In this document: positions 1 to 64,000 of the stretch, piece after piece
Position numbering within the stretch: the stretch's first letter is position 1
How the letters are laid out: the number at the start of each line of letters is the position of its first letter
NCBI GenBank assembly: GCA_027046625.1
Contig: JALTXX010000003.1
Coordinates: forward strand, 5,147 to 69,146
Length of the DNA stretch: 64,000 nt
Direction of reading: 5' to 3'
Source of the DNA: Candidatus Micrarchaeota archaeon
GTDB lineage: Archaea > Iainarchaeota > Iainarchaeia > JAADDC01
Program-made: the position numbers and the translations under genes
Notes under the pieces: generated by a model
Databases searched by the model: none
Told to the model about the DNA's origin: nothing
The model's input: only the letters and a program-made list of their open reading frames with translations

Positions 1-11
1 CCATATTTTCG

Positions 12-512
12 ATGGACGTTATCTCATGGCTGGCATTGGTAGCTCAGTTTATTATAGGAGTATATTTAGCTTCTCTTATTGTTTTGAGGGTATATTACCG
101 GGAGAAGGGAGAGAAGGTGAATGTGTTTGTGGAAGCTTGGAAAAAATGGGTCCACGCATTTTTAGGACTCATTCTTCTCTTATCCGTGCCCTTTGTTCTA
201 TTCTTTGTATCCTTTTCTAACTCATCTCTCTGGTGGATAAATATCCTCTCCCTTCTCTGGGTAGGGGTGTGGTTGCCCGTGCTTTCTGCTTTGGTTGTGT
301 ACAAGGGCAGAGGCAGAGACAGAGTATATGAAGGATTACTGGCAGGAAGGGTTACATGGTGGAAGATCATAGTGATTCTCATTGTGTTTGGCCTCTTCTT
401 CGGGGTGCTAACGTTGTATCTTCCATTCATAGGGTGGGTGTGGGAGACGCTGATGGGAGCGGTGCTCTATATTGTTTCGGCGAGGAGCCTCCTCCTCTTT
501 GAGGGTGAATAG
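12..512 (+). CDS. hypothetical polytopic membrane protein
   Basis: 166-aa ORF with at least 4 hydrophobic helices; no recognisable motif; its stop abuts the tmcA start. Confidence 0.35.
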   Translation: MDVISWLALVAQFIIGVYLASLIVLRVYYREKGEKVNVFVEAWKKWVHAFLGLILLLSVPFVLFFVSFSNSSLWWINILSLLWVGVWLPVLSALVVYKGRGRDRVYEGLLAGRVTWWKIIVILIVFGLFFGVLTLYLPFIGWVWETLMGAVLYIVSARSLLLFEGE

Positions 513-513
513 T

Positions 514-2706
514 ATGGAACGTATCTTTAACAATATGAAGGAAAGCAGACACAGGAGACTGTTCTTTGTGGCTGGTGAGGGAAGGGAGGTTGTGGATAAA
601 ACATCCGAAATACTTAGGATGGCTGAGGATAGTCTAGGAACAAAAGAGTTTTTGTACATGGCAGAGTTTCCTGAATATTCTACGGGTGATGAAGAACGGT
701 ATGCCATGCTATCTGATGAGTTTAAGCTAAGAAGGTATCCATATGCGAGGGGGAAGGAAATACTAGGCAAAACCTTCGAAGGACTCATTCTAGATGCACA
801 CGAAAACTTCCCTGCAAGGGAGGTAGGTATTTCCATAGAAACGGTTAGAGGACCGGGAGTAATAATAGTAATGATGCCGCCTATAGAGGAGTGGCTGAAA
901 AGGAAGCTATTCCTGCATAAGCAGTACGTAGTTACACCGCCATATAGGTTAGAAGATTGCAGGAATGTATATCAGAAGCGAGTGATAAAGAAGGCCATTG
1001 AACTTCCGGGTATTTATATTTGGGAAAAAGAGCTATCCGGAAAGGAACCCGAGACTAAGAAGGAGAGGAGAAAAAGGATAAAGATAAAGGAGGGGAGATT
1101 TCCCCAAGAGCTGTATAAGATGGCCTACACAGAAGATCAGTATAATGTTCTTAGACGGTTAGAGGAGACGGAGGATGAAGCCGTTGTAATATTGGCAAAC
1201 AGGGGAAGGGGCAAGTCAGCAGTGCTGGGTTTGTATATAGCTGGACTGGGGTCCCTGGGGGAGAAGAAGAAAATCGTTGTTACAGCCCCTACGGAGGACA
1301 GTGTTGACGAACTGTTTAAGTTCATAAGGTTAGGAGGGGAAAAAGTAGGTATCAAGGTTAGAGGAAGTAGAAGGAAGTTGAAGGTAGGATCAGCCAAGGT
1401 GCTTTTCAGAGAGCCATTGGAGGTAATGGGGTTAAAGGGAGACATACTTGTTGTGGATGAAGCTGCAGGTATCTATGTTTCCATCCTTAAGGAATATCTA
1501 GACAGGTTTGATACCCAGATTTACTCTACTACAGTGCATGGATATGAGGGGACAGGTAGACTATTCCAGTATAGATTTTTACCCTCCCTAAAGGAGAAGA
1601 AGAAGGTAGAGATCCTTAGAATGTCCGAGCCTATACGATATGGGACTGACGATCCTGTAGAGAGATGGTTGTACGAGGTGTATCTACTTGATGCAGAGCC
1701 TGCAAAGGTAAAGGATGTAAAAGGTTTGTCCTTTGAAAGACGGGATATAGAGTCGTTATTTTTGAGGGATGAAAACATCTTGAAGGAGTATATAGGTATA
1801 TACGTGTTTGCACACTACAGGAACAATCCGAGAGATATAACAATACTGGCTGATGCACCCAATCAAAGGGCTTATATGGTATTTGGAGACAAACATGTGG
1901 TATCCTCTCTCCAGGTAGCGGAGGAGGGCGGACTGGGAGATGAGGATATTTACAGATTCTTGGAGGGGGATATCGTCTATGGCAACATCATACCTGATAT
2001 CTTTGTGAGATACTATGAGTTTGCAGAGTTTGCGAGGGAGAAGGGTCTGAGAATTGTAAGAATAGCCACACATCCAGATTTACAAGGAAGAGGTATTGGT
2101 AGTTTTGCCCTGAAGAGTTTGGAAAGTGAAGCAAAGAAGGAGGGAATGGCTTGGACGGGTGCTGGTTTTGGGGCCTCCTATGAGGTGGTGAGGTTCTGGA
2201 AGAAGAACGGGTATACCATGGTGCACGTTTCTCCCAAGAGAAATCCTGCAAGTGGTGAATATACTACCATCTTTGTAAAACCTCTCAAGGAGAAGATCAA
2301 AAGATACATAAATATTGCGAATATGGTGGCAAGGAGACGGTTGTTAGAGGAAATGGACAACTATTACAGTGGTATGGAGCCCTCTGTTGCGGTAGAGTTG
2401 CTAACATCGGGAAGGAAGATAAAGATGGAGCCTGATATAACAGAGGCAGAGATGGTGAAGCTGAGGAGGTATATAGAAGGGTATTTAAACTATGATACGG
2501 TGTCAGATATTGTAAAAAGAATTGTAACATGGTACTTTATGGCGGATGGAGAGACTCTGCCCCAGACGGATGCTATGTTTCTGGTAGAAAAGGTGTTAAA
2601 GAAAAAGAACTGGACGAGGGCAGCAAAAACATTTAATATGGAACCGTCCAAATTCTCAAAGAAGTTTGATAGTATTGTAGAGAGGTTGTATGAGGTGATT
2701 CGTTGA
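514..2706 (+). CDS. tmcA: tRNA/rRNA cytidine N4-acetyltransferase TmcA (NAT10/Kre33 homolog); likely start is the internal ATG at 514 rather than the track start at 472
   Basis: Helicase-type Walker A (ANRGRGKSAV) and DEAA box, followed by a GNAT acetyltransferase motif (HPDLQGRGIGSFAL) and a C-terminal tRNA-binding helical region. The ATG at 514 lies 2 nt after the upstream stop. Confidence 0.8.
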   Translation: MERIFNNMKESRHRRLFFVAGEGREVVDKTSEILRMAEDSLGTKEFLYMAEFPEYSTGDEERYAMLSDEFKLRRYPYARGKEILGKTFEGLILDAHENFPAREVGISIETVRGPGVIIVMMPPIEEWLKRKLFLHKQYVVTPPYRLEDCRNVYQKRVIKKAIELPGIYIWEKELSGKEPETKKERRKRIKIKEGRFPQELYKMAYTEDQYNVLRRLEETEDEAVVILANRGRGKSAVLGLYIAGLGSLGEKKKIVVTAPTEDSVDELFKFIRLGGEKVGIKVRGSRRKLKVGSAKVLFREPLEVMGLKGDILVVDEAAGIYVSILKEYLDRFDTQIYSTTVHGYEGTGRLFQYRFLPSLKEKKKVEILRMSEPIRYGTDDPVERWLYEVYLLDAEPAKVKDVKGLSFERRDIESLFLRDENILKEYIGIYVFAHYRNNPRDITILADAPNQRAYMVFGDKHVVSSLQVAEEGGLGDEDIYRFLEGDIVYGNIIPDIFVRYYEFAEFAREKGLRIVRIATHPDLQGRGIGSFALKSLESEAKKEGMAWTGAGFGASYEVVRFWKKNGYTMVHVSPKRNPASGEYTTIFVKPLKEKIKRYINIANMVARRRLLEEMDNYYSGMEPSVAVELLTSGRKIKMEPDITEAEMVKLRRYIEGYLNYDTVSDIVKRIVTWYFMADGETLPQTDAMFLVEKVLKKKNWTRAAKTFNMEPSKFSKKFDSIVERLYEVIR

Positions 2707-3011
2707 GACTTCACCTTGATCCCCGATTTGTAAGGGATGTATTGAGGGGCAGAAAGAAAGCCACCGTAAGGTTAGGGAAGAGGGACGTAAAACCTGGGGA
2801 TGTGGTATTTCTTACATCGGATAGAGGCCCCTTCGCTAAGGCAGTGATCATAAAGGTTAAGAGAACACCCCTGAAAAAGTTAACAAAAGAAGAAATAAGA
2901 AGGGAAGGATCAAGGAGTTTGGGGGAGCTGCTTGAAACATTGAGACACTTTTACCCTGGTATTACGGAGGATACTGAAGTTACCTATATTGAATGGAAGT
3001 TGGTTAGATAG
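2703..3011 (+). CDS. ASCH-domain (PUA-like) protein, translationally coupled to tmcA
   Basis: 102 aa with an ASCH-like core (GRKKATVRLGKR...GD) and small beta-barrel pattern. TTG start overlaps the tmcA stop (gTTGA). Confidence 0.5.
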   Translation: MRLHLDPRFVRDVLRGRKKATVRLGKRDVKPGDVVFLTSDRGPFAKAVIIKVKRTPLKKLTKEEIRREGSRSLGELLETLRHFYPGITEDTEVTYIEWKLVR

Positions 3012-3190
3012 ATTCTATACCAAGTTCCATGTGCTTTATTCCTTCTAGGCGGGCGCTGACGTCTATGAGGAGGTTCCTTTCTCTCTTTCCCCCTACCATA
3101 GCCAGTGTAACCAATCTATCTATCTCCTCCATGGGGGTATGAGGCAGGGAGGATTTTAAGTTTTGCGGAAGTGTATATTTCCGGTAACCC

Positions 3191-4210
3191 ATGTACATTA
3201 GAAGGTTTACAGGGGAGGAACGAGGTATACTGCTCAATCCCCAAGTATTTGACCCTTCCTATATTCCAGAAGAGCTTCCCTTTAGAGAGGAGCAAATGGA
3301 AACTATCGCATCGGAGATAAACATGTACATAAGAGAAGGAAAGGCAACACATCTTCTCCTTTACGGTCCGCCTGGCACAGGAAAGACTGTTACGCTGAAA
3401 AAGCTTTTATCTGAGGCAGAAGCGGTATATTCTGTCAAAACCATCTATATAAATGGATGGAAGCATAGAACCACAACCTCTATACTTACAGAGATGGCAA
3501 CAAAACTGGGAGTAGGAGTATCTGTGAGGGGAATGTCCACGGGTAGGTTATTATCTATTGTAGAGGGAGGGATTGAAGGTCCTCTCATTGTGGCACTTGA
3601 CGAAGTAGACAGGGTATCGGATCAAGAAATACTATATGAGCTGAGTAGGATGGGTATCATGTTTATAGGGGTTGCCAACCAGCTATATTTTATCTATAGG
3701 CTTGATCCTCGTATAGTATCTACACTTTATGGTATTAAAATAGAGTACAAACCTTATACAGTCCCCCAGTTAACAGAGATTCTCAGAAGGAGGGCAGAAG
3801 CAGGCTTATATCCAGGAACTTGGAATGAGGAGGTGTTGAGAGGGTGTGCTGCGGTAGGGTTTAGCAGAAATGGGGATGCGAGAATTGCCATCGAGTGTTT
3901 GTATACGGCTGCTCGCATAGCAGAGAGGGAAGGAGATGTTATCACTTTGGATCATGTGAGAAGAGCAAAAGAAATGGTAGGCAGACCGCTGGATTTGGAT
4001 CCCAAGTATATGAAAATCGTGGAAATTTTGAGGGCAGAAGGCCCTCTTACTGTAAAAGAGTTATACCAGAGGTATGTAAAGTATAATCCCATTAGTATAA
4101 GAGCCTTTAGGAACTACATAAGGGAACTTGAGCGATTAAATGTTATATCTGTCCAGAGGTTAAACAGAAGGGGTCAAGTAAGAGAGGTAAGATTGGTAGA
4201 GTACCTTTAA
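3191..4210 (+). CDS. orc1: Orc1/Cdc6 replication initiator
   Basis: AAA+ Walker [12 protein letters not shown], Walker B LIVALDEVD, sensor and C-terminal winged-helix region; 339 aa, shorter than typical Orc1. Confidence 0.8.
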   Translation: MYIRRFTGEERGILLNPQVFDPSYIPEELPFREEQMETIASEINMYIREGKATHLLLYGPPGTGKTVTLKKLLSEAEAVYSVKTIYINGWKHRTTTSILTEMATKLGVGVSVRGMSTGRLLSIVEGGIEGPLIVALDEVDRVSDQEILYELSRMGIMFIGVANQLYFIYRLDPRIVSTLYGIKIEYKPYTVPQLTEILRRRAEAGLYPGTWNEEVLRGCAAVGFSRNGDARIAIECLYTAARIAEREGDVITLDHVRRAKEMVGRPLDLDPKYMKIVEILRAEGPLTVKELYQRYVKYNPISIRAFRNYIRELERLNVISVQRLNRRGQVREVRLVEYL

Positions 4211-4234
4211 ATAGGGGAAAGCCCTTCTCTACTT

Positions 4235-4420
4235 ATGGATAACAAGGAGGTGGCTCTTGAACTGTTGAAGATGTACCTCCAACATCATAGAGGCGAGATC
4301 TCCCTAGAAGAGCTCGTAGAGGCCTATCTTGCAATTGTTGAAATGTTGGAAACTCCTATACCAAAGGAAAAGTCCCCGGACTACTCAGCTCCTCTATCCC
4401 TTTCAGATAAAGAGGCCTAG
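4235..4420 (+). CDS. small hypothetical protein
   Basis: 61-aa ORF between orc1 and a convergent gene; no motif. Confidence 0.2.
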   Translation: MDNKEVALELLKMYLQHHRGEISLEELVEAYLAIVEMLETPIPKEKSPDYSAPLSLSDKEA

Positions 4421-5145
4421 CCTTCTACGGGATATACGATCATTCCCCTTTCCCTTGTAATCTCTATGGGATGTATGTTGGTAGAGTGGTTAGTGCCTCT
4501 CATCTTTCTTATGTGGAGAGTTCTTGTGGTGGGGCCTCCGCCTCCCAGATACGAAAGTATGATTACCCCATCAGCTACAAACTCCTCTACTCCATACTTA
4601 GAATAGAAGTTGGAGTTTTCTGGAATTTCAGATGTTATAATAGAGGTTAACCCACTTTTCATGAGGGCATAACTCATCTTTAAAATAGCCTTTCTAATAT
4701 CGTTCTCGCTTTCGTATCTAAATCCTAGTGCAGGCAACGAATCTACAGCCACTCTTTTGGCTCCCATTTCTTTGGCAGCTTTTATAATCTCCACGAGCAG
4801 CCTATCTATGTCAAAACCGGTTTCTGGCATGTGGTACACTTCTTCTGAAGGAAGTCCAACCTTTGCAATGGAGGCATCTATGATGCGTATCATATCCTTT
4901 TCTTCCTCCCTCTTGAAGTCCCACCCAAATTGTAGCATATCTTCCCTTATAAGGTTGGGCCTCTCATCGAGGGTTACCAAAATACCGGGTTCGTCGTAGT
5001 CTACGGCACCTTTATATATAAACTGGCTGCAGAAGATGGTTTTACCGGTACCCGTAGCTCCTGAAACGAGTATCATCCTTCTCCGGGGAAAACCCCCTTC
5101 TATGAGCTCGTCCAATCCCTCTATACCGGTTGGTACTCTGTCCAT
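4417..5145 (-). CDS. RecA-superfamily ATPase, RadA paralog / KaiC-like (aRadC type)
   Basis: Single RecA core of 242 aa: GIEGLDELIEGGFP, Walker A GATGTGKT, Walker B ILSYLGGGG-like region. Confidence 0.6.
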   Translation of the reverse strand: MDRVPTGIEGLDELIEGGFPRRRMILVSGATGTGKTIFCSQFIYKGAVDYDEPGILVTLDERPNLIREDMLQFGWDFKREEEKDMIRIIDASIAKVGLPSEEVYHMPETGFDIDRLLVEIIKAAKEMGAKRVAVDSLPALGFRYESENDIRKAILKMSYALMKSGLTSIITSEIPENSNFYSKYGVEEFVADGVIILSYLGGGGPTTRTLHIRKMRGTNHSTNIHPIEITRERGMIVYPVEG

Positions 5146-5195
5146 GTTCTAATAATACACCCCCATCTAAATAACCTTTTCCCCCATATTATGAG

Positions 5196-5534
5196 GTGGC
5201 ACGGAGGCCATCTGCAGAGGAAACATATGTGAAAGATATAGCAGAAGAGGGCAAGCTGTATGCTGTAGAGGGTGTTATAGTGTCTTCTGACCCGACAAGG
5301 GGTGAAGGTGTATTAGATGATGGTACAGGAACTCTCAAATTTGTATTGGATAGTATGATATTTGCGGAAAGGATAAAGGAAGGAACGTTTGTGCGTCTTA
5401 TAGGGAGGGCATATCTAACGGATGATGGTATTGTTTTAAGAGCAGAGGTAGTAAACAATCTTAACGTAGGAAGTGATATGTATAATAGGGTAAAAAGGTT
5501 AGAAAGGAGGGTTTATCATGAGGGTGGTGTTTGA
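5196..5534 (+). CDS. small OB-fold-like nucleic-acid-binding protein (putative)
   Basis: 112 aa with beta-rich OB-like pattern (LYAVEGVIVS...GTGTLKFVL); GTG start; sits immediately upstream of PCNA. Confidence 0.3.
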   Translation: MARRPSAEETYVKDIAEEGKLYAVEGVIVSSDPTRGEGVLDDGTGTLKFVLDSMIFAERIKEGTFVRLIGRAYLTDDGIVLRAEVVNNLNVGSDMYNRVKRLERRVYHEGGV

Positions 5535-6255
5535 AGGAGCGGATGTGTTCAAAAAATCCATGAAAGCCATTGGAAATATCGTGGATGAAGGGGTATTTAC
5601 CTTTGATGATGAAGGTATGAAGCTCAGATCTACTGATCCATCAAAGATAGCCATGGTGGACTTCCTTTTGCCTAAGCACGCCTTTAGAGAATATGAGGTA
5701 GAGGGTGAGACAAAGGTAGGACTCAACATAGACGAGGTTATGAATGCCTTGAAGAGGGTGAAGAGTAGTGAGGAGGTACACCTCTCCCTAGAGGATGGGA
5801 GATTTATAATAGAGCTTGTGGGAAAGGCAAAAAGAAGGTTTGTGCTTCCTGTACTTGACATAGGGGGGTCAGAACTCCCCACACCGAAGCTATCGTTTAC
5901 AGCAAGCTCAAAGGTAATATCAGAGGTGTTACAAAACGCATTCAAAGACGCAGAGGTATTCTCTAGCCATGTTACGATAGAAATGGACTCAGAAACCTTC
6001 AAGGTGAGTGCTAGTGGTGCGAGGGGTGAGTATGTGTTGGAGCTAAAGAAGGATGTACATGATTCTTTGCTGGATCTAGCTGTTAGCGAACCTGCAAGAG
6101 CTTCCTATCCATTGGACTATCTCCAAGACATGTTAAGTGAGGTGAGTAAAACAGCAGCGGTTACCATAGCAATAAAGACAGACGCACCTCTTAAACTGGG
6201 GTATAACATAGGGGATGCAAGCTTTGTGTACTATCTCGCTCCCCGCATTGAGTGA
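5518..6255 (+). CDS. pcn: DNA polymerase sliding clamp PCNA (paralog 1)
   Basis: 245 aa, typical PCNA length and two-domain pattern; start overlaps the upstream gene. Confidence 0.8.
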   Translation: MRVVFEGADVFKKSMKAIGNIVDEGVFTFDDEGMKLRSTDPSKIAMVDFLLPKHAFREYEVEGETKVGLNIDEVMNALKRVKSSEEVHLSLEDGRFIIELVGKAKRRFVLPVLDIGGSELPTPKLSFTASSKVISEVLQNAFKDAEVFSSHVTIEMDSETFKVSASGARGEYVLELKKDVHDSLLDLAVSEPARASYPLDYLQDMLSEVSKTAAVTIAIKTDAPLKLGYNIGDASFVYYLAPRIE

Positions 6256-6989
6256 TAGATATGTTAATATTCAGGGTGTCTCCCAGAGATACAAGGGCTT
6301 GGAAGACAACCTTTGATGTAATATCCCAATTTATTACGGAGGGTATACTTCAGTTTAGAGAAAGGGGCATCGAGTTCGAAGCTCTCGATCCTTCAATGAT
6401 ACTCTTTGTGAGAATGTTTTATCCAAAGGAAGGATTTTCTGTCTATGAACTGAAACACCCAATCGTGAATGTGCCCCTCCCGCTCTCGGAGCTCCAGAGA
6501 ATACTCGGAAGGGTACAGCAGAGCGCAAATCTTATTTTAGAGCTGCATGGGAGTACCTTGAAAATCTATATAGAGGGAGAACGCTCAATAAAGGAGTATC
6601 TCTTGCCTGTTATAGATATGGAACCATCTCCTGTAGCCATAAATCTACCTCAGGAAGGAGCCAAGATAATTGCTTTGGCGGAGGACATAAGGGACGCCCT
6701 GAGAGATGTGGGTGTGGTATCCAAGCAGGTAACTGTAGGAGTGAAGGATGGCAAACTATATTTTGAGAGTGTGGAGGGAAACAGCAAGGCAAAGACTGTG
6801 ATAGAAAGAGCAAATGTGGACGCATCTTCTAATGTAAAATCCGTATACCCTCTAGATTACCTTTCAAGTATTGTGAGGGGGGCGGAAGATGAGATATCTA
6901 TGGTGGTGGGAGAGGATTCTCCCATAAGGATAGATTATAGAACAGGTGACGCCAGGCTTATGTTTGTTCTTGCACCTATACTATTATGA
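6252..6989 (+). CDS. pcn: DNA polymerase sliding clamp PCNA (paralog 2)
   Basis: Second 245-aa PCNA-like ORF, ATGA-overlapped with paralog 1; consistent with heterotrimeric PCNA of crenarchaea. Confidence 0.75.
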   Translation: MIDMLIFRVSPRDTRAWKTTFDVISQFITEGILQFRERGIEFEALDPSMILFVRMFYPKEGFSVYELKHPIVNVPLPLSELQRILGRVQQSANLILELHGSTLKIYIEGERSIKEYLLPVIDMEPSPVAINLPQEGAKIIALAEDIRDALRDVGVVSKQVTVGVKDGKLYFESVEGNSKAKTVIERANVDASSNVKSVYPLDYLSSIVRGAEDEISMVVGEDSPIRIDYRTGDARLMFVLAPILL

Positions 6990-7804
6990 TGTATAACTAT
7001 GTACCCTTTCTTGCCATAAAGGAAAAGAGAAAGGACTTACTACCAGAACCATCAAAGATAGAAAAGTCAGAGGTGGAAGCGGTTGGAAATAGACTGAAAA
7101 CCATTCTTTTCAGGGGAAAGACCCCTCCTTCCAATCCAAAAGTGTTTTTCATAGAGGCAAACATTGTATCTCTGTCTCCCTCGTCCTTTCTAAAGGAGCG
7201 ATGGGCTAAATACTATGCAGATCTCGCTCTTCATATTTTAAGGGAAAGAGGTATCTACGATGTAGGTGATAGGATAAAGATTGGGGATTTTCTTCGCATA
7301 AGGAGGCCGTATAACGAGCTGAAGCTCTATCACCTTGAGGTGGAGGGGGGAGAAGTAGATGTTTCGAGGGTAAGACATCTACTAGAAGCTTCCATACTGT
7401 TTACTGAAATATTGGAATGGATAGAGAAGATTCAACCACTTGCGTCTCAGATAGAGGTATTCAGAGAGGCTACAAAGTACCTCCAACCTCCTACAAGAAA
7501 GAGGGGAAACAAGTTTATTCAGACCCTTCTTGAGGCTGTAGGCATCCCAGATGGAAGAAAGAGGATACTGTACTATTGGCTGATACCCTACTGGGTTACT
7601 ATTGAGGGGAAGAGCAATGACGAGGTATTAGAGTCAGCCCTTGAGTGGTTGTCTAGGCAGGGAGGAGCCAAGGTGTACACATCCTGGATACTCTCAGAGG
7701 CAGACAATGTAAGAACAAAAGGAATAAAACCTTGGAGCTTGGGGAAAGTGGAAAAGGTAGATAAAGAGCTAGTAAATATTCTGCGGGAGATGAGAATAGT
7801 ATGA
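6986..7804 (+). CDS. hypothetical protein embedded in the PCNA-PriS operon (no Cys, not PriL)
   Basis: 272 aa, translationally coupled on both sides (ATGA overlaps); no recognisable motif. Confidence 0.4.
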   Translation: MMYNYVPFLAIKEKRKDLLPEPSKIEKSEVEAVGNRLKTILFRGKTPPSNPKVFFIEANIVSLSPSSFLKERWAKYYADLALHILRERGIYDVGDRIKIGDFLRIRRPYNELKLYHLEVEGGEVDVSRVRHLLEASILFTEILEWIEKIQPLASQIEVFREATKYLQPPTRKRGNKFIQTLLEAVGIPDGRKRILYYWLIPYWVTIEGKSNDEVLESALEWLSRQGGAKVYTSWILSEADNVRTKGIKPWSLGKVEKVDKELVNILREMRIV

Positions 7805-9003
7805 TGGAGCTACTAAGAGATGCCATAAAAAAGTACTATACCTCTACGAGGATATCAGCCCCTCCAGAGATAGAAAAGAGAGAATTTGGGTATAGTAAGG
7901 AGGTGGGCCAGAAGATTAGAACAAGACATGTATCCTTCCAAAGTGAAGAGGAACTGAACAAATTTCTCAGAGCAGAAAGCCCCTTTTACATCTCCTACTC
8001 TGTGGGGTATTTCAAGTACCCCTCTGCCACACCCATGGAGAACAAGGTGATGTTGGGGGCAGATATGGTGTTTGAATTTGATGCAGATGAGGTAGGCGTT
8101 TTCACGGAAAAGGATGTGTGGATATGTGACAACTGCAATCTAAAGGGATTTGGATACAGAGAGACCTGCCCCAAATGTGGAAAACCCGTTAGAATGGAGC
8201 TGTTTCCCTCTGAAGAGCGGGAAAAGAAACTGAAGGAGATGGTACACTCTCTTATAAACGATGTACTAATAGGTGAGCTGGGATTCTCAGAGAGGGAGGT
8301 AGAGGTGAACTTTTCAGGTAATAGAGGATACCATATACACCTTAGAAGTGATGTAGTGAGAGAGTTGGATAAGGATGCAAGGATAGAGCTAGCAGAATAT
8401 ATTACAGGGCAATCTATAGACCCTAGGTATCTATTTTCAGAACCTATTAGATGTGGGAAGGAGTTTTGTATAAGAGGGCCTAAACCAACAGACAAAGGCT
8501 GGCCTGGACGGATAGCTAGGGCTGTATACGAGATTATAAAGGAGGGGAGGGAGGAGCTTCTGAAGGAAGTGGGCGTAAACCCGTCGGAGATAAGAAACTA
8601 CCACCTCTATATTGAAAGGGGTGAATGGCCGGCACCGCAGAGATACCCTCTTAGGGTATGGATAGAGCTTGCAAGAAGGATGGCTCCTCTGAGAGGATAT
8701 ACTATAGACACATCCACAACGGTTGATATACATAGACTGATAAGACTTCCAGATAGTATACACGGAAGTACCGGCTTATCTGCCAAAAGGGTGTCCTCAT
8801 TGAGCACCTTTGACCCCTATAGAGATGCGGTGGTGCTTCCCTCTGTAGAGGTTACGGTAAAAGTAGATATATCACCATCCTTTAGGATGAAGAGGAGAGA
8901 GTTCGGACCATTTAAAAATGAGGTGGTGGAGCTACCTCTTTATGTTGCTTACTACCTAATAGGTAGGGGGGTGGCCCAATGGCGCTTGACTTCCAGCGCA
9001 TAA
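7801..9003 (+). CDS. priS: DNA primase small catalytic subunit PriS
   Basis: Catalytic acidic motif MVFEFDADE, Zn knuckle CDNCN...CPKCG, and the conserved primase-polymerase (PP) fold characteristic of archaeo-eukaryotic primases. Confidence 0.8.
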   Translation: MMELLRDAIKKYYTSTRISAPPEIEKREFGYSKEVGQKIRTRHVSFQSEEELNKFLRAESPFYISYSVGYFKYPSATPMENKVMLGADMVFEFDADEVGVFTEKDVWICDNCNLKGFGYRETCPKCGKPVRMELFPSEEREKKLKEMVHSLINDVLIGELGFSEREVEVNFSGNRGYHIHLRSDVVRELDKDARIELAEYITGQSIDPRYLFSEPIRCGKEFCIRGPKPTDKGWPGRIARAVYEIIKEGREELLKEVGVNPSEIRNYHLYIERGEWPAPQRYPLRVWIELARRMAPLRGYTIDTSTTVDIHRLIRLPDSIHGSTGLSAKRVSSLSTFDPYRDAVVLPSVEVTVKVDISPSFRMKRREFGPFKNEVVELPLYVAYYLIGRGVAQWRLTSSA

Positions 9004-9512
9004 AAAACGTGCATCTTGCAGAAAAGAGCAGCGCAGACCTAAGTAAGGTAGAGCCGGACTTTTATGAGCAGCTGGCCAAGTTTTTACAGGAGGAGAGAAA
9101 GAAATTTTATGAAATGGTGGAGAAGAGCGCTGATAATCTAGATCCTGCAGATGTATACTATTATAAGAACCTTTCCACCATAGTAAGGGAGATTATTCTT
9201 ATGAGATCTGAAAAGGTGGTAAGAAGGGCTGTTCAAGAAGTAAATAGTCCAGCCTCTTCTGAAAATATGGTGGATTGGGAGAAAGAACTATACTGGCATG
9301 TTAGAAAAGAGGTGGAATCTAGATTATCAAGTGTGGTGGGAGAGGGGAGTCATTTAAATCTTGTGCGTGTGAGGATTCTTACAGATATACCCATGTTTGT
9401 GGGGCCGGATCTAAAGGAGTATGGGCCCTACAGAATGGGTGAAGAGGTCCCCCTTCCTAGGGAGGTGGCAGAACTCCTGAAAAGTAAGGGGCAGGCGGAG
9501 GTGATAGAATGA
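8979..9512 (+). CDS. gins15: GINS subunit, probable Gins15/Gins51
   Basis: 177 aa, helical N-domain plus small C-domain. Position after PriS and before eS27/aIF2-alpha matches the conserved PriS-Gins15 arrangement. Confidence 0.45.
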
Positions 9513-9697
9513 AACTACCCATACCAGTTCCTAGATCAAGGTTTCTTAGGGTAAAGTGCCCTTCCTGTGGTAGTGTTAACATTGTGTTTGACCGTGCATC
9601 CACTGTGGTGACGTGCCTATCCTGTGGGGAGGTGTTGGCAGAGCCTACAGGAGGAAAGGCGAAGATATTGGGCGAGGTTGTGGAGGTACTCACATGA
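9509..9697 (+). CDS. rps27e: ribosomal protein eS27
   Basis: C4 zinc ribbon CPSCG...CLSCG and the PTGGKAK motif; 62 aa. Confidence 0.8.
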
Positions 9698-10452
9698 AGG
9701 CACCGGAACAGAACGATTATGTGGTGGTAAAGGTAACGCGCATCATCCAGTACGGAGCGTATGTAGAGCTTGAAGAGTTTCCCGGCTGGACAGGGTTTAT
9801 ACATATATCTGAGGTAGCTCCTTACTGGGTAAAGAACATAAGAAGCCATGTTAGAGAGGGACAAACAAGGGTAGCCAAGGTATTGAAGGTATACCCAGAC
9901 AAGAAGAGTACAGATCTTTCTCTGAAAAGAGTACCTCAAGCTATAGCCAAGAGAAAGATGGAAGAGCTTAGGAGATCAAAGAGGGGAAAGTTCCTTCTTG
10001 AGCTTGCCGCAAAGTCTATGGGGAGAGATCCTAAAGAGGTGGAAGAGGTATTGGAAAAGGAGTTTGGAGATGTGTTTGGAGCCTTTGAAAATGCAGCTCT
10101 CTATGGAAGGGAAGTATTAGAGAGTGTGGATATAGATGAGGAGTGGAAAAGGGCTATTGTAGAGATTGCAAACAAGTATATAGAGATTCCAAGGAAGAAA
10201 GTGATGAGAACCCTTGAAATAACAGTTCCTGGCCCCTATGGAGCCAAGGTAATAAGAGAATCTCTTCTATCTATTATTAAAGAGAGCAAGCCAAACACAG
10301 AGATAAGGGCATATGTGGCAGGTGTGCCAAGATACACAGTTGAGGTAATTTCCCATGACTATAGAACGGCTGAGAAGGTAATAGATGAGATGGTGGAGCG
10401 TATAAGGGAGGGTGTGGAGAAGGAAAAGGGAAAAGTTGAGGTGGTAGAATGA
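9694..10452 (+). CDS. eif2a: translation initiation factor aIF2 alpha subunit
   Basis: N-terminal S1 domain (VVVKVTRI...GAYVELEEF...GFIHISEV) plus helical and alpha-beta domains. True start is the ATG at 9694 (MKAPEQ), overlapping the eS27 stop. Confidence 0.85.
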
Positions 10453-10622
10453 GATTTCTTATGAGGAAGTGTGTAAAGTGCAAGATATACACATTCAAGG
10501 ATAGGTGCCCCTCTTGTGGAGCGGAAACAGCATCGGCCCATCCTCCGAGGTTTTCCCCTGAAGATAAGTATGGAAAGTATAGGAGACTTGCAAAAAAGAA
10601 ATGGGGGTTGGTAGATGTTTGA
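10449..10622 (+). CDS. nop10: H/ACA RNP protein Nop10 (57 aa; below the ORF-track size cut-off)
   Basis: Own translation: [57 protein letters not shown]. Zn ribbon plus Nop10 C-terminal helix. ATGA overlap with aIF2-alpha; stop overlaps the next gene. Confidence 0.75.
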
Positions 10623-11379
10623 ACTAAAAGAGATAAGGAGGGTAGAAGCTGAAGTTTTGGTAACAGGGTTGCCCGGATTTGGACGTGTGGGACACGTTGC
10701 AGCAAATTATTTGGTAGATAAGCTAAACCTAGAGCCTGTAGCAATACTACATTCACATGTGTTTCCCCATGCTGTGGTGGTGGATGAAAAAGGGGTGTTA
10801 AGATTATTGAACAACACATTTTACTATGTGGAAGCAGAAAGACCCTTCATTCTTCTTACGGGGGATGTACAACCCTCCATAGATCCCAACGCATCCCCAG
10901 AGCCCCATCATCTTTATGCAAAATTTGTACTGGATTATGCTGAAGAGAGGGGCGTAAAGGAGATATACACTATGGCAGGGATGGATATTGGCCCCTCAAG
11001 GTTTACAGAGGGAACAGGTACGGTGTGCGCAGCTACCCATGAAGATATTATAAAATCATTCACAGATATGGGCTGTGATATAGACAGGGGAGGCACCATT
11101 ACGGGTATTGCAGGACTCTTGCTTGGTTATGCAAAGGAAAGGGGAATGAGAGGCGCCTGTATTATGGGCAAAACCTCTGGACAAATGACAAACCATGGGG
11201 ATCCTGGTGCAGCAGCAGAGGTATTAAAACTTATGCAGAAGATTCTCGGCTTCTCAGTGGATTTAAAGGATTTAGAAGAGGCCAACAAAGAGATAGAGAA
11301 AGTAGTGAGAGGACTCATGACCGGCCCGCCAAAAGTCTCTGAAGAGAAGAAGAGAGAGAAGCTAGACTATATACAGTGA
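10615..11379 (+). CDS. PAC2-family (proteasome assembly chaperone-like, COG1938) protein
   Basis: 254 aa, [19 protein letters not shown]-terminus typical of PAC2/DUF75. Follows aIF2-alpha and Nop10 as in most archaea. Confidence 0.6.
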
Positions 11380-11776
11380 TAGGTGTGAGAAAGAGTACTA
11401 ATAACCTGTTTTCTAATAGAAGGAGAAGGGAAACCGCTATGGGTGTAGTAAAGATGGGAAACGAGAGAGAGGAAAGTAAAATAGCTGTGTAATTGTCTCC
11501 TCCTAGAAGTATGTGCAGGAACGATGCAGCAATACCTTTTATAAGATGAGTTTCCAGTCTCTCTAGATCTCCCCTTCTGGCATACTCGTTATAGGCGGAG
11601 GATGTGAATACAGAGAGGGATAACACAAGATTTGGAATGATGGTAGAGGGTGAAATAATTTTTAGGGAAGCAAAAAGCGACAAATATCCTACTACTAATA
11701 GGGAGAAGGCGTAACTTGATACTAGTACTATCACACACTGTGATAGAACGGACGGTTTTAAATGTATGGTGCCCAT
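11315..11776 (-). CDS. hypothetical membrane protein (possibly spurious)
   Basis: 153-aa hydrophobic ORF filling the 380-nt spacer between two + genes; no motif. Confidence 0.2.
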   Translation of the reverse strand: MGTIHLKPSVLSQCVIVLVSSYAFSLLVVGYLSLFASLKIISPSTIIPNLVLSLSVFTSSAYNEYARRGDLERLETHLIKGIAASFLHILLGGDNYTAILLSSLSFPIFTTPIAVSLLLLLENRLLVLFLTPITVYSLASLSSSLQRLLAGRS

Positions 11777-12991
11777 TACCTTAGTGTGATAGAATTAGCG
11801 TATACCACAATATTGGGAATATTCTTGCTTATATCCCTTTTGTACTATGTTATCACGGCTGCAAGCCTATCAATACAGAGGAAATACTATCCATCTAGTA
11901 GAAAAAAGCCCTTTGTAAGCGTCCATGTACCTGTATACAACGATATTATAGTTGGAAGGTTGTTGGATGCCCTAAAGAGGCAAAAGTATGAGCATTTTGA
12001 GGTTATCGTGGTGGATGATAGCGATGATCCTGAAACGAGACGTGTTATTGATGTATATGAAAAGGATCCAAGGATTAAGGTTATAAGAAGGGATAGGAGG
12101 GAGGGATATAAGGCAGGAGCCCTTAATGAGGCATTAAAACATTCAAAAGGAGAAATTATAGTGGTATTTGACTCAGATTTTGTACCTAGGGATAACTTCT
12201 TAGAGGAAGTAGTAAAACCCTTTGAAGACCCCTCTATTTCCTATGTTCAGGCCAGATGGGACTTTGAGAACCTTGATGAAAACCTTGTAACTGTGTTTGC
12301 AGGTGTTCCACTCCTTATGTATCACTATCTCTTCTATCCTCTTATGGACAGATTTGGAGTTCCCTATCTATCAGGTACTGCTATGGCCATAAGAAAGAAG
12401 GCACTTGAAGATGTGGGAGGTTGGAGGAACGGTACCCTAACAGAGGATGGGGACATGAGCATGAGACTTATTATGAAGGGTTACAGGGGAGCCTACCTCC
12501 ATTCTCCAGAAACACCTAGCCAGCTTCCGAGGGGATTGAAAACATTTTGCGTGCAGCAGCAGCGTTGGAGTACAGGAATGTTAGAAGCGTTATACCTTAA
12601 TGGGAAGGCCCTTATCTATTCTAAGAAGATAAACTTCACACAAAAGATGCTAGCCCTCGTTATACCCCTTCTAAACCTTATATTTCCTGTCGTTGCAATT
12701 ATTGTGGTAGTGTCCTTGTATCTATGGGGTGTAGGAGTTTCTCCTATCACACCTGAGATGGCACCCATCTTATTGTTGTTAGGTTCTGGTTATGTGGTGG
12801 CCGGTCTTGTATCCCTTTATAAGAAGGGAAAACTACACCTTTTCCCTCATTTTATCCTCTCTACCTACATTGTGGGACCGGTGTTAGCGTTCTACAATAC
12901 CTTAGCCATGGTAAAGAGAGCAATAACCGGTCACTTACACTGGGTGGTAACTCCCAAGGAGGTTAGAGCAGCAAATCCAACATACAGGTAA
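11762..12991 (+). CDS. membrane-bound family-2 glycosyltransferase (processive synthase-like)
   Basis: GT2 motifs VVDDSDD, FDSDF, QQRWSTG, with N- and C-terminal TM segments. Confidence 0.7.
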   Translation: MYGAHYLSVIELAYTTILGIFLLISLLYYVITAASLSIQRKYYPSSRKKPFVSVHVPVYNDIIVGRLLDALKRQKYEHFEVIVVDDSDDPETRRVIDVYEKDPRIKVIRRDRREGYKAGALNEALKHSKGEIIVVFDSDFVPRDNFLEEVVKPFEDPSISYVQARWDFENLDENLVTVFAGVPLLMYHYLFYPLMDRFGVPYLSGTAMAIRKKALEDVGGWRNGTLTEDGDMSMRLIMKGYRGAYLHSPETPSQLPRGLKTFCVQQQRWSTGMLEALYLNGKALIYSKKINFTQKMLALVIPLLNLIFPVVAIIVVVSLYLWGVGVSPITPEMAPILLLLGSGYVVAGLVSLYKKGKLHLFPHFILSTYIVGPVLAFYNTLAMVKRAITGHLHWVVTPKEVRAANPTYR

Positions 12992-13901
12992 GTGCATTTG
13001 GGCATGCGCCTGTAAGGAGAAGCACTGATAACTTTCCAAGGGTAAAGAACATGTAAGAAAGGAATAGCATAATGGGTACCAAGGACATAGCATCTACCAT
13101 TTTCCCTGTTCTAATTAGAGCACCTACAGCACCTGCTAATACTGCTTGAATGAGTACATACAAGGTTAGAATGTTATTTATAACCTCCGAGGTGGCAACC
13201 TTCTGTTTAAAAAACTCCTCTGATTGCATGCCACTTTTCACCATGTCCTCTCCAATTTTCATCATGAAGAGCTGTATACCCATGGACATACCCACTATTA
13301 GAGGTCCAAGCACAGCTGCAGACACAAATATAAACATAAACTGCATAGAAACTCTAGCCTTTCTCTCTTTCCTGATCTGATAAGTCTTCCTAATGTCTTC
13401 TGCAATCTCATCCAGTATATCTGCTACCCTTCCACCCGTTCTTAACGAATCTGTAATAATGAGGACCGCCTTTCTCAAGAAATCGGAATCTATCCTCATG
13501 GATAAAGAGTTTAGAGCTGCAATGAAGGATTTACCAGCCTCAATCTCCTTTAGCATAAGGGAGAACTGCTTTGATAGCTCTCCATACTCAGATGCTATCA
13601 CCTCTTTTATGGCTACCTCAAAGGTACCCCCAGATCTCAACACGGCTGCCATCTCCCTTAGTGCATCACCCAGATTTTCCTCGATGCTCTCCACAATCTG
13701 CTTTCCTTTTTTGTAGGGTGTAAACACAATAAACATTCCCACAATAAGTATGACAATACCGAACAGATAGTAGCCAGTGAGTATGAGAGCTATTCCTATA
13801 AGAGAGACCACACTACCAAGGGTTAGTATAAAACGGGCGTTTAGCTTGGGAAACGCTAGCTTTACCACATTCTCATAGTGTTTTATCCATTCAGCTGGCA
13901 A
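12963..13901 (-). CDS. T2SS-F domain membrane platform protein, TadC-like
   Basis: One GspF/TadBC domain (cytoplasmic helical bundle plus 3 TM); 312 aa. Confidence 0.6.
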   Translation of the reverse strand: MPAEWIKHYENVVKLAFPKLNARFILTLGSVVSLIGIALILTGYYLFGIVILIVGMFIVFTPYKKGKQIVESIEENLGDALREMAAVLRSGGTFEVAIKEVIASEYGELSKQFSLMLKEIEAGKSFIAALNSLSMRIDSDFLRKAVLIITDSLRTGGRVADILDEIAEDIRKTYQIRKERKARVSMQFMFIFVSAAVLGPLIVGMSMGIQLFMMKIGEDMVKSGMQSEEFFKQKVATSEVINNILTLYVLIQAVLAGAVGALIRTGKMVDAMSLVPIMLFLSYMFFTLGKLSVLLLTGACPNALTCMLDLLL

Positions 13902-15039
13902 GGGGATCAGACCTCCTTACAAAGATTGCTAGCACCAACATAAAGAAAGGAATGGCAACCAGGTATATAACCCTCAATGTCTCTGGTGGCATGCCAAAAG
14001 CTTGTAGAATGTTGTTCTGCATGGGGGCGTTGCCTATACCTGCTAGCATGGATAAAATAGCTGGAAACACAATACCTGCAAACATAAATACAACTCCGAT
14101 CATGTTTAGCTTTTCAGCAAATTCCCTTACTCTGTTTCTCTGTTCAAATGACAAGTCCTCTGCGATACGCTTTATAGCGTCTGAAAGGTTTCCACCAACT
14201 CGAAGTGATCTTAGGATCTGGGATATGGCCAGCCTTACCCATTTTGACCTGGATCTTAGTGCGAAACTCTCAAGAGCCTCTTCCGTTGTTTTTCCCTGGG
14301 AAATTTCTCTTAGTGTTCTTTTAAATTCCTCTGAGAGTACCTTATACCTTGCAGCTGCAATAGACTCCATGGCATTGTAGAGGCTCATACCAGAGCGGAT
14401 AACAACCGCCAAATGTCTAAGGGCAAAGGGTAGCTCCTTTTCCATAACGGAGGCTCTTTCATTGGTTTTCATGCGGGGGTAGGAAAGAGCAGCCCCAAAT
14501 GCTATTATAAAAACTATTAGAGGTGTTAGAAACGTGTTTAAAGCTGCAACAATAGGGTTGGAAGCGCTAATTACCATGAGTAATCCAACCGCAACAAGGG
14601 AAAGCAATGCCATAACGCTGGCAAATACAAGGGATATGATGACGTACTGTCTTGCTGTAAGCTTTATATTAGCTGCGTAGAGCTCAAAATCCAATTTTCT
14701 TAGCAATTCATTATTTGCCAGCTTTTCTAGTAGTCTATCATAGAGATTTTTGTACTTTTCATAGATTTTTCCAAAAAATCTTATGATATCCGAGGGGTGT
14801 TCAGTGAGAGGGACCGTAATCCTTGACATAATGGATCGTACAGTTATAATGTTGTGCACCGCAGTCTCGGCCTTTTCCTCTTTTTCCTCCATAACCTCTA
14901 CATTCTGCTTCTCTCTGTATTTCTCTATAATCTTCTCCACTACTTCCTCCGGAAGTAATTCATCTATCTGAACGCTTTTCTTTTCCTTCTTCTTTTTCCT
15001 CCTAAAAGCGTCCTTTATGCTGTCTAGGATTTTTGCCAC
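13891..15039 (-). CDS. T2SS-F domain membrane platform protein, TadB-like
   Basis: Single GspF-type domain with a K/E-rich N-terminal extension; 382 aa; overlaps neighbours on both sides. Confidence 0.6.
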   Translation of the reverse strand: MAKILDSIKDAFRRKKKKEKKSVQIDELLPEEVVEKIIEKYREKQNVEVMEEKEEKAETAVHNIITVRSIMSRITVPLTEHPSDIIRFFGKIYEKYKNLYDRLLEKLANNELLRKLDFELYAANIKLTARQYVIISLVFASVMALLSLVAVGLLMVISASNPIVAALNTFLTPLIVFIIAFGAALSYPRMKTNERASVMEKELPFALRHLAVVIRSGMSLYNAMESIAAARYKVLSEEFKRTLREISQGKTTEEALESFALRSRSKWVRLAISQILRSLRVGGNLSDAIKRIAEDLSFEQRNRVREFAEKLNMIGVVFMFAGIVFPAILSMLAGIGNAPMQNNILQAFGMPPETLRVIYLVAIPFFMLVLAIFVRRSDPLAS

Positions 15040-16610
15040 CGCTTCTTCCCCTCCTCAAAGTATCTCTGAAGCTCCTTTTTCAGACTTTTCATACCCTTTA
15101 TATTTCTCTTTACTAGCTCTCTAATGAAGTCTGCCCTTCTCTGTATTTCGTCCTCCAGATCAGAAATCTCGAGGGCGGTATAGTCCTTTAGAGTATTAAG
15201 ATACGCTACATGAGAGTCTACCTGTATCATAGTGTCCTCTTTGGGCTCCCACACAAAAATTGTCTTTATTTTAGCCTTTTCATCCTCCTTTATTACCTCT
15301 GCAATCTCTGTAACCCTTCTTATGCTTCCCTTTCTTCTATCGTGGATCCTGTGTTGCACTATAATGAAGTCCAGCGCTCCCACCATGATCTCTGGCACGT
15401 TCATGGGAGGGGATGTGATACGTATGATGGTTTCCTTTGCAGAGTTTGCGTGTATGGTGCCCATGCTCCCATCATGACCTGTGTTCATGGCGGTAAACAT
15501 GGTGGCAGCCTCTTTGTGTCTGACCTCACCTACTATAATTCTATCCGGCCTCATTCTAAGAGCATTTTTCACCAGTACGTCCATATCAACCTCTCCAGTA
15601 CCCTCTATGCTTGGTGGCCTGGTTTCTAATCTTACCCAGTGTTCTAGAGGGAGGTTAAGCTCTGCGGTATCCTCTATGCTTATAACCCTCTCGTAGGCAG
15701 GTATGAAAGCAGCCATTACGTTGAGGGTGGTGGTTTTACCGGAGCCTGTGCTACCCGCTATGAGTATATTTGCTGGTTTTGCACCCATTCCATCCACTGC
15801 CAGCCACATAAAGGCAGCAATATCAGGGTTGAACGTGCCAAACCTAATGAGATCTATGATGGTGTAAGGATCTTTTCTGAACTTTCTTATGGTAATGGTG
15901 GAACCATCTACAGAAATGGGGGGTATGGTAGCGTTAACTCTGCTTCCGTCCGGCAGTCTTGCATCAAGAAGCGGATTTTGTATATCGATTCTTCTCCCCA
16001 CATCCCTTGCGATCTTGTCTATAATGTCTCTTATCTCCTTATCATCTACAAAGACGATGTTGGTAAGCATCATACCATATTTCCTGTGAAACACGTATAC
16101 AGGCCTGTTAGGACCTATTACCATGATCTCTTCCAACTCGTCGTCATAGATAAGGTAATCTATGAGACCATATCCGATCATTTCTCTTACTACAATGTCT
16201 GCGTAGTATTCCTTTCTTCCTGGCGGTACACCAAGCTCAGGGAAATTCTCTATAATCTCAATAACCTTTCTTCTGTAGAAGTTCCTTCTTGCCTCGTAAT
16301 CTGTGAAGGTAGTTCCTCTAAGGGATACGAGGCGGGTTGTAGCATCCTTTAGAATGTTTATAATCTTTCTTTCGCTCTCTGTGGGCTTAGGAATAGGAAC
16401 CTTGTAGATTAGAAGGGGCTCTCCTTCCCTTTTTACAATCTTTACATCACCATACTCTGCAATTACCACCTCGGGTGCTTTAGCCTCCTCTTTTTCGGGG
16501 GCAATCTCTTCATGCTCTAAGGACTGTTTTTCCTGCTTCTTCTGGGTTGACTTGGCAGCCTCTATGAGCTCCTCTAAGTATCCCATCCCTTTTAGTAGGC
16601 TATTCTGCAA
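15024..16610 (-). CDS. type IV filament assembly ATPase (FlaI/CpaF/TadA family)
   Basis: Walker A AGSTGSGKTT, Asp box, His box, and GEVR motif; 528 aa. Confidence 0.8.
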   Translation of the reverse strand: MQNSLLKGMGYLEELIEAAKSTQKKQEKQSLEHEEIAPEKEEAKAPEVVIAEYGDVKIVKREGEPLLIYKVPIPKPTESERKIINILKDATTRLVSLRGTTFTDYEARRNFYRRKVIEIIENFPELGVPPGRKEYYADIVVREMIGYGLIDYLIYDDELEEIMVIGPNRPVYVFHRKYGMMLTNIVFVDDKEIRDIIDKIARDVGRRIDIQNPLLDARLPDGSRVNATIPPISVDGSTITIRKFRKDPYTIIDLIRFGTFNPDIAAFMWLAVDGMGAKPANILIAGSTGSGKTTTLNVMAAFIPAYERVISIEDTAELNLPLEHWVRLETRPPSIEGTGEVDMDVLVKNALRMRPDRIIVGEVRHKEAATMFTAMNTGHDGSMGTIHANSAKETIIRITSPPMNVPEIMVGALDFIIVQHRIHDRRKGSIRRVTEIAEVIKEDEKAKIKTIFVWEPKEDTMIQVDSHVAYLNTLKDYTALEISDLEDEIQRRADFIRELVKRNIKGMKSLKKELQRYFEEGKKRWQKS

Positions 16611-16624
16611 TAAAAGGTTGACGC

Positions 16625-17797
16625 ATGGTAAGTGTGATCAGTCCTCGGTTATGTATAAGATGTAAGGGGAGGTTGTGGTGCGGACTGAGCAAATGCCCTA
16701 TTCTAGAGGCAAAACGGCTGATAAAAGGGGTAAACAAAAGGGAATTGTCCGGCTATTCTCCGCCCTCCCTCCTAATAGGGTGGAGGGGATACCCAGAGGT
16801 AAACGTTACACCTATATTATCTGAGGAGCGATCAGATATAGCAGAGAACCCTTCTTATTGGGCTGGAAAGCTCTCTATTGAGGAGATACTAGATTTGAGA
16901 ATGAATATGGGTGGTGGCTCCCAGAGAAGACATGTTAAAAATATTCCAGAGGATACTATCTTGGATATAGCTCTTAGCAAGAAACCTATAGCTCTGGATG
17001 TAACCTTTAAACAACCACCAAAGAGTAGTGTAACATTTTCCAACCTATTTCCTCCCATTGGGTTTAGGGGAGAATTGGAACGTTTAGAAATAGCGGAGAA
17101 TCCCAAAATAGACAAGAGGGCAGAAAGCCTTTACTATGACGAAGTAAAGGCTAAAGATGCAGTTATATACCTGTATGAAAAAGGAAGGGATGTGTATGAG
17201 CTCTCCCGTTATCTATCATCAGGGATTTTTGGTAAGGAGAAACGACTAGTGCCTACAAGGTGGTCCATAACAGCGGTTGACGACATAATCTCGAATTATC
17301 TCCTTGAAAAAGTATCTACATTCCCTCCTATAGGCAGGATAGAGTTGTATACCTCTTCTCTCTATGATAACCACTTCTTTATCTTGTTTATTCCCGGTCC
17401 CTGGGCCTTTGAGCTTGTGGAGGCCTGGGCCCCAAAATCCTTCTGGAGTAGGGGAAAGGAGATTATAGTATCAGACTACGAGTTCGGAAGAAAAAGAAAG
17501 AACTACGCCTCTAATGTGGGTGGATCTTACTACGCCTCTAAGCTTGCAGTACTGGAAAAACTCTACGAGAAGAGGAGGGTGGCATCTGTTCTTATCTTAA
17601 GAGAAGTCAGGGAAGGGTATTATGCGCCTTTAGGGGTGTGGCAGGTAAGGGAGAATGTGAGACATGCACTAAGAAGAAACCCCCTCTACTTTGACAGCCT
17701 GAGAGATGCTTACAACTATATACTTTCTCGTAGTAGGGTAAAGAAGTGGAAGGAATACAGCATTCTTCTCAAAGGTGTTCAACAAAGAATAATTTAA
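16625..17797 (+). CDS. Nre-family (COG1602-like) protein with N-terminal Cys4 knuckle; putative DNA-repair-associated
   Basis: N-terminus CIRCKGRLWCGLSKCP followed by a conserved approx. 350-aa body; assignment from memory of the Nre N-terminal pattern. Confidence 0.35.
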   Translation: MVSVISPRLCIRCKGRLWCGLSKCPILEAKRLIKGVNKRELSGYSPPSLLIGWRGYPEVNVTPILSEERSDIAENPSYWAGKLSIEEILDLRMNMGGGSQRRHVKNIPEDTILDIALSKKPIALDVTFKQPPKSSVTFSNLFPPIGFRGELERLEIAENPKIDKRAESLYYDEVKAKDAVIYLYEKGRDVYELSRYLSSGIFGKEKRLVPTRWSITAVDDIISNYLLEKVSTFPPIGRIELYTSSLYDNHFFILFIPGPWAFELVEAWAPKSFWSRGKEIIVSDYEFGRKRKNYASNVGGSYYASKLAVLEKLYEKRRVASVLILREVREGYYAPLGVWQVRENVRHALRRNPLYFDSLRDAYNYILSRSRVKKWKEYSILLKGVQQRII

Positions 17798-18031
17798 GGG
17801 CAGCGGGCCGTAGGCCGCCTTCTGTATTGAGACGGGATTAGACTTAGCGGGCATTCGCCCTTGCACCCAACCCGGACCGTTTCAACCACACCACACATCA
17901 TGGGTAGGGGTACCTCATCCCTCCGTGTGGTGGGTGTCGTTTCTGTTCCCGGGAGTCCCTCACGGGACTTGTTTTTAGCGGGTGGGCGGACCTTCCTCAG
18001 GAGACCCCCGAGACCCGTCTGCCCGCTGCCC
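17798..18031 (-). ncRNA. rnpB: structured ncRNA, probably a miniaturised (type T-like) RNase P RNA
   Basis: GC-rich (approx. 62%) island in an approx. 45% GC context. Perfect 11-bp terminal helix (GGGCAGCGGGC / GCCCGCUGCCC). Minus-strand reading contains GAGGAAGGUCCGCCC (close to CR-I GAGGAAAGUCCGGGC) and ACAGAAAC (CR-IV-like), plus a candidate P2 pairing GACGGG / CCCGUC. No protein coding potential. SRP RNA was considered but no helix-8 AGCA/GNRA signature was found. Confidence 0.45.
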
Positions 18032-18077
18032 ATATCGGTGTAGGTGACACTCATCACCACTCAGAGGAAATATCTCC

Positions 18078-18542
18078 TCATCTCCATATACATAGGGTGA
18101 GATTTGTTTTATTACAGTTTCTCGGATCGTTGTTGGTAATACACAGGGAGAAATCCTTCTTGAATAGTATGTCTGCATCGATGGGACAAGAAGTGGAACA
18201 TCCTATGTTATTTGCTATAATACTGCCTTCTATAGCGCAGTTAAGCGTTTCTGGCATGAAATCTTTCTTATTTGCACTAAAGAAGGATTTTATGCATCCT
18301 GGAATCCTAAAATCCCCAATTTTACACGCCCACACTCCGTCGTCTACAGCGAGCTTAAAGATGGTGTGATAAGCAGCCAGCTCAATCCTTCTATACAGAA
18401 GATCCTCCGAAACAGCAGATGTAACACCGTACGCTGCTGTAAGGGCAAAGTGGGAGGCTGCTATAAACAACAACAGTGCCACAAGTACATCCATGGTAAA
18501 TATCTGACCTTTCAACAGCTCACCTCCCTGGATACAATCCAA
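18078..18542 (-). CDS. pilin-like protein with class III signal peptide (pseudopilin, Cys-rich C-domain)
   Basis: N-terminus ...LKG/QIFTMDVLVALLLFIAA (Q+1, D+5, hydrophobic helix); last gene of the pilin operon. Confidence 0.45.
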   Translation of the reverse strand: MDCIQGGELLKGQIFTMDVLVALLLFIAASHFALTAAYGVTSAVSEDLLYRRIELAAYHTIFKLAVDDGVWACKIGDFRIPGCIKSFFSANKKDFMPETLNCAIEGSIIANNIGCSTSCPIDADILFKKDFSLCITNNDPRNCNKTNLTLCIWR

Positions 18543-18778
18543 ATAAAGATACCTTCTCCGCTTGTATACCTAATACCTCCCTCCTGTATATTGTCTATGA
18601 CGACTCCTCCCACATCTGAGGCAATGTCCATGAAGTAGCTGTTTGCATCTGTTAGGTAGGAACATATGGCCACCCTCGTAGCATCCCTCACCTCTTCCCA
18701 GTCTGGTGCCACTGCTCCAATAAAGGTTGTGAGCAGGAAGAGGGCTAACACCATATCTACGGAGAACACACCCCTCAT
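18512..18778 (-). CDS. pilin-like protein (class III signal peptide)
   Basis: MRG/VFSVDMVLALFLLTTF N-terminus, 88 aa. Confidence 0.45.
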   Translation of the reverse strand: MRGVFSVDMVLALFLLTTFIGAVAPDWEEVRDATRVAICSYLTDANSYFMDIASDVGGVVIDNIQEGGIRYTSGEGIFIWIVSREVSC

Positions 18779-19056
18779 TATCCCGCCCTCACATTGATAC
18801 CTCTTGCTCTTAGCCTATCAATGAGCTCATTCGGACCTCTCAATACTAATCCTCTATCATAATAGAACCTTTCTACCTCATAAATCTTCATGCTTTCCTG
18901 TTCGAGGGCTACCTCCTCCCTTATCAGTACAGGAGTAGCCTTTATGAGAGCCCCTCCACCCTCTAGCGTGTCTAGCATGATGTTTATGGATATAAGAGCT
19001 CCTAGCACTACTGCAAGCACAAGTATAAGGAACTCTCCCCATACCTGGCCTTTCAT
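18778..19056 (-). CDS. pilin-like protein (class III signal peptide)
   Basis: MKG/QVWGEFLILVLAVVLG: Q+1, E+5; 92 aa. Confidence 0.5.
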   Translation of the reverse strand: MKGQVWGEFLILVLAVVLGALISINIMLDTLEGGGALIKATPVLIREEVALEQESMKIYEVERFYYDRGLVLRGPNELIDRLRARGINVRAG

Positions 19057-19436
19057 GGTATCCCACTCACCTCTCCGCCACTTATTTTTATCCTTGTAAA
19101 GGTGTTTATGGTGGGTCCGGAGGTAAATACCCTGTCAAGCGTTACAATACACTCGCCCCCGCTACACAGATCCGTTGTAACCCTTGCCTCTAACCTCCTT
19201 AGGTCTATTGTGGTGTTTGGCGGTACCCACACACCCATCTTTACCATACCATCTGATACATCCGTAAATTCCCCAGCTGCCTTTACCCTGAGTAGACTCA
19301 CCCTTGCAGAGAGAACATTCCTTATATCGTCCTGCATGTTAATAACATCGTTTATATGGATGGTTGTGAGAGCTATGTACCCTCCCAGCAACACCATTAC
19401 TAGGATACCATACTCTATGGCTATAATACCTTTCAC
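19053..19436 (-). CDS. TadE/Flp-like pseudopilin
   Basis: MKG/IIAIEYGILVMVLLGG matches the bacterial Flp/TadE motif G/xxxxEY-G-hydrophobic; 127 aa. Confidence 0.6.
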   Translation of the reverse strand: MKGIIAIEYGILVMVLLGGYIALTTIHINDVINMQDDIRNVLSARVSLLRVKAAGEFTDVSDGMVKMGVWVPPNTTIDLRRLEARVTTDLCSGGECIVTLDRVFTSGPTINTFTRIKISGGEVSGIP

Positions 19437-19594
19437 TTTAGTCCCTCCAGTATGACGTCCTTCACGTCAAGCGCTTTTAGTATCTCTGTTTTCATGGCGT
19501 TGGCAAGTGTAAATAGTCCCCCGGCAGCTATAAGAGCCAGAAGGACTCCAATACCCACCATGATAAGATACTCTATATGAACCTGAGATCTCAT
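19433..19594 (-). CDS. Flp-type major pilin (53 aa; not on ORF track)
   Basis: Own translation: MRSQVHIEYLIMVGIGVLLALIAAGGLFTLANAMKTEILKALDVKDVILEGLK. Q+1, E+5, Y+6; ATGA overlaps on both sides. Confidence 0.6.
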   Translation of the reverse strand: MRSQVHIEYLIMVGIGVLLALIAAGGLFTLANAMKTEILKALDVKDVILEGLK

Positions 19595-19743
19595 GGCAAC
19601 CCCCTAAACACAGACACTTTCACTTTATTTTCTACTGTTGCCACAATGGCCGCCATCCCCGTTATGGCACCGGCTATGATGAGCACTATCACTAACATGC
19701 CCATGGAGGACAGCATGTACTCTGTTGCGGTCTGGCTCTTCAT
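19591..19743 (-). CDS. Flp-type major pilin (50 aa; not on ORF track)
   Basis: Own translation: MKSQTATEYMLSSMGMLVIVLIIAGAITGMAAIVATVENKVKVSVFRGLP. Q+1, E+5, Y+6; first gene of the 6-gene pilin operon. Confidence 0.6.
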   Translation of the reverse strand: MKSQTATEYMLSSMGMLVIVLIIAGAITGMAAIVATVENKVKVSVFRGLP

Positions 19744-19791
19744 CCGAACAAATAATGGCATCTAAGGTTATATAGATTAGCATGGAAGAGT

Positions 19792-20799
19792 GTGTTAGTG
19801 CTGGATGTAGAAGCCCTTATATATGTGGGTGCAATCCTCCTTTATATTCTTCTTAGGCCAGTGTATACAGGTATTGCGAAGAGGATAGTTTCCCTCACAA
19901 AGGGAGATATAGATGATAAGCTATATGATGCTTTGGAGAGGCCTATATGGTTTGCAATTTTGATATATCTAGTATTTCTTGCTCAGGAAGCTATCTTTCC
20001 CCATACCTTACTTTCCAATATCCTTCTAACGGCTGTGGTAGCTCTTATAGCTATAGCCCTCATTAGGACGGGAAATATCCTGATAAAGGACGTAATAGGG
20101 CCCACCCGTTTTGTACTCACAGATCCTAAGATAAAGCAAACGATTCTTACCGTAATAGATAATGTAGTAAAGGCTGCCATTATATTCTTTGCTCTAATGT
20201 ATACTCTTTCTATCTGGGGCGTTGACGTAACACCTATTCTTGCCTCTGCGGGTATAGTGGGTATTGTAGTAGGTCTTGCACTAAAGGATCCCCTGGAAAA
20301 CCTTATTTCGGGCATACTTATGTTGACGGATCCCCCCTTCAGGGTAGGAGATGTGGTAAGGATAGGGGACACCATGGGGGAGGTAAAGGAGATAGGCCTG
20401 AGAAATACCAAGATACTTACCTTTGATGGAGATGTAGTAACCATCCCTAACAGTTCTATTATACGGATGGATGTGGAAAACTACCACATGCCTTCAGAGA
20501 AGGTAAGGGTGAGGGAAAGGATAGGAGTGTCCTACGATACGGATCCGGAGCATGCAAAGAAGGTACTTATGGATATATTAACCTCTCATCCGAAGATATT
20601 GGATGATCCAGCCCCACAGGTACTCTTCCTTGAGTTTGGGGACTCCGCCCTTATTATGGAGATTAGATTCTGGGTACATATGCCGGATAAAATGAGTACC
20701 ATAGACGAGGTGAACACCACAATATGGAAGAGATTTAAGGAGGAAGGGATAGAGATACCCTTCCCCATAAGAACGGTTTATCTAAGGGATGAAAGATGA
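19792..20799 (+). CDS. mscS: small-conductance mechanosensitive channel MscS family
   Basis: 3 TM segments, then the MscS beta-domain signature ...PFRVGDVVRIGDTMGEVKEIGLRNTKILTFDGDVVTIPNS. Confidence 0.8.
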   Translation: MLVLDVEALIYVGAILLYILLRPVYTGIAKRIVSLTKGDIDDKLYDALERPIWFAILIYLVFLAQEAIFPHTLLSNILLTAVVALIAIALIRTGNILIKDVIGPTRFVLTDPKIKQTILTVIDNVVKAAIIFFALMYTLSIWGVDVTPILASAGIVGIVVGLALKDPLENLISGILMLTDPPFRVGDVVRIGDTMGEVKEIGLRNTKILTFDGDVVTIPNSSIIRMDVENYHMPSEKVRVRERIGVSYDTDPEHAKKVLMDILTSHPKILDDPAPQVLFLEFGDSALIMEIRFWVHMPDKMSTIDEVNTTIWKRFKEEGIEIPFPIRTVYLRDER

Positions 20800-22232
20800 T
20801 AGAGGGGCTTACAAAGAAGCGCTTTGTTGATGGAAAGATAAGAATAGCCCTTGTGTATCCGGGTACTCTAAAAGAAGCCCTTTCCTCATTAGGATTTATG
20901 ATCATTTATGACATCCTGAACAGGGATGAGGAGACGGTGGCCCATATTTTTACGGTTGAGTCGCCCCTTTCAGTAGAAGAAAACCTACCATTGAAGGCCT
21001 ATGACTATATCTTATCATCTATTCACTTCGAGCCTAGAGTAACAACCCTCATGCAGTACCTTGAAAGGATGGGAATACCCCTAGAGAGAGAAAAGAGGGA
21101 AAAACCTGTATATGTGGGTGGACCGGGAGTATGGAACCCACTGCCACTGTACAGATTTGCTGATGGGGTGTTTCTTGGAGACGGAGAAGAATCTCTCCCC
21201 TCCTTTCTTGATGTGATACACGAAAGGAAAGATATTCATTTGCCAGGTTTTTACAACCTCTGGAGTGAGAAGCCAACATCCTTCTCCTACCATGATATGA
21301 GCTTTATGTACAGACATCTAATGTCGGATGAGACCACATATGGAAGACGACCCATCTTTATGGAGGTAAACAGGGGCTGCCACTATGCATGTAGATTTTG
21401 TCTTATTGGGTGGGCGATGAGGCCACCAAGAGAGAGACCTCTGGAGGATGTATATACCATACTTCATCATCATGTTGATAGAGGGGGGAGAAAAGTGGTA
21501 TTTGTAGGCTCCGATGTACTCTCTTATCCTCACATAGAGGAAGTGATAAGGGATATTATAGGTATGGGATTGGAGGTTTCAGTACCCTCCTCAAGGGTGG
21601 AAAGGTTGGATGACCCCTTTTTCCTGAGAGTTCTTGCAAAAGCGGGTGTGAGAACCCTTACAATTGCTCCAGAAGCTGTAGACGAAGGAAGGAAGGCCTT
21701 TATAGCAAAGCCCATATCCAATGAAAAGGTATTAGAAATAGTGGAAAAGGCAAAGTGGGCGGGTATAAAACGTATAAAACTTTACTTTATGATAGGCTAC
21801 CCCAATACAACCGAGGAGGAGGTACAGAAGATCATTGACCTTTATAGAAGGGTGAAAAATATATTGCCAGCCGAAGGGACAGTTTCTGTCTTCATTCCAA
21901 AACCCTACACACCCTTCCAGTTTCTTCCCATGGAGCGCATAGATAACACAGAGAAATATGTAAAACTTCTCAGAAAGGAGACAGATCTAAACGTGATGCA
22001 TCCAAAGAGGGCTGTACTGCAAGCTCTACTATCTATAGGAGATAAGAGGATAGGAGATTTGCTAATGAAGGTCTACCACAACTTTAACTACCATTTGTGG
22101 ATAAGAAAGGCCAGAGATATGGGGATAGATATAGACAGCTATCTATACCAGAGGGATACACCTTGGTTGAAGATTATTTCCACCTCTATGCCTGCCTCCT
22201 TGCAGAGGAAAGGATTTGAGGTGGCCCTATGA
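20796..22232 (+). CDS. B12-binding-domain radical SAM enzyme
   Basis: N-terminal Rossmann-like (B12-type) domain followed by CxxxCxxC (VNRGCHYACRFC) and TIM-barrel rSAM core; 478 aa. Confidence 0.65.
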   Translation: MIEGLTKKRFVDGKIRIALVYPGTLKEALSSLGFMIIYDILNRDEETVAHIFTVESPLSVEENLPLKAYDYILSSIHFEPRVTTLMQYLERMGIPLEREKREKPVYVGGPGVWNPLPLYRFADGVFLGDGEESLPSFLDVIHERKDIHLPGFYNLWSEKPTSFSYHDMSFMYRHLMSDETTYGRRPIFMEVNRGCHYACRFCLIGWAMRPPRERPLEDVYTILHHHVDRGGRKVVFVGSDVLSYPHIEEVIRDIIGMGLEVSVPSSRVERLDDPFFLRVLAKAGVRTLTIAPEAVDEGRKAFIAKPISNEKVLEIVEKAKWAGIKRIKLYFMIGYPNTTEEEVQKIIDLYRRVKNILPAEGTVSVFIPKPYTPFQFLPMERIDNTEKYVKLLRKETDLNVMHPKRAVLQALLSIGDKRIGDLLMKVYHNFNYHLWIRKARDMGIDIDSYLYQRDTPWLKIISTSMPASLQRKGFEVAL

Positions 22233-22942
22233 GATATGTAGTGCTGTTCAAAGGAAATGAGGAGATATTTGGAGAATTCTTTGAAGAGGAGCAGATTAGA
22301 GGCTTGGGAAGAGTATATGTGTACAGAGACGGTGTAGAGGTGGTATTTTTACCTAGTATAGAAGATATTAGATTCAGGGGAAAGGAATACGAGGAAAAAA
22401 TCCTTGAATCCTTTGGAAAGGTAAGGGGGTTTATTGGCCTTGTGTATGGAGAAAGGGTTGAGATATACCCCCCTGGCAATCCTACCAACAAAAATCCTCT
22501 CCTTCATCCATCCTATACCCCTAGAACGCTGGCTCCTGCTGATGCAGATCTCTTAGGCAGTTTATTTCTTTCTATGAGAGCTGTTGGTATGGAAGTTGAT
22601 ATAGTGGCAGTTCACGACCCTCCCGTAACGGTAACTCAACCTTTTCACATAATATCGCTCCCACCTTCTATGATAAAAAGTGTAATACCGCCTCTTCTGG
22701 CTGGCCTAAGAAAGAAAAAGATGTTTATACCCTATATGACGGTTTCTAAGGAATATAGGGCATCATATTTCTACTCTCTTCTAAAGAAACGATTTCTCCC
22801 TCTGTATCACATACCATACTATTGGAGACATTTTCTAGATGATTATTTGTTGGAGGAGGCTAGGAAAAAGGGAAGGGTTAGGGGTATACTATTAGAGAAG
22901 GGATTAGAGCTGCCAGGGGAACTTCCTCACAAGGAAGTGTGA
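22229..22942 (+). CDS. hypothetical protein translationally coupled to the radical SAM gene
   Basis: 237 aa, ATGA overlap with the upstream gene; no recognisable motif. Confidence 0.4.
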   Translation: MRYVVLFKGNEEIFGEFFEEEQIRGLGRVYVYRDGVEVVFLPSIEDIRFRGKEYEEKILESFGKVRGFIGLVYGERVEIYPPGNPTNKNPLLHPSYTPRTLAPADADLLGSLFLSMRAVGMEVDIVAVHDPPVTVTQPFHIISLPPSMIKSVIPPLLAGLRKKKMFIPYMTVSKEYRASYFYSLLKKRFLPLYHIPYYWRHFLDDYLLEEARKKGRVRGILLEKGLELPGELPHKEV

Positions 22943-24241
22943 CAGAAATTCTCTAAAATCATCATTTTTAGTAAGTTTTAATACTTCCATCCCCTCAATA
23001 ACCTCAAAACCTCTTTTTAATCCTTCCAGTACCTCACCACCCACACTCTCATTCTCCACAATCTCCATAACAGAATCCATGACCTCCACAAGGAGAGACT
23101 TTTCTTCCTTCATGTAGAAGGAAACAAGTCTATCCTCCTCTACAAAAGGACCAAATTCATCCTCCTTATGTATTTCTACGAATCTGTCAGCATGTTCTTT
23201 GTTATAGACTGGGGGGCCAATCCTTTTGTGTATAAACGCTGTGTATCTACCAACTATTTCCCCTACGAATACTCCAATACCTTTTTCGTCCGTCCACACA
23301 TCCCACTGTAGCATGATATTATTCTTTGCCCTCAAACTTCTATCCAATAATCTTCCAAACCTCTTTAGCTGGGCCCAAATGTTATCGGGGGGACCGTTGA
23401 CCTTCATTACAACGGCTACTAGTCTGCTATTTCTTTTTAGTAGGATATTCCTTATCTCTCGTGGAGACAGGAGCAATCTATTTGGAAAGAAAAACGACAG
23501 CGACGGTTCTTTGAGAAACGACCTAGAAGCTGTTATAAATATGGCTAGAGACTTCTTTGACACAGTGTGAGCTACATTTCTATAAGGATCCACGGGATCT
23601 ACTACAATGAGGGGCCTCCTTTCCCTCACTCTTCCATTTCCCTCAATGTCTATGTACTCACCGTACTTCCAATGCGATGCCGCCCTTAAAACATCAAGAA
23701 AACTTCCATACTTTACTATAAGCAGCTCACAAAGATATCCTGAGAACCCCTCCACTTTTACCTCCGCTCCATACACTCCTATACCCTTCATAAAGGCCTT
23801 TAGCAGCCTGACCTCATCCTTCTGATGGTTCTTAAGATGAGATTTTACATACTTGTTATGGAGGGGGGTTCTGTCCGTTGCTGAGATAGGTCTTTCACCC
23901 TCCTCTATTTTATAAGCAGGTACAATCTCCACGTCTCCTATCCTAATGTAAGGATGTTGGGCATAGTTGACCTCTCCCCCCAGGAGGGAGGCTAACTTCT
24001 TGACCTCGGCCTCTATTTTTTCAAAGGGCACATCTTTTGGATAAAGGAGAAAGATATCTATATCGGAGCTCCCTCTGAGATGGGTATCTCTTGCAAAGCT
24101 GCCAGCAGGGTACACATCCACAAAGGAAAACCCCTCTATTTGTTTTAGCTTTTCTTCGAAGAACCTCTGAATCTCTAATAGTTTCTTATTTTCCTCTTCG
24201 GTAGGCTTTATCCTTCTGAGAACCTCCTCAAGTATCTCCAC
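22904..24241 (-). CDS. cca: archaeal class I CCA-adding tRNA nucleotidyltransferase
   Basis: Polymerase-beta motif DVYPAGSFARDTHLRGSSDIDIFLL; 445 aa, typical length. Confidence 0.8.
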   Translation of the reverse strand: MEILEEVLRRIKPTEEENKKLLEIQRFFEEKLKQIEGFSFVDVYPAGSFARDTHLRGSSDIDIFLLYPKDVPFEKIEAEVKKLASLLGGEVNYAQHPYIRIGDVEIVPAYKIEEGERPISATDRTPLHNKYVKSHLKNHQKDEVRLLKAFMKGIGVYGAEVKVEGFSGYLCELLIVKYGSFLDVLRAASHWKYGEYIDIEGNGRVRERRPLIVVDPVDPYRNVAHTVSKKSLAIFITASRSFLKEPSLSFFFPNRLLLSPREIRNILLKRNSRLVAVVMKVNGPPDNIWAQLKRFGRLLDRSLRAKNNIMLQWDVWTDEKGIGVFVGEIVGRYTAFIHKRIGPPVYNKEHADRFVEIHKEDEFGPFVEEDRLVSFYMKEEKSLLVEVMDSVMEIVENESVGGEVLEGLKRGFEVIEGMEVLKLTKNDDFREFLSHFLVRKFPWQL

Positions 24242-24273
24242 GCTAATTTAAAGAGGTAACCCCATTTTAATAG

Positions 24274-25668
24274 GTGTTGGATCCCCTTCAATATCTTCGG
24301 ATAGTAGGCAACGAATACCATATCCAACGTCCCCGCCTATCAGAGGAAGAACGAACATTGCTGAACATCCTATCTATGCTTATTGAGGGAAGAACGTACC
24401 TTGAGGCGGTAAAAACATTACCCATCAGCCCAAGGGATGACTTCGAAGAACTTATGAGGGATTTCTTGCGGGGAGTAGACCCTAATAAGTTATACTCTTT
24501 GGACGAGCTTTTAAGGATGGGGGAGGAGCTGTACGAAACACTCAAGGTATTGGGTGTAGACAATGAGTATATCTCCCTTTACAGTGTGTTTGACGCTATA
24601 GGTCTAGGAGAGGTAACATTCTATCTCTATGATGAAAAGGTGGAGGAGGTGATGGTGAACGGATACAGAAATCCTGTATTTGTGTACAGGGCTGCCATGG
24701 GAAGCCTGAGAACCAATGTGGTTCCAGGAGGTAGCTTGGATAGATGGGTTAAAAGATTGAGCGGAAGAAGCAGAGAGAAGATCATAGATACCTCCCTGGA
24801 TGATATGAGGATCAGTATAGTAAGGGAGCCTCTATCAGATGAGGGACCAGCCATAACTATAAGAAAGCATAGAAAGGTACTTCTAGATCTTGTAGAGCTT
24901 ATGAGAAGAAACACCATAACTCCAGAGTTAGTATCCTATCTGTGGCTCCTTCTTGAAGGGTTGGAGGTGTCCCCCTTCAATATGATAGTGGCCGGCAACA
25001 CAGGTGGCGGTAAAACCACTACGCTAAACGCACTGTTATATCTTGTTCCTCTTGATGAGCGGATCGTTGTGATAGAGGACACCAGAGAAATTGTGGTACC
25101 CCACCCCAACAGGGTTTACCTTACAACAGAAGGAACAGACAATAGCTTAATGGACCTCCTTATAGCCTCTCTTCGTATGAGACCAGACAGAATTGTGGTG
25201 GGTGAGGTGAGGGGTAAGGAGGCAGTCACCCTATTGGCTGCTATGAACGTGGGCCATAGGGCCATGGGAACCATACATGCAAACTCCGCAGCTGATACAC
25301 TAAACAGGCTTGAGAATCCCCCTATGAATGTCCCTGAGAGTATGTTAGGCGCTCTTAACCTCGTGGTGGTTCAGCATCGTATAAGAACTCCAAGGGGAAC
25401 CATAAGAAGAGTTACAGAGGTGGCAGAGCTGTACAACATAGGAGACAGAATAAATATGGGTGTAACCTTTTCATGGAACCCGGACACTGATAAAATAGAG
25501 AGGACAACCATACCCTCTCACCTAATAGACAAGATGGCAGAATATACACACATTCCAAAGAAGCGGCTGTTGGAGGAACTAGAAAGAAGAGAATCCTTCC
25601 TTGATGGGGTTGTTAAAAGAAATGGCAAGCCTGAAGATATACTAAGGTATCAGGGTGACATTGTATGA
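24274..25668 (+). CDS. second FlaI/CpaF-family type IV filament ATPase
   Basis: Walker A VAGNTGGGKTTTLN, Asp/His boxes, GEVRGKEA motif; 464 aa. Confidence 0.75.
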   Translation: MLDPLQYLRIVGNEYHIQRPRLSEEERTLLNILSMLIEGRTYLEAVKTLPISPRDDFEELMRDFLRGVDPNKLYSLDELLRMGEELYETLKVLGVDNEYISLYSVFDAIGLGEVTFYLYDEKVEEVMVNGYRNPVFVYRAAMGSLRTNVVPGGSLDRWVKRLSGRSREKIIDTSLDDMRISIVREPLSDEGPAITIRKHRKVLLDLVELMRRNTITPELVSYLWLLLEGLEVSPFNMIVAGNTGGGKTTTLNALLYLVPLDERIVVIEDTREIVVPHPNRVYLTTEGTDNSLMDLLIASLRMRPDRIVVGEVRGKEAVTLLAAMNVGHRAMGTIHANSAADTLNRLENPPMNVPESMLGALNLVVVQHRIRTPRGTIRRVTEVAELYNIGDRINMGVTFSWNPDTDKIERTTIPSHLIDKMAEYTHIPKKRLLEELERRESFLDGVVKRNGKPEDILRYQGDIV

Positions 25669-26033
25669 TAAAAATAAAAGTGTATGCACGTTTGAATCCT
25701 ACAGAGGACGAAGAAAAGGTAATTAATGCCATAAAAAACATTTTTCCCACCCTAAAGGTGGAGAAAAGAGGAGATGTGATAGTAGGAGAAGGGGAAGGGG
25801 AAGAAGCTTTAAGCAGGTTTATACATATTATTGGAAGGGAAGAGGTGGCTGCCAGAACCCTTAACCTCCTTAAGTCAAGGAGGAGGGGTAACAGGATAAC
25901 CTTCCCCCTTGACAGGGAGGTGGCCCTCGTAGAGAGAATATCTTTCGGTGAGGAAAGTGAGTTGGGTCCTATCTGGGTGGAAATTGAGGGCGACGTGGAT
26001 ACTGTTATTGATAGGGTTGCTTCCCTTCTCTGA
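25665..26033 (+). CDS. UPF0201-family small protein (COG1931-like, predicted RNA-binding)
   Basis: N-terminus MIKIKVYARLNPTEDEEKVINAIKNIF and G-rich middle match my memory of the UPF0201 pattern; ATGA-coupled to the ATPase. Confidence 0.45.
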   Translation: MIKIKVYARLNPTEDEEKVINAIKNIFPTLKVEKRGDVIVGEGEGEEALSRFIHIIGREEVAARTLNLLKSRRRGNRITFPLDREVALVERISFGEESELGPIWVEIEGDVDTVIDRVASLL

Positions 26034-26700
26034 GGCTGCTACCCAAATGTACTACCCATTAGCCCTTGTACTAAAGGACGGAGATACCATATACATTGGA
26101 AAGGTGGGACCCCAGCATGTGGTGAGGATTATTCTAAACGGAGAAGATCCTGTTCCTATTCTTGAGGTAAACACGAACCTTCCATCCATTGTAAGTAGTT
26201 CCTCTGGCAGAATATGGATAGACTTCAATGCTCCCTCGAAAGAAGGGCCGTTTACCTTCTGTATGGATGTGAAAAAAACCAAGGGCTTGGAAACCCACTG
26301 CCTAGCCTTTGATGTGGATAAGAATGTTATTGAGGTGAGAACGTCCGACGTGAGGGGAAGGGAGTTTGAATATTCCTCCCTTAAGGCTGTGCTGCGAAAC
26401 AAGGGAAATGGTATCGCGCGTGTAGATGTGTACTGTGATTTGTGCAACAAAAGAAGTGTTACTTTGTATCCTCATGAGATAAAGGAAGTTGTTTTAGATG
26501 TAAGAATGCCAGTTGCAGGTAGTTATACTGTAAAATTATATGTAAACGATGGATTGAATGCCTCAGAAGCTTTCTTTAGGATCCTCTCCACCCCCACGGT
26601 AGAGGGACGTCTGTTTACTTCCAAATTATACCCAGATCTTCTACACCCTCTTCTCTATCCTATAAAGGTGATGTGGAGGTTGTTGGTATGGAAGATGTGA
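25948..26700 (+). CDS. secreted/exported hypothetical protein
   Basis: Signal-peptide-like N-terminus (WILLLIGLLPFSEAA), Cys pairs, hydrophobic C-terminal segment. The 5' 86 nt overlap the upstream ORF, so the true start is uncertain. Confidence 0.35.
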   Translation: MRKVSWVLSGWKLRATWILLLIGLLPFSEAATQMYYPLALVLKDGDTIYIGKVGPQHVVRIILNGEDPVPILEVNTNLPSIVSSSSGRIWIDFNAPSKEGPFTFCMDVKKTKGLETHCLAFDVDKNVIEVRTSDVRGREFEYSSLKAVLRNKGNGIARVDVYCDLCNKRSVTLYPHEIKEVVLDVRMPVAGSYTVKLYVNDGLNASEAFFRILSTPTVEGRLFTSKLYPDLLHPLLYPIKVMWRLLVWKM

Positions 26701-26975
26701 TGACATTCCTTGAGTACCCTTGGGTAAAGAAGGCAGCCCGCTCCAAGTATATGGCTGACCTGATAAAGTTTTTATCCACGGGTAGAAAGGTATCTTCTAT
26801 ACTTGCGAAGTTCCATGAATTGCCTGAGGAGTATGTTTTGGGGGCTCTCGAAGCCCTCGAGAGTTTAGGTGTAATAAAGAGTATTGATGTGAGAGGAGAG
26901 AAGTACTACGTTCTCACCTCAAAGGGAAGAATTATAAACTCCTTTATACAGGAGCTCAGACGGCGTAGAATCTGA
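26673..26975 (+). CDS. small winged-helix DNA-binding protein
   Basis: 100 aa with HTH-wing pattern (...LGALEALESLGVIKSIDVRGEKYYVLTSKG). Confidence 0.4.
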   Translation: MEVVGMEDVMTFLEYPWVKKAARSKYMADLIKFLSTGRKVSSILAKFHELPEEYVLGALEALESLGVIKSIDVRGEKYYVLTSKGRIINSFIQELRRRRI

Positions 26976-27930
26976 TGCCTACCATTCCTCCCAACTTCTT
27001 AATGATTTCTGAGCCCTGAAAGTCATCTTTCACAATATAAACATCTCCTCCACTATCTTTTACCTCTCTAAGTAGTGTTAGAGCGTCCTTTACCTTTTCT
27101 TCATGCACTAATAATACTTTTAGGTTTCCAATATCCTCCGTAGGGTGGAGAGACGCCAGTCCATCCTCCTTTGAGAGGTGCATAAGGAACTCGTCTATAA
27201 TGCTTTCCACCTTTTGTCTCCTCAGGGCTTCCAGTATTTTAGGGGCCCTCTTTCCTATGATATCTCTTAGCCCTTTTTCCCCTTCAAGAGGTGTAACTAC
27301 AAAATAAACCTTTTTATCCTTTGGAATAAGTTGCTTTACTTCGTCCAGTATGATTTTTGGCCCGCCTACAATATTCAGCTCTCCCATTTCCTTTACAACC
27401 TCTCCAAGAAAGGGACGTAAACTATCCTCAGACCCCCTTCTTATTCTTTTTACTGGACCAAGCCTCCTCTTGTACTCCGATACTAGGGCTTCCTCATCGC
27501 TTATAAGGATAAGAGTAACGGGAGGAAGCCTTGATTCTTCTTCATACTCCTTTGCATACTCAAGGAATGTCTCATTCCACTCATTTTTTTCTATCTCTAT
27601 CTCCTGCCCTGGTAATATTGTGATAGATTGGTGTTTTCCTCTCCCCGTAACATCTTCCGGTCCCTCTAATAGTATGCCCTTTACCTTAAGATGGGAACCT
27701 CTTACTTCTGCGTCTTCCACCTCTATAGTACCCCTGAACCTTACCACTCTTCCGCTACCTCGCTCGTCTTCCCTCTTTACTCTTCTCTCTATAACACCTC
27801 TTACCCTGTCGCCCCTCTCAAGAAAGCTACCTATGAGCCATAGGTCCTCTGGATCCTCTGGAATGATTCTGAGTTTCTTTTCCTTTCTGCTGAACCAAAG
27901 TACTTTCATGTTTTTAAACATGTTGAGCAC
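26956..27930 (-). CDS. pelA: Pelota/Dom34 ribosome rescue factor
   Basis: N-terminal Sm-like domain (PEDPEDLW), central and eRF1-like C-domains; 324 aa. Confidence 0.75.
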   Translation of the reverse strand: MLNMFKNMKVLWFSRKEKKLRIIPEDPEDLWLIGSFLERGDRVRGVIERRVKREDERGSGRVVRFRGTIEVEDAEVRGSHLKVKGILLEGPEDVTGRGKHQSITILPGQEIEIEKNEWNETFLEYAKEYEEESRLPPVTLILISDEEALVSEYKRRLGPVKRIRRGSEDSLRPFLGEVVKEMGELNIVGGPKIILDEVKQLIPKDKKVYFVVTPLEGEKGLRDIIGKRAPKILEALRRQKVESIIDEFLMHLSKEDGLASLHPTEDIGNLKVLLVHEEKVKDALTLLREVKDSGGDVYIVKDDFQGSEIIKKLGGMVGIRFYAV

Positions 27931-27941
27931 ATTTTAAAGGG

Positions 27942-28133
27942 ATGGAGAAGGATGTAATACTATCCTTCCTTATAGGTGTTGTATTGGTGGCAATATCCAT
28001 AGTTTGGAAGCTTTCAGAGGTGGGTAACCCTCTGACTGCGGCGGTAGAGCTGATACTGGAAGGTATACGCTCCCTATTCCTTGGAGTAGGATTGTTATTT
28101 TTGCTGGCGGCTCTTCTTATGATGAGGGAATGA
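27942..28133 (+). CDS. small membrane protein (hypothetical)
   Basis: 63 aa with two hydrophobic helices, directly upstream of ABCE1. Confidence 0.2.
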   Translation: MEKDVILSFLIGVVLVAISIVWKLSEVGNPLTAAVELILEGIRSLFLGVGLLFLLAALLMMRE

Positions 28134-28137
28134 TAGA

Positions 28138-29832
28138 ATGAGGGTAGCAGTAATAGACTACAAAAAGTGTAGACCAGACAAGTGCGGTTTTCTTTGTGCA
28201 AGTGTGTGTCCTGTAAACAAAACAGGGGAAGAGCCGGTAATATACATGGAAGAGGGAAGTGTAAGAATATCGGAAGAGCTTTGTATAGGGTGTGCCATAT
28301 GCATTAAGAAGTGCCCCTTTGACGCCATCACCATCATAAACCTCCCAGAGGAATACGGTACGCCAGTCCATCAATATGGGCCCAATATGTTTAGACTGTA
28401 CGGACTTCCATATCCAAAGGAAGGTATTGTGGGTATTGTAGGAAGAAACGGCATAGGCAAGACCACAGCCCTAAGAATACTCTCTGGTAATCTCATTCCT
28501 AATCTTGGCAACTTTATGAAACCTCCATCGTACGACGATGTAATAAACTTTTTCAAGGGAACAGAGTTGCAAGGGTATTTTTCCCTGCTAAAGGAGGGAA
28601 AAATACGCCTAATATACAAGATACAGGCTGTTGATGTTATAAGAAAGACTCTTAAAGGGCCTGTAAAAAACCATTTGACAGAAAGAGGGCAAATAATTCT
28701 TTCTGAGATGGGAGGGGAATACATTCTTGAAAAGGAGATATCTACCCTTTCCGGGGGAGAATTGCAGAAAGTGGCCATAGCGGCAGCTCTCTCAAGGGAG
28801 GGGGATGTATACTTCTTTGATGAACCATCCTCTTTTCTTGATATAGGGGAGAGAATACGTATAACCCGCACTATAAGAACCATTTTGGAGGGAAAGCGTG
28901 TAATGGTGGTAGAACATGATCTGGCGGTGCTGGATTACCTTAGTGATTATATTTTTGTGGTATACGGAGAGCCTGGAGTGTATGGTAGGTTTTCCGGCAT
29001 AAAAGGGGTAAATGAGGGTATAAACCAGTTTCTTACAGGATTCTTAAAGGAGGAAAATATTAGAATAAGAGATAAAGAAATAATATTTGAAAAAAGGGCC
29101 CTATCTTCTAAGGAGCCGTCCAAACCTTTCCTTGATTATCCCTCCTTTTCTGCTAAAAAGGGTGATTTTTCCCTTGATGTGGAGGGAGGAACCCTCTATG
29201 AGGGGGAGGTGGTGGGTATTGTAGGAAGAAACGGCATAGGAAAAACCACCTTCGTGGAAGAGCTTTCAAGGCGATTGGATGTGAAGGTAAGCTATAAACC
29301 CCAATATATAGAGCTTCCTTCTAAACCTGTGGCATCTCTACTTGAGATAAATGAGGATACATCTAGAGAGATTCTGAAACCCTTGGAGGTGGATAAGTTG
29401 TTGGAGGCGGATGCCTCTGTTTTATCTGGAGGAGAGATGCAGAGAGTAGCTGTGGCTGCAGCTCTCTCCCGCGAGGCGGATATATATTTGCTGGATGAGC
29501 CTAGTGCCTATCTCGATGTGGAACAAAGGGTGAGATTATCTAAGGTTATAAATAGGATTATTTCTCAGAGAAAGGCTGTTGCCATGGTGGTAGACCATGA
29601 TTTGGCCTTTGTAGATTATATATCTGATAGAATAATTGTATTTTCCGGAGAACCTGGCAAACGAGGGATTGCCTCTCCTCCTATGGATAAGAGAAGGGGT
29701 ATGAACGCTTTATTGAAGGAGCTTGATATAACCTTTAGGAGGGACCCCCAGACGGGAAGACCAAGGATAAACAAACCTGGATCCCAAAAGGATAGGGAAC
29801 AGAAGAAAAGAGGGGAATACTACTATGAGTAA
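28138..29832 (+). CDS. abce1: ABCE1 (RNase L inhibitor / Rli1) ribosome recycling ATPase
   Basis: N-terminal double 4Fe-4S ferredoxin domain (CRPDKCGFLCASVCP; CIGCAICIKKCPF) plus two ABC cassettes (GRNGIGKTT twice; LSGGELQ and LSGGEMQ). Confidence 0.9.
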   Translation: MRVAVIDYKKCRPDKCGFLCASVCPVNKTGEEPVIYMEEGSVRISEELCIGCAICIKKCPFDAITIINLPEEYGTPVHQYGPNMFRLYGLPYPKEGIVGIVGRNGIGKTTALRILSGNLIPNLGNFMKPPSYDDVINFFKGTELQGYFSLLKEGKIRLIYKIQAVDVIRKTLKGPVKNHLTERGQIILSEMGGEYILEKEISTLSGGELQKVAIAAALSREGDVYFFDEPSSFLDIGERIRITRTIRTILEGKRVMVVEHDLAVLDYLSDYIFVVYGEPGVYGRFSGIKGVNEGINQFLTGFLKEENIRIRDKEIIFEKRALSSKEPSKPFLDYPSFSAKKGDFSLDVEGGTLYEGEVVGIVGRNGIGKTTFVEELSRRLDVKVSYKPQYIELPSKPVASLLEINEDTSREILKPLEVDKLLEADASVLSGGEMQRVAVAAALSREADIYLLDEPSAYLDVEQRVRLSKVINRIISQRKAVAMVVDHDLAFVDYISDRIIVFSGEPGKRGIASPPMDKRRGMNALLKELDITFRRDPQTGRPRINKPGSQKDREQKKRGEYYYE

Positions 29833-30758
29833 TACACTAAAGTGGGTATAATAAGAAATCCAAACAATGCAGAGGGAGGATCCTCCTTTGATATAAGAAT
29901 GGCAGCTACGGACAGTATAAGCAACAAAAGGTTAGGAATGCCGCTCCAAACCGCGTGAGCTATTAGTACTCCGATGGTAACCTCTTTTGGGAGAGAAGGG
30001 ATCTCCGCGATGTTAAAGAGGGATAGCACAAGTATAAGAGCTACAATATACGACAATCCTACAAGGATAATTATCTCTGGATAGGGATAACTTATAAAGG
30101 CAGACATAGCACTTCGTGTCTTACCATATAGCAGTGCTACTAGTGAGAATATGGGAGCAACGGCAGCTCCTACCCCTATACTGCCTCCTCTAAGTAGGGA
30201 AGCCCATAACGAAGGAGGAAGAGCGGGCACGTAACCGGTTAGAAATCCTGAGAGCACACCTCTTACTGTGTCCTCTTTTCTTTCCAGAGGAAAGGGTTGA
30301 AGAATAGCCTTGGATGCAAAAAGATAGAAGAGCCCGCTTGCGAGGGGTGCATACACATCTACGGACATCCTTAGAGCTATAACACCTAGTATTCCAGACA
30401 ATAAGAAGGAAGGATACTTCATAAGGGGAAGGGACATAAGGAAGAGAATAAGAAAAACCAGAGAAAATGGAATTTCAACACTGTATAGAACTAATGCAAG
30501 AGGGATAAGAAGGATAGCTAGGATAACACCCTTCAGAACCTCTACAAGAGCAACTCCTTTACCTCCTGCGGTGTCCGGGTGGTATATGTGATGTTTGGAG
30601 AGGTATATGGCGGCTCCTGTAAAGCTCCCGTATAGCACCCCTAAAAGGAAAGGTTCCTTCCACCCCAGTAGCATAGGATGTAAGCCAGGTATGAGAGCCA
30701 GTAGAATTCCCTCTATTATACTGTTAAGCGTCTGAAAGGATAACAAGCTCTTTTTCAC
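29823..30758 (-). CDS. polytopic membrane protein (unknown; co-oriented with the prepilin peptidase)
   Basis: 311 aa with about 8 TM segments; no motif. Confidence 0.4.
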   Translation of the reverse strand: MKKSLLSFQTLNSIIEGILLALIPGLHPMLLGWKEPFLLGVLYGSFTGAAIYLSKHHIYHPDTAGGKGVALVEVLKGVILAILLIPLALVLYSVEIPFSLVFLILFLMSLPLMKYPSFLLSGILGVIALRMSVDVYAPLASGLFYLFASKAILQPFPLERKEDTVRGVLSGFLTGYVPALPPSLWASLLRGGSIGVGAAVAPIFSLVALLYGKTRSAMSAFISYPYPEIIILVGLSYIVALILVLSLFNIAEIPSLPKEVTIGVLIAHAVWSGIPNLLLLILSVAAILISKEDPPSALFGFLIIPTLVYYS

Positions 30759-31014
30759 CTCTGTACATCTCTAATCTACCATACACGCATCTATATCCTG
30801 ATATGCATTGTCCATAGAAGGATACACCCTTTATTTCGCCACTTTCATCCAAAATCCTATATAAACACCCTTTTTCCAAAGCTTTTACAGGCAAAAAGGT
30901 GGCGCAAACCTTGTATAATCTTCCAAAATCTTTCAAATCCTCTATACTGCTTTCTACAGGTTCTATTAGTGAGAGAAGAAGTAAGGCAATGAGGAACACA
31001 CCCCACCTCCACAC
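30724..31014 (-). CDS. small secreted Cys-containing protein (hypothetical)
   Basis: Signal-peptide-like N-terminus MWRWGVFLIALLLLSLIEPVES; 96 aa. Confidence 0.3.
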   Translation of the reverse strand: MWRWGVFLIALLLLSLIEPVESSIEDLKDFGRLYKVCATFLPVKALEKGCLYRILDESGEIKGVSFYGQCISGYRCVYGRLEMYRGEKELVILSDA

Positions 31015-31841
31015 ACAATAAAAAGGGCCAAACTACATATAACACCCAGTGTGATGAAGGGTATGAAAGGGATGGAAAGATGAGCCCTTATACTATTTAT
31101 TCCCATCTCCTTCAACCTCTTCACATCTTCCTCTGTCAGCCCATCCGCTCCTATGTTATGGACAGGAAGGATTTCACCTTTCTGAATCTTTAATAGTGTA
31201 TTAATGTTTAGATCATACCTTTTACCCTCCTTATCTATTACTTCTGCTGGTATAACCCCCTCTTTAACTGTTTCCTCGTACCTAAGAAGCTTTTTTATCC
31301 TAAGGAGATAAATAACTGCAGAAAGCAGAACTATGGCAAGAAAGAAGTTCAGATTAAAGCTAACTACTCCAAGGGGAAGAAACAGCAAGTAATACCTCTC
31401 TGGCAGAAACACCCATGCCAGTATTCCAAGAAAAGGATGTATGGAGAAGGGAATGGCGAGAAGCACAGATTTCTTCATGTGACTTAACAGCTCATGACTT
31501 TTCTTTCTCAACACAACAAACATACCGTACAGCCCAGACAGTAATATGGCAAAAGTAAGAGAAAGAAGGGATATCGGCACTCCAAACAATGTATAGGGTA
31601 TTCCAGCTCCGATAATAAGAAGTATCCATACATCTCCCAGCGCAAATGCGCCCATAGCATAGAGTAGTACCGCTATAGCGGCTGTAACAATCAGACTATA
31701 TAGGAATGTTTCGTGGGAAACACCAAGAAGCACAGCCACCCCATAGGAAATGTATACCAGCTCATCCGGAATTTCCCGTTTCTTTATATCCTCCAAAGAG
31801 AAATAAAAGAGAAGAGGTAACAATATCAAAACTTCCCACAT
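30966..31841 (-). CDS. class III signal peptidase / prepilin peptidase (A24 family; PibD/TadV/EppA-like)
   Basis: N-terminal TM then acidic loop (SLEDIKKREIPDEL), second catalytic Asp in FALGDVW, multi-TM core, plus a C-terminal soluble extension. Confidence 0.6.
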   Translation of the reverse strand: MWEVLILLPLLFYFSLEDIKKREIPDELVYISYGVAVLLGVSHETFLYSLIVTAAIAVLLYAMGAFALGDVWILLIIGAGIPYTLFGVPISLLSLTFAILLSGLYGMFVVLRKKSHELLSHMKKSVLLAIPFSIHPFLGILAWVFLPERYYLLFLPLGVVSFNLNFFLAIVLLSAVIYLLRIKKLLRYEETVKEGVIPAEVIDKEGKRYDLNINTLLKIQKGEILPVHNIGADGLTEEDVKRLKEMGINSIRAHLSIPFIPFITLGVICSLALFIVCGGGVCSSLPYFFSH

Positions 31842-31862
31842 ATCACTCCCCGAATAGAAAAA

Positions 31863-32051
31863 CTATCCGCCAAGTTGGTTTAGCTGCTGATTTATCTCTT
31901 TTTGTAGTGTAGATGTAGTTTGTTGAATAGATTGACCTGCTGTGGTGGCACCCTGCTGCCCTGCCTGGAGCAGACTGTTGGCCAATATTAGTACAACTAT
32001 AATTACTCCACCCAGCAGCAACATGTACTCAAATGTACCCTGGCTTCTCAT
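31863..32051 (-). CDS. Flp-type pilin (start moved to internal Met; track ORF ends at 32102 with a GTG start)
   Basis: MRS/QGTFEYMLLLGGVIIVVLIL, nearly identical head to the 36825 pilin; Q-rich C-terminal tail. Confidence 0.5.
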   Translation of the reverse strand: MRSQGTFEYMLLLGGVIIVVLILANSLLQAGQQGATTAGQSIQQTTSTLQKEINQQLNQLGG

Positions 32052-32181
32052 ATCTATCACCGCTCTAATAATGCATTTCCCCTTTATTAAGTTTTCTATC
32101 ACCTTCGCCGCTTACCTAAGTTGGTGACGCGGGCAGCCATTGGAGCGACCGGAGAACCTCCCTCTGGTTCTGACCTCCCAG

Positions 32182-33682
<1,501 letters not shown>

Positions 33683-33934
33683 TGGCCGCAAGGCCGGCGG
33701 GGTTCCGCCGTACCTTGCTTCATCGGTTTCCCTCTGAGTCAAGCCAGGTGGTCATCGGTTCTCCGGCCTTTGCTCTGGCTGCCCGCGTCAGACCCGAGAA
33801 ATATGAGCTCGGATCCCCATGGAATGTGGCCGCAACCGGATGGGGTAGTTCATCGTGGGGTTACCCCCTCTCCCACCCTAACGCCATGCGGCCAGCATAA
33901 TGTAAATAGCGTGAAGATTAAAAGGGTGACGCTG

Positions 33935-33955
33935 CGCAACTCTTAAAAACCCCAT
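33935..33955 (-). promoter_or_regulatory. putative rRNA promoter (TATA-like box TTTTTAAGA, minus strand), shared divergent region
   Basis: AT-rich box about 250 nt upstream of the 16S 5' end, in an otherwise GC-rich leader; position inferred only. Confidence 0.2.
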
Positions 33956-33969
33956 TTCCTTCTTCTTCC

Positions 33970-35967
33970 GTGAAACGTGTATTAAAGGAGTTTAAGGAAC
34001 TTCTGAAGGAGAAGCCAGAGGGATTTCTAGATGCAGAAAAGTTTCTTAAAGTAGCGCTTGGCACCATTACCAGGGCTGTGCATAGAAATATAGGCAGAGG
34101 ATTAGGGGAGGAGGGGAAAATAAAGTTTAATTTGGAAGCTTATGATAAGGAAGGGTATAATCACATATCAGAGGCTAGGATACACGAGAAAATATCAGAT
34201 AGGGTGGCCAGCCATCCAGAGATAAGGAAGATTTTGTCTATTATAAAGAAACCAAGGCTGGTGTTTGCTCCGGAGAGAGAAATTGATATCTACGATATTT
34301 ACAGTGATAGACTTCCGAACATAAAAAGATATGTAGTGTTGGACAATGAAATAATAGAGCTGTTCAAAATGTATGGCACGTACAACCCTCATTTGTTAGA
34401 AAAGGATGAACATGAACTACTATCGTACTTGCTAGCAGAAAATGAAGGAGAGGAAGAGATTATCCGCCATCTTATGTATAGATTACCAAGAGAGGAGCTG
34501 TTGGAGCGATGGGAAGATATAAGGAGGAAATTCTCTGATGAAGAGCTAAGGTCTCTCCTTGTAAGGTTTAGAGGGGACGATATACGTAACCTTCTGGATA
34601 GGAAAGAGGAGGAGCTGAGAGGTGCATTACCTTTCCTAAGGAAAGTAGGTATTTTCAACGAAAAGGTGTTGGAATTGGCCACAAGACTATCTAAACATCC
34701 GGCCTCCCATCTCCTTATACCCCACTTCAACAAGATTATGCTATTCTCTGTAAGGGAACCAGAAGAGATGGAACGATTCTTGAAGGTTGTACGGGATAAC
34801 CCAGATATTTTGACCCATGTAAGGGGTCTGGATGATATAAAAAGAGTAGCTCAGGCGGAAAGGAAGGGCCTTGATCCCAAGAAGATAGAGCTCCTGCTAG
34901 AACATAATATGGATCTATCAGATGCGCACCTTTTAGATATAGAGTGGTTTAGGAATGGGTTGAAGAGAGGAATGAGCGTGGGTACGTTGAAGAATGTATA
35001 TCTCCACCCTGTGAAAAACAAAAAAGCCCTTCTAGAGCTGATTAGAAAGGTAGGTAGAGATATTTTAGAGTATGATGTGAGCGACAGGGATGTAAGCAAG
35101 CTTCTCCAGGCAAAGATAGTAGACCTAGATGCTGCTGTAAGCTTATCAAAGCTGAATATACATCTTCACCCGGAGTTCCAACGATTATATAGGGAAGGTG
35201 TGCCCCCAGAGAGACTGAAACAGCTAGAGGAGATGGGGGTAAATCCAGATATATTAAGGGGGATACCTCCTCACAAGGTGGAGGCCATCCTATCCTATGT
35301 GGGCAATAAAATATCTGCTAAGGATGTGGAGAGCCTTCTCACCTTTAAAACGGATGTTATAAAGAGGGGTGGAAGAAAGGAAAGAACCTCCCTAAAGGAT
35401 CCGGAGAAATATGCACAGAATCTGTTGAAACATTTAAGGGTTACAAAGGATGGATACAGGTTTAGGGGAGGCAGTGTGCCTAAGGTGTTGAGGAAGAAGG
35501 TATATAAGAGTGTAGAAGATCTCTTAAAGGATATAAAGGCTCATCTATACCTAAAATATAGTAAAGAGGATGCAGAGGAGGTTATTTCCATCTTACAGAA
35601 TAAGGTGCCGTCTCTGCTACCAAATAAGGTGGTAAAGGAAGAGCAATATGTAAGGGAAAATTATGGGGATGTGGTTCCTGTCCTAAGAAGTTTATACAGA
35701 TCATTACCTCATATAAAGATAAGTAGAGAAGGGGAATACATAATCTTCAGACACACAAAAAGCTTCCACGATAGCACTGCCCTCTTCAGTCCTAAGTTTC
35801 TAAGGATACTAAGAGAGGTTGGAGGGAGTATTAGTATTCAAAAGCCCTATGAAAAGGGAGAAAACAGGTTAAAAGTACACAGAGACGTTTTATCCTATCT
35901 TCTATCCCATGATAGTATTTCCAACGTAAGGGAGGTAAAGGAGCTAAGGAAGAGGCTCAAACTATAA
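33970..35967 (+). CDS. large alpha-helical basic protein of unknown function
   Basis: 665 aa, GTG start, K/E/L/R-rich helical repeats, no Cys clusters or NTP-binding motifs; divergent from 16S. Confidence 0.45.
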   Translation: MKRVLKEFKELLKEKPEGFLDAEKFLKVALGTITRAVHRNIGRGLGEEGKIKFNLEAYDKEGYNHISEARIHEKISDRVASHPEIRKILSIIKKPRLVFAPEREIDIYDIYSDRLPNIKRYVVLDNEIIELFKMYGTYNPHLLEKDEHELLSYLLAENEGEEEIIRHLMYRLPREELLERWEDIRRKFSDEELRSLLVRFRGDDIRNLLDRKEEELRGALPFLRKVGIFNEKVLELATRLSKHPASHLLIPHFNKIMLFSVREPEEMERFLKVVRDNPDILTHVRGLDDIKRVAQAERKGLDPKKIELLLEHNMDLSDAHLLDIEWFRNGLKRGMSVGTLKNVYLHPVKNKKALLELIRKVGRDILEYDVSDRDVSKLLQAKIVDLDAAVSLSKLNIHLHPEFQRLYREGVPPERLKQLEEMGVNPDILRGIPPHKVEAILSYVGNKISAKDVESLLTFKTDVIKRGGRKERTSLKDPEKYAQNLLKHLRVTKDGYRFRGGSVPKVLRKKVYKSVEDLLKDIKAHLYLKYSKEDAEEVISILQNKVPSLLPNKVVKEEQYVRENYGDVVPVLRSLYRSLPHIKISREGEYIIFRHTKSFHDSTALFSPKFLRILREVGGSISIQKPYEKGENRLKVHRDVLSYLLSHDSISNVREVKELRKRLKL

Positions 35968-35992
35968 AAAGGACCACATCCTTTGAATAGGG

Positions 35993-36793
35993 ATGAGATA
36001 CGTTGTGGATACTTCCCCTTCCAAGTATGAACTACCCGAAGAAGTAATCAGAATATGGAGAGAGGAGGATGTGCCAGATGTTTATAGGGTAAATGGAATG
36101 TATGTAGTGGATCTGCAGTTTGGAGAGCGGCGTATTATGATTGTTCCCACGGAGGAAACGGTTTATATTTTCCATAGGGATGCAAAGGAATTTCTACGAT
36201 GGCTAAGAAATGTTCAAAAGAAGAAGAGGAAGTTCCTTGAGGATGTGAGAGAGTTCCTTTACCATGCCATCCAGACAGAGCTTGACAACGTTAATAACAT
36301 TGTCGTTGAGATACATAAGGAAGTTTCCCGTCTTGAAAGATTTATACTGAAGGATCTCGGAAAGGAGAACGAAGGAGCCGTTATTTCTATGTATAGATTG
36401 ACATCTCTGCTTCTCCAAATAAAGAGAGACCTTACTTACTTTAACCTGTCTCTTTCCAAACTTAGAAAGCTCTTCCCACCAGATGAGATAAACGAGCTCC
36501 GTCTCTCTATAAAGGAAACACTTACTCTTATTAACCTAACACTAAACACGGCTGGTTCGCTTCTTGATGTGCACGACAAAGCTCTATCCATGGAGTTAAA
36601 CCTTTTAATAAAGAGGTTGACAGCAATTTCAATAATTTTAGCTGTTATAACGATAATTACTGGAATATACGGTATGAACTTCAGGGTTATTCCGTTGGCC
36701 GATCATCCGCTAGGCTTCTGGATTATAAACGGCTTTATGGTTATGCTATTCTTCCTCATGCTATGGTGGTTCAAGCGTATAGGATGGATGTAG
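35993..36793 (+). CDS. corA: CorA-family divalent cation transporter (short form)
   Basis: C-terminal TM1 with YGMNF (GMN motif) and a second TM ending KRIGWM; cytoplasmic helical N-domain. Confidence 0.65.
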   Translation: MRYVVDTSPSKYELPEEVIRIWREEDVPDVYRVNGMYVVDLQFGERRIMIVPTEETVYIFHRDAKEFLRWLRNVQKKKRKFLEDVREFLYHAIQTELDNVNNIVVEIHKEVSRLERFILKDLGKENEGAVISMYRLTSLLLQIKRDLTYFNLSLSKLRKLFPPDEINELRLSIKETLTLINLTLNTAGSLLDVHDKALSMELNLLIKRLTAISIILAVITIITGIYGMNFRVIPLADHPLGFWIINGFMVMLFFLMLWWFKRIGWM

Positions 36794-36824
36794 CTTTAAA
36801 GCAGCTACAACACATTATTTTCCC

Positions 36825-36965
36825 ATGAGAGGACAGGGTACCTTCGAGTACATGCTCCTTCTACTTGCGGTAATCGTAGTGGTTGTTATCCTCTTTTCTA
36901 ATATGTTCAGCGGAGCAAGGGAGGTAAAGGGTGGCATTGAGGAAGTTGCCTCCCAGCTTAGGTAA
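36825..36965 (+). CDS. Flp-type major pilin (46 aa; not on ORF track)
   Basis: Own translation: MRGQGTFEYMLLLLAVIVVVVILFSNMFSGAREVKGGIEEVASQLR. Q+1, E+5, Y+6. Confidence 0.6.
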   Translation: MRGQGTFEYMLLLLAVIVVVVILFSNMFSGAREVKGGIEEVASQLR

Positions 36966-36996
36966 GCTTTAAATGGGAAAAGTATAAGAGTATAGT

Positions 36997-39513
36997 GTGA
37001 GGCTTCAAACATCCTTTGAGTATCTCCTCACGGCGGGAGCAGCCCTACTAATTACGCTGGCTGTAGGAACCCCAGTCATCCAATCCCTCTCAAATATCCA
37101 GACCACAACAGCCCTTCCTCCCACTCCTCTCGTTGAAGGAAAAAGATATATCACCCTTGCCTATGTAGATCCACCAAAGGGAACTACAAACACATTGTTT
37201 ACCTTCTACTGTGCTGCAAAGAACGCAAGAACCATCTATTTGTATGTGGACGGAAGCTTTATTCATAGCTGTAGCGATATATCCTACTGTCAAGCAAAGA
37301 AAAGAGGATTCGCTGGCTCCGCCTCTGGAAGGGAACACCTTTTCAAGTGTAGAGTTTATACAAAGAATGGAATAGTAGAGGAGTACACCATCCCCTTCTA
37401 TGTTTACAACAGGGATGTAGAGCCTCCCAGCGTAAGTGTATCGGTTAACCCCAATTCGGGAGATCCATCCACCGTGTTTAACATTCTTTGTACAGCTACC
37501 GATAACATAGGCGTTAAAACCATCAAGATATTTGTTGACGGACTGTTAAAGCAAACATGTAACGATTCTACCACATGCCAGTACTCTGGTGCCTTTTCGG
37601 TGGGAACTCATACTGCACAATGTGAAGCCGCAGATCTATCAGATAACACAAACTCCGCCTCCGCTACCTTTACAGTAACAGAGGCTGGTTCTACCCCTGG
37701 CGGAGGGACCTCCCCAGGCGGCGGTGGAGGAGGCGGAGGAACCACCCCTAGTAATAATAACCCACCGGGAGGAACTCCCCCAGGTGGAGGCACCTCAGGT
37801 TCAAAACCTAAAATAAGTTGTAGCTTGCAGAATGATTTTAGTGGTAAAGTAACTGTAATATGTACTGCTGTAGTTCCGGATAAAAGTAAGTTTATTGCAG
37901 ATTTTGATGTAAAGGAAGCATCCCTTCTCAATGAGGGCTATTATATCCATACGCAGTTTCCTGGAAACAACTTGGAGCTTTGTAGAGGTATACAGGGATT
38001 CCCCTCATATTGCAAGAAGTATCCAGCACCCTATACCTTTACACCATCAGATAACTTTGTAAAGCAGGCCTTTGACACAGAGAAAGGAGTTAGGGTAGAG
38101 GTAGCATACGGAAGTTATTTGGCAACAGTAATGCTAACATATGATAGGGATGAACTTGTGTGTAGAGGATTGACCTGGCAAAATGGCAAAGGATATGTCC
38201 GCCTGACTTTAATAGCGCAGAATTCATCTGCAATAGTGTCTAATGAAAGTGTAACCAAAGAAACTATTATGCTACCCAACACGTTAGGCAATTGTCCCAT
38301 AAGAACCGACGCGCAGCTTCTATATTATGTGGATGTAGACGGAGATTTCTCATCCGATGGCATATATACAGCATGTAAGGGATCCACGGATGATGGTCTG
38401 AAACAGATAGCTGTGAGCACCTTCCCTTTGTATAGCGTTTATGATGGAGAGTACAGGGTTTGTAACACTAAAAGATCCATGACTAGAGGATGGTACAAGG
38501 ATGGATTCTATGAGAGCCTTTCTGCTAAAGGGAAACAAAACGTAGATAAATCTATCCGTATAGTACCCATACCATACTTTATAGATAGTGGTAAGGTAGT
38601 GGAGGGTGCTTGTGGAAGGTTTATACCTAAGAGCATGCTGGTAACCCCTGATGGAAGACCAACCACAGGCAAGGTATTTGTAAGGTGCCAATATGAGTCC
38701 TTAACCGGTGGTAGAGTGGAAAGAACATTCACATTCGATGGAACGTTGATATGTAAAGCCCTAGGAGGTAGCAACTGTACCTCATCGCCGAGAGGACCCA
38801 CTCCTCCATCCGCACCACCTCCGGGCTCAAGCCCTACAACCGGAGGGTCTTTTAGTGTAGCCCTTGACGTATCCCCACAAACAGGCTACATGGGAGACAG
38901 ATTCAGAGTAACATGTACCACCATAAAGGATGCAACCATTACAAAGATAGAAGCTAGGGGCGCATGGGGCTACTACAGAGAAGACCTCACAAGAGGGATG
39001 GTGTGCGACATAAACCCAAACTATCCATTCCTTCAGACATGTATCGTAAACTACTACCCCCCAGACATAGGAACCTACACTTTAACCTGTGTAGCTGACT
39101 ACCAAGGCCAAACAGCCTCCGACACCAAAACCATAATCGTTCAAGAGAGGCCACCCAATGTTTCTCTGTCTGTATATCCAGAAACCGTAGAGTACCCGGG
39201 TAGTATCCGTGCAGAGTGTATAGTTTCTGCCACACCACGTACACATGGGTATAGAGTGGATGACGTAAGGGTGTACTTTTCGATAGATAATGGTGTTGCA
39301 CGCTATGCATATTGTACTAAGGAATCTCCGGACATGAAAAGATGCAGATATTATACTACTACATTTACTACATTACTGAGTGTGGGTAGCCATACGGTTT
39401 CATGCATAGCCATTGGACCTGAAGGTGGTAGAGCAACCGACTATGCCACAGTAGTGGTGGAACCTCCTCCAGAGTATAGACGACCCTCCTATAGGAGAGT
39501 ACCCTCTATATGA
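36997..39513 (+). CDS. giant pilin-headed surface protein / putative pilus tip adhesin
   Basis: N-terminus MRL/QTSFEYLLTAGAALLITLAV has the same pilin head. Then 838 aa with many paired Cys, beta-rich repeats, and a G/P/T/S/N low-complexity linker (PGGGTSPGGGGGGGGTTPSNNNPPGGTPPGGGTSGS). Confidence 0.55.
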   Translation: MRLQTSFEYLLTAGAALLITLAVGTPVIQSLSNIQTTTALPPTPLVEGKRYITLAYVDPPKGTTNTLFTFYCAAKNARTIYLYVDGSFIHSCSDISYCQAKKRGFAGSASGREHLFKCRVYTKNGIVEEYTIPFYVYNRDVEPPSVSVSVNPNSGDPSTVFNILCTATDNIGVKTIKIFVDGLLKQTCNDSTTCQYSGAFSVGTHTAQCEAADLSDNTNSASATFTVTEAGSTPGGGTSPGGGGGGGGTTPSNNNPPGGTPPGGGTSGSKPKISCSLQNDFSGKVTVICTAVVPDKSKFIADFDVKEASLLNEGYYIHTQFPGNNLELCRGIQGFPSYCKKYPAPYTFTPSDNFVKQAFDTEKGVRVEVAYGSYLATVMLTYDRDELVCRGLTWQNGKGYVRLTLIAQNSSAIVSNESVTKETIMLPNTLGNCPIRTDAQLLYYVDVDGDFSSDGIYTACKGSTDDGLKQIAVSTFPLYSVYDGEYRVCNTKRSMTRGWYKDGFYESLSAKGKQNVDKSIRIVPIPYFIDSGKVVEGACGRFIPKSMLVTPDGRPTTGKVFVRCQYESLTGGRVERTFTFDGTLICKALGGSNCTSSPRGPTPPSAPPPGSSPTTGGSFSVALDVSPQTGYMGDRFRVTCTTIKDATITKIEARGAWGYYREDLTRGMVCDINPNYPFLQTCIVNYYPPDIGTYTLTCVADYQGQTASDTKTIIVQERPPNVSLSVYPETVEYPGSIRAECIVSATPRTHGYRVDDVRVYFSIDNGVARYAYCTKESPDMKRCRYYTTTFTTLLSVGSHTVSCIAIGPEGGRATDYATVVVEPPPEYRRPSYRRVPSI

Positions 39514-39565
39514 GGGAGGGCTTGGCGGGGGATACCAGCTTCCTCTTCCCTTCTGGGGTAGATAG

Positions 39566-40669
39566 TCACCTTGCGGAAACGATCTTTATTACATCTAGAT
39601 GGTTTAGGGGTTGATCCTTGGGAATCCTAATGAGTTTTCTGGCATCTATCGCGGCTACAAAGTGCTTCGCTAGGTCTGAATGTATCTTCTCTGCAAGGTC
39701 AAGAGGTGTAGACCCCTTCTCTAGTATAATAGCGTCTGGTAGTACTCTTCCGGCACTATCTGTCCAATTATGCTCGTTCTGAACAGGAAACACCACAATA
39801 TGGTTTGATAAAACAGCCTCGTTTATAGCCCTTTGAACACCGGTGGAGCTCCATCTGGATAGCACCTCCTCTGCTATAGATAGTGCTTTCTCTTGTTGGG
39901 GTGAAAGAGGCTTCAAAACCCGGAAGGAGTCATCCCCAGGAATATAATCTATGTAGCCTGACTTTGCAGCCCTTCTAAGTATGAGTTCTGAGAGGGAGGA
40001 GGTAGGGATTACATCACCATAACGCTTTTGTAGTTCCTTTACCCACTCCTCAGAGGAGGGGATATCCACCTTATTGGCCACAATAACCCTTTTCTTCCCC
40101 TTCAATATCCTATCTACAATCTCCTCTATCCCCATATCGTAGCTTATCTCTAATGATCCAAAGGCGCTCAGCTGTTGGATGAGCCTTTCCTCCCTTTCCT
40201 CGGGAGGATAGTTTCTCACCTTCTCCAAAGCCTTCTCCACAATACCTTTTATCCATAATCTTAGTTCCCTCTCTAGAAAGGCAACTTCCTCAACGGGATT
40301 TCCCTCTCCCTCGTTTCCTTCCATATCTGTCCTTCCAGAAGCATCCACAACGTGAATATACACTTTTTCCTGTCTTATCTGGTCTAGAAACTTGTTGCCC
40401 ATCCCCCTCCCCTCATGGGCACCCGGAACCAGCCCCGCAATATCTGTAATCTTTACAGGTACAAACCGGTTACCCATAATACAAAATCCCTTAGAAGGTT
40501 CGCAAACTCTACCCTTTTCCTGATGGGGACACGGAATCCTTATCCACGTAATCCCTATGTTTGGATCTATGGTGGTAAAGGGATAGGGAGCAGTTTTTAC
40601 ATTGAGCTCCGTGGCGGCATTGAAAAAGGTACTCTTGCCTGATGAGGGCTTCCCTATGAGTCCTATCAT
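39566..40669 (-). CDS. Obg/YchF-like GTPase (Ygr210/DRG-type)
   Basis: G1 [13 protein letters not shown]2 YPFTT, G3 DIAGLV, G4 NKVD; 367 aa. Confidence 0.7.
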
Positions 40670-41505
40670 GTTCTCACAATCCTACAATAATCCACATACT
40701 TAGGGGTTGAGTAGTTTTTCCGCGCAAAGTACTCTACATACGGGGCGTTTTCATCAAGGATGGTGTACCCGTCAATACTTATTCTAACCATTGCCTGATA
40801 TGAGGTAACGGTATACTTTGCTAAGGTTTCCTCTTTTGTTCCAGTGTGGCACACACAGTAATAGTTTTTTGTTACCTCTTTCCAGTCCCTTGAAACGGAG
40901 AATGTAATGCTTTTATTTGTGCTTCTTGTAATTGTGGGCGTCTCTATGGTGCAGTTATAGGAAAAGATCCATGTATCTCCAGATCCGGCAATACCGTATG
41001 AAGAGCAGGAGAGCTTTACCCCCAATACATCCAACGCATTTCTAAGATCGTTGTAGAGCGTATCCAGAGTATTCTTTACATTTACGGAACTTACGTTAGG
41101 GGTAGAAGGAAATGGAGAAAGATAGTAGCCTACAACATTAGGGCATGGATCTATATCACTTCCTCCTGAGAGGTTCCATATGGTACATCCAATATTATTG
41201 TCAACGGATTTGCATGTTGCAGTGGTTCCACCGGGTGGAAACTGATAGAAGGAAGGAACATTCCATTTTTCGCTGCTGTCATTGCTATAATCGCCAGGGT
41301 CGAAGTTGTTGGCAAGCACCTTGTAATACTCATAGGCATAGGCTTCTGCGGCAGCCTTTACAAGTTGGAACTCTGCTACCGTAATGTGGAGGGCATGGTA
41401 ATACCCAACCCACATAGGAGCCACAAAGCCCAGAGAGGAATAGTACAGACCCACCAAATTCATGAGGGTTAATACCCCTTCAAGGGGAGAGGCAATGGTT
41501 AACAT
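40666..41505 (-). CDS. Cys-rich exported protein, probable pilus-associated subunit
   Basis: Hydrophobic N-terminus, about 10 Cys and N-glycosylation sequons; last gene of a 3-gene pilin-like operon. Confidence 0.35.
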   Translation of the reverse strand: MLTIASPLEGVLTLMNLVGLYYSSLGFVAPMWVGYYHALHITVAEFQLVKAAAEAYAYEYYKVLANNFDPGDYSNDSSEKWNVPSFYQFPPGGTTATCKSVDNNIGCTIWNLSGGSDIDPCPNVVGYYLSPFPSTPNVSSVNVKNTLDTLYNDLRNALDVLGVKLSCSSYGIAGSGDTWIFSYNCTIETPTITRSTNKSITFSVSRDWKEVTKNYYCVCHTGTKEETLAKYTVTSYQAMVRISIDGYTILDENAPYVEYFARKNYSTPKYVDYCRIVRT

Positions 41506-41735
41506 CCTATCACCTCTGGTCTGTCAAGTACAGATAGATCTCCAAAGGTTTCTATGTTTACGGTGCATATATCGGGATTTCCTCCCTTCCCCATCTCTAT
41601 GGATGCTATATCACCTACCATGGTAGGCAAATCTTCGTGGGGCGGGATGTTTATGGATCCTATAACTTGGGAAATGCCATACATAGTTAGTATGAGGAGC
41701 ACAAGGTATATGGTGGAGAAGAACAAGCCCCTCAC
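41499..41735 (-). CDS. pilin-like protein (class III signal peptide)
   Basis: MRG/LFFSTIYLVLLILTMYG; 78 aa. Confidence 0.4.
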   Translation of the reverse strand: MRGLFFSTIYLVLLILTMYGISQVIGSINIPPHEDLPTMVGDIASIEMGKGGNPDICTVNIETFGDLSVLDRPEVIGC

Positions 41736-42115
41736 CCGATCACCTCCAGAGAGGAGGGGGTTACCCTAATGGCAGAGCTACCCCTTGATAGTGTAGTAGT
41801 GGTACACCTTACGTTGAACCCTGGTAATTGGATGAAGTATTCGTTACTACCCCACCTCATAGACACACTGCTACCATTGCATGAAAGCTCAATACCATTT
41901 ACAGGTACGGTAACTACTGTATATTGAGTTCCAAGGATGGTGGATCTGTAGAGAGCCATCTTTATCTGAGAAAGGGACATCCTTACATAGGTTAGCACAA
42001 CTGTTTCTTTGGAAACATTTTTCGTACTGTTTACCATGCCTTGGGCAAGAGGATAGAACATTCCTAATAGTACCAGTGCAATGAGTAATACCTCAACACT
42101 TACAAACCCACGCAT
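41732..42115 (-). CDS. pilin-like protein (class III signal peptide)
   Basis: MRG/FVSVEVLLIALVLLGMF: E+5; 127 aa. Confidence 0.5.
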   Translation of the reverse strand: MRGFVSVEVLLIALVLLGMFYPLAQGMVNSTKNVSKETVVLTYVRMSLSQIKMALYRSTILGTQYTVVTVPVNGIELSCNGSSVSMRWGSNEYFIQLPGFNVRCTTTTLSRGSSAIRVTPSSLEVIG

Positions 42116-42153
42116 TAATAACTTATTAACACCTTCCTCTCAAATACCTATCG

Positions 42154-43362
42154 ATGTTATGGACAAAGAAGTATAGACCAAGAAGGGTGGAGGACTTCTT
42201 AGGAAATGACGAGGCAAAGAAGATTGTAAAGATATGGGCAGATAGTTGGAGGGAGAATAGACCCCAGAAGCCTCTCCTGTTCTACGGTCCCCCAGGAACT
42301 GGGAAGACCTCTATGGCCTATGCGGTGGCAGAGGAGTATGGATGGGATATTATAGAAATGAACGCCTCTGACACAAGGGACAGTAGTACAGTGGAGAGGG
42401 TACTAGGATCGGCGTCCCAATCACTTTCTCTATTTGGAACAAGAAAGCTCATTCTCATAGATGAGGTAGACGGCCTCTCTCCAAGGGAGGATGCAGGAGG
42501 CTTAAAGGTGATACGAGAGATACTTGAGAAGTCCAAGAATCCTACTATTCTTACAGCTAACGATGCGTGGAATCCTTCAGTAACACCTCTCCATCCTTAT
42601 GTGAGGATGGTGGAGTTTAGGAGAGTACCTCCTTACCAGTTGGCAAAGTTCCTTATGAAGATTCTAGAAGAGGAAGGAATCCCCTATGAAAAAGAGGCCA
42701 TCGAGTATCTTGCCAGGAAGGAAAGTGGAGATGTAAGATCAGCGTTGCTTGATCTTCAAGCTGTTGCTAGATATGGGGTGAAGATAACCCTGGAGATAGT
42801 GAAGGATTTAGGTTACAGGGATAGAGAGGCCAATATCTTTGAAGTGCTTGCTCGTATCTTTAAGAGCGAACATGTTATGAGACCGTTCACCCTCCTTTCA
42901 ACCCTTGATGTGGATCCTGATATTCTCCCCTTCTGGATAGCGGAAAACATACCGAGGGAGTATGAGAGACCTGAAGAGATAGGTGAGGCATTTAGATGGG
43001 TTTCTAAGGCAGATGTTTATAATGGTAGAATATTAAGGAGACAGTACTGGGGATTTTTGGCATACGCGCAGGAATTGCTTATAAACGGGGTTATAATAGC
43101 TAAAAAGAGACCCTACAAGAAGTTTACCAGGTACTCATACCCAGAATGGCTTAGGTTGCTGTCGAGGTATAAAGATAAACTTCAAAAGAGGAGAGAAGCT
43201 GCCAAAAAGCTGGCAAAACTGTTCCATACATCTTCAAGGAGAGTACTTATGGATATTATGCCGTATCTACCTCTTATCATGAAGAACGAAGCGTGGAAGA
43301 GTACTATTATGAGGAAAGCAAGATTAACAGAGGAGGATTTAAAAGCGTTAGGTATATCTTAA
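42154..43362 (+). CDS. rfcL: replication factor C large subunit
   Basis: AAA+ Walker [14 protein letters not shown], Walker B LILIDEVD, sensor motifs, helical lid; basic C-terminus; 402 aa. Confidence 0.8.
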   Translation: MLWTKKYRPRRVEDFLGNDEAKKIVKIWADSWRENRPQKPLLFYGPPGTGKTSMAYAVAEEYGWDIIEMNASDTRDSSTVERVLGSASQSLSLFGTRKLILIDEVDGLSPREDAGGLKVIREILEKSKNPTILTANDAWNPSVTPLHPYVRMVEFRRVPPYQLAKFLMKILEEEGIPYEKEAIEYLARKESGDVRSALLDLQAVARYGVKITLEIVKDLGYRDREANIFEVLARIFKSEHVMRPFTLLSTLDVDPDILPFWIAENIPREYERPEEIGEAFRWVSKADVYNGRILRRQYWGFLAYAQELLINGVIIAKKRPYKKFTRYSYPEWLRLLSRYKDKLQKRREAAKKLAKLFHTSSRRVLMDIMPYLPLIMKNEAWKSTIMRKARLTEEDLKALGIS

Positions 43363-43920
43363 GAGGTGCTTCAGAAGATCCTCCTCTTCTTTTAGCTGTT
43401 TTTCTACCTTTTCAAGGAGCTTCAACTTGTTTGTTATAAGGGTACTTTTAACCCTTCTTGTTTCATCTATGAAGCTGCCAACAGAAGATTTTTTGTACAC
43501 AGGGCTATTCTCTATCGCTTCTCTAAGCCTCTCCCTGTATTCTCTGTCCTTTTGTAGCTGTTCAAGGATTTTTCTGCCCCTTTTGTCATCTAATAATTTT
43601 TTCACATCCAAGGAGTCTGTAATGTCTTTGTAGTCCCGATCCACCATTCTCAGAAGTAGGTGTCTAAGGTAAAGGGTATCAAGAGATACACTTCCTTTGT
43701 TGAGGGAGGAAACCTTTTCCTTCTCCCTTTTTATACGCCTTAATTCTTCCCTTATCTCCGAAAGCCTCTCCTTTATTTGTTGCTTAGAAGGGTAGATAAT
43801 CTTTACCGAATCTTTTTCTATCTTTAGCCTTAATATCCCTCCTCCCTTTACATACTTCTCTACTTTCTCGTCGTTCAGATATTTTTTCAGCTGTTGTGCG
43901 GATGCTATGAGTACCTCCAC
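43348..43920 (-). CDS. coiled-coil hypothetical protein
   Basis: 190 aa, K/E/R/L-rich heptad-like sequence; no motif. Confidence 0.3.
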   Translation of the reverse strand: MEVLIASAQQLKKYLNDEKVEKYVKGGGILRLKIEKDSVKIIYPSKQQIKERLSEIREELRRIKREKEKVSSLNKGSVSLDTLYLRHLLLRMVDRDYKDITDSLDVKKLLDDKRGRKILEQLQKDREYRERLREAIENSPVYKKSSVGSFIDETRRVKSTLITNKLKLLEKVEKQLKEEEDLLKHLLRYT

Positions 43921-43934
43921 CCTATAATAACATC

Positions 43935-45407
43935 TTACTCTATTTTAACTACACCCTCTACCATCTCAAGAGCCGCCTTCAACTTTCTCTGACTGTTGGA
44001 GTACAATGTAATTATGGTGTCTCCCCTGGAAACAACGCTTCCAACACCTCTTTCTATCCATATACCCGCTCCCTTGTCCACAGGAGCTCCCAACATCCTA
44101 CTGAGGAGGGAAATTTTAGAGGGAGATATGTAGGCCACTCTTCCATCTTTCGGAGAAGAAACACTTTCCCTATACTTTCCCGGTGTTAGATCCTCCCATT
44201 TTATGTCAGGATCACCTCCCTGTGCTTCAATTATGCTTCTAAGCTTCTTCTCAGCCTCGCCACTCTTAAACGTATCCAGGGCCAATTTTCTAGCCTTTAC
44301 AATAGGAACCTTTTTCAAAAACGCCAGCATCCTGCCTGTTATCTCTATACCCTTTTCCAAAAGATCCTTTGAGCCGTTTCTTTCATATGTCTGTAGAATG
44401 TCTATCGCTTCAAGGACAGGGCCTACACCTCTCCCAATAGGTTTCACACCACTGGAAATGAACCCTATCACCTTTATACCTAGCATGTCTCCTAGCTTCT
44501 TGAAGTGTTCTTCCCATTCCTTTGCCTGGGAAAAGGATTTCACTTTGGCCTCTGGACCTACGGGAATATCAAGCACCATGTACTTAGACGATACTGCGTA
44601 TTTCTTGGCCATGATAGATGCCAACACCAACCCGAGAGGATCCAACCTCAACGGTCTTCTTATCTGGATGAGTTTATCATCTGCAGCCGCAATGTTGGCT
44701 CCCCCACCCCACGCTATTACACCACCCACACTTTTTACAATCTCCTCTATTTCCTCTGCAGTTAGATCCACCCTTGCAAACACCTCCATAGTGTCTGCTG
44801 TCCCAGAGGGAGATGTGATGGCCCTGGAGGATGTCTTAGGAACTAAATAGCCTAGGGATGCCATAATGGGAACATAGAAGAATGTAATCCTATTACCTGG
44901 AATGCCTCCAATGCTGTGCTTATCTACCACTTCACCCTCAAGGAACACTCTATTTCCACTCTCTGCTATGGCAACAGTAAGATCTCTTACCTCCTCTTCT
45001 GATAGACCATTAATTTGGCAGGCTGTAACAAAGGCAGATGCCTCTGCGGGGAAGAGGTATCCGTTTACAACATCCATAATGATGGCCTTTATCTCTTCAG
45101 CGGATAGGGTTTCGCCCATAATCTTCTTCCTTATATATTCCACACTGATAGGTGGTTCCTCGGGGAATACTTCTACCTCTTCCCCATTCCTAACACCTAA
45201 TATCTCTGCCACATCCTTGAAGACACCCACCTCATCTTCCTCTATAAACGTGTTGGTGGTGTTGATGATGGTCACAACAGATTTATCATTCTTTGATATG
45301 AGAAGCCTTCCATCTGGCCCTTCTCCCATTTTTGACGCAGTCTTTTCATTTAGCACAGAAATATATCTATGTGCATCCATGTCAAGGATCTTTACCCTTA
45401 GCTTCAC
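43935..45407 (-). CDS. deoA: AMP phosphorylase (archaeal DeoA/thymidine phosphorylase family)
   Basis: 490 aa. N-terminus MKLRVKILDMD... typical of archaeal AMPpase, glycosyltransferase family 3 core (GGxPGNRI, SRAITSPSGT). Confidence 0.7.
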   Translation of the reverse strand: MKLRVKILDMDAHRYISVLNEKTASKMGEGPDGRLLISKNDKSVVTIINTTNTFIEEDEVGVFKDVAEILGVRNGEEVEVFPEEPPISVEYIRKKIMGETLSAEEIKAIIMDVVNGYLFPAEASAFVTACQINGLSEEEVRDLTVAIAESGNRVFLEGEVVDKHSIGGIPGNRITFFYVPIMASLGYLVPKTSSRAITSPSGTADTMEVFARVDLTAEEIEEIVKSVGGVIAWGGGANIAAADDKLIQIRRPLRLDPLGLVLASIMAKKYAVSSKYMVLDIPVGPEAKVKSFSQAKEWEEHFKKLGDMLGIKVIGFISSGVKPIGRGVGPVLEAIDILQTYERNGSKDLLEKGIEITGRMLAFLKKVPIVKARKLALDTFKSGEAEKKLRSIIEAQGGDPDIKWEDLTPGKYRESVSSPKDGRVAYISPSKISLLSRMLGAPVDKGAGIWIERGVGSVVSRGDTIITLYSNSQRKLKAALEMVEGVVKIE

Positions 45408-45439
45408 CTTGAGAGAAAAGGTGGAAGGTTATAAATCCC

Positions 45440-46009
45440 TTGTGGGAACATGTAGACGTGGTGGTGAAGAAGTATCTCATGGTGAAGGGAAATTTCTTAG
45501 ATGCTATTCTAAAGGGAAGAAAGAGGATTACAATTAGAAGAAGAACGCGATTAAAGGCTGGAGATAAGTTTTACATACATTCTATGGGAAAGATATGGGG
45601 AATAGGAGAGGTTACAAAGGTGGAAAAAATTATGAAGGATGAGATCGGAGATGAGATAGCAAAAGAGGAGGGTATGACGCTGGAAGAGCTAAAAAAGTAT
45701 TTGGATAGGTTTTACGGGAAGAAGAATGTGCCCCTCTATGTCATACATTTTCGTGTTGCAGAGGTGTTTCCTGAGCCCAAAGATCCAGAAAAAGATGTGT
45801 ATGGAGGTATGCGACCGGGAAAGATTGCTGCTTTAGCACTAAAATACCTTCACCTTGATGAGGAAGCCATGAAGATACTGAGGAGGTTGAAGGAGACGGA
45901 TAGTATAAGAGCGGTTGCCATTGAAATGGGTGGACTAAATAGGAGGAAGAAGGTGAGGGCAATCTTAAGAAAGGCAGTAGAGATGTTAAAAGAAAAAGGA
46001 GTTATTTAG
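45440..46009 (+). CDS. ASCH-domain protein with C-terminal helical extension (second ASCH paralog)
   Basis: ASCH core (GRKRITIRRR...GD) within the first approx. 110 aa; start may be an internal Met (MVKGNF). Confidence 0.45.
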   Translation: MWEHVDVVVKKYLMVKGNFLDAILKGRKRITIRRRTRLKAGDKFYIHSMGKIWGIGEVTKVEKIMKDEIGDEIAKEEGMTLEELKKYLDRFYGKKNVPLYVIHFRVAEVFPEPKDPEKDVYGGMRPGKIAALALKYLHLDEEAMKILRRLKETDSIRAVAIEMGGLNRRKKVRAILRKAVEMLKEKGVI

Positions 46010-46442
46010 ACTTTCTCTTCCTGCCCCTTCTGGTCTTCTTTTCCTCTTCTTCTTTTACCTCTATGGTTCCTGTAAACTCCAACAGCTTACCTGTCTGGTA
46101 GAGGAGGAGTGAGACAACCAGAACAAATACCCAAAATACCCACACACCAGATTTATATGCAAGTACTGCGAACTTATCAAAGTAGTCCACTCCTGTAGGG
46201 AAGGGGTACACACCGGCTGCTACCGCCTTTACGGAGCAAAGCAGATACTCATTCGTGCTGTTATAGTTTTTCAGGCACGTTTTCACATCTTTTATCTTAT
46301 CCCAAGACACTACCAAATCCATGGTGGCTCCAAGGAAGAACAGTACAGACATGAGTGCCAGTAGCAGGCCAAGGAGTTTTGGCACCACCACATACCGCTT
46401 TCCTATCCTAAGTATCATACACTGTATGAAGAACTTTCTCAT
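46002..46442 (-). CDS. hypothetical membrane protein with lysine-rich tail
   Basis: 146 aa, 2 TM segments, KKTRRGRKRKSK C-terminus. Confidence 0.3.
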   Translation of the reverse strand: MRKFFIQCMILRIGKRYVVVPKLLGLLLALMSVLFFLGATMDLVVSWDKIKDVKTCLKNYNSTNEYLLCSVKAVAAGVYPFPTGVDYFDKFAVLAYKSGVWVFWVFVLVVSLLLYQTGKLLEFTGTIEVKEEEEKKTRRGRKRKSK

Positions 46443-46450
46443 ATTTAAAT

Positions 46451-47416
46451 GTGGCGTCCCAACATTTTCACATGATATATTTCCTATCCTTCATACTTAC
46501 CTTTCTTCTTATCAAGTACTGGATAGAGCTTGCAAAACAAAGAGGACTTGTAGGAAGGGACATGAATAAGTTTGAGGAGGTATATGTAGCAGAGGGTGGG
46601 GGAGTTCCCTTTCTTATGGGGACAATACCTGTAATTATCCTATTATCTCTCTTTTACCCGGAAAAATCCCTGGAAATTCTTGCTATTTCATCCTCCATTC
46701 TTTTGCTTGGGATGATAGGTTTTGTGGATGACGTTCTGGGATGGAAGAAGGGTCTTCCCCAATGGGTAAAGCCAGTGCTAACTATATTGGCAGCCTTACC
46801 TATCTCCGTGGTTGTGTATATGAGGGGTTTGTCCGGCCTTTCATTGGATCCTTTTATCTATGCATGGATAGCGGTACCAATAGGTATTGTGGGTGCATCC
46901 AATGGATTTAACATGCTGGCAGGCTTCAATGGGCTGGAAGGAGGGCTGGCACTAATTATATTATCAACCCTTGGTGTGAAGGCGTTTATGGAAGGAAATC
47001 TTTGGCTTTTTGATATAATTTTAGTGTTTATTGCAGCATTGCTAGCATTCCTATACTATAACTGGTATCCCGCTCGGATATTCCCAGGAGATAGCTTTAC
47101 ATACGCAATAGGAGGACTTATTGCTTCCATTACCATCTTTGGTGGAATGGAAGTAATAGGTGTTGCACTCTATACATTGTTTATCTTAAAACTCATATTA
47201 TTCCTAAGAGCAAGGTTTTTGGACAAGAAGAAAAAGGTAGAAGCCTTTGGAATACCACAGAGGGATGGTACCTTGAAAAAACCTTACGACAAATGGTATG
47301 ATACCACTCACATTGCTATGGACATATTAGGAAAACATTCAACGGAGCGTAATGTGGTGCTTTTGATACTAACGGCTCAGTTAATAATATCTACGCTGGT
47401 ATTGTTGGTAATGTGA
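46451..47416 (+). CDS. aglH: polyprenyl-phosphate N-acetylhexosamine-1-phosphate transferase (MraY/WecA/AglH family)
   Basis: About 10 TM segments, DDxxG (FVDDVLG), and the NGFNMLAGFNGLEGG motif. Confidence 0.7.
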   Translation: MASQHFHMIYFLSFILTFLLIKYWIELAKQRGLVGRDMNKFEEVYVAEGGGVPFLMGTIPVIILLSLFYPEKSLEILAISSSILLLGMIGFVDDVLGWKKGLPQWVKPVLTILAALPISVVVYMRGLSGLSLDPFIYAWIAVPIGIVGASNGFNMLAGFNGLEGGLALIILSTLGVKAFMEGNLWLFDIILVFIAALLAFLYYNWYPARIFPGDSFTYAIGGLIASITIFGGMEVIGVALYTLFILKLILFLRARFLDKKKKVEAFGIPQRDGTLKKPYDKWYDTTHIAMDILGKHSTERNVVLLILTAQLIISTLVLLVM

Positions 47417-48777
47417 GGCGCCTAGCAAGGATTTCTGCCATATTGGTAGTTACCTTCCTCCTTTCCTACGCAGCTCTTTATATCTTTCGAATAGCAGCGG
47501 GTAGAATCCTTCAACCAGAGGATTTTGGTTACTTTATGTTCCTCTGGGGTACATCTGGAGTATTAGCCTCCTTGTCTATTTTGGGGATGGAAACAGGGGC
47601 TGCGAGGGAAATAGCAAGAAGAATAGCAGAGGGACATACGTATAAGGACATTGTAGGAGCTGCTACATTAGCTTCTATCCTATTTTCGGTGTTTCTATCC
47701 CTGCTAACAGGTATTCAAGAGCTACTGATTATAGTACCCTTCTACGCTCTTTTCCTCCTCTATACAGGCATACTAAGAGGATCGGGGAGATTCCGTGAAA
47801 GGGCGTTAGCAGACGTTGTAAGGGCTGCGGTTCTCCTCATTTCTTCCCTGTATGTTATCTACAATCCATCCCTTTATGTGGCTGTACTACTTTTCTCCCT
47901 CTCCTTTATCTTCCCCCTTCTTTTGGAGATTCTTGTAGAGCCCCCCGGAATCCCCTCTCTGCGAACTGTTATAGAAATTGTTAGATCTTCGATTTCCTAT
48001 CTTCTCATGAGTGTTTCCTTCAGAATTATGCAGTGGACAGATCTGATATTGGTAAACGTGTTGCTTGGTAGTCTAAAGACGGCCATCTACGGAGCGGCAT
48101 CCACGGTAGTAGGAATATTTGCCGTTATATACAATGTGGCCGGTTATGTTTCCCTACAGAGGCTTACCATATACTATGAGAAGGGGATGCTAAAGGATAT
48201 GTTCGAGTTCTTTAGGAGGGTAAATAAATGGGTACTTCTCGTATCCCTGCCGCTGATTCTTTTGCTACTCATATATCCTTCCACCGTTATAGAGATGTTG
48301 TTTGGGAGGTATGGAGAAGGAGGCACAGCACTCATTATACTGTCTCTTTCTCTCCTTGTTCAACAGCTTGGAGGCATTCTGGGAACGCTTTATACTGCTG
48401 TTGGAAGGCCAGATATGTGGAACAGGGCAGCCATCATAGCGGCAATCCTAAATGTGGTTCTAAATATGGTGTTTATACCTATCTGGGGTTTGGTGGGGGC
48501 AGCCATTGCTACAGGTATAAGTATCGCTCTTAGAACGTTGCTGGCGGTGCTGGGTATATACAACATGTGGAAGGAACTTCCTCTTGATAAGGGAAGTCTT
48601 TTTGTGATAATATCCTTTATCCTTACAGTTGTGGCAGATAGAACATTTCTATCCCCCTTTCCACCTCTTCAGGAGGCTATAATATCGCTCCTCTTGTACG
48701 GAGTGTTGCTGGTTGTTTTAAGGGCTTTTGATAGGGAAGATATTAGAATAGCGAGGGAGTTGATCCATGGAAGGTGA
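47413..48777 (+). CDS. oligosaccharide/polysaccharide flippase (Wzx/MOP family)
   Basis: 454 aa, 12-14 TM segments with MOP-type topology. Confidence 0.65.
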   Translation: MRRLARISAILVVTFLLSYAALYIFRIAAGRILQPEDFGYFMFLWGTSGVLASLSILGMETGAAREIARRIAEGHTYKDIVGAATLASILFSVFLSLLTGIQELLIIVPFYALFLLYTGILRGSGRFRERALADVVRAAVLLISSLYVIYNPSLYVAVLLFSLSFIFPLLLEILVEPPGIPSLRTVIEIVRSSISYLLMSVSFRIMQWTDLILVNVLLGSLKTAIYGAASTVVGIFAVIYNVAGYVSLQRLTIYYEKGMLKDMFEFFRRVNKWVLLVSLPLILLLLIYPSTVIEMLFGRYGEGGTALIILSLSLLVQQLGGILGTLYTAVGRPDMWNRAAIIAAILNVVLNMVFIPIWGLVGAAIATGISIALRTLLAVLGIYNMWKELPLDKGSLFVIISFILTVVADRTFLSPFPPLQEAIISLLLYGVLLVVLRAFDREDIRIARELIHGR

Positions 48778-49501
48778 ATGTAAACTATGTGGTATAACGT
48801 TTAGAACTAGGAAGGAGGATGTAATAAGGATCCCAAAGGACTACATCCCTCTCTATACTATAAGCCTTGATCACATGTGGTGGATTCTTAGATGGGATGT
48901 ATATAAGGATGCCATTAGTAGGGGGGTATGTACGGCAGACGGCACATGGATAAAACGGCTGATCCAGCTGAAATGTGGTAAGAGGGTTGATAGACTAGCT
49001 GGAAGCAGAATAATATATGATTTTCTCTCCCTTGCAAAGGAAAACGAACTAAGAGTAGCCTTTGTGGGCGGTACTCAAGAGGTCTTGAGAGAGGCCTCAG
49101 AGCGTATAAAGAGGGAGTATGGGCTGGAAGTATACACAATGGATCCGGGATTGATATCATATCCGTTTCACGAAGTAACCATAGAAAATGTTTTGTCGTT
49201 TGTGGAAGATAAAGAGCCCCACTTTGTGTTCTTTGCTTTGGGAGGTGCTCCTAAACAAGAGTTATTTATGGATAGTTTAAATGATGGGTTAAAAGACAGA
49301 GGGGTACTCCTTTCTATGGGTATTGGAGGAACATTGGATATGATTGCAGGAAGAATCAAACTTGCACCAAAATGGGTATCAGATATAGGGTTAGAGTGGT
49401 TATGGAGGGGTATGGAAGGATTTCACAGACTTACAAAGATAAGAAGGGGATATACGGCGCTATTTAGAGTATTACTAAGGCTCTTAAGGGGTAAGTGTTG
49501 A
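48767..49501 (+). CDS. WecG/TagA/CpsF-family glycosyltransferase
   Basis: 244 aa: AFVGG...FVFFALGGAPKQE...MGIGGTLD pattern of this family. Confidence 0.6.
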   Translation: MEGECKLCGITFRTRKEDVIRIPKDYIPLYTISLDHMWWILRWDVYKDAISRGVCTADGTWIKRLIQLKCGKRVDRLAGSRIIYDFLSLAKENELRVAFVGGTQEVLREASERIKREYGLEVYTMDPGLISYPFHEVTIENVLSFVEDKEPHFVFFALGGAPKQELFMDSLNDGLKDRGVLLSMGIGGTLDMIAGRIKLAPKWVSDIGLEWLWRGMEGFHRLTKIRRGYTALFRVLLRLLRGKC

Positions 49502-50524
49502 GTATATCTCTTCTAACATATCAACATGTTTTTCCCATGTTAGGGGAGTTACATCGCATAAGCAAGGGGAGGATTGAAGGATTAGGTTCGCCGCTTCCTC
49601 TATCGAATCGAACAGCTTTACACACCTACAATATCTTTTTATAGTTCTCGGCCCGGGACTGTCCTTTACGATGGGTACAAGGCCTCTCGCAAGCGCTTCT
49701 ACTACTACGATTCCAGACGCCTCATATGGGGATGGCAGAAGCAGGAAATCGTGCTCATCCAACACCTTCCACTTTTCTTCTCCATAAACTGGTCCTCTAA
49801 AGGTTACCCGTTTTTCAACACCTAATCTTGTTGCTAACCCTCTCAAATGATCCCTATATCCAGAAATTGCCTCGGGGCCCACAATACTGAGTGTGTATTC
49901 CTTTGGAAGTAACGCAAGTATTCTAATGGTATCGTCTACGCCCTTAAGAGGATCCAGCCTACCAAGATATAGGATTTTTGTGCCATACTTCTCCCTTTGT
50001 TTTATATTCTCAGCGCTTACGTTCGCAGTAGGCAATACAATTCCTTTGAAAAAGAAACGCTCCTCATCGTTTGTCATTATTATATAATCCATGAGCCTCC
50101 AATACCACCCCACTGATAGGTCAAATATTTTAACAAACACCCTTTCTATCCCCTTTCTAGGATGAAAGGGAGAATGAGTCGTCATTATCACCTTTCTTCC
50201 TCCTAGTTTTAGTAAAAGAGAAAGAATGGTGTGAGGGTGACGAAATCCATGCACATGGATAATATCGAAATGTTTTGCGACTTGTAGAAAACCTGGCCAA
50301 AATCTTGCAAACCTACCCATTCTTAATATTGCGGGAAATCTATACACAGGAATGCCATCTATGGTTTCTCTTTGGGGAAGAGGTTTTCCATGCGCATTCT
50401 CTGCTACTGTTAAAACTGCCACTTCATGCCCCCTTCTTTTTAGCTCTTTCACAACGTGATATACATATAGCTCCACCCCACCTGTTTGGGGCAGGAAAAA
50501 TGGGGTTACATGGACAATGCGCAT
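49484..50524 (-). CDS. GT4-family glycosyltransferase
   Basis: GT-B fold; EASGIVVVEALARGLVPIV (E-x7-E motif). Confidence 0.75.
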   Translation of the reverse strand: MRIVHVTPFFLPQTGGVELYVYHVVKELKRRGHEVAVLTVAENAHGKPLPQRETIDGIPVYRFPAILRMGRFARFWPGFLQVAKHFDIIHVHGFRHPHTILSLLLKLGGRKVIMTTHSPFHPRKGIERVFVKIFDLSVGWYWRLMDYIIMTNDEERFFFKGIVLPTANVSAENIKQREKYGTKILYLGRLDPLKGVDDTIRILALLPKEYTLSIVGPEAISGYRDHLRGLATRLGVEKRVTFRGPVYGEEKWKVLDEHDFLLLPSPYEASGIVVVEALARGLVPIVKDSPGPRTIKRYCRCVKLFDSIEEAANLILQSSPCLCDVTPLTWEKHVDMLEEIYSTLTP

Positions 50525-50543
50525 GTAGAATAAAGAATATCAG

Positions 50544-51317
50544 GTGTATATAATGGGTAGGGTAGTGTTGTTTAGAGGAGCCTTTGGGTGGAACAACCTA
50601 GGAGATGATATTTATGAACAAATTATACGCTCTGATATGAAAAACAAAGCAGACCTAATATTAATAGGAAAAAAGTACTATCTAAGTCCTCGTATACTTC
50701 TCTATATATGGAAGGCCGATCTCGTGGTGTTGGGGCCTGGTGGGGTGTTTGATGGAAGACCAGAACGGTTCCTGTCGGATTTGTACATAATATTATTTAC
50801 CCTGATTTCTAAGATGTTTCGGAAGAGAACTATAGCCTATTGTGTTCAAATACCAACAAACGGGCTATACACTCGTGTTATAACAAGAATATGGTTGGGG
50901 TTACTTGATGCAGTGTATGTAAGGTTCAAGAAGAACCAGGAGGAGGCCTCTTCTGTTTACAATTATCCATTTCGTCTCTGTGTGGATATAGCGGCTATAC
51001 TTATGAACAGAATAAGACAGACAGACCCAAGAATTGACACTTTCATAGAATCTGTATATGTGGTTTCTACCAAAGGGAAACCTTGGAATATTGACGAGAT
51101 AAAGAATGTTATGAAAATGATTAGAATGGCAAAAGAGGTAAAGGTGGATAGATTGCATACACTCATGCTGGCGTTGCTTGCTGGGGCCAGGAAAATTAGG
51201 GTGATGCCCTATCACTGGAAAATGCTATACTTAATACACGACTATACTGAGAGGCAGGATGATTATAAACGGGTTGATGATAGATGGGTTGAAGAAATAT
51301 TATCGCACCTTCCCTGA
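50544..51317 (+). CDS. polysaccharide pyruvyl transferase-family protein (CsaB/WcaK-like)
   Basis: N-terminal GWNNLGDD motif, VLGPGGVFDG, and the C-terminal RLHTLMLALLAG typical of PF04230. Confidence 0.5.
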   Translation: MYIMGRVVLFRGAFGWNNLGDDIYEQIIRSDMKNKADLILIGKKYYLSPRILLYIWKADLVVLGPGGVFDGRPERFLSDLYIILFTLISKMFRKRTIAYCVQIPTNGLYTRVITRIWLGLLDAVYVRFKKNQEEASSVYNYPFRLCVDIAAILMNRIRQTDPRIDTFIESVYVVSTKGKPWNIDEIKNVMKMIRMAKEVKVDRLHTLMLALLAGARKIRVMPYHWKMLYLIHDYTERQDDYKRVDDRWVEEILSHLP

Positions 51318-53180
51318 TATGTTTTTGTCAGCAACTACGGGGTATCCATCAACTGTGGGAATGTAGGCTGTTACCTTTGTGCCTCTAACTTCCATATTAT
51401 CCACAGGTATGAATAGAACGGCCCTTCCCTTTATGTCCATACTTTTTTCTATTATACCCTTGTACCTGTTACTTCCTTCTTCTATTACGAGCAGGTATCC
51501 TCCTTCAGAGAGGGGCTCCACATGCTTTACAACCCCGGTTCTCATGTTGGAGGATAGTACATCCTCTATGGTTACTTCCTCTTTCTTCTCTGAGAACATA
51601 CCTCTCCATTTGGATGTGTCTATGCGTGTAAATAACTTTCCTACTGGGGAGGCTGCTTCTATCCTAGGGTTATAAACCTCCTCCCAAGATAATTTTACCC
51701 CCAATGCTTGTAATACTCTTTCCATACTCCTTGGTAATATTGGAAGAAGCGACAGCGCCAGAACTTTCACATAGTACAGAGCTGTAATAAGCTCTTTTGA
51801 TGGGTCCTCCTTTTTCCACGGTTCTGTTTTATTCAGAAATGCATTTCCCTCTGAGGCTAGCCTGTTTATAAGTGATACAACCTTTGAAAAACCTATAAAG
51901 CTCATATAAGCATCCTCTATCTCCTTTACGAAGTTCCTTACCTTGTTCACCTCTTCCGGATACGGATCTTCTCCCATGTTTATAGGTTTTCTGGCAGAGA
52001 GGGACAAAACTCTATGTATAAAGTTGGATATATTATCTACCAGCTCCTTGTTTATCTTTTCCTCCATAACGTCCCAGGAAAACTCTGTGTCCTTCTGGGA
52101 TGGATATAGAGCAGCTAGAAGATATCTCCAGTATTCTACATCCAATAGTTCCAGTGCATTCTCAAGGTTTAGGCCCACTCCTCTGCTCTTGGAGAACTTT
52201 ACACCTTTAGCTGTTAGGAACTGAGAGGCAGCCACTATATCCACTAGCTTCCAGTTGTTTGAGCCTATTAGCATTGCAGGGAAGAGTATGGTGTGGAAGT
52301 AAACATTATCCTTCCCCATATACTGAATATAGAACACATCCTCCGCTTGGGGAAGCTTCCACCACGTATCCCACTCCTCTGTAAACTCCTTGGTTATACC
52401 TATATAACCAATGGGAGCGTCAAACCATACATAGAACACCTGATCCTTATATTCTTCAAGAGGGACAGGAAAGCCAAAGTTTAGGTGTCTGGTAATAGAT
52501 CTAGGCTTCAGGTTATCAAGGTACCATTTTGTGGTGTTTACAACATACTCTGGCCATTTGTCCTTTCTCTCCTCAAAGAAAGCTTCAAGTTCCTTCTTAA
52601 GTTTTGGTACATCAAAAACCAACTGTTTTATATGTGTAAATTCTATATCATGGGATCCGCAATATACACAGCGGGGTTTTATAAGCTGATCTGGAGTTAA
52701 TACAGCACCGCAGTCGTCGCACTGGTCTCCCCTTGCCAGTCCTCCGCAGTGGGGGCACGTACCTTCTATCCATCTGTCTGCCAATACCCTTCCACAGGAG
52801 TTACATCTTGGCATTACCACTATCTCTTCTTTTATGTATCCCCTCTCCCACAGACGATGGAAGATTTCATATGTAAGTTCCCTATTGTGGGGGGAATCTG
52901 TGTGTCCCCAATAGTCCACCGATATCAACCACTTCTCCATAAGCTCCTTTATCCTTCTATGGTTTTCGTATGCCATTTCTCTTACGTCTCTCCCCTCTCT
53001 ATGTGCAGCTACCTCTAGGGGAGACCCGTGCATGTCAGAGCCGCAGATAAAAAGCACTTTCTCTCCCTTCAAGCGCAGAAATCTTGCCATCACATCTGCA
53101 GGAAATATACTGCCCACGAAGTTACCTAGGTGTGGTATGCCATGAACGTAGGGAAGAGCTGAGGTTATGAGGTACCTCAT
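51300..53180 (-). CDS. metG: methionyl-tRNA synthetase with C-terminal tRNA-binding (Trbp111/EMAP-like) domain
   Basis: HIGH-type motif (PYVHGIPHLGN), zinc knuckles CNSCG...CPHCG / CDDCG, KMSKS variant KFSKS, OB-fold C-terminal domain. Confidence 0.9.
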   Translation of the reverse strand: MRYLITSALPYVHGIPHLGNFVGSIFPADVMARFLRLKGEKVLFICGSDMHGSPLEVAAHREGRDVREMAYENHRRIKELMEKWLISVDYWGHTDSPHNRELTYEIFHRLWERGYIKEEIVVMPRCNSCGRVLADRWIEGTCPHCGGLARGDQCDDCGAVLTPDQLIKPRCVYCGSHDIEFTHIKQLVFDVPKLKKELEAFFEERKDKWPEYVVNTTKWYLDNLKPRSITRHLNFGFPVPLEEYKDQVFYVWFDAPIGYIGITKEFTEEWDTWWKLPQAEDVFYIQYMGKDNVYFHTILFPAMLIGSNNWKLVDIVAASQFLTAKGVKFSKSRGVGLNLENALELLDVEYWRYLLAALYPSQKDTEFSWDVMEEKINKELVDNISNFIHRVLSLSARKPINMGEDPYPEEVNKVRNFVKEIEDAYMSFIGFSKVVSLINRLASEGNAFLNKTEPWKKEDPSKELITALYYVKVLALSLLPILPRSMERVLQALGVKLSWEEVYNPRIEAASPVGKLFTRIDTSKWRGMFSEKKEEVTIEDVLSSNMRTGVVKHVEPLSEGGYLLVIEEGSNRYKGIIEKSMDIKGRAVLFIPVDNMEVRGTKVTAYIPTVDGYPVVADKNISGKVR

Positions 53181-53233
53181 GTTAGGAGGATGAGGGTAGG
53201 AACCCTTAAGAAGTATGGCTACACAATGTTAAC

Positions 53234-53512
53234 ATGAAACCCTTCGAGTGTGATAAACGTATCAGAAGGGTGCTGCCCCACATAAAAAGGGCTGTCATCC
53301 AAGAGCTGTACAGGATGGGCTATAAGGTGAAGGATATAGCAAAACTTATGGGTATGACCCCGGCCGCGGTTTCTCAATACATACATGGTAAGAGAGGTAA
53401 GGATATTCCTGTGGAGGGTATCAAGGAGCTGGTAAAAAAGATGGAGGAAGGTACTATTACCCAGGAAGATGTGTGTAGGGTGTGTGATGCGTTGGCAGGT
53501 AAAGTATCCTAA
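53234..53512 (+). CDS. small HTH transcription regulator (sigma-70 region-4-like / LuxR-type HTH)
   Basis: 92 aa; YKVKDIAKLMGMTPAAVSQYIHGKR helix-turn-helix; upstream of the RNR. Confidence 0.4.
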   Translation: MKPFECDKRIRRVLPHIKRAVIQELYRMGYKVKDIAKLMGMTPAAVSQYIHGKRGKDIPVEGIKELVKKMEEGTITQEDVCRVCDALAGKVS

Positions 53513-53584
53513 CATGTTATGTATCATTAAGGATGCAAAGCAAACAACACCTTCATATAGGTTGGAGGGATAATACCCCATACT

Positions 53585-56176
53585 ATGAAGGCAACCCTAT
53601 CAGAGTTAGAGCATATAGCCGATGAGGCAGGCAAGCTCTATGAAAAGGGAATGGAAGCATTTAAGGAAAAGTTAATGGAGTATGGCTTCAGGGAAGAAGA
53701 TGCAGAAAGATTATACTATATAGAGGATATGATGAGGCGACCTCACAAAAAAATAGCCAGCACTTATCCAAGATCCTACCTAGAGAGGTTCAGAAGGTTA
53801 TACTACTATCTAACTCTTCTGAGAAGTAGAGGAGAACTCCCAGAGGACAAGGATTATCTTGGAGGTAACGAGCTTGCCCAGACCATTCTGAAAAACGCTT
53901 ACTATCTTAAAACACCAGAGGGGATATACATAGATAGGAGACCGGAGGACCTGTTCACGCGGGTAGCTGCATTTATAGCCTCTGTTGAAGAGGATGAGGA
54001 GAAGGCACGTTATTGGGCAACGAAGTTCTACAGACTGATGTTTGATGGGGTTTTGTCTCCGGCCGGTAGGGTACGAGCGGGTGCTGGGGATTTGTACCGA
54101 CTCAAGACTTTATCTAACTGCTACTTCTTACAGATAGAAGAGGACTCCATAGAGGGAATATGGAAAACATCCTACCAGATGGCACGCACTTATTCCTATG
54201 GAGGTGGTGTAGGAACAGATGTAACACCTCTTAGGCCTAAAAACGCAATTGTACACAACGCATCAAATACCTCAACCGGTCCCACATCCTTTATGTACCT
54301 ATACTCTCTCACAACTGGTATTATAGGCCAGGAGGGTAGAAGAGGAGCCCTCATGATAACAATAGATGTAAAACACCCAGATGTTTTGCACTTTATACGT
54401 GTAAAGAGGGATCCTGATTGGTGGACCAACATGATTATGGATGAAATGAGATACTCAGGCAAGTTTACGGAGGAGCAACTGAAGGAAATTGAGCGTATTG
54501 TGGTAAACAATATCCAAATGAGATTCACAAATATCTCAGTGAAGTTTACGGACGAGTTCTTTATGGCGTTAGAGGAAGAGGACAAATATGGAGGGAACAA
54601 AATCCTTGTGTATGAAAAGCTTGATGGAACTGTCGTTATGGACGCCTATCAAGACAAAGACATCCACTATTCCCATGGTATTCCATCCAAGGAGCCGGAG
54701 AGATATAAGCTGGTGGGAGTCTACGATAGCGTGGAGGGCTTGAAAGAGCTGGGTATAAGTATTACAGAAGAGGATCTTAAAGATCCCTATAAAAGAGATA
54801 TCTACGGAGACCTGCCCGTAAAGGTAAATAACACCCTCTATGCTATAAGATATGCCGGTGATTTTCTGTTATATTACGGATCACCCAATGTTGGTACCAT
54901 AAAACGTATAGTAAAGGCTAGAAAGATATGGAACGCCTTTGTAGAGTCTAATTGGAGATCTGCAGAGCCAGGCCTCATATTCTGGAGCCAAATGGTGAAG
55001 TATTCCCCTTCAAACTATGTAGGAGCTCCCATAATGGGAACCAACCCCTGTGGTGAGGTTCCCCTAGAGCATGGAGGAGCCTGTGTGCTATCATCGCTAA
55101 ACCTTCTATCCTTTGTGGATAACCCCCTCACGGAGAAGGCTTCCTTTAACTGGGAGAGATTTGTGGATGCGGTACATACCATTGTAAGGTTCCTGGACGA
55201 TGTTGTGCAGTGGAATGTATACATGCATCCCCTCGAGGATCAGAGAAGTGCCATGGAAAGACTAAGAAGGATAGGAGCAGGCATAATGGGATTGGCTGAT
55301 ATGCTTATAGCAATGGGAACGGAATACGACAGCGAAGAGGCTATATCTATGATAGAAAAGGTGATGTCTGTTTATGCCAATGAGGCCTATAGATATTCCT
55401 CCCTCCTAGCTGAAGAGAAGGGACCGTTCCCCCTGTGGAACTTCCAATCCTATTCAAGGAACCCCTTCTACAGGGAAGTGCTCTGGGATGATGTAAAGGC
55501 CTCTATAGAGGAAAGAGGGCTGAGGAATGTAACCCTTTTGTCTGTGGCACCTACAGGCAATACATCCAATTCTACCTTAGCCCTCCGGCTAAATGGAAAA
55601 AACTATGTTGGTGTGTCTTCTGGAATAGAACCGGTATTTGCCCTGTACTATACGAGAAGAACAGAGGCAGTAGATACCAAAGTGTATAGAGTATTCCACC
55701 CCATAGCTCAGGCGTATCTTGATATGCACGATTTGTCAGAGGCAGCCCAAGCTGCAAAGGAGGATGAACTAAGAAACATCCTACCCCCGTACTTCTTCAG
55801 AACGGCTCACGTGATAGATCCTCTTATGAGGGTGAGAATACAGGCAACTGTTCAGAGATACGTTGATGGTTCCATCTCCTCTACTGTTAACCTACCAGAG
55901 GATATACACCCAGAAACGGTAGGAAAAATATACAGGGAGGCGTGGAAACAACGATTGAAAGGAATAACCGTATACAGGGAAGGCTCCAGATTTGAGATAC
56001 TCAAAGCAGAGGGGCAAAGAACAGAGTTCCAGGCATACAAGGACAAAGTGTTTAAGATATATGATGGAGATAGGGTGCTTACATTAAAGGGAGGAGACGT
56101 GATAGAGCTGCCAGATGGCAGACTCTCCACCGTTTACCATGCAATAAAGGAGGGGATATTACGACCGAGGAGCTAA
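53585..56176 (+). CDS. nrdJ: class II (adenosylcobalamin-dependent) ribonucleotide reductase NrdJ, body without C-terminal redox tail
   Basis: Active-site finger loop TNPCGEVPLEHGGACVLSSLNL. 863 aa, no intein, and no Cys after the active site. Confidence 0.85.
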   Translation: MKATLSELEHIADEAGKLYEKGMEAFKEKLMEYGFREEDAERLYYIEDMMRRPHKKIASTYPRSYLERFRRLYYYLTLLRSRGELPEDKDYLGGNELAQTILKNAYYLKTPEGIYIDRRPEDLFTRVAAFIASVEEDEEKARYWATKFYRLMFDGVLSPAGRVRAGAGDLYRLKTLSNCYFLQIEEDSIEGIWKTSYQMARTYSYGGGVGTDVTPLRPKNAIVHNASNTSTGPTSFMYLYSLTTGIIGQEGRRGALMITIDVKHPDVLHFIRVKRDPDWWTNMIMDEMRYSGKFTEEQLKEIERIVVNNIQMRFTNISVKFTDEFFMALEEEDKYGGNKILVYEKLDGTVVMDAYQDKDIHYSHGIPSKEPERYKLVGVYDSVEGLKELGISITEEDLKDPYKRDIYGDLPVKVNNTLYAIRYAGDFLLYYGSPNVGTIKRIVKARKIWNAFVESNWRSAEPGLIFWSQMVKYSPSNYVGAPIMGTNPCGEVPLEHGGACVLSSLNLLSFVDNPLTEKASFNWERFVDAVHTIVRFLDDVVQWNVYMHPLEDQRSAMERLRRIGAGIMGLADMLIAMGTEYDSEEAISMIEKVMSVYANEAYRYSSLLAEEKGPFPLWNFQSYSRNPFYREVLWDDVKASIEERGLRNVTLLSVAPTGNTSNSTLALRLNGKNYVGVSSGIEPVFALYYTRRTEAVDTKVYRVFHPIAQAYLDMHDLSEAAQAAKEDELRNILPPYFFRTAHVIDPLMRVRIQATVQRYVDGSISSTVNLPEDIHPETVGKIYREAWKQRLKGITVYREGSRFEILKAEGQRTEFQAYKDKVFKIYDGDRVLTLKGGDVIELPDGRLSTVYHAIKEGILRPRS

Positions 56177-56391
56177 TACCACGTCTAAGAACGAAGAATC
56201 CCTTCTTTGAGGAGGTCAGAAAGGAAACGTTCACTCCACTACTTGAGATACCCCGATCTACCGAGGCAAAATCTTACAATATAGATAACACTCACATTCT
56301 CGTACTTTATGAAGTCAAGGATAACTTCCCCATCATATATTCCATTATCATACATGCAAAAAATCCTGAAAAATTAGGAGAACTGAATGTT

Positions 56392-56724
56392 GTGAGCTCC
56401 CTTCTGTCCCTCCTCCTTAGAGCCAGAGTAGATTATGCTGTCATACTTTCTTCTTTGCGGGATACGGGAGTGGAGTTCTATAACAGACTGGCAGACGTTA
56501 TACAGGAATTTCTCTCTGAGTATGGAGTAATGGAACCCCCGAGAAGGGATGTTACCAAACAGGAAACCATACTTACCTTTACTCTCTCTGCAGAGAAAAA
56601 GGAGATAAAGGGCGATGGTGAGCTGTCTGTGTGTCCTGTGTGCGGGGAGCGCACACTTGTAGTGGAAAACGGATGTTACACTTGTATAAACCCAGAGTGT
56701 GGTTGGAGCAAATGTGAGGTTTAG
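56392..56724 (+). CDS. RNR-associated C-terminal zinc-ribbon module encoded in a different frame (split or frameshifted nrdJ tail)
   Basis: Ends CPVCGERTLVVENGCYTCINPECGWSKCEV (CxxC...CxxC...C). The reading frame is open upstream back into the 3' end of nrdJ; GTG start assumed by the track. Confidence 0.5.
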   Translation: MSSLLSLLLRARVDYAVILSSLRDTGVEFYNRLADVIQEFLSEYGVMEPPRRDVTKQETILTFTLSAEKKEIKGDGELSVCPVCGERTLVVENGCYTCINPECGWSKCEV

Positions 56725-57779
56725 CGGGTAACCTGCTTTACTATATCAAGTATTTCGGGGTGTTTTTCTGTGTATTTTCTAACGGGTTCTAGCTTATCTA
56801 TTAGGTATTCAGCTACAGCGTTTTTAAGATCAAGAGGATGCAGCCTACCTTCCTTGTAATCTTTTTCCAAATCCCTATATGAGTAGTATGTAACCTCTCC
56901 TCCATACTTCTTTGGCCTCTCTATGGTGAGGGTGTGCCCCTCCCTTCTAAGAATGATGTGCTTTACAATATCTATGATGGGGTTGTTTTCCGTCTTCTTT
57001 TCTGGGCAGTAAGCCCCTCTAACTTTCCTTCTTATGCTTTCAGGATCGTCTGTAACAAAGATGGCCGAGTCCGGAACACTCTTACTCATCTTAAACTCCA
57101 TCATTACATCTTCAGAGCTGTAGTCCATTCTTCCATCTACCTTTAACCCCATGAGAAGATGGTGATGGATAAGTACGGGTTTCTTCCATCCAAAGGATGG
57201 GGCTATCTCTCTGTACATTACGTTCACCCTTCTCTGATCCATTCCAAGCTGGCATATATCTACATCTAGCATTTTTATGTCTGTTGCTTGCATGAGAGGA
57301 TATATGAGAAAGGCAGCATGCTGCATTTCAGTCTCCTTTCTACCCATAATGGGAGCTGCACGCTTAATTCTTGATATTGTCAGCTTCTTTGAAATTTTTA
57401 GAAGTGTTTCCCAGTATTCCATATCTTCTACTAGATCGGATGCCCACACTACTCTTGGATGCCATCCAAGAAGGTTCCATACTTTTACGAAAAACTCCCC
57501 CGCTTTCTGAATCCTTTCCATATCACCTCCAAGCTTGTTGTTTAAAAACGCATGCCAATCGGCTATCAACACTATAAAATCTATGCCAGCTTTCTCCAAA
57601 TCCTTTCCATATTCAGCCCTCATCAGTCCGGTTCCTATATGTGGTATCCCGGATGGTTCAAAACCGTCATATGCCTTTACTGTTCTCTTCTCCTCTAATA
57701 GAGATGATAGTTCTTCCTTGGTTACTATCTCCTCTGCTGGGGATGATGTTATAAGAGACAGTCGCTCCTCTATATCCAT
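56721..57779 (-). CDS. tyrS: tyrosyl-tRNA synthetase (archaeal type)
   Basis: GFEPSGIPHIGTG (HIGH region), KMSKS present, C-terminal ...HPLDLKNAVAEYLIDKLEPVRK closely matches the archaeal TyrRS pattern. Confidence 0.75.
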   Translation of the reverse strand: MDIEERLSLITSSPAEEIVTKEELSSLLEEKRTVKAYDGFEPSGIPHIGTGLMRAEYGKDLEKAGIDFIVLIADWHAFLNNKLGGDMERIQKAGEFFVKVWNLLGWHPRVVWASDLVEDMEYWETLLKISKKLTISRIKRAAPIMGRKETEMQHAAFLIYPLMQATDIKMLDVDICQLGMDQRRVNVMYREIAPSFGWKKPVLIHHHLLMGLKVDGRMDYSSEDVMMEFKMSKSVPDSAIFVTDDPESIRRKVRGAYCPEKKTENNPIIDIVKHIILRREGHTLTIERPKKYGGEVTYYSYRDLEKDYKEGRLHPLDLKNAVAEYLIDKLEPVRKYTEKHPEILDIVKQVTR

Positions 57780-57805
57780 GGTATACTACGAAACGAAAAC
57801 CCTTT

Positions 57806-58978
57806 TTATTCATACCTTAGAGCCTCTGAGGGAGGAAGGCTAGCTGCCCACTTTGCAGGTAAATAGCCAGCCACAATCCCCAATAGTACAGAAAACACCA
57901 GAGAACCAAGAATAAGATCCAAACCCATATAAACTCTAAACATAGTGGCACCGGCGCTGGCTGCTATCTTTTCTACTCCAGTTACAATAATACCTCCTAG
58001 CAGGATACCTATTATTCCCCCTATTAACCCAAGAGCAGCCGCTTCAGATAGTATTATAAGCATTATCTGGCCATCTGAGGCTCCTATGGCCTTCATAACC
58101 CCAATTTCTTTAATTCTCTCAGAAACACTCATGTAGATCGTGTTCATAATGCCTATGGTGCCCACAAATAGGGATATGGCAGCAATAAGAAGCAAAATGG
58201 CATTTACCACGTTTGTTATGAGGGATATCCTTTCGTATAGCTGTTTGGTGGTGAGTACAGAAAAGGTGTTCTTTCCCCTAGCCTTTTCCAACGCTCTTTC
58301 CACCTTTTTAGATACCCTTTCTACATCTCCGGAGACATCTAATATTATCATATCGTAGCTGCCTTTGCTTTTACCTATAGACTCTAGGTACTCTTCTGGG
58401 ATAATAACAGCGGTGTCATCCATTCTATTCCCGACACTCTTCATAATTCCGGAAACACGGAACCTTTCCCCGTTAAGTGTAATGTAATCACCCACTCCTA
58501 TACCCTTTAGATGCTGGGAAGCTAGCAAGTTTCCTAGTACTACTTCCTTTCCTCTTGGAATTCTTCCTCTTTCAAGTTCAAAGGTGCCATCAAATAGGAT
58601 CTTTAACTGTTTCTTTGGAATAGCCTCCAATGTGGTTATAAGAGTATTATCCCTGTAACTGACCCTCACCGATGTGGTAGCAAGAGGTATTACGTGTTTA
58701 ATACCAGAAATCCGCTCTAGTGTCTTGATATCTTTTTCTCTGAAGTCTTCTCCTATGAATGCTCCAAAAAGGGTGGTTTCAGTGCCACCGGGGAGGATGA
58801 TTATCCTGCTGTATCCGAACTTTTCAAACTGTTGCTCTATAAACTTTTGTGTACCAATAGATAGGGATACAAGAGAAAATACGGTTGCTACACCTATTAC
58901 TATACCAACTACAGTAAGGAAGCTACGTATTTTCTCTCGTCTAAGGTTTCTTATCCCTATTAGAACGAGATCTAGCAC
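57806..58978 (-). CDS. ABC transporter permease (FtsX/MacB-type)
   Basis: N-terminal TM, large extracytoplasmic domain, 3 C-terminal TM segments (FtsX fold). Confidence 0.7.
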   Translation of the reverse strand: MLDLVLIGIRNLRREKIRSFLTVVGIVIGVATVFSLVSLSIGTQKFIEQQFEKFGYSRIIILPGGTETTLFGAFIGEDFREKDIKTLERISGIKHVIPLATTSVRVSYRDNTLITTLEAIPKKQLKILFDGTFELERGRIPRGKEVVLGNLLASQHLKGIGVGDYITLNGERFRVSGIMKSVGNRMDDTAVIIPEEYLESIGKSKGSYDMIILDVSGDVERVSKKVERALEKARGKNTFSVLTTKQLYERISLITNVVNAILLLIAAISLFVGTIGIMNTIYMSVSERIKEIGVMKAIGASDGQIMLIILSEAAALGLIGGIIGILLGGIIVTGVEKIAASAGATMFRVYMGLDLILGSLVFSVLLGIVAGYLPAKWAASLPPSEALRYE

Positions 58979-60134
58979 GTTTCCACCACCAGAGGCCCGC
59001 CAAAAGCAGTATGAATACCAACCAAGGCGTTAAGGAAATAGGGATGCTCACCTCCCTTTCTACAAACCTATCCCCGTACTCCACTCTTATGATGTTTTTT
59101 CCGCTGAGTGGGATAAAAACGCTCTCTCCAACTCCTATAACATCAACTACCCTAAATAGTTTCCCGTTAACATAGATTTTTACATTCTGGGTATCCATAC
59201 TCCCAACGTTTACTATCTCTACCCCACCCTCTCTTTCTATAATGGATATCTCGGGCTCCTTTCTCACAAGGAACGAAAATCTCCACGAGCTATTTACATC
59301 CCCCTCTGTACGGAGAGAGAACTCCGCACTATCCTCGTCTGTAACCATAAACTTTAGTGGAAGAGTGATGGATCCTCTAGGATCCAAAGTTACCAGTAAC
59401 TCCTTCCTTCCTTCCATGGGAAGATCAGACCTTATGGTTAGAAGGAAAGTTAGGGGAATATCTAGCGAGTTTTCCAACCTTAGATTTACCTCAAGGGCGG
59501 AGAATGGTACAGGATTGTTGGCCGATGCAGAAACCCTTAATGAGGTGGTATCTTTACATAAGATAAGGAAATTCTTTTCATAGTCGTCTATTCTTACCCT
59601 GAATAGTTCTAATCCATTTTCACATATAGGAACAGCCTTTACTTTTACCTTTACATTATCAAGCTTTCCAGAGTACACAGGTGTTTCCAGGGAGGGATTT
59701 ACGTAGACCGTCCCTTCTTTGCCGGGCCATTTGACGTGTAGCTCAAGGGTAGAAATCCTCCCCCTGTAGATATCCCCAGAAAGGGATATGTAGGGATTGG
59801 TATCCACCTTTAGCTCTATAATGAGGGGTTCCTTATAGTAGGATCCGTTCTCATCGTATGAGATGTATGTCTGGATTCGGTAGATACCAGGTTTTGTATC
59901 ATTGGACAGTCTAAGCGGTATTCTATAAGATGCGGTGCCCATTACATCCCCTATTTCAATTCTCCTTTCTTCCAACAAACCGGGTGGTATTTTTATTTCT
60001 ACGTTTGAGGCATTTCCTGAGAGAGATAAGATGATATCAAACCTATCTCCAGGACTTATGATGGCCGGAACGGTGAATACGTTTACCTCTAGCGCCATTG
60101 CTAGGGGAATCAAGAGCAATGCGATCCACCTCAT
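58941..60134 (-). CDS. exported beta-rich protein with C-terminal TM anchor (ABC-transporter associated)
   Basis: Signal peptide [17 protein letters not shown]; C-terminal LVFILLLAGLWWWKRARS anchor. Confidence 0.4.
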   Translation of the reverse strand: MRWIALLLIPLAMALEVNVFTVPAIISPGDRFDIILSLSGNASNVEIKIPPGLLEERRIEIGDVMGTASYRIPLRLSNDTKPGIYRIQTYISYDENGSYYKEPLIIELKVDTNPYISLSGDIYRGRISTLELHVKWPGKEGTVYVNPSLETPVYSGKLDNVKVKVKAVPICENGLELFRVRIDDYEKNFLILCKDTTSLRVSASANNPVPFSALEVNLRLENSLDIPLTFLLTIRSDLPMEGRKELLVTLDPRGSITLPLKFMVTDEDSAEFSLRTEGDVNSSWRFSFLVRKEPEISIIEREGGVEIVNVGSMDTQNVKIYVNGKLFRVVDVIGVGESVFIPLSGKNIIRVEYGDRFVEREVSIPISLTPWLVFILLLAGLWWWKRARSRSNRDKKP

Positions 60135-60781
60135 ACAATTTCACCATCCTTTATGTGTACTATTCTCTCCGCCATGGAAGCAACCTCTGGATCATGGGTT
60201 ACTACAATAAGTGTAACACCCTTCCTATTAAACGACTTTAGTAGCTCCATGACCATCTTTCCATTTTTGCTGTCAAGGTTGCCTGTGGGTTCATCTGCAA
60301 GGATTAGCTTTGGATTATTTGCTAGAGCCCTAGCGATTGCTACCCTTTGTTTTTCTCCCCCTGATAGCTTTGTGGGAAGGGAGAAGAGTTTATCCTCCAG
60401 ACCTACCTCTTTTAGTAGTGATACTGCCCTTTCTTCCCTTTCTTTAGAAGGTATACCATCAAACACCATGGGTAGCTCCACATTTTCTCTGACTGTTAGG
60501 GAAGGTATGAGGTGGAAGGCCTGAAAAACGAATCCTATTAACCTCCTCCTTAGTATTGTTCTGTCCTTTTCCTCCAACTCCTCCACATTATAACCCCCAA
60601 TGTTAACTCTTCCCCTATCTGGTGTATCCAACAGTCCTATGATATTTAGGAGGGTGGACTTGCCCGATCCCGACGGACCCATAATGGCTACAAACTCCCC
60701 CTCTTCAACGGATAGTGTTACCCCTCTGAGGGCTGGTTCCCTCCCATAGAACTTCCAAACATCCTCCAACTCTACCATCAT
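60131..60781 (-). CDS. ABC transporter ATP-binding protein (MacB/LolD-type)
   Basis: [38 protein letters not shown]. Confidence 0.85.
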
Positions 60782-61749
60782 AGCTCTTTCCCCAGTGATA
60801 ATAGTTGGGCCAGAAGCGACTCCAGCTGAATCCTCTCGTTGGCTCCCTCTACTAGCCTAAATTCATATTCTCCTATAATGTCAACCAGCTTTACCTTCTG
60901 CCTATCTGAAATATCCAAAGAAAACACCTCCCTGTGCATCTGTCTTATAATATCCTCCCCGCTCATCCCATAATCTATCATAAGCTTGTTAAGCATCTCT
61001 CTAGCCTTGAAGAAATCCCCTTTTATAGCGTAGGACATCATGTCCCTCATCTCCTTTGGTTTCGCCCTAGCTGCCACCTTGTATACCAACTCCTCATCTA
61101 TGGTATCGGATATGGCAGCCGTTGCCTGGAGGGTGTTTATAGCCCTTCTCATATCTCCTTCTGAAATGTAGACAAGTGCGTTGAGTGCTTCCTCAGTTAT
61201 TTTTAGCCCCTCGTTATCGGCAATATATTTTAACCTCTCCTTTATCTGATCCTCTGATAGAGGTTTAAACCTGAAAAGAGCACACCTTGATTGGATGGGC
61301 TCTATGATTTTTGAGGAGTAGTTACAAGAGAGTATGAATCTTGCCGTTGATGCATACTTTTCCATAGTTCTTCTCAATGCGTTCTGGGCATCTGCTGTGA
61401 GGGCATCTGCCTCGTCAAGGAATATAATCTTAAACCTAGCCCCTCCCATGGGAAGGGTACGAGCAAACTCCTTTATAGTCTCTCTAACCACGTTTATACC
61501 TCTATCATCAGAAGCATTCAATTCCAAGAAATTTTGTTGAAACGAATCTCCAAATATCTCTCTTGCTAGGGCTATAGCAGCTGTGGTCTTTCCTGTACCT
61601 GGGGGACCGGCAAATAGCAGGTTGGGCATCTCCTTCTTTTCAGCATAGGCTTTCAGCCTTTCTACTATCTCCTCTTGTCCTATCATCTCATCCAAGGATT
61701 TTGGCCTGTATTTTTCCACCCATGGGAGGTGTTCCTCCATGACCCTCAC
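60778..61749 (-). CDS. rfcS: replication factor C small subunit
   Basis: [17 protein letters not shown]-like Walker [14 protein letters not shown] motif (SRCALFRF); 323 aa. Confidence 0.85.
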
Positions 61750-61781
61750 CCTTTTATTGCCATCGTTTCCATCCTTTATGG

Positions 61782-62243
61782 ATGGACAGAAGGATAGTTA
61801 AAGGGATACTCTACTATGGAGGCGCGGTGGTATTATCCCTCCTTTTTGCTTACGTTACATACTATATACTTTCTTTTATATGGCCCCTAGTATACCCTGA
61901 AAGTGCAAAGTACCTCCCCTACACCAGCCCCTTTGAAACACCTGTGCACTGGGTAGTTCCACCTGCCGTGGCCCTCTTCATTCTCTATATGTTTCCCTAC
62001 ATAGAGGGCTCCTTGAGACCAGAGTCTATTACAACACTGATATTCCTGCTATTTCTTGTATTTTTCTCCTACTATGTTGGTGTTATAGGCTTTTACTTTT
62101 ATGCATACGGAAATATTACCCTAGTAAACATGATTTTCCAGTATTTTCTTTATGTGCCCTACTGGGGTGCCGTTGGAGGTGTATTGGGTGCGTGGGTTGC
62201 AGCAAGGTTTTTAAAGAGATGGCAGCACCCAATTCATTCATGA
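61782..62243 (+). CDS. hypothetical membrane protein
   Basis: 153 aa, 4 hydrophobic helices, aromatic-rich. Confidence 0.3.
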
Positions 62244-62249
62244 GGAGGG

Positions 62250-64000
62250 ATGGACAAATACACTGATTTTTCCTCTCAGAACGAAGAAAAGGTTCAATCC
62301 TTTTGGGAAGAAAATAAAGTTTATGAGGAGTTAAAGCGCAGGAGGAGAGGTTCCAAACCCTTCTTCTTTATGGATGGCCCTCCCTATGCTACAGGAAGCA
62401 TCCATCTGGGAACGGCCTGGAACAAGATCCTGAAGGATGCATACATTCGTTTCTACCGCATGGAGGGTTACGACGTATATGACAGGCCAGGCTATGATGT
62501 GCATGGCGTTCCTATAGAGAACAAAGTGGAAAAGGAGCTGAACATTTCAGGAAAGAAAGATATAGAGGAAAAGATAGGTATCCAGAGATTTGTGGAGCTG
62601 TGTAAAGCCTATGCTACCGAACACATTGACCTCATGAATAGGCAGTTCAAAAATTTGGGAGTGTGGATGGATTGGGACAACTACTATGTAACTATGGACA
62701 GAGAGTATATAAATGCTGCTTGGTGGACCTTCAAGGCAGCAGAGAGGAAAGGCCTCCTCTATAGAGGGAAATATCCTGTTCATGTATGCCCCCACTGTGG
62801 TACTGTTGTCTCGTTTGCAGAAATAGAGTATAAAGAGCTAGAAGATCCATCCATTTATGTAGCTTTTCCTACAAAGGAAGGTTTTCATCTTCTGATTTGG
62901 ACTACAACACCATGGACACTCCCTGCAAATGTAGCGGTGATGGTACATCCGAAGGAAACGTATGTAAGGGTGGAAGTGGATGGAAAGGTTTATGTTCTTG
63001 CGGAGAAAAGGCTAGAAGATGTGGCCAAGGAGTTAGGATGGAAGGATTACAAGGTAATAGAATCCTTCCCTGGAAGCAAGCTAGAAGGATTGGAGTATGA
63101 GAGCCCATTGAAGGAGGAAGTACCCATCCAGAACTTTCCACACAGAGTAGTACTATCAGAAAGGTTTGTTACCATGGAAGAGGGTACAGGCCTTGTACAT
63201 ACTGCTCCTGGACACGGAAGAGAAGATTTTATAGTGGGAACTGAGTACAATCTACCTGTTTTATCTCCTGTGGGAATTGACGGAGTATATACCGAGGAGG
63301 CTGGTAAGTATAGGGGTATGTATGTGAAGGAAGCAGACAAGGTTATTATTGAGGATTTGAAAAAGAAAGGATTCCTTGTGGGAGAAGGTAGGATAAAACA
63401 CCAGTATCCTGTGTGCTGGCGCTGCAAAACACCCCTCCTATTTATCTCTGTAGACGAGTGGTTCTACGCAGTAGAACGTATAAGAGACAAGATATACGAA
63501 GAAAATGAAAAGGTGTACTGGTATCCTCCGTGGGCAAAGGATAGATTTGCAGATTGGATAAAGAATCTTAGAGACTGGCCTGTTTCCAGACAGCGATACT
63601 GGGGTACACCTGTACCTATCTGGATATGTGAAAAGTGTGGATATAGAGAGGTGTTATCCTCCCTTGAGGAATTGGAAGAAAAGAGCGGAAAGAAGGTAGA
63701 AGACCCCCATAGGCCGTGGATAGATAAGATTACATACAGCTGTCCGAAGTGTGGGGGTGTGATGAGAAGAGTAGAGGATGTATTGGACGTATGGTTTGAC
63801 TCAGGCATTACAACATGGGCAGCACTAGGGTATCCCAAGAACAAGGAACTTTTTGAACGATACTGGCCTGCAGATTTAGAAATCGAAGGTGTTGATCAGA
63901 TAAGGGGCTGGTGGAATTCCCAGATGATAACGAGTGTGATTGTGTTTGATAGAGCCCCCTACAAGAGAGTGACTATGCATGGATTTGTGCTAGATGTGCA
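62250..64000 (+). CDS. ileS: isoleucyl-tRNA synthetase (5' part; runs off the window)
   Basis: PPYATGSIHLGTAWNK (HIGH region), editing-domain segments, CWRCKTPL zinc knuckle, DWPVSRQRYWGTPVP. Confidence 0.85.
   Translation, partial: MDKYTDFSSQNEEKVQSFWEENKVYEELKRRRRGSKPFFFMDGPPYATGSIHLGTAWNKILKDAYIRFYRMEGYDVYDRPGYDVHGVPIENKVEKELNISGKKDIEEKIGIQRFVELCKAYATEHIDLMNRQFKNLGVWMDWDNYYVTMDREYINAAWWTFKAAERKGLLYRGKYPVHVCPHCGTVVSFAEIEYKELEDPSIYVAFPTKEGFHLLIWTTTPWTLPANVAVMVHPKETYVRVEVDGKVYVLAEKRLEDVAKELGWKDYKVIESFPGSKLEGLEYESPLKEEVPIQNFPHRVVLSERFVTMEEGTGLVHTAPGHGREDFIVGTEYNLPVLSPVGIDGVYTEEAGKYRGMYVKEADKVIIEDLKKKGFLVGEGRIKHQYPVCWRCKTPLLFISVDEWFYAVERIRDKIYEENEKVYWYPPWAKDRFADWIKNLRDWPVSRQRYWGTPVPIWICEKCGYREVLSSLEELEEKSGKKVEDPHRPWIDKITYSCPKCGGVMRRVEDVLDVWFDSGITTWAALGYPKNKELFERYWPADLEIEGVDQIRGWWNSQMITSVIVFDRAPYKRVTMHGFVLDV

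Follow-up and report, generated by a model that had tools for sequence, protein, structure and literature searches.

The RNA cytidine acetyltransferase gene tmcA and a small ASCH-domain gene overlap in a 64,000-nucleotide stretch of DNA from a Candidatus Micrarchaeota archaeon (GenBank assembly GCA_027046625.1, contig JALTXX010000003.1; hereafter the window). We consider it probable that these genes form a co-transcribed and translationally coupled pair, in which the ASCH protein is an active deacetylase of N4-acetylcytidine (ac4C) dedicated to the products of TmcA. Both the pairing of tmcA with ASCH genes and the deacetylase activity of ASCH proteins are already in the literature, and the window provides another instance plus descriptive detail. 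A conserved operon of TmcA/Nat10 and a YqfB-clade ASCH protein in 'several prokaryotes' is noted in the text of a preprint on EOLA1 (bioRxiv 10.64898/2026.08.01.741249; the EOLA1 preprint). The gene pair and the logic inferred for it are the same as here, and that text gives no archaeal breakdown. What is added here are the lineages with and without the pair, the near-universal overlap of start and stop codons, the co-variation of TmcA with the ASCH protein and the basic charge of the latter. In a second preprint (bioRxiv 10.64898/2026.02.27.708502; the archaeal ASCH preprint), archaeal ASCH proteins of the GKTR type hydrolyse ac4C both as a free nucleoside and in tRNA, and every ASCH protein assayed was catalytically active; gene context is not mentioned there.

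The tmcA–ASCH junction

The features of the locus are collected in Table 1. The upstream ORF and tmcA are probably co-transcribed, because the stop codon of the former (TAG, 510–512) lies one base ahead of the tmcA ATG. Homologues of this ORF, 240–246 aa in length, are found at the same position only in close relatives (L002–L004). An in-frame TTG is present at 472, 5′ of the tmcA ATG at 514.

The reading frame of the ASCH gene opens at 2694, after a stop at 2691–2693, and the TTG at 2703 is the sole start codon before the conserved N-terminus. Starting here gives an N-terminal length equal to that of the homologues (MRLHL.. versus MMLHF../MLHF..), and, as the original prediction had it, this start codon overlaps the tmcA stop. 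The Shine-Dalgarno sequence GAGGTGAT can form an 8-nt pairing with the 16S rRNA encoded in the window, at its 3′ end (...GGATCACCTCC), and relatives carry GGAGG or GGGTGA motifs at the equivalent place. The spacer between the ASCH gene and cdc6 was searched for origin-like repeats, where nothing convincing was found.

Table 1. Features of the tmcA–ASCH locus and of the second ASCH gene in the window.
Feature	Position	Strand	Description
Upstream ORF	12–512	+	166 aa visible, probably truncated at the window edge; hydrophobic product; no Pfam family
Shine-Dalgarno-like sequence	501–508	+	GAGGGTGA, read from the sequence; 5 nt 5′ of the tmcA ATG; 16S rRNA 3′ end ...GGATCACCTCC
tmcA	514–2706	+	730 aa, ATG 514 to TGA 2704–2706; full-length archaeal TmcA/NAT10-type RNA cytidine N4-acetyltransferase
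Shine-Dalgarno sequence	2692–2699	+	GAGGTGAT, within the tmcA 3′ end; GAGG core 7 nt 5′ of the ASCH TTG
ASCH gene	2703–3011	+	102 aa, TTG 2703 to TAG 3009–3011; stand-alone, YqfB clade; predicted N4-acetylcytidine amidohydrolase
Start/stop overlap	2703–2706	+	TTGA, 4 nt; ASCH TTG (2703–2705) over tmcA TGA (2704–2706)
ASCH octapeptide	2748–2771	+	G16-R-K18-K-A-T21-V-R23 ('GKTR' type); K18/T21/R23 = YqfB K21/T24/R26
E68 codon	2904–2906	+	Aligned to YqfB E74, acidic member of the proposed triad
Y84 codon	2952–2954	+	Aligns with YqfB Y89; invariant in alignment A2
Long ASCH paralogue	45440–46009	+	Pfam ASCH at 3e-16; start uncertain (TTG 45440, GTG 45458 or ATG 45479); 183–189 aa

The acetyltransferase

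The tmcA product contains a TmcA_N (DUF1726) domain (PF08351, 9.7e-28, residues 3–169), a P-loop helicase/ATPase domain (NAT10_TcmA_helicase, PF05127, 1.9e-48) and a GNAT domain (GNAT_acetyltr_2, PF13718, 4.1e-33). Its Walker A motif RGRGKS (R230–S235) is invariant in alignment A1, as are G527 and G529 of the acetyl-CoA-binding loop QGRGIGS. For the C-terminal tRNA_bind_2 domain (PF13725), the match stays below threshold (E 0.0038; 17.4 bits, cut-off 27), and the NCBIfam TmcA model matches at 1.8e-128, below the cut-off of that haloarchaeal model. A homology search returned 1484 homologues. The TmcA_N, P-loop helicase and GNAT core, with its conserved motifs, is shared with archaeal TmcA (e.g. 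Thermococcus kodakarensis), bacterial TmcA and NAT10/Kre33. The window's protein is 37–40% identical to Thermococcales TmcA and shorter than these (730 versus ~810–825 aa). The source archaeon is described as heat-loving.

A YqfB-clade ASCH protein

A word-indexed homology search with the 102-aa protein returned itself only, and its homologues came from exhaustive HMMER and profile searches. The protein matches the Pfam ASCH family (PF04266) at 1.2e-17 and 64.9 bits, against a cut-off of 21.2, and its best sequence matches in the PDB are the YqfB structures 9kyf (6.8e-5) and 1te7 (2.5e-4), at 30% identity. The AF2 model (pLDDT 96.6) is a PUA-like β-barrel resembling many ASCH structures. With this model as the query, the top Foldseek matches are the YqfB crystal structures 9kyf and 9kyh (TM 0.84–0.85, rmsd 1.6–1.7 Å), followed by other ASCH structures at TM 0.72–0.76 or less. 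Like E. coli YqfB (PDB 1TE7, 9KYF–9KYH), the protein is a stand-alone ASCH β-barrel of ~100 aa with a GxKxxTxR motif. Domain fusions were sought in longer ASCH homologues (P0125, P0138, P0166, P0168, P0182, P0188, P0203, P0237 and P0243), in which Pfam recognizes ASCH alone; P0169 was rejected as an ASCH homologue, being a kinase-repeat false positive.

The best-documented activity of YqfB is the hydrolysis of the free ac4C nucleoside, with a kcat/Km of up to 2.8e6 M-1 s-1; the K21A, T24A and R26A variants are inactive, E74A lowers activity ~1000-fold and H70A costs ~10-fold (PMC6972931). The original prediction had proposed a comparison with these catalytic positions, and K18, T21, R23, E68 and Y84 are all present in the window's protein. 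K18, T21, R23 and Y84 are invariant in 22 tmcA-linked ASCH sequences (the window's included), in YqfB and in the long paralogue. At the E68 position, each of the 22 aligned tmcA-linked sequences has Glu or Asp with a Gly after it, where YqfB has Glu-Asn. A Thr or Ser at the octapeptide T position defines the YqfB clade (bioRxiv 10.64898/2026.08.01.741249). The 102-aa protein is a member of this clade and not an 'equivalog' of E. coli YqfB, because the NCBIfam YqfB equivalog model NF003443 scores it at 23.4 bits (5.7e-5), under the 93-bit cut-off. While the equivalents of Glu74 and Tyr89 are kept, those of Asp27 and His70 are lost, being L24 and E64 in the 102-aa protein, and these positions are not conserved. 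Asp27 and His70 are 100% conserved among close YqfB homologues (PMC6972931), and they mark the proteobacterial YqfB subfamily rather than the whole clade. The lack of conservation at these two positions and the low NF003443 score are counted against a deacetylase pair.

With a pI of 10.5, the 102-aa protein is more basic than every one of the window's 54 long ORFs (median 8.1). The linked homologues are similarly basic (pI 9.2–11.3 in 24 of 26), whereas YqfB has a pI of 4.7. Small ORFs of the window are basic in general, with a median pI of 9.0 among the seven under 160 aa.

A second ASCH gene had also been predicted at 45440–46009, and its Pfam match bears this out. Its N-terminal, YqfB-like ASCH domain carries a GRKRITIR motif, is matched by the NCBIfam YqfB model at 7.7e-10 and finds YqfB in Foldseek (TMt 0.85). 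In the AF2 model (pLDDT 94.8), this domain is followed by a C-terminal domain of ~70 aa with five helices at residues 110–180; the C-terminal 74 aa match no Pfam family. Homologues of 178–214 aa occur in Thermococcus and Thermogladius. By its predicted architecture, the paralogue corresponds to the known archaeal ASCH+AAAD_HTH form, and its helical C-terminus would be HTH-like. It thus matches the type of Afu3ASCH, Pku2ASCH and Pku4ASCH (GKTR + AAAD_HTH), and the 102-aa protein matches that of Afu2ASCH (short GKTR), although these proteins come from Archaeoglobus and P. kukulkanii and the window from a DPANN-like MAG. The 102-aa protein is only ~30% identical to linked Archaeoglobales homologues. 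The primer-encoded termini of Afu2ASCH (MERINL..., ...FEVVK) resemble the Archaeoglobales tmcA-linked clade, and the primer sequence had no match in the fetched loci, among which A. fulgidus is not represented. Judged by these termini alone, the window's ASCH protein and Afu2ASCH may be orthologues. A neighbour-joining tree of ASCH domains (100 columns) is too poorly resolved on the monophyly of the linked short forms versus the long HTH forms.

Conservation of the pair among archaea

Of the 78 evaluable archaeal loci, 24 have an ASCH gene directly 3′ of tmcA in the same orientation, and the pair is also found beyond these at L002, L003, L084 and L085, Korarchaeota contigs included. The adjacency, which the original prediction proposed to look for in other archaea, is therefore not confined to this genome. 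The ASCH start overlaps the 3′ end of tmcA in 24 of 27 pairs. The pair is seen in DPANN MAGs labelled Iainarchaeum and Micrarchaeota, Methanomethylicota, Nezhaarchaeota, Bathyarchaeia and Nitrososphaerota, and further in Archaeoglobales, DHVE2, Alkanophaga, Geothermarchaeota, Scotarchaeum and Korarchaeota. Among the evaluable tmcA loci, it is absent from Desulfurococcales, Thermofilaceae, Nanoarchaeota and Thermococcales (0 of 7 loci). Candidate ASCH genes 1.4–2.3 kb 3′ of tmcA in Desulfurococcales/Acidilobaceae (L040, L055, L056 and L073) were rejected, as they were weak jackhmmer matches to the long-paralogue query only and found no support from a broader ASCH profile.

Among the close DPANN relatives, synteny extends over the whole block, from the membrane protein through tmcA, ASCH and cdc6 to PCNA, and the pair there proves nothing alone, as synteny by descent without any functional link would produce the same picture. 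However, the flanking genes of the pair are common to close relatives only. Outside these, only tmcA–ASCH is kept, with unvarying order and strand and usually an overlap, in many distant lineages with differing flanks, and the pairing exceeds chance. Already contradicted by this cross-lineage comparison, and at odds with the reciprocal chemistry of TmcA and ASCH enzymes, an incidental adjacency is extremely improbable.

The pairwise distances of TmcA and ASCH are strongly correlated (Mantel r 0.91; r 0.86 once close relatives are left out; the observed value was reached by 0 of 2000 permutations), which could just mean that both genes track the species tree. More than two-thirds of archaeal tmcA loci have no linked ASCH gene; therefore, ASCH is not required for TmcA function. 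We count both the unlinked loci and the possible species-tree origin of the correlation against the deacetylase pair.

The same distribution bears on the idea that the ASCH protein is a non-catalytic partner of TmcA, either an RNA-binding specificity or adaptor subunit, comparable to Tan1/THUMPD1 for Kre33/NAT10, or a reader of acetylated sites. Eukaryotic NAT10 needs an adaptor for tRNA, and a very basic protein with a PUA-like fold, encoded by an overlapping gene and co-inherited with TmcA, would suit such a role. Yet many archaea, including the Thermococcales, have TmcA without an ASCH gene next to tmcA, and their TmcA modifies many RNAs. Moreover, the Lys, Thr and Arg that YqfB needs for hydrolysis, not merely for binding, are invariant in all linked homologues, and the ASCH proteins assayed so far in the archaeal ASCH preprint are all active enzymes. 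We thus regard a non-catalytic role as very unlikely. Of the coupled writer and reader/eraser module originally proposed, the evidence favors the eraser, or a salvage deacetylase, over the passive reader. The proposed connection with the heavy ac4C of hyperthermophiles is weaker than implied, since heavy ac4C has been studied in the Thermococcales, whose seven evaluable tmcA loci all lack the pair.

Possible salvage or erasure of ac4C

In the mechanism that we favor, TmcA would use ATP and acetyl-CoA to make ac4C in RNA, and the small YqfB-clade ASCH amidohydrolase would hydrolyse the N4-acetyl group of ac4C, yielding cytidine and acetate. Ribosomes ending tmcA at the TGA (2704–2706) would be placed at the overlapping TTG, just past a strong Shine-Dalgarno sequence, and deacetylase output would therefore be tied to writer output. 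The main job of the ASCH protein would be to clear accessible ac4C, meaning nucleosides, nucleotides and fragments from degraded acetylated RNA. It may also act on exposed or misplaced ac4C sites, while the ac4C inside folded rRNA and tRNA would be left in place. Also counted against the pair is the apparent waste of making a writer and an eraser together, should the two share their RNA sites.

A purely salvage-based role is a serious possibility, if short of probable. Here, the ASCH protein would act only on free ac4C or ac4CMP from RNA turnover, with the operon scaling salvage capacity to the amount of ac4C made. The enzyme would in this way regenerate cytidine, which cytidine deaminase and phosphorylases could not obtain from the acetylated form. 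The fold and active site are close to those of YqfB, with the free nucleoside as its best-documented substrate (PMC6972931). The EOLA1 preprint reads the TmcA–YqfB operon as salvage, with the deacetylase acting on ac4C from the linked acetyltransferase, and shows that N4-acetylation blocks cytidine deaminase. A gap of 32 bp separates the long paralogue from a divergent AMP/pyrimidine-nucleoside phosphorylase-like gene, an arrangement kept in relatives L089–L091. Furthermore, the organism is DPANN-like, and such archaea usually depend on salvaged nucleotides. On the other hand, it is not obvious why a nucleoside enzyme should need a pI of 10.5, and an enzyme acting long after synthesis would not usually be so tightly coupled in translation to the writer. 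E. coli yqfB is not known to be adjacent to tmcA, and the adjacency of paralogue and phosphorylase was rejected as a general feature, as it is confined to the same lineage and not seen in distant genomes.

Alternatively, the ASCH protein, possibly bound to TmcA, might strip exposed or off-target ac4C in RNA, so that only properly structured ac4C persists or that levels are tuned. We consider such an RNA-level eraser or proofreader possible, if rather doubtful. The exceptional basicity of the protein and its linked homologues, set against the acidic YqfB, which does not bind nucleic acids, is in line with an RNA substrate, and gene overlap is typical for proteins made together. Afu2ASCH, itself a short archaeal GKTR protein with termini like those of the Archaeoglobales tmcA-linked clade, has been reported to remove ac4C34 in cells (E. 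coli tRNA) and ac4C12 in vitro (wheat tRNA; bioRxiv 10.64898/2026.02.27.708502). EOLA1 deacetylates unstructured RNA and not hairpin RNA, according to the EOLA1 preprint. However, no tRNA band shift was seen with Afu2ASCH in EMSA. As cited in both preprints, Meng et al. 2025 found YqfB to be without activity on ac4C in intact RNA and RNA ac4C levels to be unchanged upon yqfB deletion; likewise, deletion of EOLA1/2 left cellular RNA ac4C unchanged in the EOLA1 preprint. A one-to-one writer and eraser on the same substrate would amount to a futile cycle costing ATP and acetyl-CoA, and basicity is a general trait of this organism's small proteins. Lastly, the likeness of Afu2ASCH to the tmcA-linked clade is one of primer termini, with the A. 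fulgidus tmcA locus outside the fetched set. That TmcA and ASCH form a physical writer–eraser unit, in which the basic deacetylase strips exposed or single-stranded ac4C during continued writing by TmcA and only helix-locked ac4C survives, seems unlikely to us.

Implications for archaeal ac4C

The reversibility of RNA acetylation is an active and disputed question. The archaeal ASCH preprint describes ASCH proteins as erasers of tRNA ac4C, whereas the EOLA1 preprint and the 2025 structural study, as cited, describe recycling of free ac4C only. Overlapping and co-inherited genes for a writer and a putative deacetylase in many archaeal lineages are strong contextual evidence of a functional tie in vivo. 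The distribution of the pair also offers natural comparison sets for ac4C mapping, with the pair present in Archaeoglobales, Bathyarchaeia, Nezhaarchaeota, Korarchaeota and several DPANN MAGs, and not in Thermococcales, Desulfurococcales or Nanoarchaeota. If the writer–eraser unit were true, the ac4C map would be sparse and restricted by structure wherever the coupled gene is carried, and lineages without it, among them the Thermococcales, would show broad, temperature-dependent acetylation, as has been described for that group. Having or lacking a single 100-aa gene would in that case determine what form the archaeal ac4C epitranscriptome takes.

The tmcA–ASCH gene pair

Three closely packed genes were called on the + strand at the 5′ end of the window, the second and third of which encode the N4-acetylcytidine (ac4C) writer TmcA and a 102-aa ASCH protein. 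The overlap of the tmcA stop with a TTG start of the ASCH gene, as the original prediction had it, is present: the two share the tetranucleotide TTGA. Since the frame is open only from 2694 on, no other start codon is available 5′ of the conserved N-terminus, and the N-terminus read from this TTG is collinear with those of homologues (MRLHL.. versus MMLHF../MLHF..). The Shine–Dalgarno sequence that precedes it pairs with the 16S rRNA 3′ end encoded in the window (...GGATCACCTCC). For tmcA, the ATG is favoured over an in-frame TTG at 472, because the Shine–Dalgarno-like sequence is suitably placed for the former. The product of the first ORF matched no family in the Pfam search; its homologues at the same position, found in close relatives only, are 240–246 aa long, so this ORF is probably incomplete, clipped at the window edge. 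On the other side, the spacer before cdc6/orc1 includes an A/T-rich box, which suggests that this gene is probably driven by a separate promoter.

The pair adjoins a cluster of replication genes, in which cdc6, a KaiC/RadA-like ATPase gene and a small OB-fold-like ORF lie upstream of two tandem PCNA paralogues with overlapping stop and start. In close relatives, a PriX-like gene continues this cluster.

Features of the window, with positions and strand
Feature	Positions	Strand	Remarks
Upstream ORF	12-512	+	hydrophobic protein; stop TAG 510-512
Shine–Dalgarno-like GAGGGTGA	501-508	+	good ribosome-binding site for ATG 514
tmcA	514-2706	+	730-aa ORF, ATG 514 to TGA 2704-2706; ATG 1 base past upstream stop
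Shine–Dalgarno GAGGTGAT	2692-2699	+	precedes TTG 2703; complementary to 16S rRNA 3′ end
ASCH gene	2703-3011	+	102-aa ORF, TTG 2703 to TAG 3009-3011
cdc6/orc1	3191-4210		next gene past the ASCH gene, beyond a 179-nt spacer
KaiC/RadA-like ATPase	4417-5145	-	
PCNA paralogue	5518-6255	+	
PCNA paralogue	6252-6986	+	
RNase P RNA match	17799-18030	-	archaeal
16S rRNA gene	32182-33682	-	complete, archaeal; 64.7% G+C
Phosphorylase-like gene	43935-45407	-	AMP/pyrimidine-nucleoside phosphorylase-like
Long ASCH paralogue	45440-46009	+	ASCH domain, GRKRITIR motif; start possibly GTG 45458 or ATG 45479

All three TmcA/NAT10 core domains are found by Pfam in the 730-aa protein: TmcA_N (9.7e-28), the P-loop helicase domain (1.9e-48) and GNAT_acetyltr_2 (4.1e-33). 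In an alignment of 16 diverse archaeal TmcAs, it retains the residues that are invariant in the Walker A motif and the acetyl-CoA loop. The closest relatives in a homology search (≤61% identity) come from MAGs, some labelled Diapherotrites, and identity to Thermococcales TmcAs is 37–40%.

An ASCH protein of the YqfB clade

Pfam assigns the 102-aa protein to the ASCH family (PF04266, 1.2e-17), and its only significant matches among all PDB sequences are to E. coli YqfB (9kyf, 6.8e-5; 1te7, 2.5e-4), established in 2020 as an N4-acetylcytidine amidohydrolase (PMC6972931). An AlphaFold2 model with 31 homologues as input (mean pLDDT 96.6) predicts a YqfB-like fold: the nearest solved structures are YqfB crystals with and without ac4C (TM 0.84–0.85, rmsd 1.6–1.7 Å, 30% identity), and the remaining ASCH structures reach TM ≤0.76. 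In YqfB, the K21A, T24A and R26A mutants are inactive, and activity is lowered ~1000-fold in E74A, ~10-fold in H70A and ~3-fold in Y89A (PMC6972931). Alignment places K18, T21, R23, E68 and Y84 of the window protein at YqfB K21, T24, R26, E74 and Y89, while the D27 and H70 positions differ, being occupied by L24 and E64. Four of these residues (K18, T21, R23 and Y84) are invariant across 22 tmcA-linked archaeal ASCH proteins (the window's included), YqfB and the window paralogue, and position 68 is Glu or Asp in every one of these sequences. Because the hydrolytic residues are invariant, the linked ASCH is unlikely to be a purely non-catalytic adaptor or reader; of the reader/eraser role first proposed, the evidence favours an enzyme, either an eraser or a salvage deacetylase.

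The YqfB clade carries Thr/Ser at the middle position of its signature, where the TRIP4/EOLA1 clade has Glu (10.64898/2026.02.27.708502; 10.64898/2026.08.01.741249). With Thr at this position, the 102-aa protein is, by its signature, a member of the YqfB clade. It is no close 'equivalog' of E. coli YqfB, as it scores 23.4 bits with the NCBIfam YqfB model, which has a cut-off of 93.

Conservation of the pair

An archaeal TmcA profile yielded the 80 best tmcA loci among one-genome-per-species archaeal and bacterial contigs, and ASCH profiles were searched against the six-frame ORFs of these loci, 78 of which had enough sequence downstream of tmcA to be evaluated. In 24 of these 78, an ASCH ORF in the same orientation sits immediately 3′ of tmcA. 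Positive loci belong to Iainarchaeum- and Micrarchaeota-labelled and related MAGs (4), Methanomethylicota, Nezhaarchaeota (2), Scotarchaeum, Bathyarchaeia (5/9), Nitrososphaerota (2/4), Archaeoglobales (3/5), DHVE2, Alkanophaga, Geothermarchaeota and a few unclassified MAGs. Exact-protein look-up revealed the pair in two closer relatives as well, and it is also present in Korarchaeota contigs. Among the 78 loci, no linked ASCH was found in Thermococcales (7/7 loci), Desulfurococcales/Acidilobaceae/Pyrodictiaceae (14), Thermofilaceae (6), Thermoproteales/Thermoproteaceae (4), Nanoarchaeota (4) or the Helarchaeota locus. With the adjacency recurrent and the catalytic residues present, the pairing is neither unique to this genome nor short of the catalytic triad; together with the predicted YqfB fold, this supports the writer-plus-eraser interpretation.

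The best-supported ASCH start falls within the last 1–68 nt of tmcA in 24 of 27 pairs, abuts the tmcA stop in one and follows it by ≤71 nt in two. The flanks of the window pair (a membrane protein upstream; cdc6, KaiC-like ATPase and PCNA downstream) recur in the closest relatives only, outside which the pair alone is retained and the flanks differ. Pairwise distances of TmcA and ASCH co-vary (Mantel r 0.91; 0.86 without close relatives), with none of 2000 permutations reaching the observed value. This is consistent with inheritance of the two genes as a unit, and may also result from both merely tracking the species tree.

Looser linkage is seen in an Undinarchaeota contig (L007), where a long-form ASCH (9185–9844), very similar to the window paralogue (jackhmmer E 1e-83), takes the place of the short form 1.9 kb 3′ of tmcA on the same strand. 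An archaeal-type pair also occurs in a contig labelled 'uncultured bacterium' (CBEVQO010000001.1), from the same ENA assembly as a Korarchaeota-type contig (L085); the taxonomic label of this MAG may be wrong.

Probable thermophily of the host, and RNA genes

The G+C content of the 16S rRNA and RNase P RNA (62.5%) genes, in a window of 44.1% G+C, and the IVYWREL fraction of the long ORFs (0.467) point to a (hyper)thermophilic host. The link to the heavy ac4C modification of hyperthermophile RNA is nevertheless weaker than first suggested. Among hyperthermophiles, heavy ac4C has been studied in Thermococcales, and since all of the Thermococcales loci examined lack a linked ASCH, the pairing is no general feature of hyperthermophile ac4C biology.

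The 16S rRNA gene contains 55 CCG triplets, CCG being the motif reported for archaeal TmcA, and an Rfam scan gave no 23S rRNA match next to it. The entire 288-position RNase P RNA model fits within 232 nt, which suggests a reduced RNA. ARAGORN found no tRNA genes in the 64 kb; the region may hold none, or it may contain split, permuted or intron-rich ones, as some DPANN archaea do.

A second, long ASCH paralogue

The second ASCH gene noted originally is borne out, and its product scores better than the linked copy with the NCBIfam YqfB model (7.7e-10). Its model (pLDDT 94.8) predicts a barrel resembling that of YqfB (TMt 0.85) and, C-terminal to it, a domain of five helices without a Pfam match, the same architecture as in published archaeal ASCH+AAAD_HTH proteins, whose C-terminal HTH domain (AAAD_HTH) binds tRNA (10.64898/2026.02.27.708502). 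A profile search found homologues of 178–214 aa in Thermococcus, Thermogladius and others. With the short linked ASCH and this protein of the ASCH+HTH type, the genome holds both archaeal forms of the GKTR type (octapeptide G-x-K-x-x-T-x-R).

The phosphorylase-like gene (Glycos_trans_3N, Glycos_transf_3 and PYNP_C domains) is divergent from the paralogue across a 32-bp gap. This arrangement is present in three same-lineage relatives (L089, L090 and L091) and absent from the distant genomes examined; it possibly ties the paralogue to nucleotide catabolism or salvage. In two distant archaea (L087, 4001–6464; L088, Thermogladius calderae CP003531, 2120–5778), the long ASCH+HTH gene adjoins a threonyl-tRNA synthetase/ThrRS-editing-domain gene and radA, possibly a distinct, tRNA-related neighbourhood that is conserved in its own right.

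Substrate and role of the linked ASCH

We consider it probable that tmcA and the ASCH gene are co-transcribed and translationally coupled, so that the amount of deacetylase would follow that of the writer, and that the 102-aa protein removes the N4-acetyl group from ac4C by hydrolysis. In our working model, the deacetylase would clear accessible ac4C, i.e. breakdown products and perhaps exposed sites, and ac4C within folded RNA would stay protected.

The substrate may be ac4C in RNA. The pI of the linked ASCH (10.5) exceeds that of all 54 long ORFs of the window (median 8.1), and 24 of 26 linked homologues have a pI of 9.2–11.3, versus 4.7 for YqfB. Furthermore, Afu2ASCH, a short archaeal GKTR protein whose primer-encoded termini (MERINL..., ...FEVVK) are similar to the Archaeoglobales linked clade, deacetylates tRNA efficiently (10.64898/2026.02.27.708502). 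The linked ASCH may instead serve in salvage of ac4C, as its active site is YqfB-like, and a writer and an eraser acting 1:1 on the same RNA would form a futile cycle. DPANN-type archaea probably rely on salvage, which counts for the same role. Afu2ASCH gave no tRNA band shift (10.64898/2026.02.27.708502), and EOLA1 and YqfB showed no effect on cellular RNA ac4C according to 10.64898/2026.08.01.741249. That TmcA and ASCH form a physical proofreading unit of writer and eraser, shaping the ac4C map, seems improbable.

Relation to published ASCH deacetylases

In a February 2026 preprint, 19 ASCH proteins were assayed, including three from Archaeoglobus fulgidus and six from P. kukulkanii, and all were reported to strip ac4C from tRNA and to hydrolyse the ac4C nucleoside; gene context is not mentioned there (10.64898/2026.02.27.708502). 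A further preprint takes a conserved TmcA/YqfB-clade operon as evidence that the ac4C made by TmcA is what is acted on, and argues that YqfB and human EOLA1 act on free ac4C for salvage, not on structured RNA (10.64898/2026.08.01.741249). Given this operon and the deacetylase activity, the writer/deacetylase idea of the original prediction is correct and previously published. The window pair is another instance, in a DPANN-like thermophile, of the known TmcA/YqfB-clade ASCH operon, to which we add how widely the pair is spread among archaea and where it is absent, the near-universal overlap of ASCH start and tmcA stop, the co-variation of TmcA and ASCH, and the difference in charge between the linked ASCH and YqfB.

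Follow-up and report, generated by a model that had tools for sequence, protein, structure and literature searches.

A split-platform type IV pilus locus of probable Epd-like type in a DPANN-affiliated archaeon

Epd-like, or System 1, pili of archaea form the group thought to be ancestral to bacterial Tad pili. In a 64,000-nucleotide stretch of DNA from a thermophilic, DPANN-affiliated archaeon (hereafter the window), an initial annotation proposed a pilus core related to bacterial Tad systems, with a CpaF-type ATPase, a platform split over two genes and an operon of six small pilin-like proteins. The locus raises the question of which filament machine it encodes; homologous motors and platforms also drive the archaellum, bacterial Tad pili and other members of the type IV filament superfamily. 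Here we show that its domain content, gene organization, conservation and head motifs match those of an archaeal pilus family known as ‘clade 1’ (Makarova et al. 2016), ‘Epd-like’ (Denise et al. 2019) or ‘System 1’ (Sivabalasarma & Albers 2026), and we put the probability that it is the core of such a pilus at roughly 85%.

Motor ATPase and split platform

An ORF check of the window recovered, in place, every reading frame named in the initial annotation (Table 1). The genes for the ATPase and the platform proteins P1 and P2 overlap by 16 and 11 nt, all on the minus strand, and therefore look like one operon; their T2SSE and single T2SSF domains bear out the proposed three-gene core. About 27 archaeal loci, in DPANN, Hadarchaeota and Hydrothermarchaeota, keep the order ATPase–P1–P2. 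The pilin operon, previously placed downstream of the core, is a separate transcription unit upstream of the ATPase genes, with the RNase P RNA gene and nre between the two. Archaeal housekeeping genes flank the locus (eIF2alpha, Nop10, PAC2, Nre, archaeal RNase P RNA, PCNA and primase), synteny around it is kept across relatives, and GC content is uniform.

Table 1 Pilus-related and intervening features of the window
Feature	Coordinates	Strand	Head motif or family match
Platform protein P2, 312 aa, one T2SSF domain	12963–13901	-	Pfam, 65 bits
Platform protein P1, 382 aa, one T2SSF domain	13891–15039	-	Pfam, 78 bits, one stretch
Assembly ATPase, CpaF/EpdL type	15024–16610	-	Pfam T2SSE, 165 bits
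nre	16625–17797	opposite to pilin and ATPase operons	
Archaeal RNase P RNA gene	17799–18030	- (as pilin and ATPase operons)	
g6, 145 aa, Cys-rich, minor-pilin-like	18078–18515	-	(TTG)KG/QIFTMD
g5, 88 aa, minor-pilin-like	18512–18778	-	MRG/VFSVDM
g4, 92 aa, minor-pilin-like	18778–19056	-	MKG/QVWGEF
g3, 127 aa, minor-pilin-like	19053–19436	-	MKG/IIAIEYGIL
g2, 53 aa, short pilin-like	19433–19594	-	MRS/QVHIEY
g1, 50 aa, short pilin-like, without globular domain	19591–19743	-	MKS/QTATEY
Orphan second T2SSE ATPase	24274–25668		
Prepilin (class III signal) peptidase, family A24	30966–31841	-	Pfam Peptidase_A24, 33 bits
Stand-alone short pilin, 62 aa, candidate major pilin	31863–32051	-	MRS/QGTFEYMLLLGG; Class_IIIsignal, 24.5 bits
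Stand-alone short pilin, 46 aa, candidate major pilin	36825–36965	+	MRG/QGTFEYMLLLL; Class_IIIsignal, 32.7 bits
Candidate pilus-borne adhesin, 838 aa, Ig-like Cys-rich body	36997–39513	+	MRL/QTSFEY
Candidate second pseudopilin-like operon: 127, 78 and 279 aa	40666–42115	-	MRG/FVSVEV (127 aa); MRG/LFFSTIY (78 aa)

The ATPase reading frame covers 528 aa from a TTG at 16610, and the deposited protein (P0001) 520 aa from an ATG at 16586. Walker A (GSTGSGKTT), the Asp box, Walker B and the His box (TGHDGSMGTIHAN) can be made out in the translation. Automatic names of its homologues differ: PGAP calls them ‘CpaF family protein’, and JGI labels some of them ‘flagellar protein FlaI’. Together with the fact that FlaI is the top NCBIfam match of the ATPase by raw score, that last label speaks for an archaellum, that is, a motility operon of FlaI ATPase, FlaJ platform and archaellins. 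The score, however, is 315 bits, far under the FlaI cut-off of 550. Against structures in the PDB, the ATPase scored 282 bits with Caulobacter CpaF, 275 with afGspE and 213 with Sulfolobus FlaI, in line with the CpaF-type assignment. In a neighbour-joining (NJ) tree it falls in a clade with the ATPases of split-platform loci from Methanobrevibacter, Hadarchaeota, Hydrothermarchaeota and DPANN (bootstrap 68% without and 54% with an Altiarchaeota sequence), and FlaI and afGspE fall outside that clade.

The platform also differs from that of the archaellum, in which ArlJ is one two-domain protein. P1, with about four hydrophobic segments, matches positions 11–231 of the 484 in the NCBIfam UpsF model, and P2 matches positions 188–447 of 465 in ArlJ and 266–464 of 484 in UpsF. 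P1 is thus the equivalent of the N-terminal half of FlaJ/UpsF and is TadC-like, and P2 is the equivalent of the C-terminal half and is TadB-like. Profile comparison agrees: hhalign scores were 76.0 (TadC) versus 69.2 (TadB) for P1 and 78.6 (TadB) versus 63.7 (TadC) for P2, making P1–TadC and P2–TadB reciprocal best pairs, with small margins between TadB and TadC. A phmmer search with P1 found bacterial TadC only. The two proteins are paralogues of each other (hhalign probability 99.9). ArlJ models gave only 24–38 bits against cut-offs of 400–550, and the UpsF model scored far below its cut-off.

Nor did we find archaellin-sized FlaB, FlaF, FlaG, FlaH, FlaC/D/E or FlaX nearby, and the pilins at this locus are only 50–150 aa long. 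No FlaH- or TadZ-like partner ATPase lies next to the locus; a KaiC-like gene at 4417–5145 was considered as ArlH and rejected (43.6 versus 215 bits). What the locus shares with the archaellum is the superfamily level, namely an ATPase and a platform domain that are homologous and the processing of class III signals, and we consider the archaellum reading effectively refuted.

The initial annotation regarded the splitting as bacterial in style and as unusual and informative in an archaeon. Fission into two halves is real, but the gene order here (ATPase, N-half, C-half) is reversed relative to bacterial cpaF–tadB–tadC, in which the C-half-like gene comes first. In the literature, moreover, a split platform is the hallmark of archaeal loci of the clade 1, Epd-like or System 1 type (PMC4858521; PMC6668835; 10.64898/2026.04.22.720090), so the novelty was overstated: clade 1 has been described with two TadC genes (PMC4858521), Epd-like systems with a split platform, short pilins and Tad ancestry (PMC6668835), and System 1 has been reported in DPANN (10.64898/2026.04.22.720090).

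Pilin-like operon and dispersed components

The six small ORFs of the upstream operon share the start M-[KR]-[GS] and, directly behind it, a hydrophobic helix, and they are tightly packed, with overlapping stop and start codons (ATGA, GTGA, TTGA). A TATA-like ‘tatataa’ at 19768–19774 lies about 28 nt upstream of the g1 ATG (19743), a spacing that would fit a leaderless g1 (50 aa) as the first gene. The protein with the Flp-like head, MKGIIAIEYGIL, is g3 in transcription order; it becomes the fourth gene, as first described, only if counting starts at the low coordinates.

Could the smallest of these ORFs, especially those of 50 and 53 aa, have arisen by chance, leaving only the three-gene core as real? 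None of the six has a Pfam match above cut-off, and a word-index homologue search with g3 returned g3 alone. Yet gene order and head motif are kept, with similar lengths, in relatives whose ATPase is 72–77% identical (L003, L006, L010, L011 and L030), and overlapping stop/start codons recur with them in at least five related MAGs. Nucleotide differences among relatives follow position 3 > position 1 > position 2, a coding pattern; for g2 they number 11–17 at position 2 versus 34–40 at position 3. Orthologues of g1 (50 aa) occur in L003, L006 and L010, those of g4 in L006, L010 and L011, those of g5 in all five relatives, and those of g6 in L003 and L006 (35–43% identical); g2 orthologues are 51–57% identical and every one is 53 aa long. 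HMM searches found matches in a library of 1.84 billion proteins, and g2 has representative-library matches in P0127, P0128 and P0132. Other pipelines also call the 50- and 53-aa genes, g1 being annotated in GCA_015521515.1, and the source assembly lists g6 at 145 aa. As far as conservation goes, the chance-ORF reading is refuted.

How far these proteins resemble Flp pilins is another matter. Even with the threshold relaxed to E ≤ 10, none of the six matches Pfam Flp_Fap or TadE, whereas bacterial controls score 62–77 bits; g1 and g2 are conserved, but Pfam does not support the Flp family assignment proposed for them. The g3 head, AIEYGIL, matches the Flp head AIEYGL, and the Flp/TadE likeness of the six proteins is confined to the head motif. 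A single-sequence AF2 model of g3 suggests an N-terminal helix (residues 3–47) followed by beta strands, at low confidence (pLDDT 48). The description of the six as class III signal proteins agrees with the conserved heads, order and lengths, although all six stay under the Pfam Class_IIIsignal cut-off of 23.7 bits (best, 12.8; g4 matches weakly at 11.6–12.8).

The system extends beyond this locus. Elsewhere in the window, and outside the interval first annotated, are an A24 peptidase, the likeliest major pilins and a second ATPase. The peptidase exceeds its family cut-off (26.5 bits), has a weak Arc_PepC_II match and contains two candidate catalytic Asp residues, D18 (SLEDIKKREIP) and D70 (ALGDVW). 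Both stand-alone short pilins pass the Class_IIIsignal cut-off, and an orthologue of the 62-aa pilin, P0129, likewise stands alone among translation genes in a relative. A short-pilin profile retrieved 78 proteins, one of them named UPF0333, with the Q-x3-E-Y head in 76; in many DPANN loci such pilins sit directly after the platform genes. The head of the 838-aa protein fits this profile (P0125, 69 bits) and its body has a weak Big_7 match; similar large Q-x3-EY proteins occur elsewhere (P0135, P0147 and P0150). The second pseudopilin-like operon, a candidate suggested by a motif scan and its ORFs, is the weakest part of the set, and family searches with its proteins gave zero matches.

Relation to other type IV filaments

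Several features would suit a bacterial Tad locus that was recently transferred to archaea or that contaminates the MAG: an ATPase core 42–48% identical to bacterial CpaF, the PGAP name of the homologues, and the g3 head. As in bacterial Tad/Flp (type IVc; CpaF/TadA, TadB, TadC, Flp, TadV/CpaA), the platform is divided between a TadB-like and a TadC-like half, the pilins have an x/XXXXEY head and a length of about 50 aa, the peptidase has no methyltransferase domain, and the filament is probably adhesive. Bacterial CpaFs score 243–295 bits against the archaeal clade of the ATPase but only 123–152 against FlaI, afGspE and the window's second ATPase. However, the nearest relatives are all archaeal. 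The alignment of the ATPase spans residues 57–520 with afGspE but only 125–455 with CpaF, and the full-length protein carries archaeal-type N- and C-terminal extensions. Secretin, CpaB/RcpC, TadZ/CpaE, TadD and TadG are absent, unlike in the loci L088 and L089. The reversed platform order, the failure of the pilins against Flp_Fap and TadE, the conserved archaeal flanks and the uniform GC content all argue against a bacterial source, which we regard as very improbable. The pilins also differ from those of bacterial Tad in their −1 residue, which is not strictly G, and in having Q at +1. A relationship to bacterial Tad, by contrast, is supported by the Pfam domains, the ATPase scores and the conserved small genes, although in the NJ tree, which is crude, CpaF falls outside all archaeal ATPases and is not sister to the split-platform clade.

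A further alternative is a bindosome-, secretion-like or DNA-transfer filament, whose short pseudopili would serve in protein display, protein export or DNA uptake. The 838-aa protein with a pilin head would suit it, as would the resemblance of the ATPase to conjugation-associated TadA (244 bits), and a 2026 census proposes that class III signal proteins functionalize archaeal type IV filament machines (10.64898/2026.04.22.720090). But the ATPase reaches neither the TadA-conjugal cut-off (373 bits) nor that of BasE (186 versus 1000), the ORFs examined include no class III signal substrate-binding proteins and no VirB4, VirD4 or Ced genes, and the only characterized relative, the Epd pilus, mediates attachment (PMC6668835). 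We judge this reading unlikely, if less so than the others. Aap and Ups of Sulfolobales and PilA–PilB–PilC of Haloferax likewise combine ATPase, platform and class III signal pilins in adhesive filaments, but their platform is one two-domain protein and their pilins carry a globular domain at the C terminus; at the present locus, scores with the UpsF and BasE models stay far under cut-off.

The closest match is the Epd (EppA-dependent) pilus of Methanococcus maripaludis; the assignment, as regards EpdJ/K/L/E and EppA too, rests on architecture and published accounts. Both systems combine one secretion ATPase with two adjoining platform genes of one T2SSF domain each. In both, the major-type pilins are very short and lack a globular domain, there are several minor pilins of larger size, most pilins have Q at +1 within a class III (DUF361/UPF0333-type) head, a candidate major pilin is encoded away from the core, and an A24 peptidase is present. 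The present locus differs in being far more compact than the 11-gene epd cluster, with no adjacent accessory genes or FlaH-like ATPase, with nre and the RNase P RNA gene between core and pilin operon, with leaders of only three residues and, as in Flp, with invariant E+5/Y+6 in its short pilins. Among the archaeal Epd-like or System 1 pili already described, it is an ordinary case.

A model for pilus assembly

We propose that prepilins, whose class III signal peptide (M-[KR]-[GSA]) is very short, insert into the membrane and would be cut by the A24 aspartyl peptidase immediately ahead of the +1 residue, a conserved Q (or I/V). A hexameric CpaF/EpdL-like ATPase would dock on a heteromeric platform of P1 and P2, and ATP hydrolysis would pull mature pilins out of the membrane into a thin helical filament. 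Its shaft may consist of the 46–62-aa pilins, that is, g1, g2 and especially the two stand-alone proteins, which resemble Flp and EpdE in having no globular domain. The larger operon proteins g3–g6 may be minor pilins with a role in priming or capping the filament, and the orphan ATPase could serve some of the pilins instead. The 838-aa protein, bearing the same head, is possibly displayed as an adhesin, and the pilus would probably serve to attach the cell to surfaces or to a host cell.

Gene layout and conservation

Three overlapping minus-strand genes encode a secretion-type ATPase (ATPase1) and two platform membrane proteins (P1 and P2), and a tightly packed operon with overlapping stop and start codons encodes six small pilin-like proteins (g1 to g6, in transcription order). 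All of these lie where the initial annotation had placed them, with its gene descriptions correct, and the domains, conservation and class tests show that the feature is real and was interpreted correctly overall. Two details of the layout change. The pilin operon had been described as downstream of the core genes but is actually upstream of them on the shared strand, with nre and the RNase P RNA gene in between, and forms a separate transcription unit; the gene with the IIAIEYGIL head, counted as the fourth, is the third in transcription order. A window-wide motif scan and its follow-up found further parts, and the pilus system is larger than first described.

Features of the pilus system and its surroundings in the window
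Feature	Position	Strand	Remarks
KaiC-like ATPase	4417-5145	-	single domain, 248 bits
Membrane ORF	11315-11776	-	153 aa, contains 'LGGD'
Glycosyltransferase	11762-12991	+	family 2
P2	12963-13901	-	312 aa; ORF call
P1	13891-15039	-	382 aa; ORF call
Sigma-70 consensus	14823-14850	+	TTGACA-16-TATAAT, 12/12
ATPase1	15024-16610	-	ORF call
nre	16625-17797	opposite to ATPase1 and pilin operon	Pfam
Archaeal RNase P RNA	17799-18030	-	between nre and pilin operon
Pilin operon g1-g6	18078-19743	-	transcribed from 19743
g1			MKS/QTATEY, 50 aa
g2			MRS/QVHIEY, 53 aa
g3			MKG/IIAIEYGIL, 127 aa
g4			MKG/QVWGEF, 92 aa
g5			MRG/VFSVDM, 88 aa
g6			(L)KG/QIFTMD, 145 aa
TATA-like box	19768-19774		5' of g1
Second T2SSE ATPase	24274-25668	+	131 bits
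A24 prepilin peptidase	30966-31841	-	Pfam Peptidase_A24, 33 bits (cut-off 26.5)
62-aa pilin	31863-32051	-	MRS/QGTFEY; Class_IIIsignal (PF04021) 24.5 bits (cut-off 23.7)
16S rRNA	32182-33682	-
46-aa pilin	36825-36965	+	MRG/QGTFEY; Class_IIIsignal (PF04021) 32.7 bits (cut-off 23.7)
Pilin-headed protein	36997-39513	+	838 aa; MRL/QTSFEY, L at -1
Candidate second pseudopilin-like operon	40666-42115	-	127 + 78 + 279 aa; MRG and hydrophobic heads in 2/3
Surface-glycan cluster	46451-51317

The wider gene order (MscS, six pilin genes, RNase P RNA, nre on the opposite strand, ATPase, P1, P2, PAC2) is kept in relatives, the closest of which are hydrothermal DPANN MAGs that their depositors labelled Ca. 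Iainarchaeum or Micrarchaeota. The six small genes recur in five related loci (L003, L006, L010, L011 and L030; ATPase identity 72-77%) in the same order, with the same head motif and at nearly the same lengths. Protein identity between g1-g6 and these orthologues is 24-57%, and nucleotide changes are most frequent at codon position 3, then 1, then 2, as in coding DNA. Recurrence at low protein identity but with coding-type substitutions indicates that the 50- and 53-aa genes g1 and g2 are real and fast-evolving, and the small ORFs of the initial annotation are thus conserved. A TATA-like box lies about 28 nt 5' of the g1 ATG at 19743, a spacing compatible with a leaderless first gene.

The RNase P RNA is compact, about 232-247 nt long where the model has 288 positions (126-135 bits; L003 8508-8753, L006 8509-8755). 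It lies 47 nt 3' of the last pilin gene and shares its strand; since two relatives keep this placement, the RNA gene may be transcribed together with the pilin operon or terminate it. P2 and PAC2 adjoin directly in L003 and L006, unlike in the window, where the glycosyltransferase and the 153-aa membrane ORF are inserted between them; the latter was considered as a mini-peptidase and rejected, having no family match. The perfect sigma-70 consensus, antisense within the P1 gene, is almost certainly fortuitous, the host being an archaeon, and a scan for sigma-70 promoters and intrinsic terminators, using bacterial models inapplicable to an archaeon, gave counts at background level.

Short pilins and further parts of the system

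About 20 uncharged, hydrophobic residues come after each head in g1-g6, and g1 and g2 both have the Q4, E8 and Y9 that are invariant among the short pilins. The initial annotation had called the first two proteins Flp-type pilins and had seen an almost canonical Flp/TadE head in the IIAIEYGIL gene. The resemblance of the head motif stands (AIEYGIL against AIEYGL), but none of the six matched Flp_Fap or TadE even at E<=10, whereas positive controls passed (bacterial Flp from Ralstonia and Sinorhizobium, 64-77 bits on Flp_Fap; a TadE control, 62 bits). The 'Flp/TadE head' thus reflects similarity of the motif and not membership of the family. Across Pfam, none of the six reached a cut-off, the best score being 12.8 bits for Class_IIIsignal (cut-off 23.7), with no PF04021 match for g1 or g2. 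Word-index homologue searches started from g3 and from the 46-aa pilin found the query alone; sequences this short and divergent are beyond the reach of that method. In the single-sequence AlphaFold2 model of g3 (pLDDT 48), the N-terminal helix is the sole believable part.

Short pilins of this kind extend well beyond the operon. A profile built from the five Q-x3-EY heads of the window (alignment A1) and searched against 1.84 billion representative proteins retrieved 78 proteins, 76 of them with Q-x3-E-Y; among these 76, the -1 residue is G, A or S in 68, and leaders are as short as 3 residues. Lengths are about evenly split over 70 aa or less, 71-120 aa and >120 aa. One is named 'UPF0333 family' and none is like bacterial Flp. 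Against PDB sequences, the profile matched nothing but transmembrane helices of the beta-1 adrenergic receptor, by chance. Many DPANN loci carry arrays of 48-65-aa Q-x3-EY pilins straight after the platform genes. In many mesophilic DPANN MAGs (L013-L021, L031, L033, L034, L075, L081 and L085), ATPase, P1 and P2 are followed directly by 2-4 short pilin genes, with heads KGQGALEYLLLIG or KAQVSFEYLLT, with class III signal proteins of 110-190 aa coming next. Compared with these loci, the lineage of the window has relocated its pilin operon across nre and the RNase P RNA gene and cut its leaders to 3 residues.

Elsewhere in the window, the 62-aa pilin gene lies between the A24 peptidase and 16S rRNA genes. 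Its orthologue in a relative stands alone among translation genes, and the pilin-peptidase adjacency, which is not kept there, was rejected as a conserved feature. In this it brings to mind EpdE, the major pilin that Methanococcus encodes off-locus, a parallel that we take in part from a 2026 census. In the peptidase, D18 and D70 are present, together with six or more hydrophobic segments and an inserted soluble region; the enzyme is assigned at the A24 level, at which EppA, FlaK and PibD are not told apart, the Epd class being defined by a dedicated EppA-type enzyme (about 9 TM, arCOG02300). The 16S rRNA gene has no 23S gene adjoining, and 131 nt past its 3' end, on the same strand, come the short pilin gene and then the prepilin peptidase gene; its G+C content of about 62%, against 43% for the genome, points to a thermophilic host.

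Directly after the 46-aa pilin gene, the 838-aa pilin-headed protein has a large body of Cys-rich Ig-like modules joined by Gly/Pro-rich linkers; it is a plausible candidate for a pilus-borne adhesin. Similar large pilin-headed proteins occur in other metagenomes (P0135, P0147, P0150, P0151 and P0154 among the library matches). The three genes at 40666-42115 may, judging by their heads, form a second pseudopilin set; family searches with the 127-, 78- and 279-aa proteins gave no match, and an Obg/YchF-like GTPase gene lies downstream. The surface-glycan cluster (GT4 family, AglH-like; polysaccharide flippase; WecB/TagA-type transferase; GT1; pyruvyl-transferase-like) could glycosylate pilins or the S-layer.

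Motor, platform and class of the pilus

Pfam searches agree with the core proposed by the initial annotation: ATPase1 carries a T2SSE domain (165 bits), with Walker A, Asp-box, Walker B and His-box all intact in its translation, and P1 and P2, each with about four hydrophobic segments, contain exactly one T2SSF domain apiece (78 and 65 bits). By NCBIfam model positions, P1 corresponds to the N-terminal half of UpsF/ArlJ and P2 to the C-terminal half. In hhalign comparisons, P1 and TadC (76, against 69 for TadB) and P2 and TadB (78.6, against 63.7 for TadC) are reciprocal best matches by small margins, a pairing in line with Denise et al. 2019 (PMC6668835), in whose alignments TadC corresponds to the N-terminal domain and TadB to the C-terminal one. 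The order ATPase-P1-P2 is common to about 27 archaeal loci. Beside the ATPase in Methanobrevibacter loci (L035-L069), only a P1-like platform gene was detected (E<=1e-5); in Methanosphaera (L073, L074) and an uncultured Methanobacteriaceae (L071), there is a P2-like gene some 8 kb distant on the opposite strand. A motif scan found no Q-x3-EY pilins in any of these loci.

An archaellum was considered and rejected. ATPase1 does score on the FlaI equivalog, at 315 bits against a cut-off of 550 (NCBIfam), and it is also under the cut-offs of the BasE and conjugal TadA models; the platform proteins reach 24-38 bits on ArlJ (400-550 required), and archaellins were not found among the window ORFs. 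The KaiC-like ATPase, considered as a FlaH/TadZ analogue, was likewise rejected, with 43.6 bits on ArlH (cut-off 215, NCBIfam) and a replication-gene neighbourhood (Cdc6, PCNA paralogues, PriX, primase and GINS).

Against solved structures, ATPase1 matched Caulobacter CpaF (282 bits), Archaeoglobus afGspE (275 bits) and Sulfolobus FlaI (213 bits). The CpaF alignment covers only the core (125-455) and that with afGspE spans 57-520, which argues that the N- and C-terminal extensions are archaeal in type. Three bacterial CpaFs scored 243-295 bits on ATPase1 and its archaeal split-platform relatives, and 123-152 bits, about the VirB11/TrbB level or lower, on FlaI, afGspE and the second ATPase of the window; CpaF scores are thus about twice as high on the ATPase1 clade as on any other archaeal ATPase compared. 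A crude neighbour-joining (NJ) tree (19 taxa, Kimura distances) grouped ATPase1 with ATPases of Methanobrevibacter, Methanosphaera, Hadarchaeota, Hydrothermarchaeota and DPANN, with FlaI and afGspE outside, which together with the FlaI score sets it apart from the canonical archaellum motor. CpaF was basal to all archaeal sequences (80% bootstrap for the archaeal grouping), but its attachment is not resolved and the tree is uninformative on a Tad/Epd sister relationship, for which we therefore rely on the cross-score asymmetry and published maximum-likelihood trees. The second ATPase is an orphan with no platform gene adjoining, followed by a PF01877 RNA-binding protein gene; it is under the FlaI cut-off (232 bits) and falls loosely near FlaI and afGspE in the tree.

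A bacterial Tad system shares the CpaF/TadA-type ATPase core, with reciprocal scores of 243-280 bits, the terminal regions of ATPase1 aligning with archaeal afGspE only, and the half-size TadB and TadC proteins, matched by P2 and P1. The gene order is cpaF-tadB-tadC in the bacterial loci L088 and L089, the reverse of the archaeal arrangement. No Flp pilin (by Flp_Fap) or TadE/TadF pseudopilin (by TadE) was recognised among g1-g6, and TadZ/CpaE, RcpC/CpaB, the secretin RcpA/CpaC, TadD and TadG, all present in L088, were not found among the window ORFs scanned. The locus therefore fails several bacterial Tad features: Flp_Fap/TadE membership, the TadZ/CpaB/secretin/TadD set and gene order.

Placed by its architecture and published descriptions, the locus instead fits the testable defining features of the Epd-like class (System 1), named after the Methanococcus Epd pilus: an ATPase distinct from FlaI, two adjacent single-T2SSF platform genes and short pilins without a globular domain, with a PF04021 (DUF361) head and Q at +1, the 46- and 62-aa pilins scoring over the cut-off. 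[quoted passage not shown] Our single genome-collection scan gave Methanobacteriales, DPANN, Hadarchaeota and similar groups, and no Methanococcus. Denise et al. 2019 (PMC6668835) showed that Tad falls in a single clade with Epd-like pili, the two sharing short pilins and two single-T2SSF genes from gene fission, and concluded that an archaeal-to-bacterial transfer gave rise to Tad. The features that the initial annotation held to be evolutionarily informative are thus present, but each belongs to the published definition of this class and none is new; with the split platform, short pilins and Tad connection all published, current understanding is unchanged.

Proposed function and significance

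We propose that the A24 peptidase cuts off the M-[KR]-[GSA] leader and that the hexameric ATPase would power the P1-P2 platform, extracting mature pilins into a thin filament. Its shaft would consist of helix-only pilins of about 45-60 aa, with g3-g6 as probable minor pilins, and the 838-aa protein may decorate it. The filament most likely serves adhesion, possibly the attachment of a DPANN episymbiont to its host.

A bolder idea is that this thermophilic DPANN lineage, with the wider DPANN clade carrying ATPase-P1-P2-short-pilin loci, is the nearest living archaeal kin of the bacterial Tad donor and has a bifunctional retracting motor for host capture, its single CpaF-like motor both extending and retracting the pilus as in Caulobacter Tad. 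The invariant E+5/Y+6 'Flp' head of the short pilins and the twofold CpaF scores on this clade fit this idea, which we nonetheless consider improbable; if true, the system would be a retractile grappling filament for host attachment by an episymbiotic archaeon, tipped by the 838-aa pilin-headed adhesin.

As an Epd-like system, the locus is a compact hydrothermal DPANN-type example of an archaeal pilus class already held to be ancestral to bacterial Tad. Its minimal parts (one ATPase, two half-platforms, six plus two small pilins with leaders of only 3 residues, one peptidase and one pilin-headed giant protein) could serve as a template when a fissioned platform is to be modelled structurally or reconstituted heterologously, and the locus points to a specific candidate means of host attachment in small episymbiotic archaea.

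Follow-up and report, generated by a model that had tools for sequence, protein, structure and literature searches.

Gene content of the pilin loci

The window, that is, the whole 64,000-nucleotide stretch of DNA analysed here, encodes at least 11 proteins with class III or class III-like N-termini. A six-gene operon running from 19743 to 18078 on the minus strand begins with a tandem pair of genes of 50 and 53 codons; its products have 50, 53, 127, 92, 88 and 145 residues, respectively. Every operon product starts with M-[KR]-[G/S], followed by a hydrophobic helix. A previous reading of the letters alone (hereafter the sequence-only reading) had proposed that five ORFs share a pilin-like N-terminus, and all five (19591-19743, 19433-19594, 31863-32051, 36825-36965 and 36997-39513) are present at the coordinates and on the strands listed here, where the slash marks the predicted cleavage site and HMM refers to the independent class III profile described below.

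19591-19743, minus strand: predicted Flp/EpdE-like small pilin, operon gene 1, 50 aa, MKS/QTATEY; HMM E 2.3e-5; TATATAA upstream
19433-19594, minus strand: predicted Flp/EpdE-like small pilin, 53 aa, MRS/QVHIEY; HMM E 1.3e-8; ATGA overlap and AGGGGG Shine-Dalgarno-like site
19053-19436, minus strand: minor-pilin-like protein, 127 aa, GTG start, MKG/IIAIEY (I+1, E+5, Y+6); GTGA overlap and GGAGGG Shine-Dalgarno site
18778-19056, minus strand: minor-pilin-like protein, 92 aa, MKG/QVWGEF; sixth exact motif match; HMM E 0.038; PF04021 E 0.29, below threshold
18512-18778, minus strand: minor-pilin-like protein, 88 aa, MRG/VFSVDM (D+5); found by a scan for class III-like N-termini; GAGGG Shine-Dalgarno-like site
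18078-18515, minus strand: minor-pilin-like protein, 145 aa, TTG start, MKG/QIFTMDV; perfect GGGAGGTGA Shine-Dalgarno site; TTGA overlap with the upstream gene
31863-32051, minus strand: predicted small pilin encoded directly ahead of the peptidase gene, 62 aa, MRS/QGTFEY; PF04021 24.5 bits; GGTGAT Shine-Dalgarno site
36825-36965, plus strand: smallest predicted pilin, 46 aa (43 aa if matured), MRG/QGTFEY; PF04021 E 6.5e-8
36997-39513, plus strand: class III protein with Ig-like repeats, 838 aa, GTG start, MRL/QTSFEY; HMM E 1.3e-7; weak Big_7 match
41732-42115, minus strand: class III-like protein, 127 aa, MRG/FVSVEV (E+5); ORF and N-terminus read directly; no family match
41499-41735, minus strand: class III-like protein, 78 aa, GTG start, MRG/LFFSTIY; GGAGGTGAT Shine-Dalgarno site; found by N-terminus scan

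The 50- and 53-residue operon products are predicted major-type pilins. The AlphaFold2 model of the 46-residue protein shows one continuous helix (residues 2-45, pLDDT 82.8) without a globular domain. The gene of the 838-residue protein starts 31 nucleotides after that of the 46-residue pilin. This protein is an orphan among 5.8e9 proteins, and a word-index search retrieved only itself and two Ig-domain matches at E values of ~1e-4.

The N-terminal motif

The shared head had been proposed to read M-[RK]-[GSL]/Q-x-[TS]-F-E-Y. We found that Q+1, E+5 and Y+6 are indeed invariant in the five ORFs, but [TS]-F at positions +3 and +4 holds for three of them only, the corresponding residues being A-T in 19591-19743 and H-I in 19433-19594. 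Alignment of the four small proteins showed that M1, Q4, E8 and Y9 are invariant. By the description of the DUF361 proteins, namely a QXSXEXXXL motif with Q+1 and E+5 preceding a hydrophobic stretch of about 20 residues, all five ORFs have Q4 and E8 with an uncharged hydrophobic core behind them, and Ser or Thr occupies position +3 in three of the five.

Six-frame translation of the window revealed six occurrences of [KR][GASL]Q...E[YF], all of which lie directly after an ATG, GTG or TTG codon. In 200 first-order Markov random sequences, the mean was 0.31 occurrences anywhere and 0.015 after a start codon, so a chance origin of the motif was rejected. The sixth occurrence belongs to the fourth operon gene, 18778-19056 (MKG/QVWGEF). 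No internal or non-pilin occurrence was found within the 64-kb window, so the wide spread among non-pilin proteins that would have refuted the sequence-only reading was not seen here. The motif is non-random and strictly N-terminal. Moreover, an HMM built from the -2 to +26 segments of 94 relatives, with no window sequence included, retrieved exactly the five named ORFs from 1063 stop-to-stop segments, with E values of 3e-9 to 2e-5; beyond these, only the sixth ORF was found among the 1063 segments, at the weak E value of 0.038. In addition, five more ORFs (19053-19436, 18512-18778, 18078-18515, 41732-42115 and 41499-41735) combine an M-[KR]-G leader and a hydrophobic stretch with variant heads.

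Family assignment

Profile searches against Pfam showed that two of the small proteins match PF04021 (Class_IIIsignal) above the gathering cut-off of 23.7 bits, namely 36825-36965 with 32.7 bits (E 6.5e-8) and 31863-32051 with 24.5 bits (E 2.6e-5). The other three ORFs, 19433-19594, 19591-19743 and 36997-39513, have no PF04021 match at E<=1; they are retrieved by the independent class III HMM, which in 36997-39513 hits the N-terminus, with the E values given above. NCBIfam has no family for three of the four small pilins and gave only a sub-threshold TIGR04205 match for the 62-residue one, and a word-index homologue search with the 46-residue pilin found itself only.

When the four small pilins were combined into a profile and this was run against 1.84 billion representative proteins, 51 matches at E<=1e-3 were obtained. 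The pattern Q-x3-E-Y is present in all 48 of these relatives whose sequences were read, and 39 of 50 members (46 library relatives pooled with the four window pilins) are PF04021-positive. Membership in the bacterial Flp_Fap or TadE families was rejected; for Flp_Fap (PF04964), no window pilin scores at E<=1 and none of the 50 pooled members at E<=0.01.

DUF361 proteins are known to carry Gln at position +1 and to be cleaved by EppA (PMC2910488), and Q+1 together with E+5 are the published hallmarks of DUF361/EppA substrates (PMC2910488, PMC3875500). The proposal that Q+1 marks EppA-type pilins agrees with these reports, whereas E+5, which had been called the universal type IV pilin position, is not universal in archaeal pilins (PMC4371748). 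Altogether, judged from their N-termini and profile matches, the named ORFs are predicted pilins with class III signal peptides that belong to the known EppA-type family (DUF361/PF04021).

Start codons and leader length

The 16S rRNA encoded in the window ends with ...GGATCACCTCCT, which provides the anti-Shine-Dalgarno sequence, and the internal genes have GGAGGTGAT-like sites 5-12 nucleotides upstream of the M[KR]x codon, including the perfect GGGAGGTGA site 5 nucleotides upstream of the TTG start at 18515. Neighbouring genes within the 19743-to-18078 cluster share four-nucleotide overlaps (ATGA, GTGA or TTGA). By contrast with these internal genes, the first genes of transcription units, which start at 19743, 36825 and 36997, have TATA-like boxes 25-32 nucleotides upstream, as expected for leaderless archaeal mRNAs.

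Alternatively, the proteins might be class III pilins whose true starts lie upstream, with leaders longer than three residues, such as MPLFVRMKS (19591-19761) or the 20-residue leader of a 79-residue form of the 62-residue pilin (31863-32102). For two of the five ORFs, an ATG or GTG codon does lie upstream in frame, the 62-residue pilin is publicly annotated with 79 residues (P0002), and relatives outside this clade mostly have five-residue leaders. However, an in-frame stop codon lies four codons upstream of both 36997 (GTG) and 19594, and the 14 in-frame codons upstream of 36825 contain no start codon, with a TTTAAA box ~30 nucleotides upstream of this gene. As for 19743, the TATA-like TATATAA lies ~25-31 nucleotides upstream of its ATG, and therefore the upstream ATG at 19761 is probably outside the transcript. 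The Shine-Dalgarno sites, gene overlaps and TATA boxes indicate the M[KR]x codon.

The same position is used in four other metagenomic genomes (L083-L086), in which we located the orthologues via their peptidases, which share only 38-44% identity. All of these orthologues start with M/V-[KR]-[SAG]-Q and have the same upstream Shine-Dalgarno sites. Those of 31863-32051 start with M[KR][SA]/QGTFEY. The leaders recorded for orthologues of 19433-19594 are MRS/, VRA/, VKS/ and MRF/. In L086, the counterparts of the larger operon products 19053-19436, 18512-18778 and 18078-18515 start with MRG/SLSMEY (from an in-frame GTG), MRG/ILGIDV and VRA/QLLTLDA, respectively.

Leaders of this length also occur elsewhere. 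A survey of ATPase-linked loci, in which the shortest-possible leader was measured between Q+1 and the first in-frame start codon encountered upstream of it, found five residues to be commonest (37 cases) and three residues in 16 of 103 ORFs, or, under a looser filter, in 26 of 119. Leaders of three residues are also found in Hadarchaeota, Hydrothermarchaeota and other DPANN archaea, and ~18 of the 48 representative-library relatives are called with three-residue leaders, which also speaks against upstream starts. Every class III protein seen in the present clade carries the minimal leader. Altogether, the three-residue leader proposed before is well supported at the DNA level by Shine-Dalgarno sites, overlaps, TATA-like boxes, upstream stops and orthologues; upstream starts appear quite improbable to us, and the 79-residue annotation is probably a mis-called start.

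The peptidase module

The 62-residue pilin gene belongs to a conserved module that also comprises the following three genes.

30966-31841, minus strand: predicted A24 aspartyl prepilin peptidase, 291 aa; Pfam Peptidase_A24 E 8.5e-8, 33 bits against a cut-off of 26.5
30724-31014, minus strand: signal-anchored protein of ~96 aa; conserved at the same position in L083-L086
29823-30758, minus strand: polytopic membrane protein of ~311 aa, with no Pfam or NCBIfam family; conserved at the same position in L083-L086

The order of pilin, peptidase, ~96-residue and ~311-residue genes is kept in the four other metagenomic genomes, so that the peptidase adjoins a pilin gene in five genomes, the window included; in one of the four, a seven-gene pilin cluster also adjoins the peptidase gene divergently. 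The PF01478 alignment of 30966-31841 covers model positions 1-103 of 104. An A24 peptidase is expected to score above the PF01478 threshold and to possess two aspartates, the second in a G-x-G-D-like motif; the protein has both, with D18 and A-L-G69-D70 invariant in the five peptidase homologues. The assignment of 30966-31841 as a peptidase, already named so in the sequence-only reading, derives from this one Pfam match of 33 bits and the two Asp motifs, and we presume that it is the leader-cleaving enzyme.

Great divergence marks this peptidase: a search of 5.8 billion proteins retrieved only four other homologues, NCBIfam has no family for it, and neither the single sequence nor a five-sequence profile gave a PDB match. 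Its match to Arc_PepC_II is weak (E 0.0022) and below the cut-off. The AlphaFold2 model has about nine long helices and a soluble insert at residues 187-254, and a Foldseek search of this model against PDB placed FlaK (3S0X_A) on top, at a non-significant E value of 0.39 and TM-scores of 0.33-0.41. The EppA subtype is the large nine-TM form, arCOG02300.

The predicted cleavage site

Sequence comparison places the predicted cleavage between residue 3 and Q+1, as had been proposed. EppA of Methanococcus maripaludis cleaves at RA/QI and KG/Q[VLI] (e.g. KG/QV), where Q+1 was verified by top-down mass spectrometry (PMC4371748); a cut after residue 3 reproduces the sites RA/QI and KG/QV. EppA substrates share [KR][GA]/Q and E+5 (PMC4371748), and Q+1 is required by the enzyme (PMC4371748, PMC4390842). 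The proposed site also agrees with the rule for archaeal signal peptides, which asks for a charged residue at -2 and Gly, Ala or Ser at -1 (PMC4371748). Applied as the FlaFind rule (PMC4371748), Lys or Arg is present at -2 in all five ORFs and Gly or Ser at -1 in four, whereas the 838-residue protein has Leu. As Leu at -1 breaks the G/A/S rule, processing of the 838-residue protein is doubtful. Throughout this clade, position -1 is often Ser or Ala and occasionally Leu, Phe or Ile, the latter three in violation of the published rule. FlaK, the one archaellin-specific enzyme tested, does not cleave leaders shorter than five residues (PMC10117864). Conversion of Q+1 to pyroglutamate found no support in the literature searched and is not claimed here.

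A cut two residues later, after Q-G, which would leave T+1 and E+3, had been mentioned as the alternative. Gly is in fact the commonest residue at +2, where it occurs in 47 of 144 relatives and in two of the five ORFs here. However, +2 is variable (Val 30, Thr 15, Ala 13, Leu 12 and Ile 10 of the 144), most members having Val, Thr, Ala, Leu, Ile or Ser, including both ORFs at 19433-19743, and the -2 position of such a site would be Gln, never Lys or Arg. This site was therefore rejected, and we find it scarcely credible.

Another possibility is that some or all of these proteins are uncleaved small single-pass membrane proteins, and especially that the 838-residue protein is an N-terminally anchored surface protein that has kept a pilin-like anchor but never enters a filament. 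The Leu, Phe or Ile residues at -1, the orphan status of the 838-residue protein with its Ig-like repeats, and the occurrence of class III signal peptides on non-pilin proteins, such as the Sulfolobus binding proteins, would all be compatible with this. Yet Q+1, E+5 and Y+6 show strict conservation, as does the basic residue at -2, the genes lie in clusters with those of the peptidase and assembly machinery, and even the 838-residue protein is encoded right behind a pilin gene. We thus consider the absence of cleavage unlikely, and cleavage between residue 3 and Q+1 remains the preferred reading.

The assembly machinery and a model of the pilus

A second operon encodes components of a pilus assembly machinery.

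15024-16610, minus strand: predicted type IV pilus assembly ATPase (T2SSE; FlaI/TadA-like); Pfam T2SSE E 2.2e-48
13891-15039, minus strand: predicted platform protein half 1, one T2SSF domain; Pfam T2SSF E 8.4e-22
12963-13901, minus strand: predicted platform protein half 2, one T2SSF domain; Pfam T2SSF E 7e-18

In NCBIfam, the ATPase matches FlaI (E 8.9e-94) and the TadA family (E 1.8e-72), both below the equivalog cut-offs. The window thus has an ATPase and two adjacent single-T2SSF genes, as sought for an Epd-like, 'System 1' or Tad-related machinery; Epd and Tad systems have been characterised by a pair of platform genes with a single domain each (PMC6668835), and 'System 1' with two platform genes has been described in methanogens, Thermococcales and DPANN archaea (bioRxiv 10.64898/2026.04.22.720090). 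Between the pilin operon and the ATPase operon lie a gene for RNase P RNA and, on the opposite strand, an Nre gene, which counts against the model in so far as co-regulation of the two operons would have to be assumed.

Metagenome-assembled genomes (MAGs) of 'Candidatus Iainarchaeum' and Micrarchaeota, several of which apparently come from hydrothermal samples, encode proteins with 72-77% identity to the ATPase. An exact-sequence look-up of the ATPase found no identical record, and a verbatim copy of the 46-residue pilin is present in GCA_015521515.1. The host is a thermophilic DPANN archaeon of Iainarchaeota/Micrarchaeota affinity.

The ORFs singled out by the sequence-only reading are genuine genes for very small pilus subunits of a tiny DPANN archaeon of the symbiotic type, belonging to an already described family. 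We consider it likely that the two ORFs at 19433-19743 and the other named ORFs encode prepilins of an Epd-like ('System 1', Tad-related) type IV pilus, with cleavage and filament formation as predicted steps. In the model we propose, each protein would be synthesised behind the shortest form of a class III signal peptide, M-[KR]-[G/S/A], and its hydrophobic helix would insert in the membrane with the basic tip remaining cytoplasmic. The A24 aspartyl peptidase 30966-31841, with catalytic D18 and G69-D70, would then cut between residue 3 and Q+1. On the two-piece platform (12963-15039), the T2SSE ATPase would drive polymerisation of the mature single-helix subunits of 43-59 residues, which carry Q+1, E+5 and Y+6, and the four larger operon products might act as minor or priming pilins. 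The 838-residue Ig-repeat protein may be a pilus-borne adhesin candidate, which would be presented by the pilus for attachment to a surface or host cell.

Much of this is already published, namely Q+1/E+5, pilins without a globular domain, the Epd-Tad link, and the processing of three-residue leaders by Sulfolobus PibD. What is mildly new is the minimal leader on every class III protein seen in the lineage, as well as the relaxed -1 position (Ser, Ala, Leu or Phe), the presence of the Flp-type Y+6 and the very divergent peptidase clade. The current understanding is not overturned by these pilins. The genome-reduced DPANN archaeon has retained a complete Epd/Tad-like pilus kit, and this fits with a lifestyle in which attachment plays a central part. 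Moreover, with their non-canonical -1 residues and a prepilin leader at the lower limit of workable length, the proteins form a natural substrate set that could serve to define the recognition by archaeal A24 peptidases.

A further-reaching, tentative reading, which we would not favour at present, is that in this hydrothermal DPANN lineage the class III leader was reduced clade-wide to M-[KR]-x and co-evolved with a divergent A24 peptidase clade that might read mainly the mature side (Q+1, E+5 and Y+6) and tolerate Ser, Ala, Leu, Phe or Ile at -1. The combination of the EppA-type Q+1, the Flp-type E-Y and a single helix of 43-59 residues could then make these pilins the closest living archaeal counterparts of bacterial Flp. 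If true, they would serve as a concrete model of how Tad pili could have arisen in archaea, as has been proposed.

Comparison with known pilus systems

The closest known system is that of the Epd pilins of M. maripaludis (EpdA-E; PF04021/DUF361; major pilin arCOG06620). Both systems share the class III signal peptide [KR][GA]/Q with Q+1 and E+5, a major pilin of very small size that lacks a globular domain (EpdE has 62 residues in its mature form), several larger minor pilins in the operon, an ATPase with two platform genes, and a dedicated A24 peptidase encoded beside pilin genes (PMC3875500, PMC4371748, PMC4858521, bioRxiv 10.64898/2026.04.22.720090). They differ in the leaders, which have three residues here compared to 5-13 in M. 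maripaludis (PMC3875500), and in position +6, where the window proteins have Tyr (Phe once) and the M. maripaludis pilins have neither this Tyr nor the Flp motif (PMC3875500). Tyr or Phe is found at +6 in 68% of the DPANN-type relatives. In addition, position -1 is often Ser and once Leu here, the 291-residue peptidase is divergent, and the host is a DPANN archaeon instead of a methanogen.

The Sulfolobus PibD substrates resemble the window proteins in their predicted natural leaders, which go down to three residues, and PibD cleaves engineered three-residue leaders (Ng et al. 2009, as summarised in PMC10117864). However, these substrates lack Q+1 and E+5 (PMC3875500) and belong to other pilin and binding-protein families; besides, PibD is of the short five-TM form (PMC4858521).

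A likeness to the bacterial Flp signature G/xxxxEY had also been pointed out. Flp pilins are defined by a size of ~60 residues, Glu or Asp at +5 and a conserved Tyr at +6 (PMC3244431), into which the window precursors of 46-62 residues fit with their invariant E+5 and Y+6, despite the lack of a Flp_Fap match; in this sense they would function in the manner of Flp pilins. Compared to Flp of the Tad (type IVc) pili (PF04964), which is cleaved by TadV, the window proteins differ in the invariant Q+1, the three-residue leader and the archaeal envelope, which has no secretin. Flp leaders are typically much longer than three residues. Nevertheless, both systems have single-helix subunits of ~45-60 residues with E+5, Y+6 and a small residue at -1, and in both the Flp-like genes are followed by genes for larger, TadE/F-like pseudopilins. 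In both, the A24 peptidase lacks a methyltransferase domain, the ATPase is TadA-like and the platform is split in the manner of TadB/TadC (PMC3244431, PMC6668835). The Epd major pilin, like Tad pilins, has no globular domain (bioRxiv 10.64898/2026.04.22.720090), and Tad pili have been proposed to derive from an Epd-like archaeal system (PMC6668835). The joint presence of Q+1 and the Flp-type E-Y in the window pilins lends small, sequence-level support to this published proposal.

Conserved four-gene module around the A24 peptidase

The A24 peptidase gene (30966-31841, reverse strand) belongs to a four-gene module (29823-32051), which is kept in five genomes, namely that of the window and four other metagenomic genomes with a peptidase orthologue (L083-L086). 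The module consists of the genes for the pilin, the peptidase and, invariably 3' of the latter, a signal-anchored protein of ~96-105 residues and a polytopic membrane protein of ~310 residues, which has an N-terminal motif of (L)(I/V)PG(L/G)HP(M/L). Neither of the last two proteins matches any Pfam or NCBIfam family; they could be unrecognised components of pilus biogenesis. The peptidase itself possesses a soluble β/α insert (residues 187-254) ahead of its last helix, with the invariant motifs G-x-I-P-A-E-V and H-x-x-G-A-D-G-L and a weak match to Arc_PepC_II (E 0.0022).

The pilin of the window (31863-32051, reverse strand) is deposited in public databases (P0002) as a 79-residue protein starting from an upstream GTG (31863-32102, reverse strand). 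A Shine-Dalgarno site and the orthologues indicate instead the 62-residue form as the predicted product. Similarly, gene 1133-1525 of locus L086 is annotated from an internal ATG (MEYILIV), and an in-frame GTG would give MRG/SLSMEY, in which the slash marks the predicted cut.

Structural RNA genes next to the pilin genes

Structural RNA genes in the window
32182-33682, reverse strand: complete archaeal 16S rRNA gene (1456 bits)
17799-18030, reverse strand: archaeal RNase P RNA of just 232 nt, matching the model over its full length at 128.9 bits

The 16S rRNA gene, which accounts for a local increase in GC to 0.515, lies between the pilin gene 31863-32051 and a 665-residue orphan ORF. It is solitary, as no 23S, 5S or tRNA gene was found in the whole 64 kb. 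The RNase P RNA has the pilin operon on one side and the Nre gene on the other; an ORF overlapping it (17794-18060, 88 residues) was rejected as spurious.

Further class III proteins and comparison with Methanobacteriales

Three-gene cluster, all within 40666-42115, reverse strand, in listed order
class III-like protein, 127 residues, MRG/FVSVEV
class III-like protein, 78 residues, MRG/LFFSTIY, strong Shine-Dalgarno site
279-residue protein, hydrophobic N-terminus without the class III motif, strong Shine-Dalgarno site

The three proteins have no family matches, and the cluster may represent a second minor-pilin set. The 838-residue class III protein (36997-39513, forward strand) contains Ig-like repeats that are rich in Cys, with linkers rich in P, G and T between them; Leu, not Gly, Ala or Ser, precedes the predicted cut. 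It is an orphan, matching only itself and two Ig-domain proteins (~1e-4) among 5.8 billion proteins.

Related ATPases of Methanobrevibacter and Methanosphaera share 46-54% identity with the pilus assembly ATPase of the window. Within 10 kb of them, [KR][GAS]Q-type pilin genes are essentially absent (one doubtful match in 38 loci); the pilins of these genera either carry another N-terminal motif or are encoded elsewhere.
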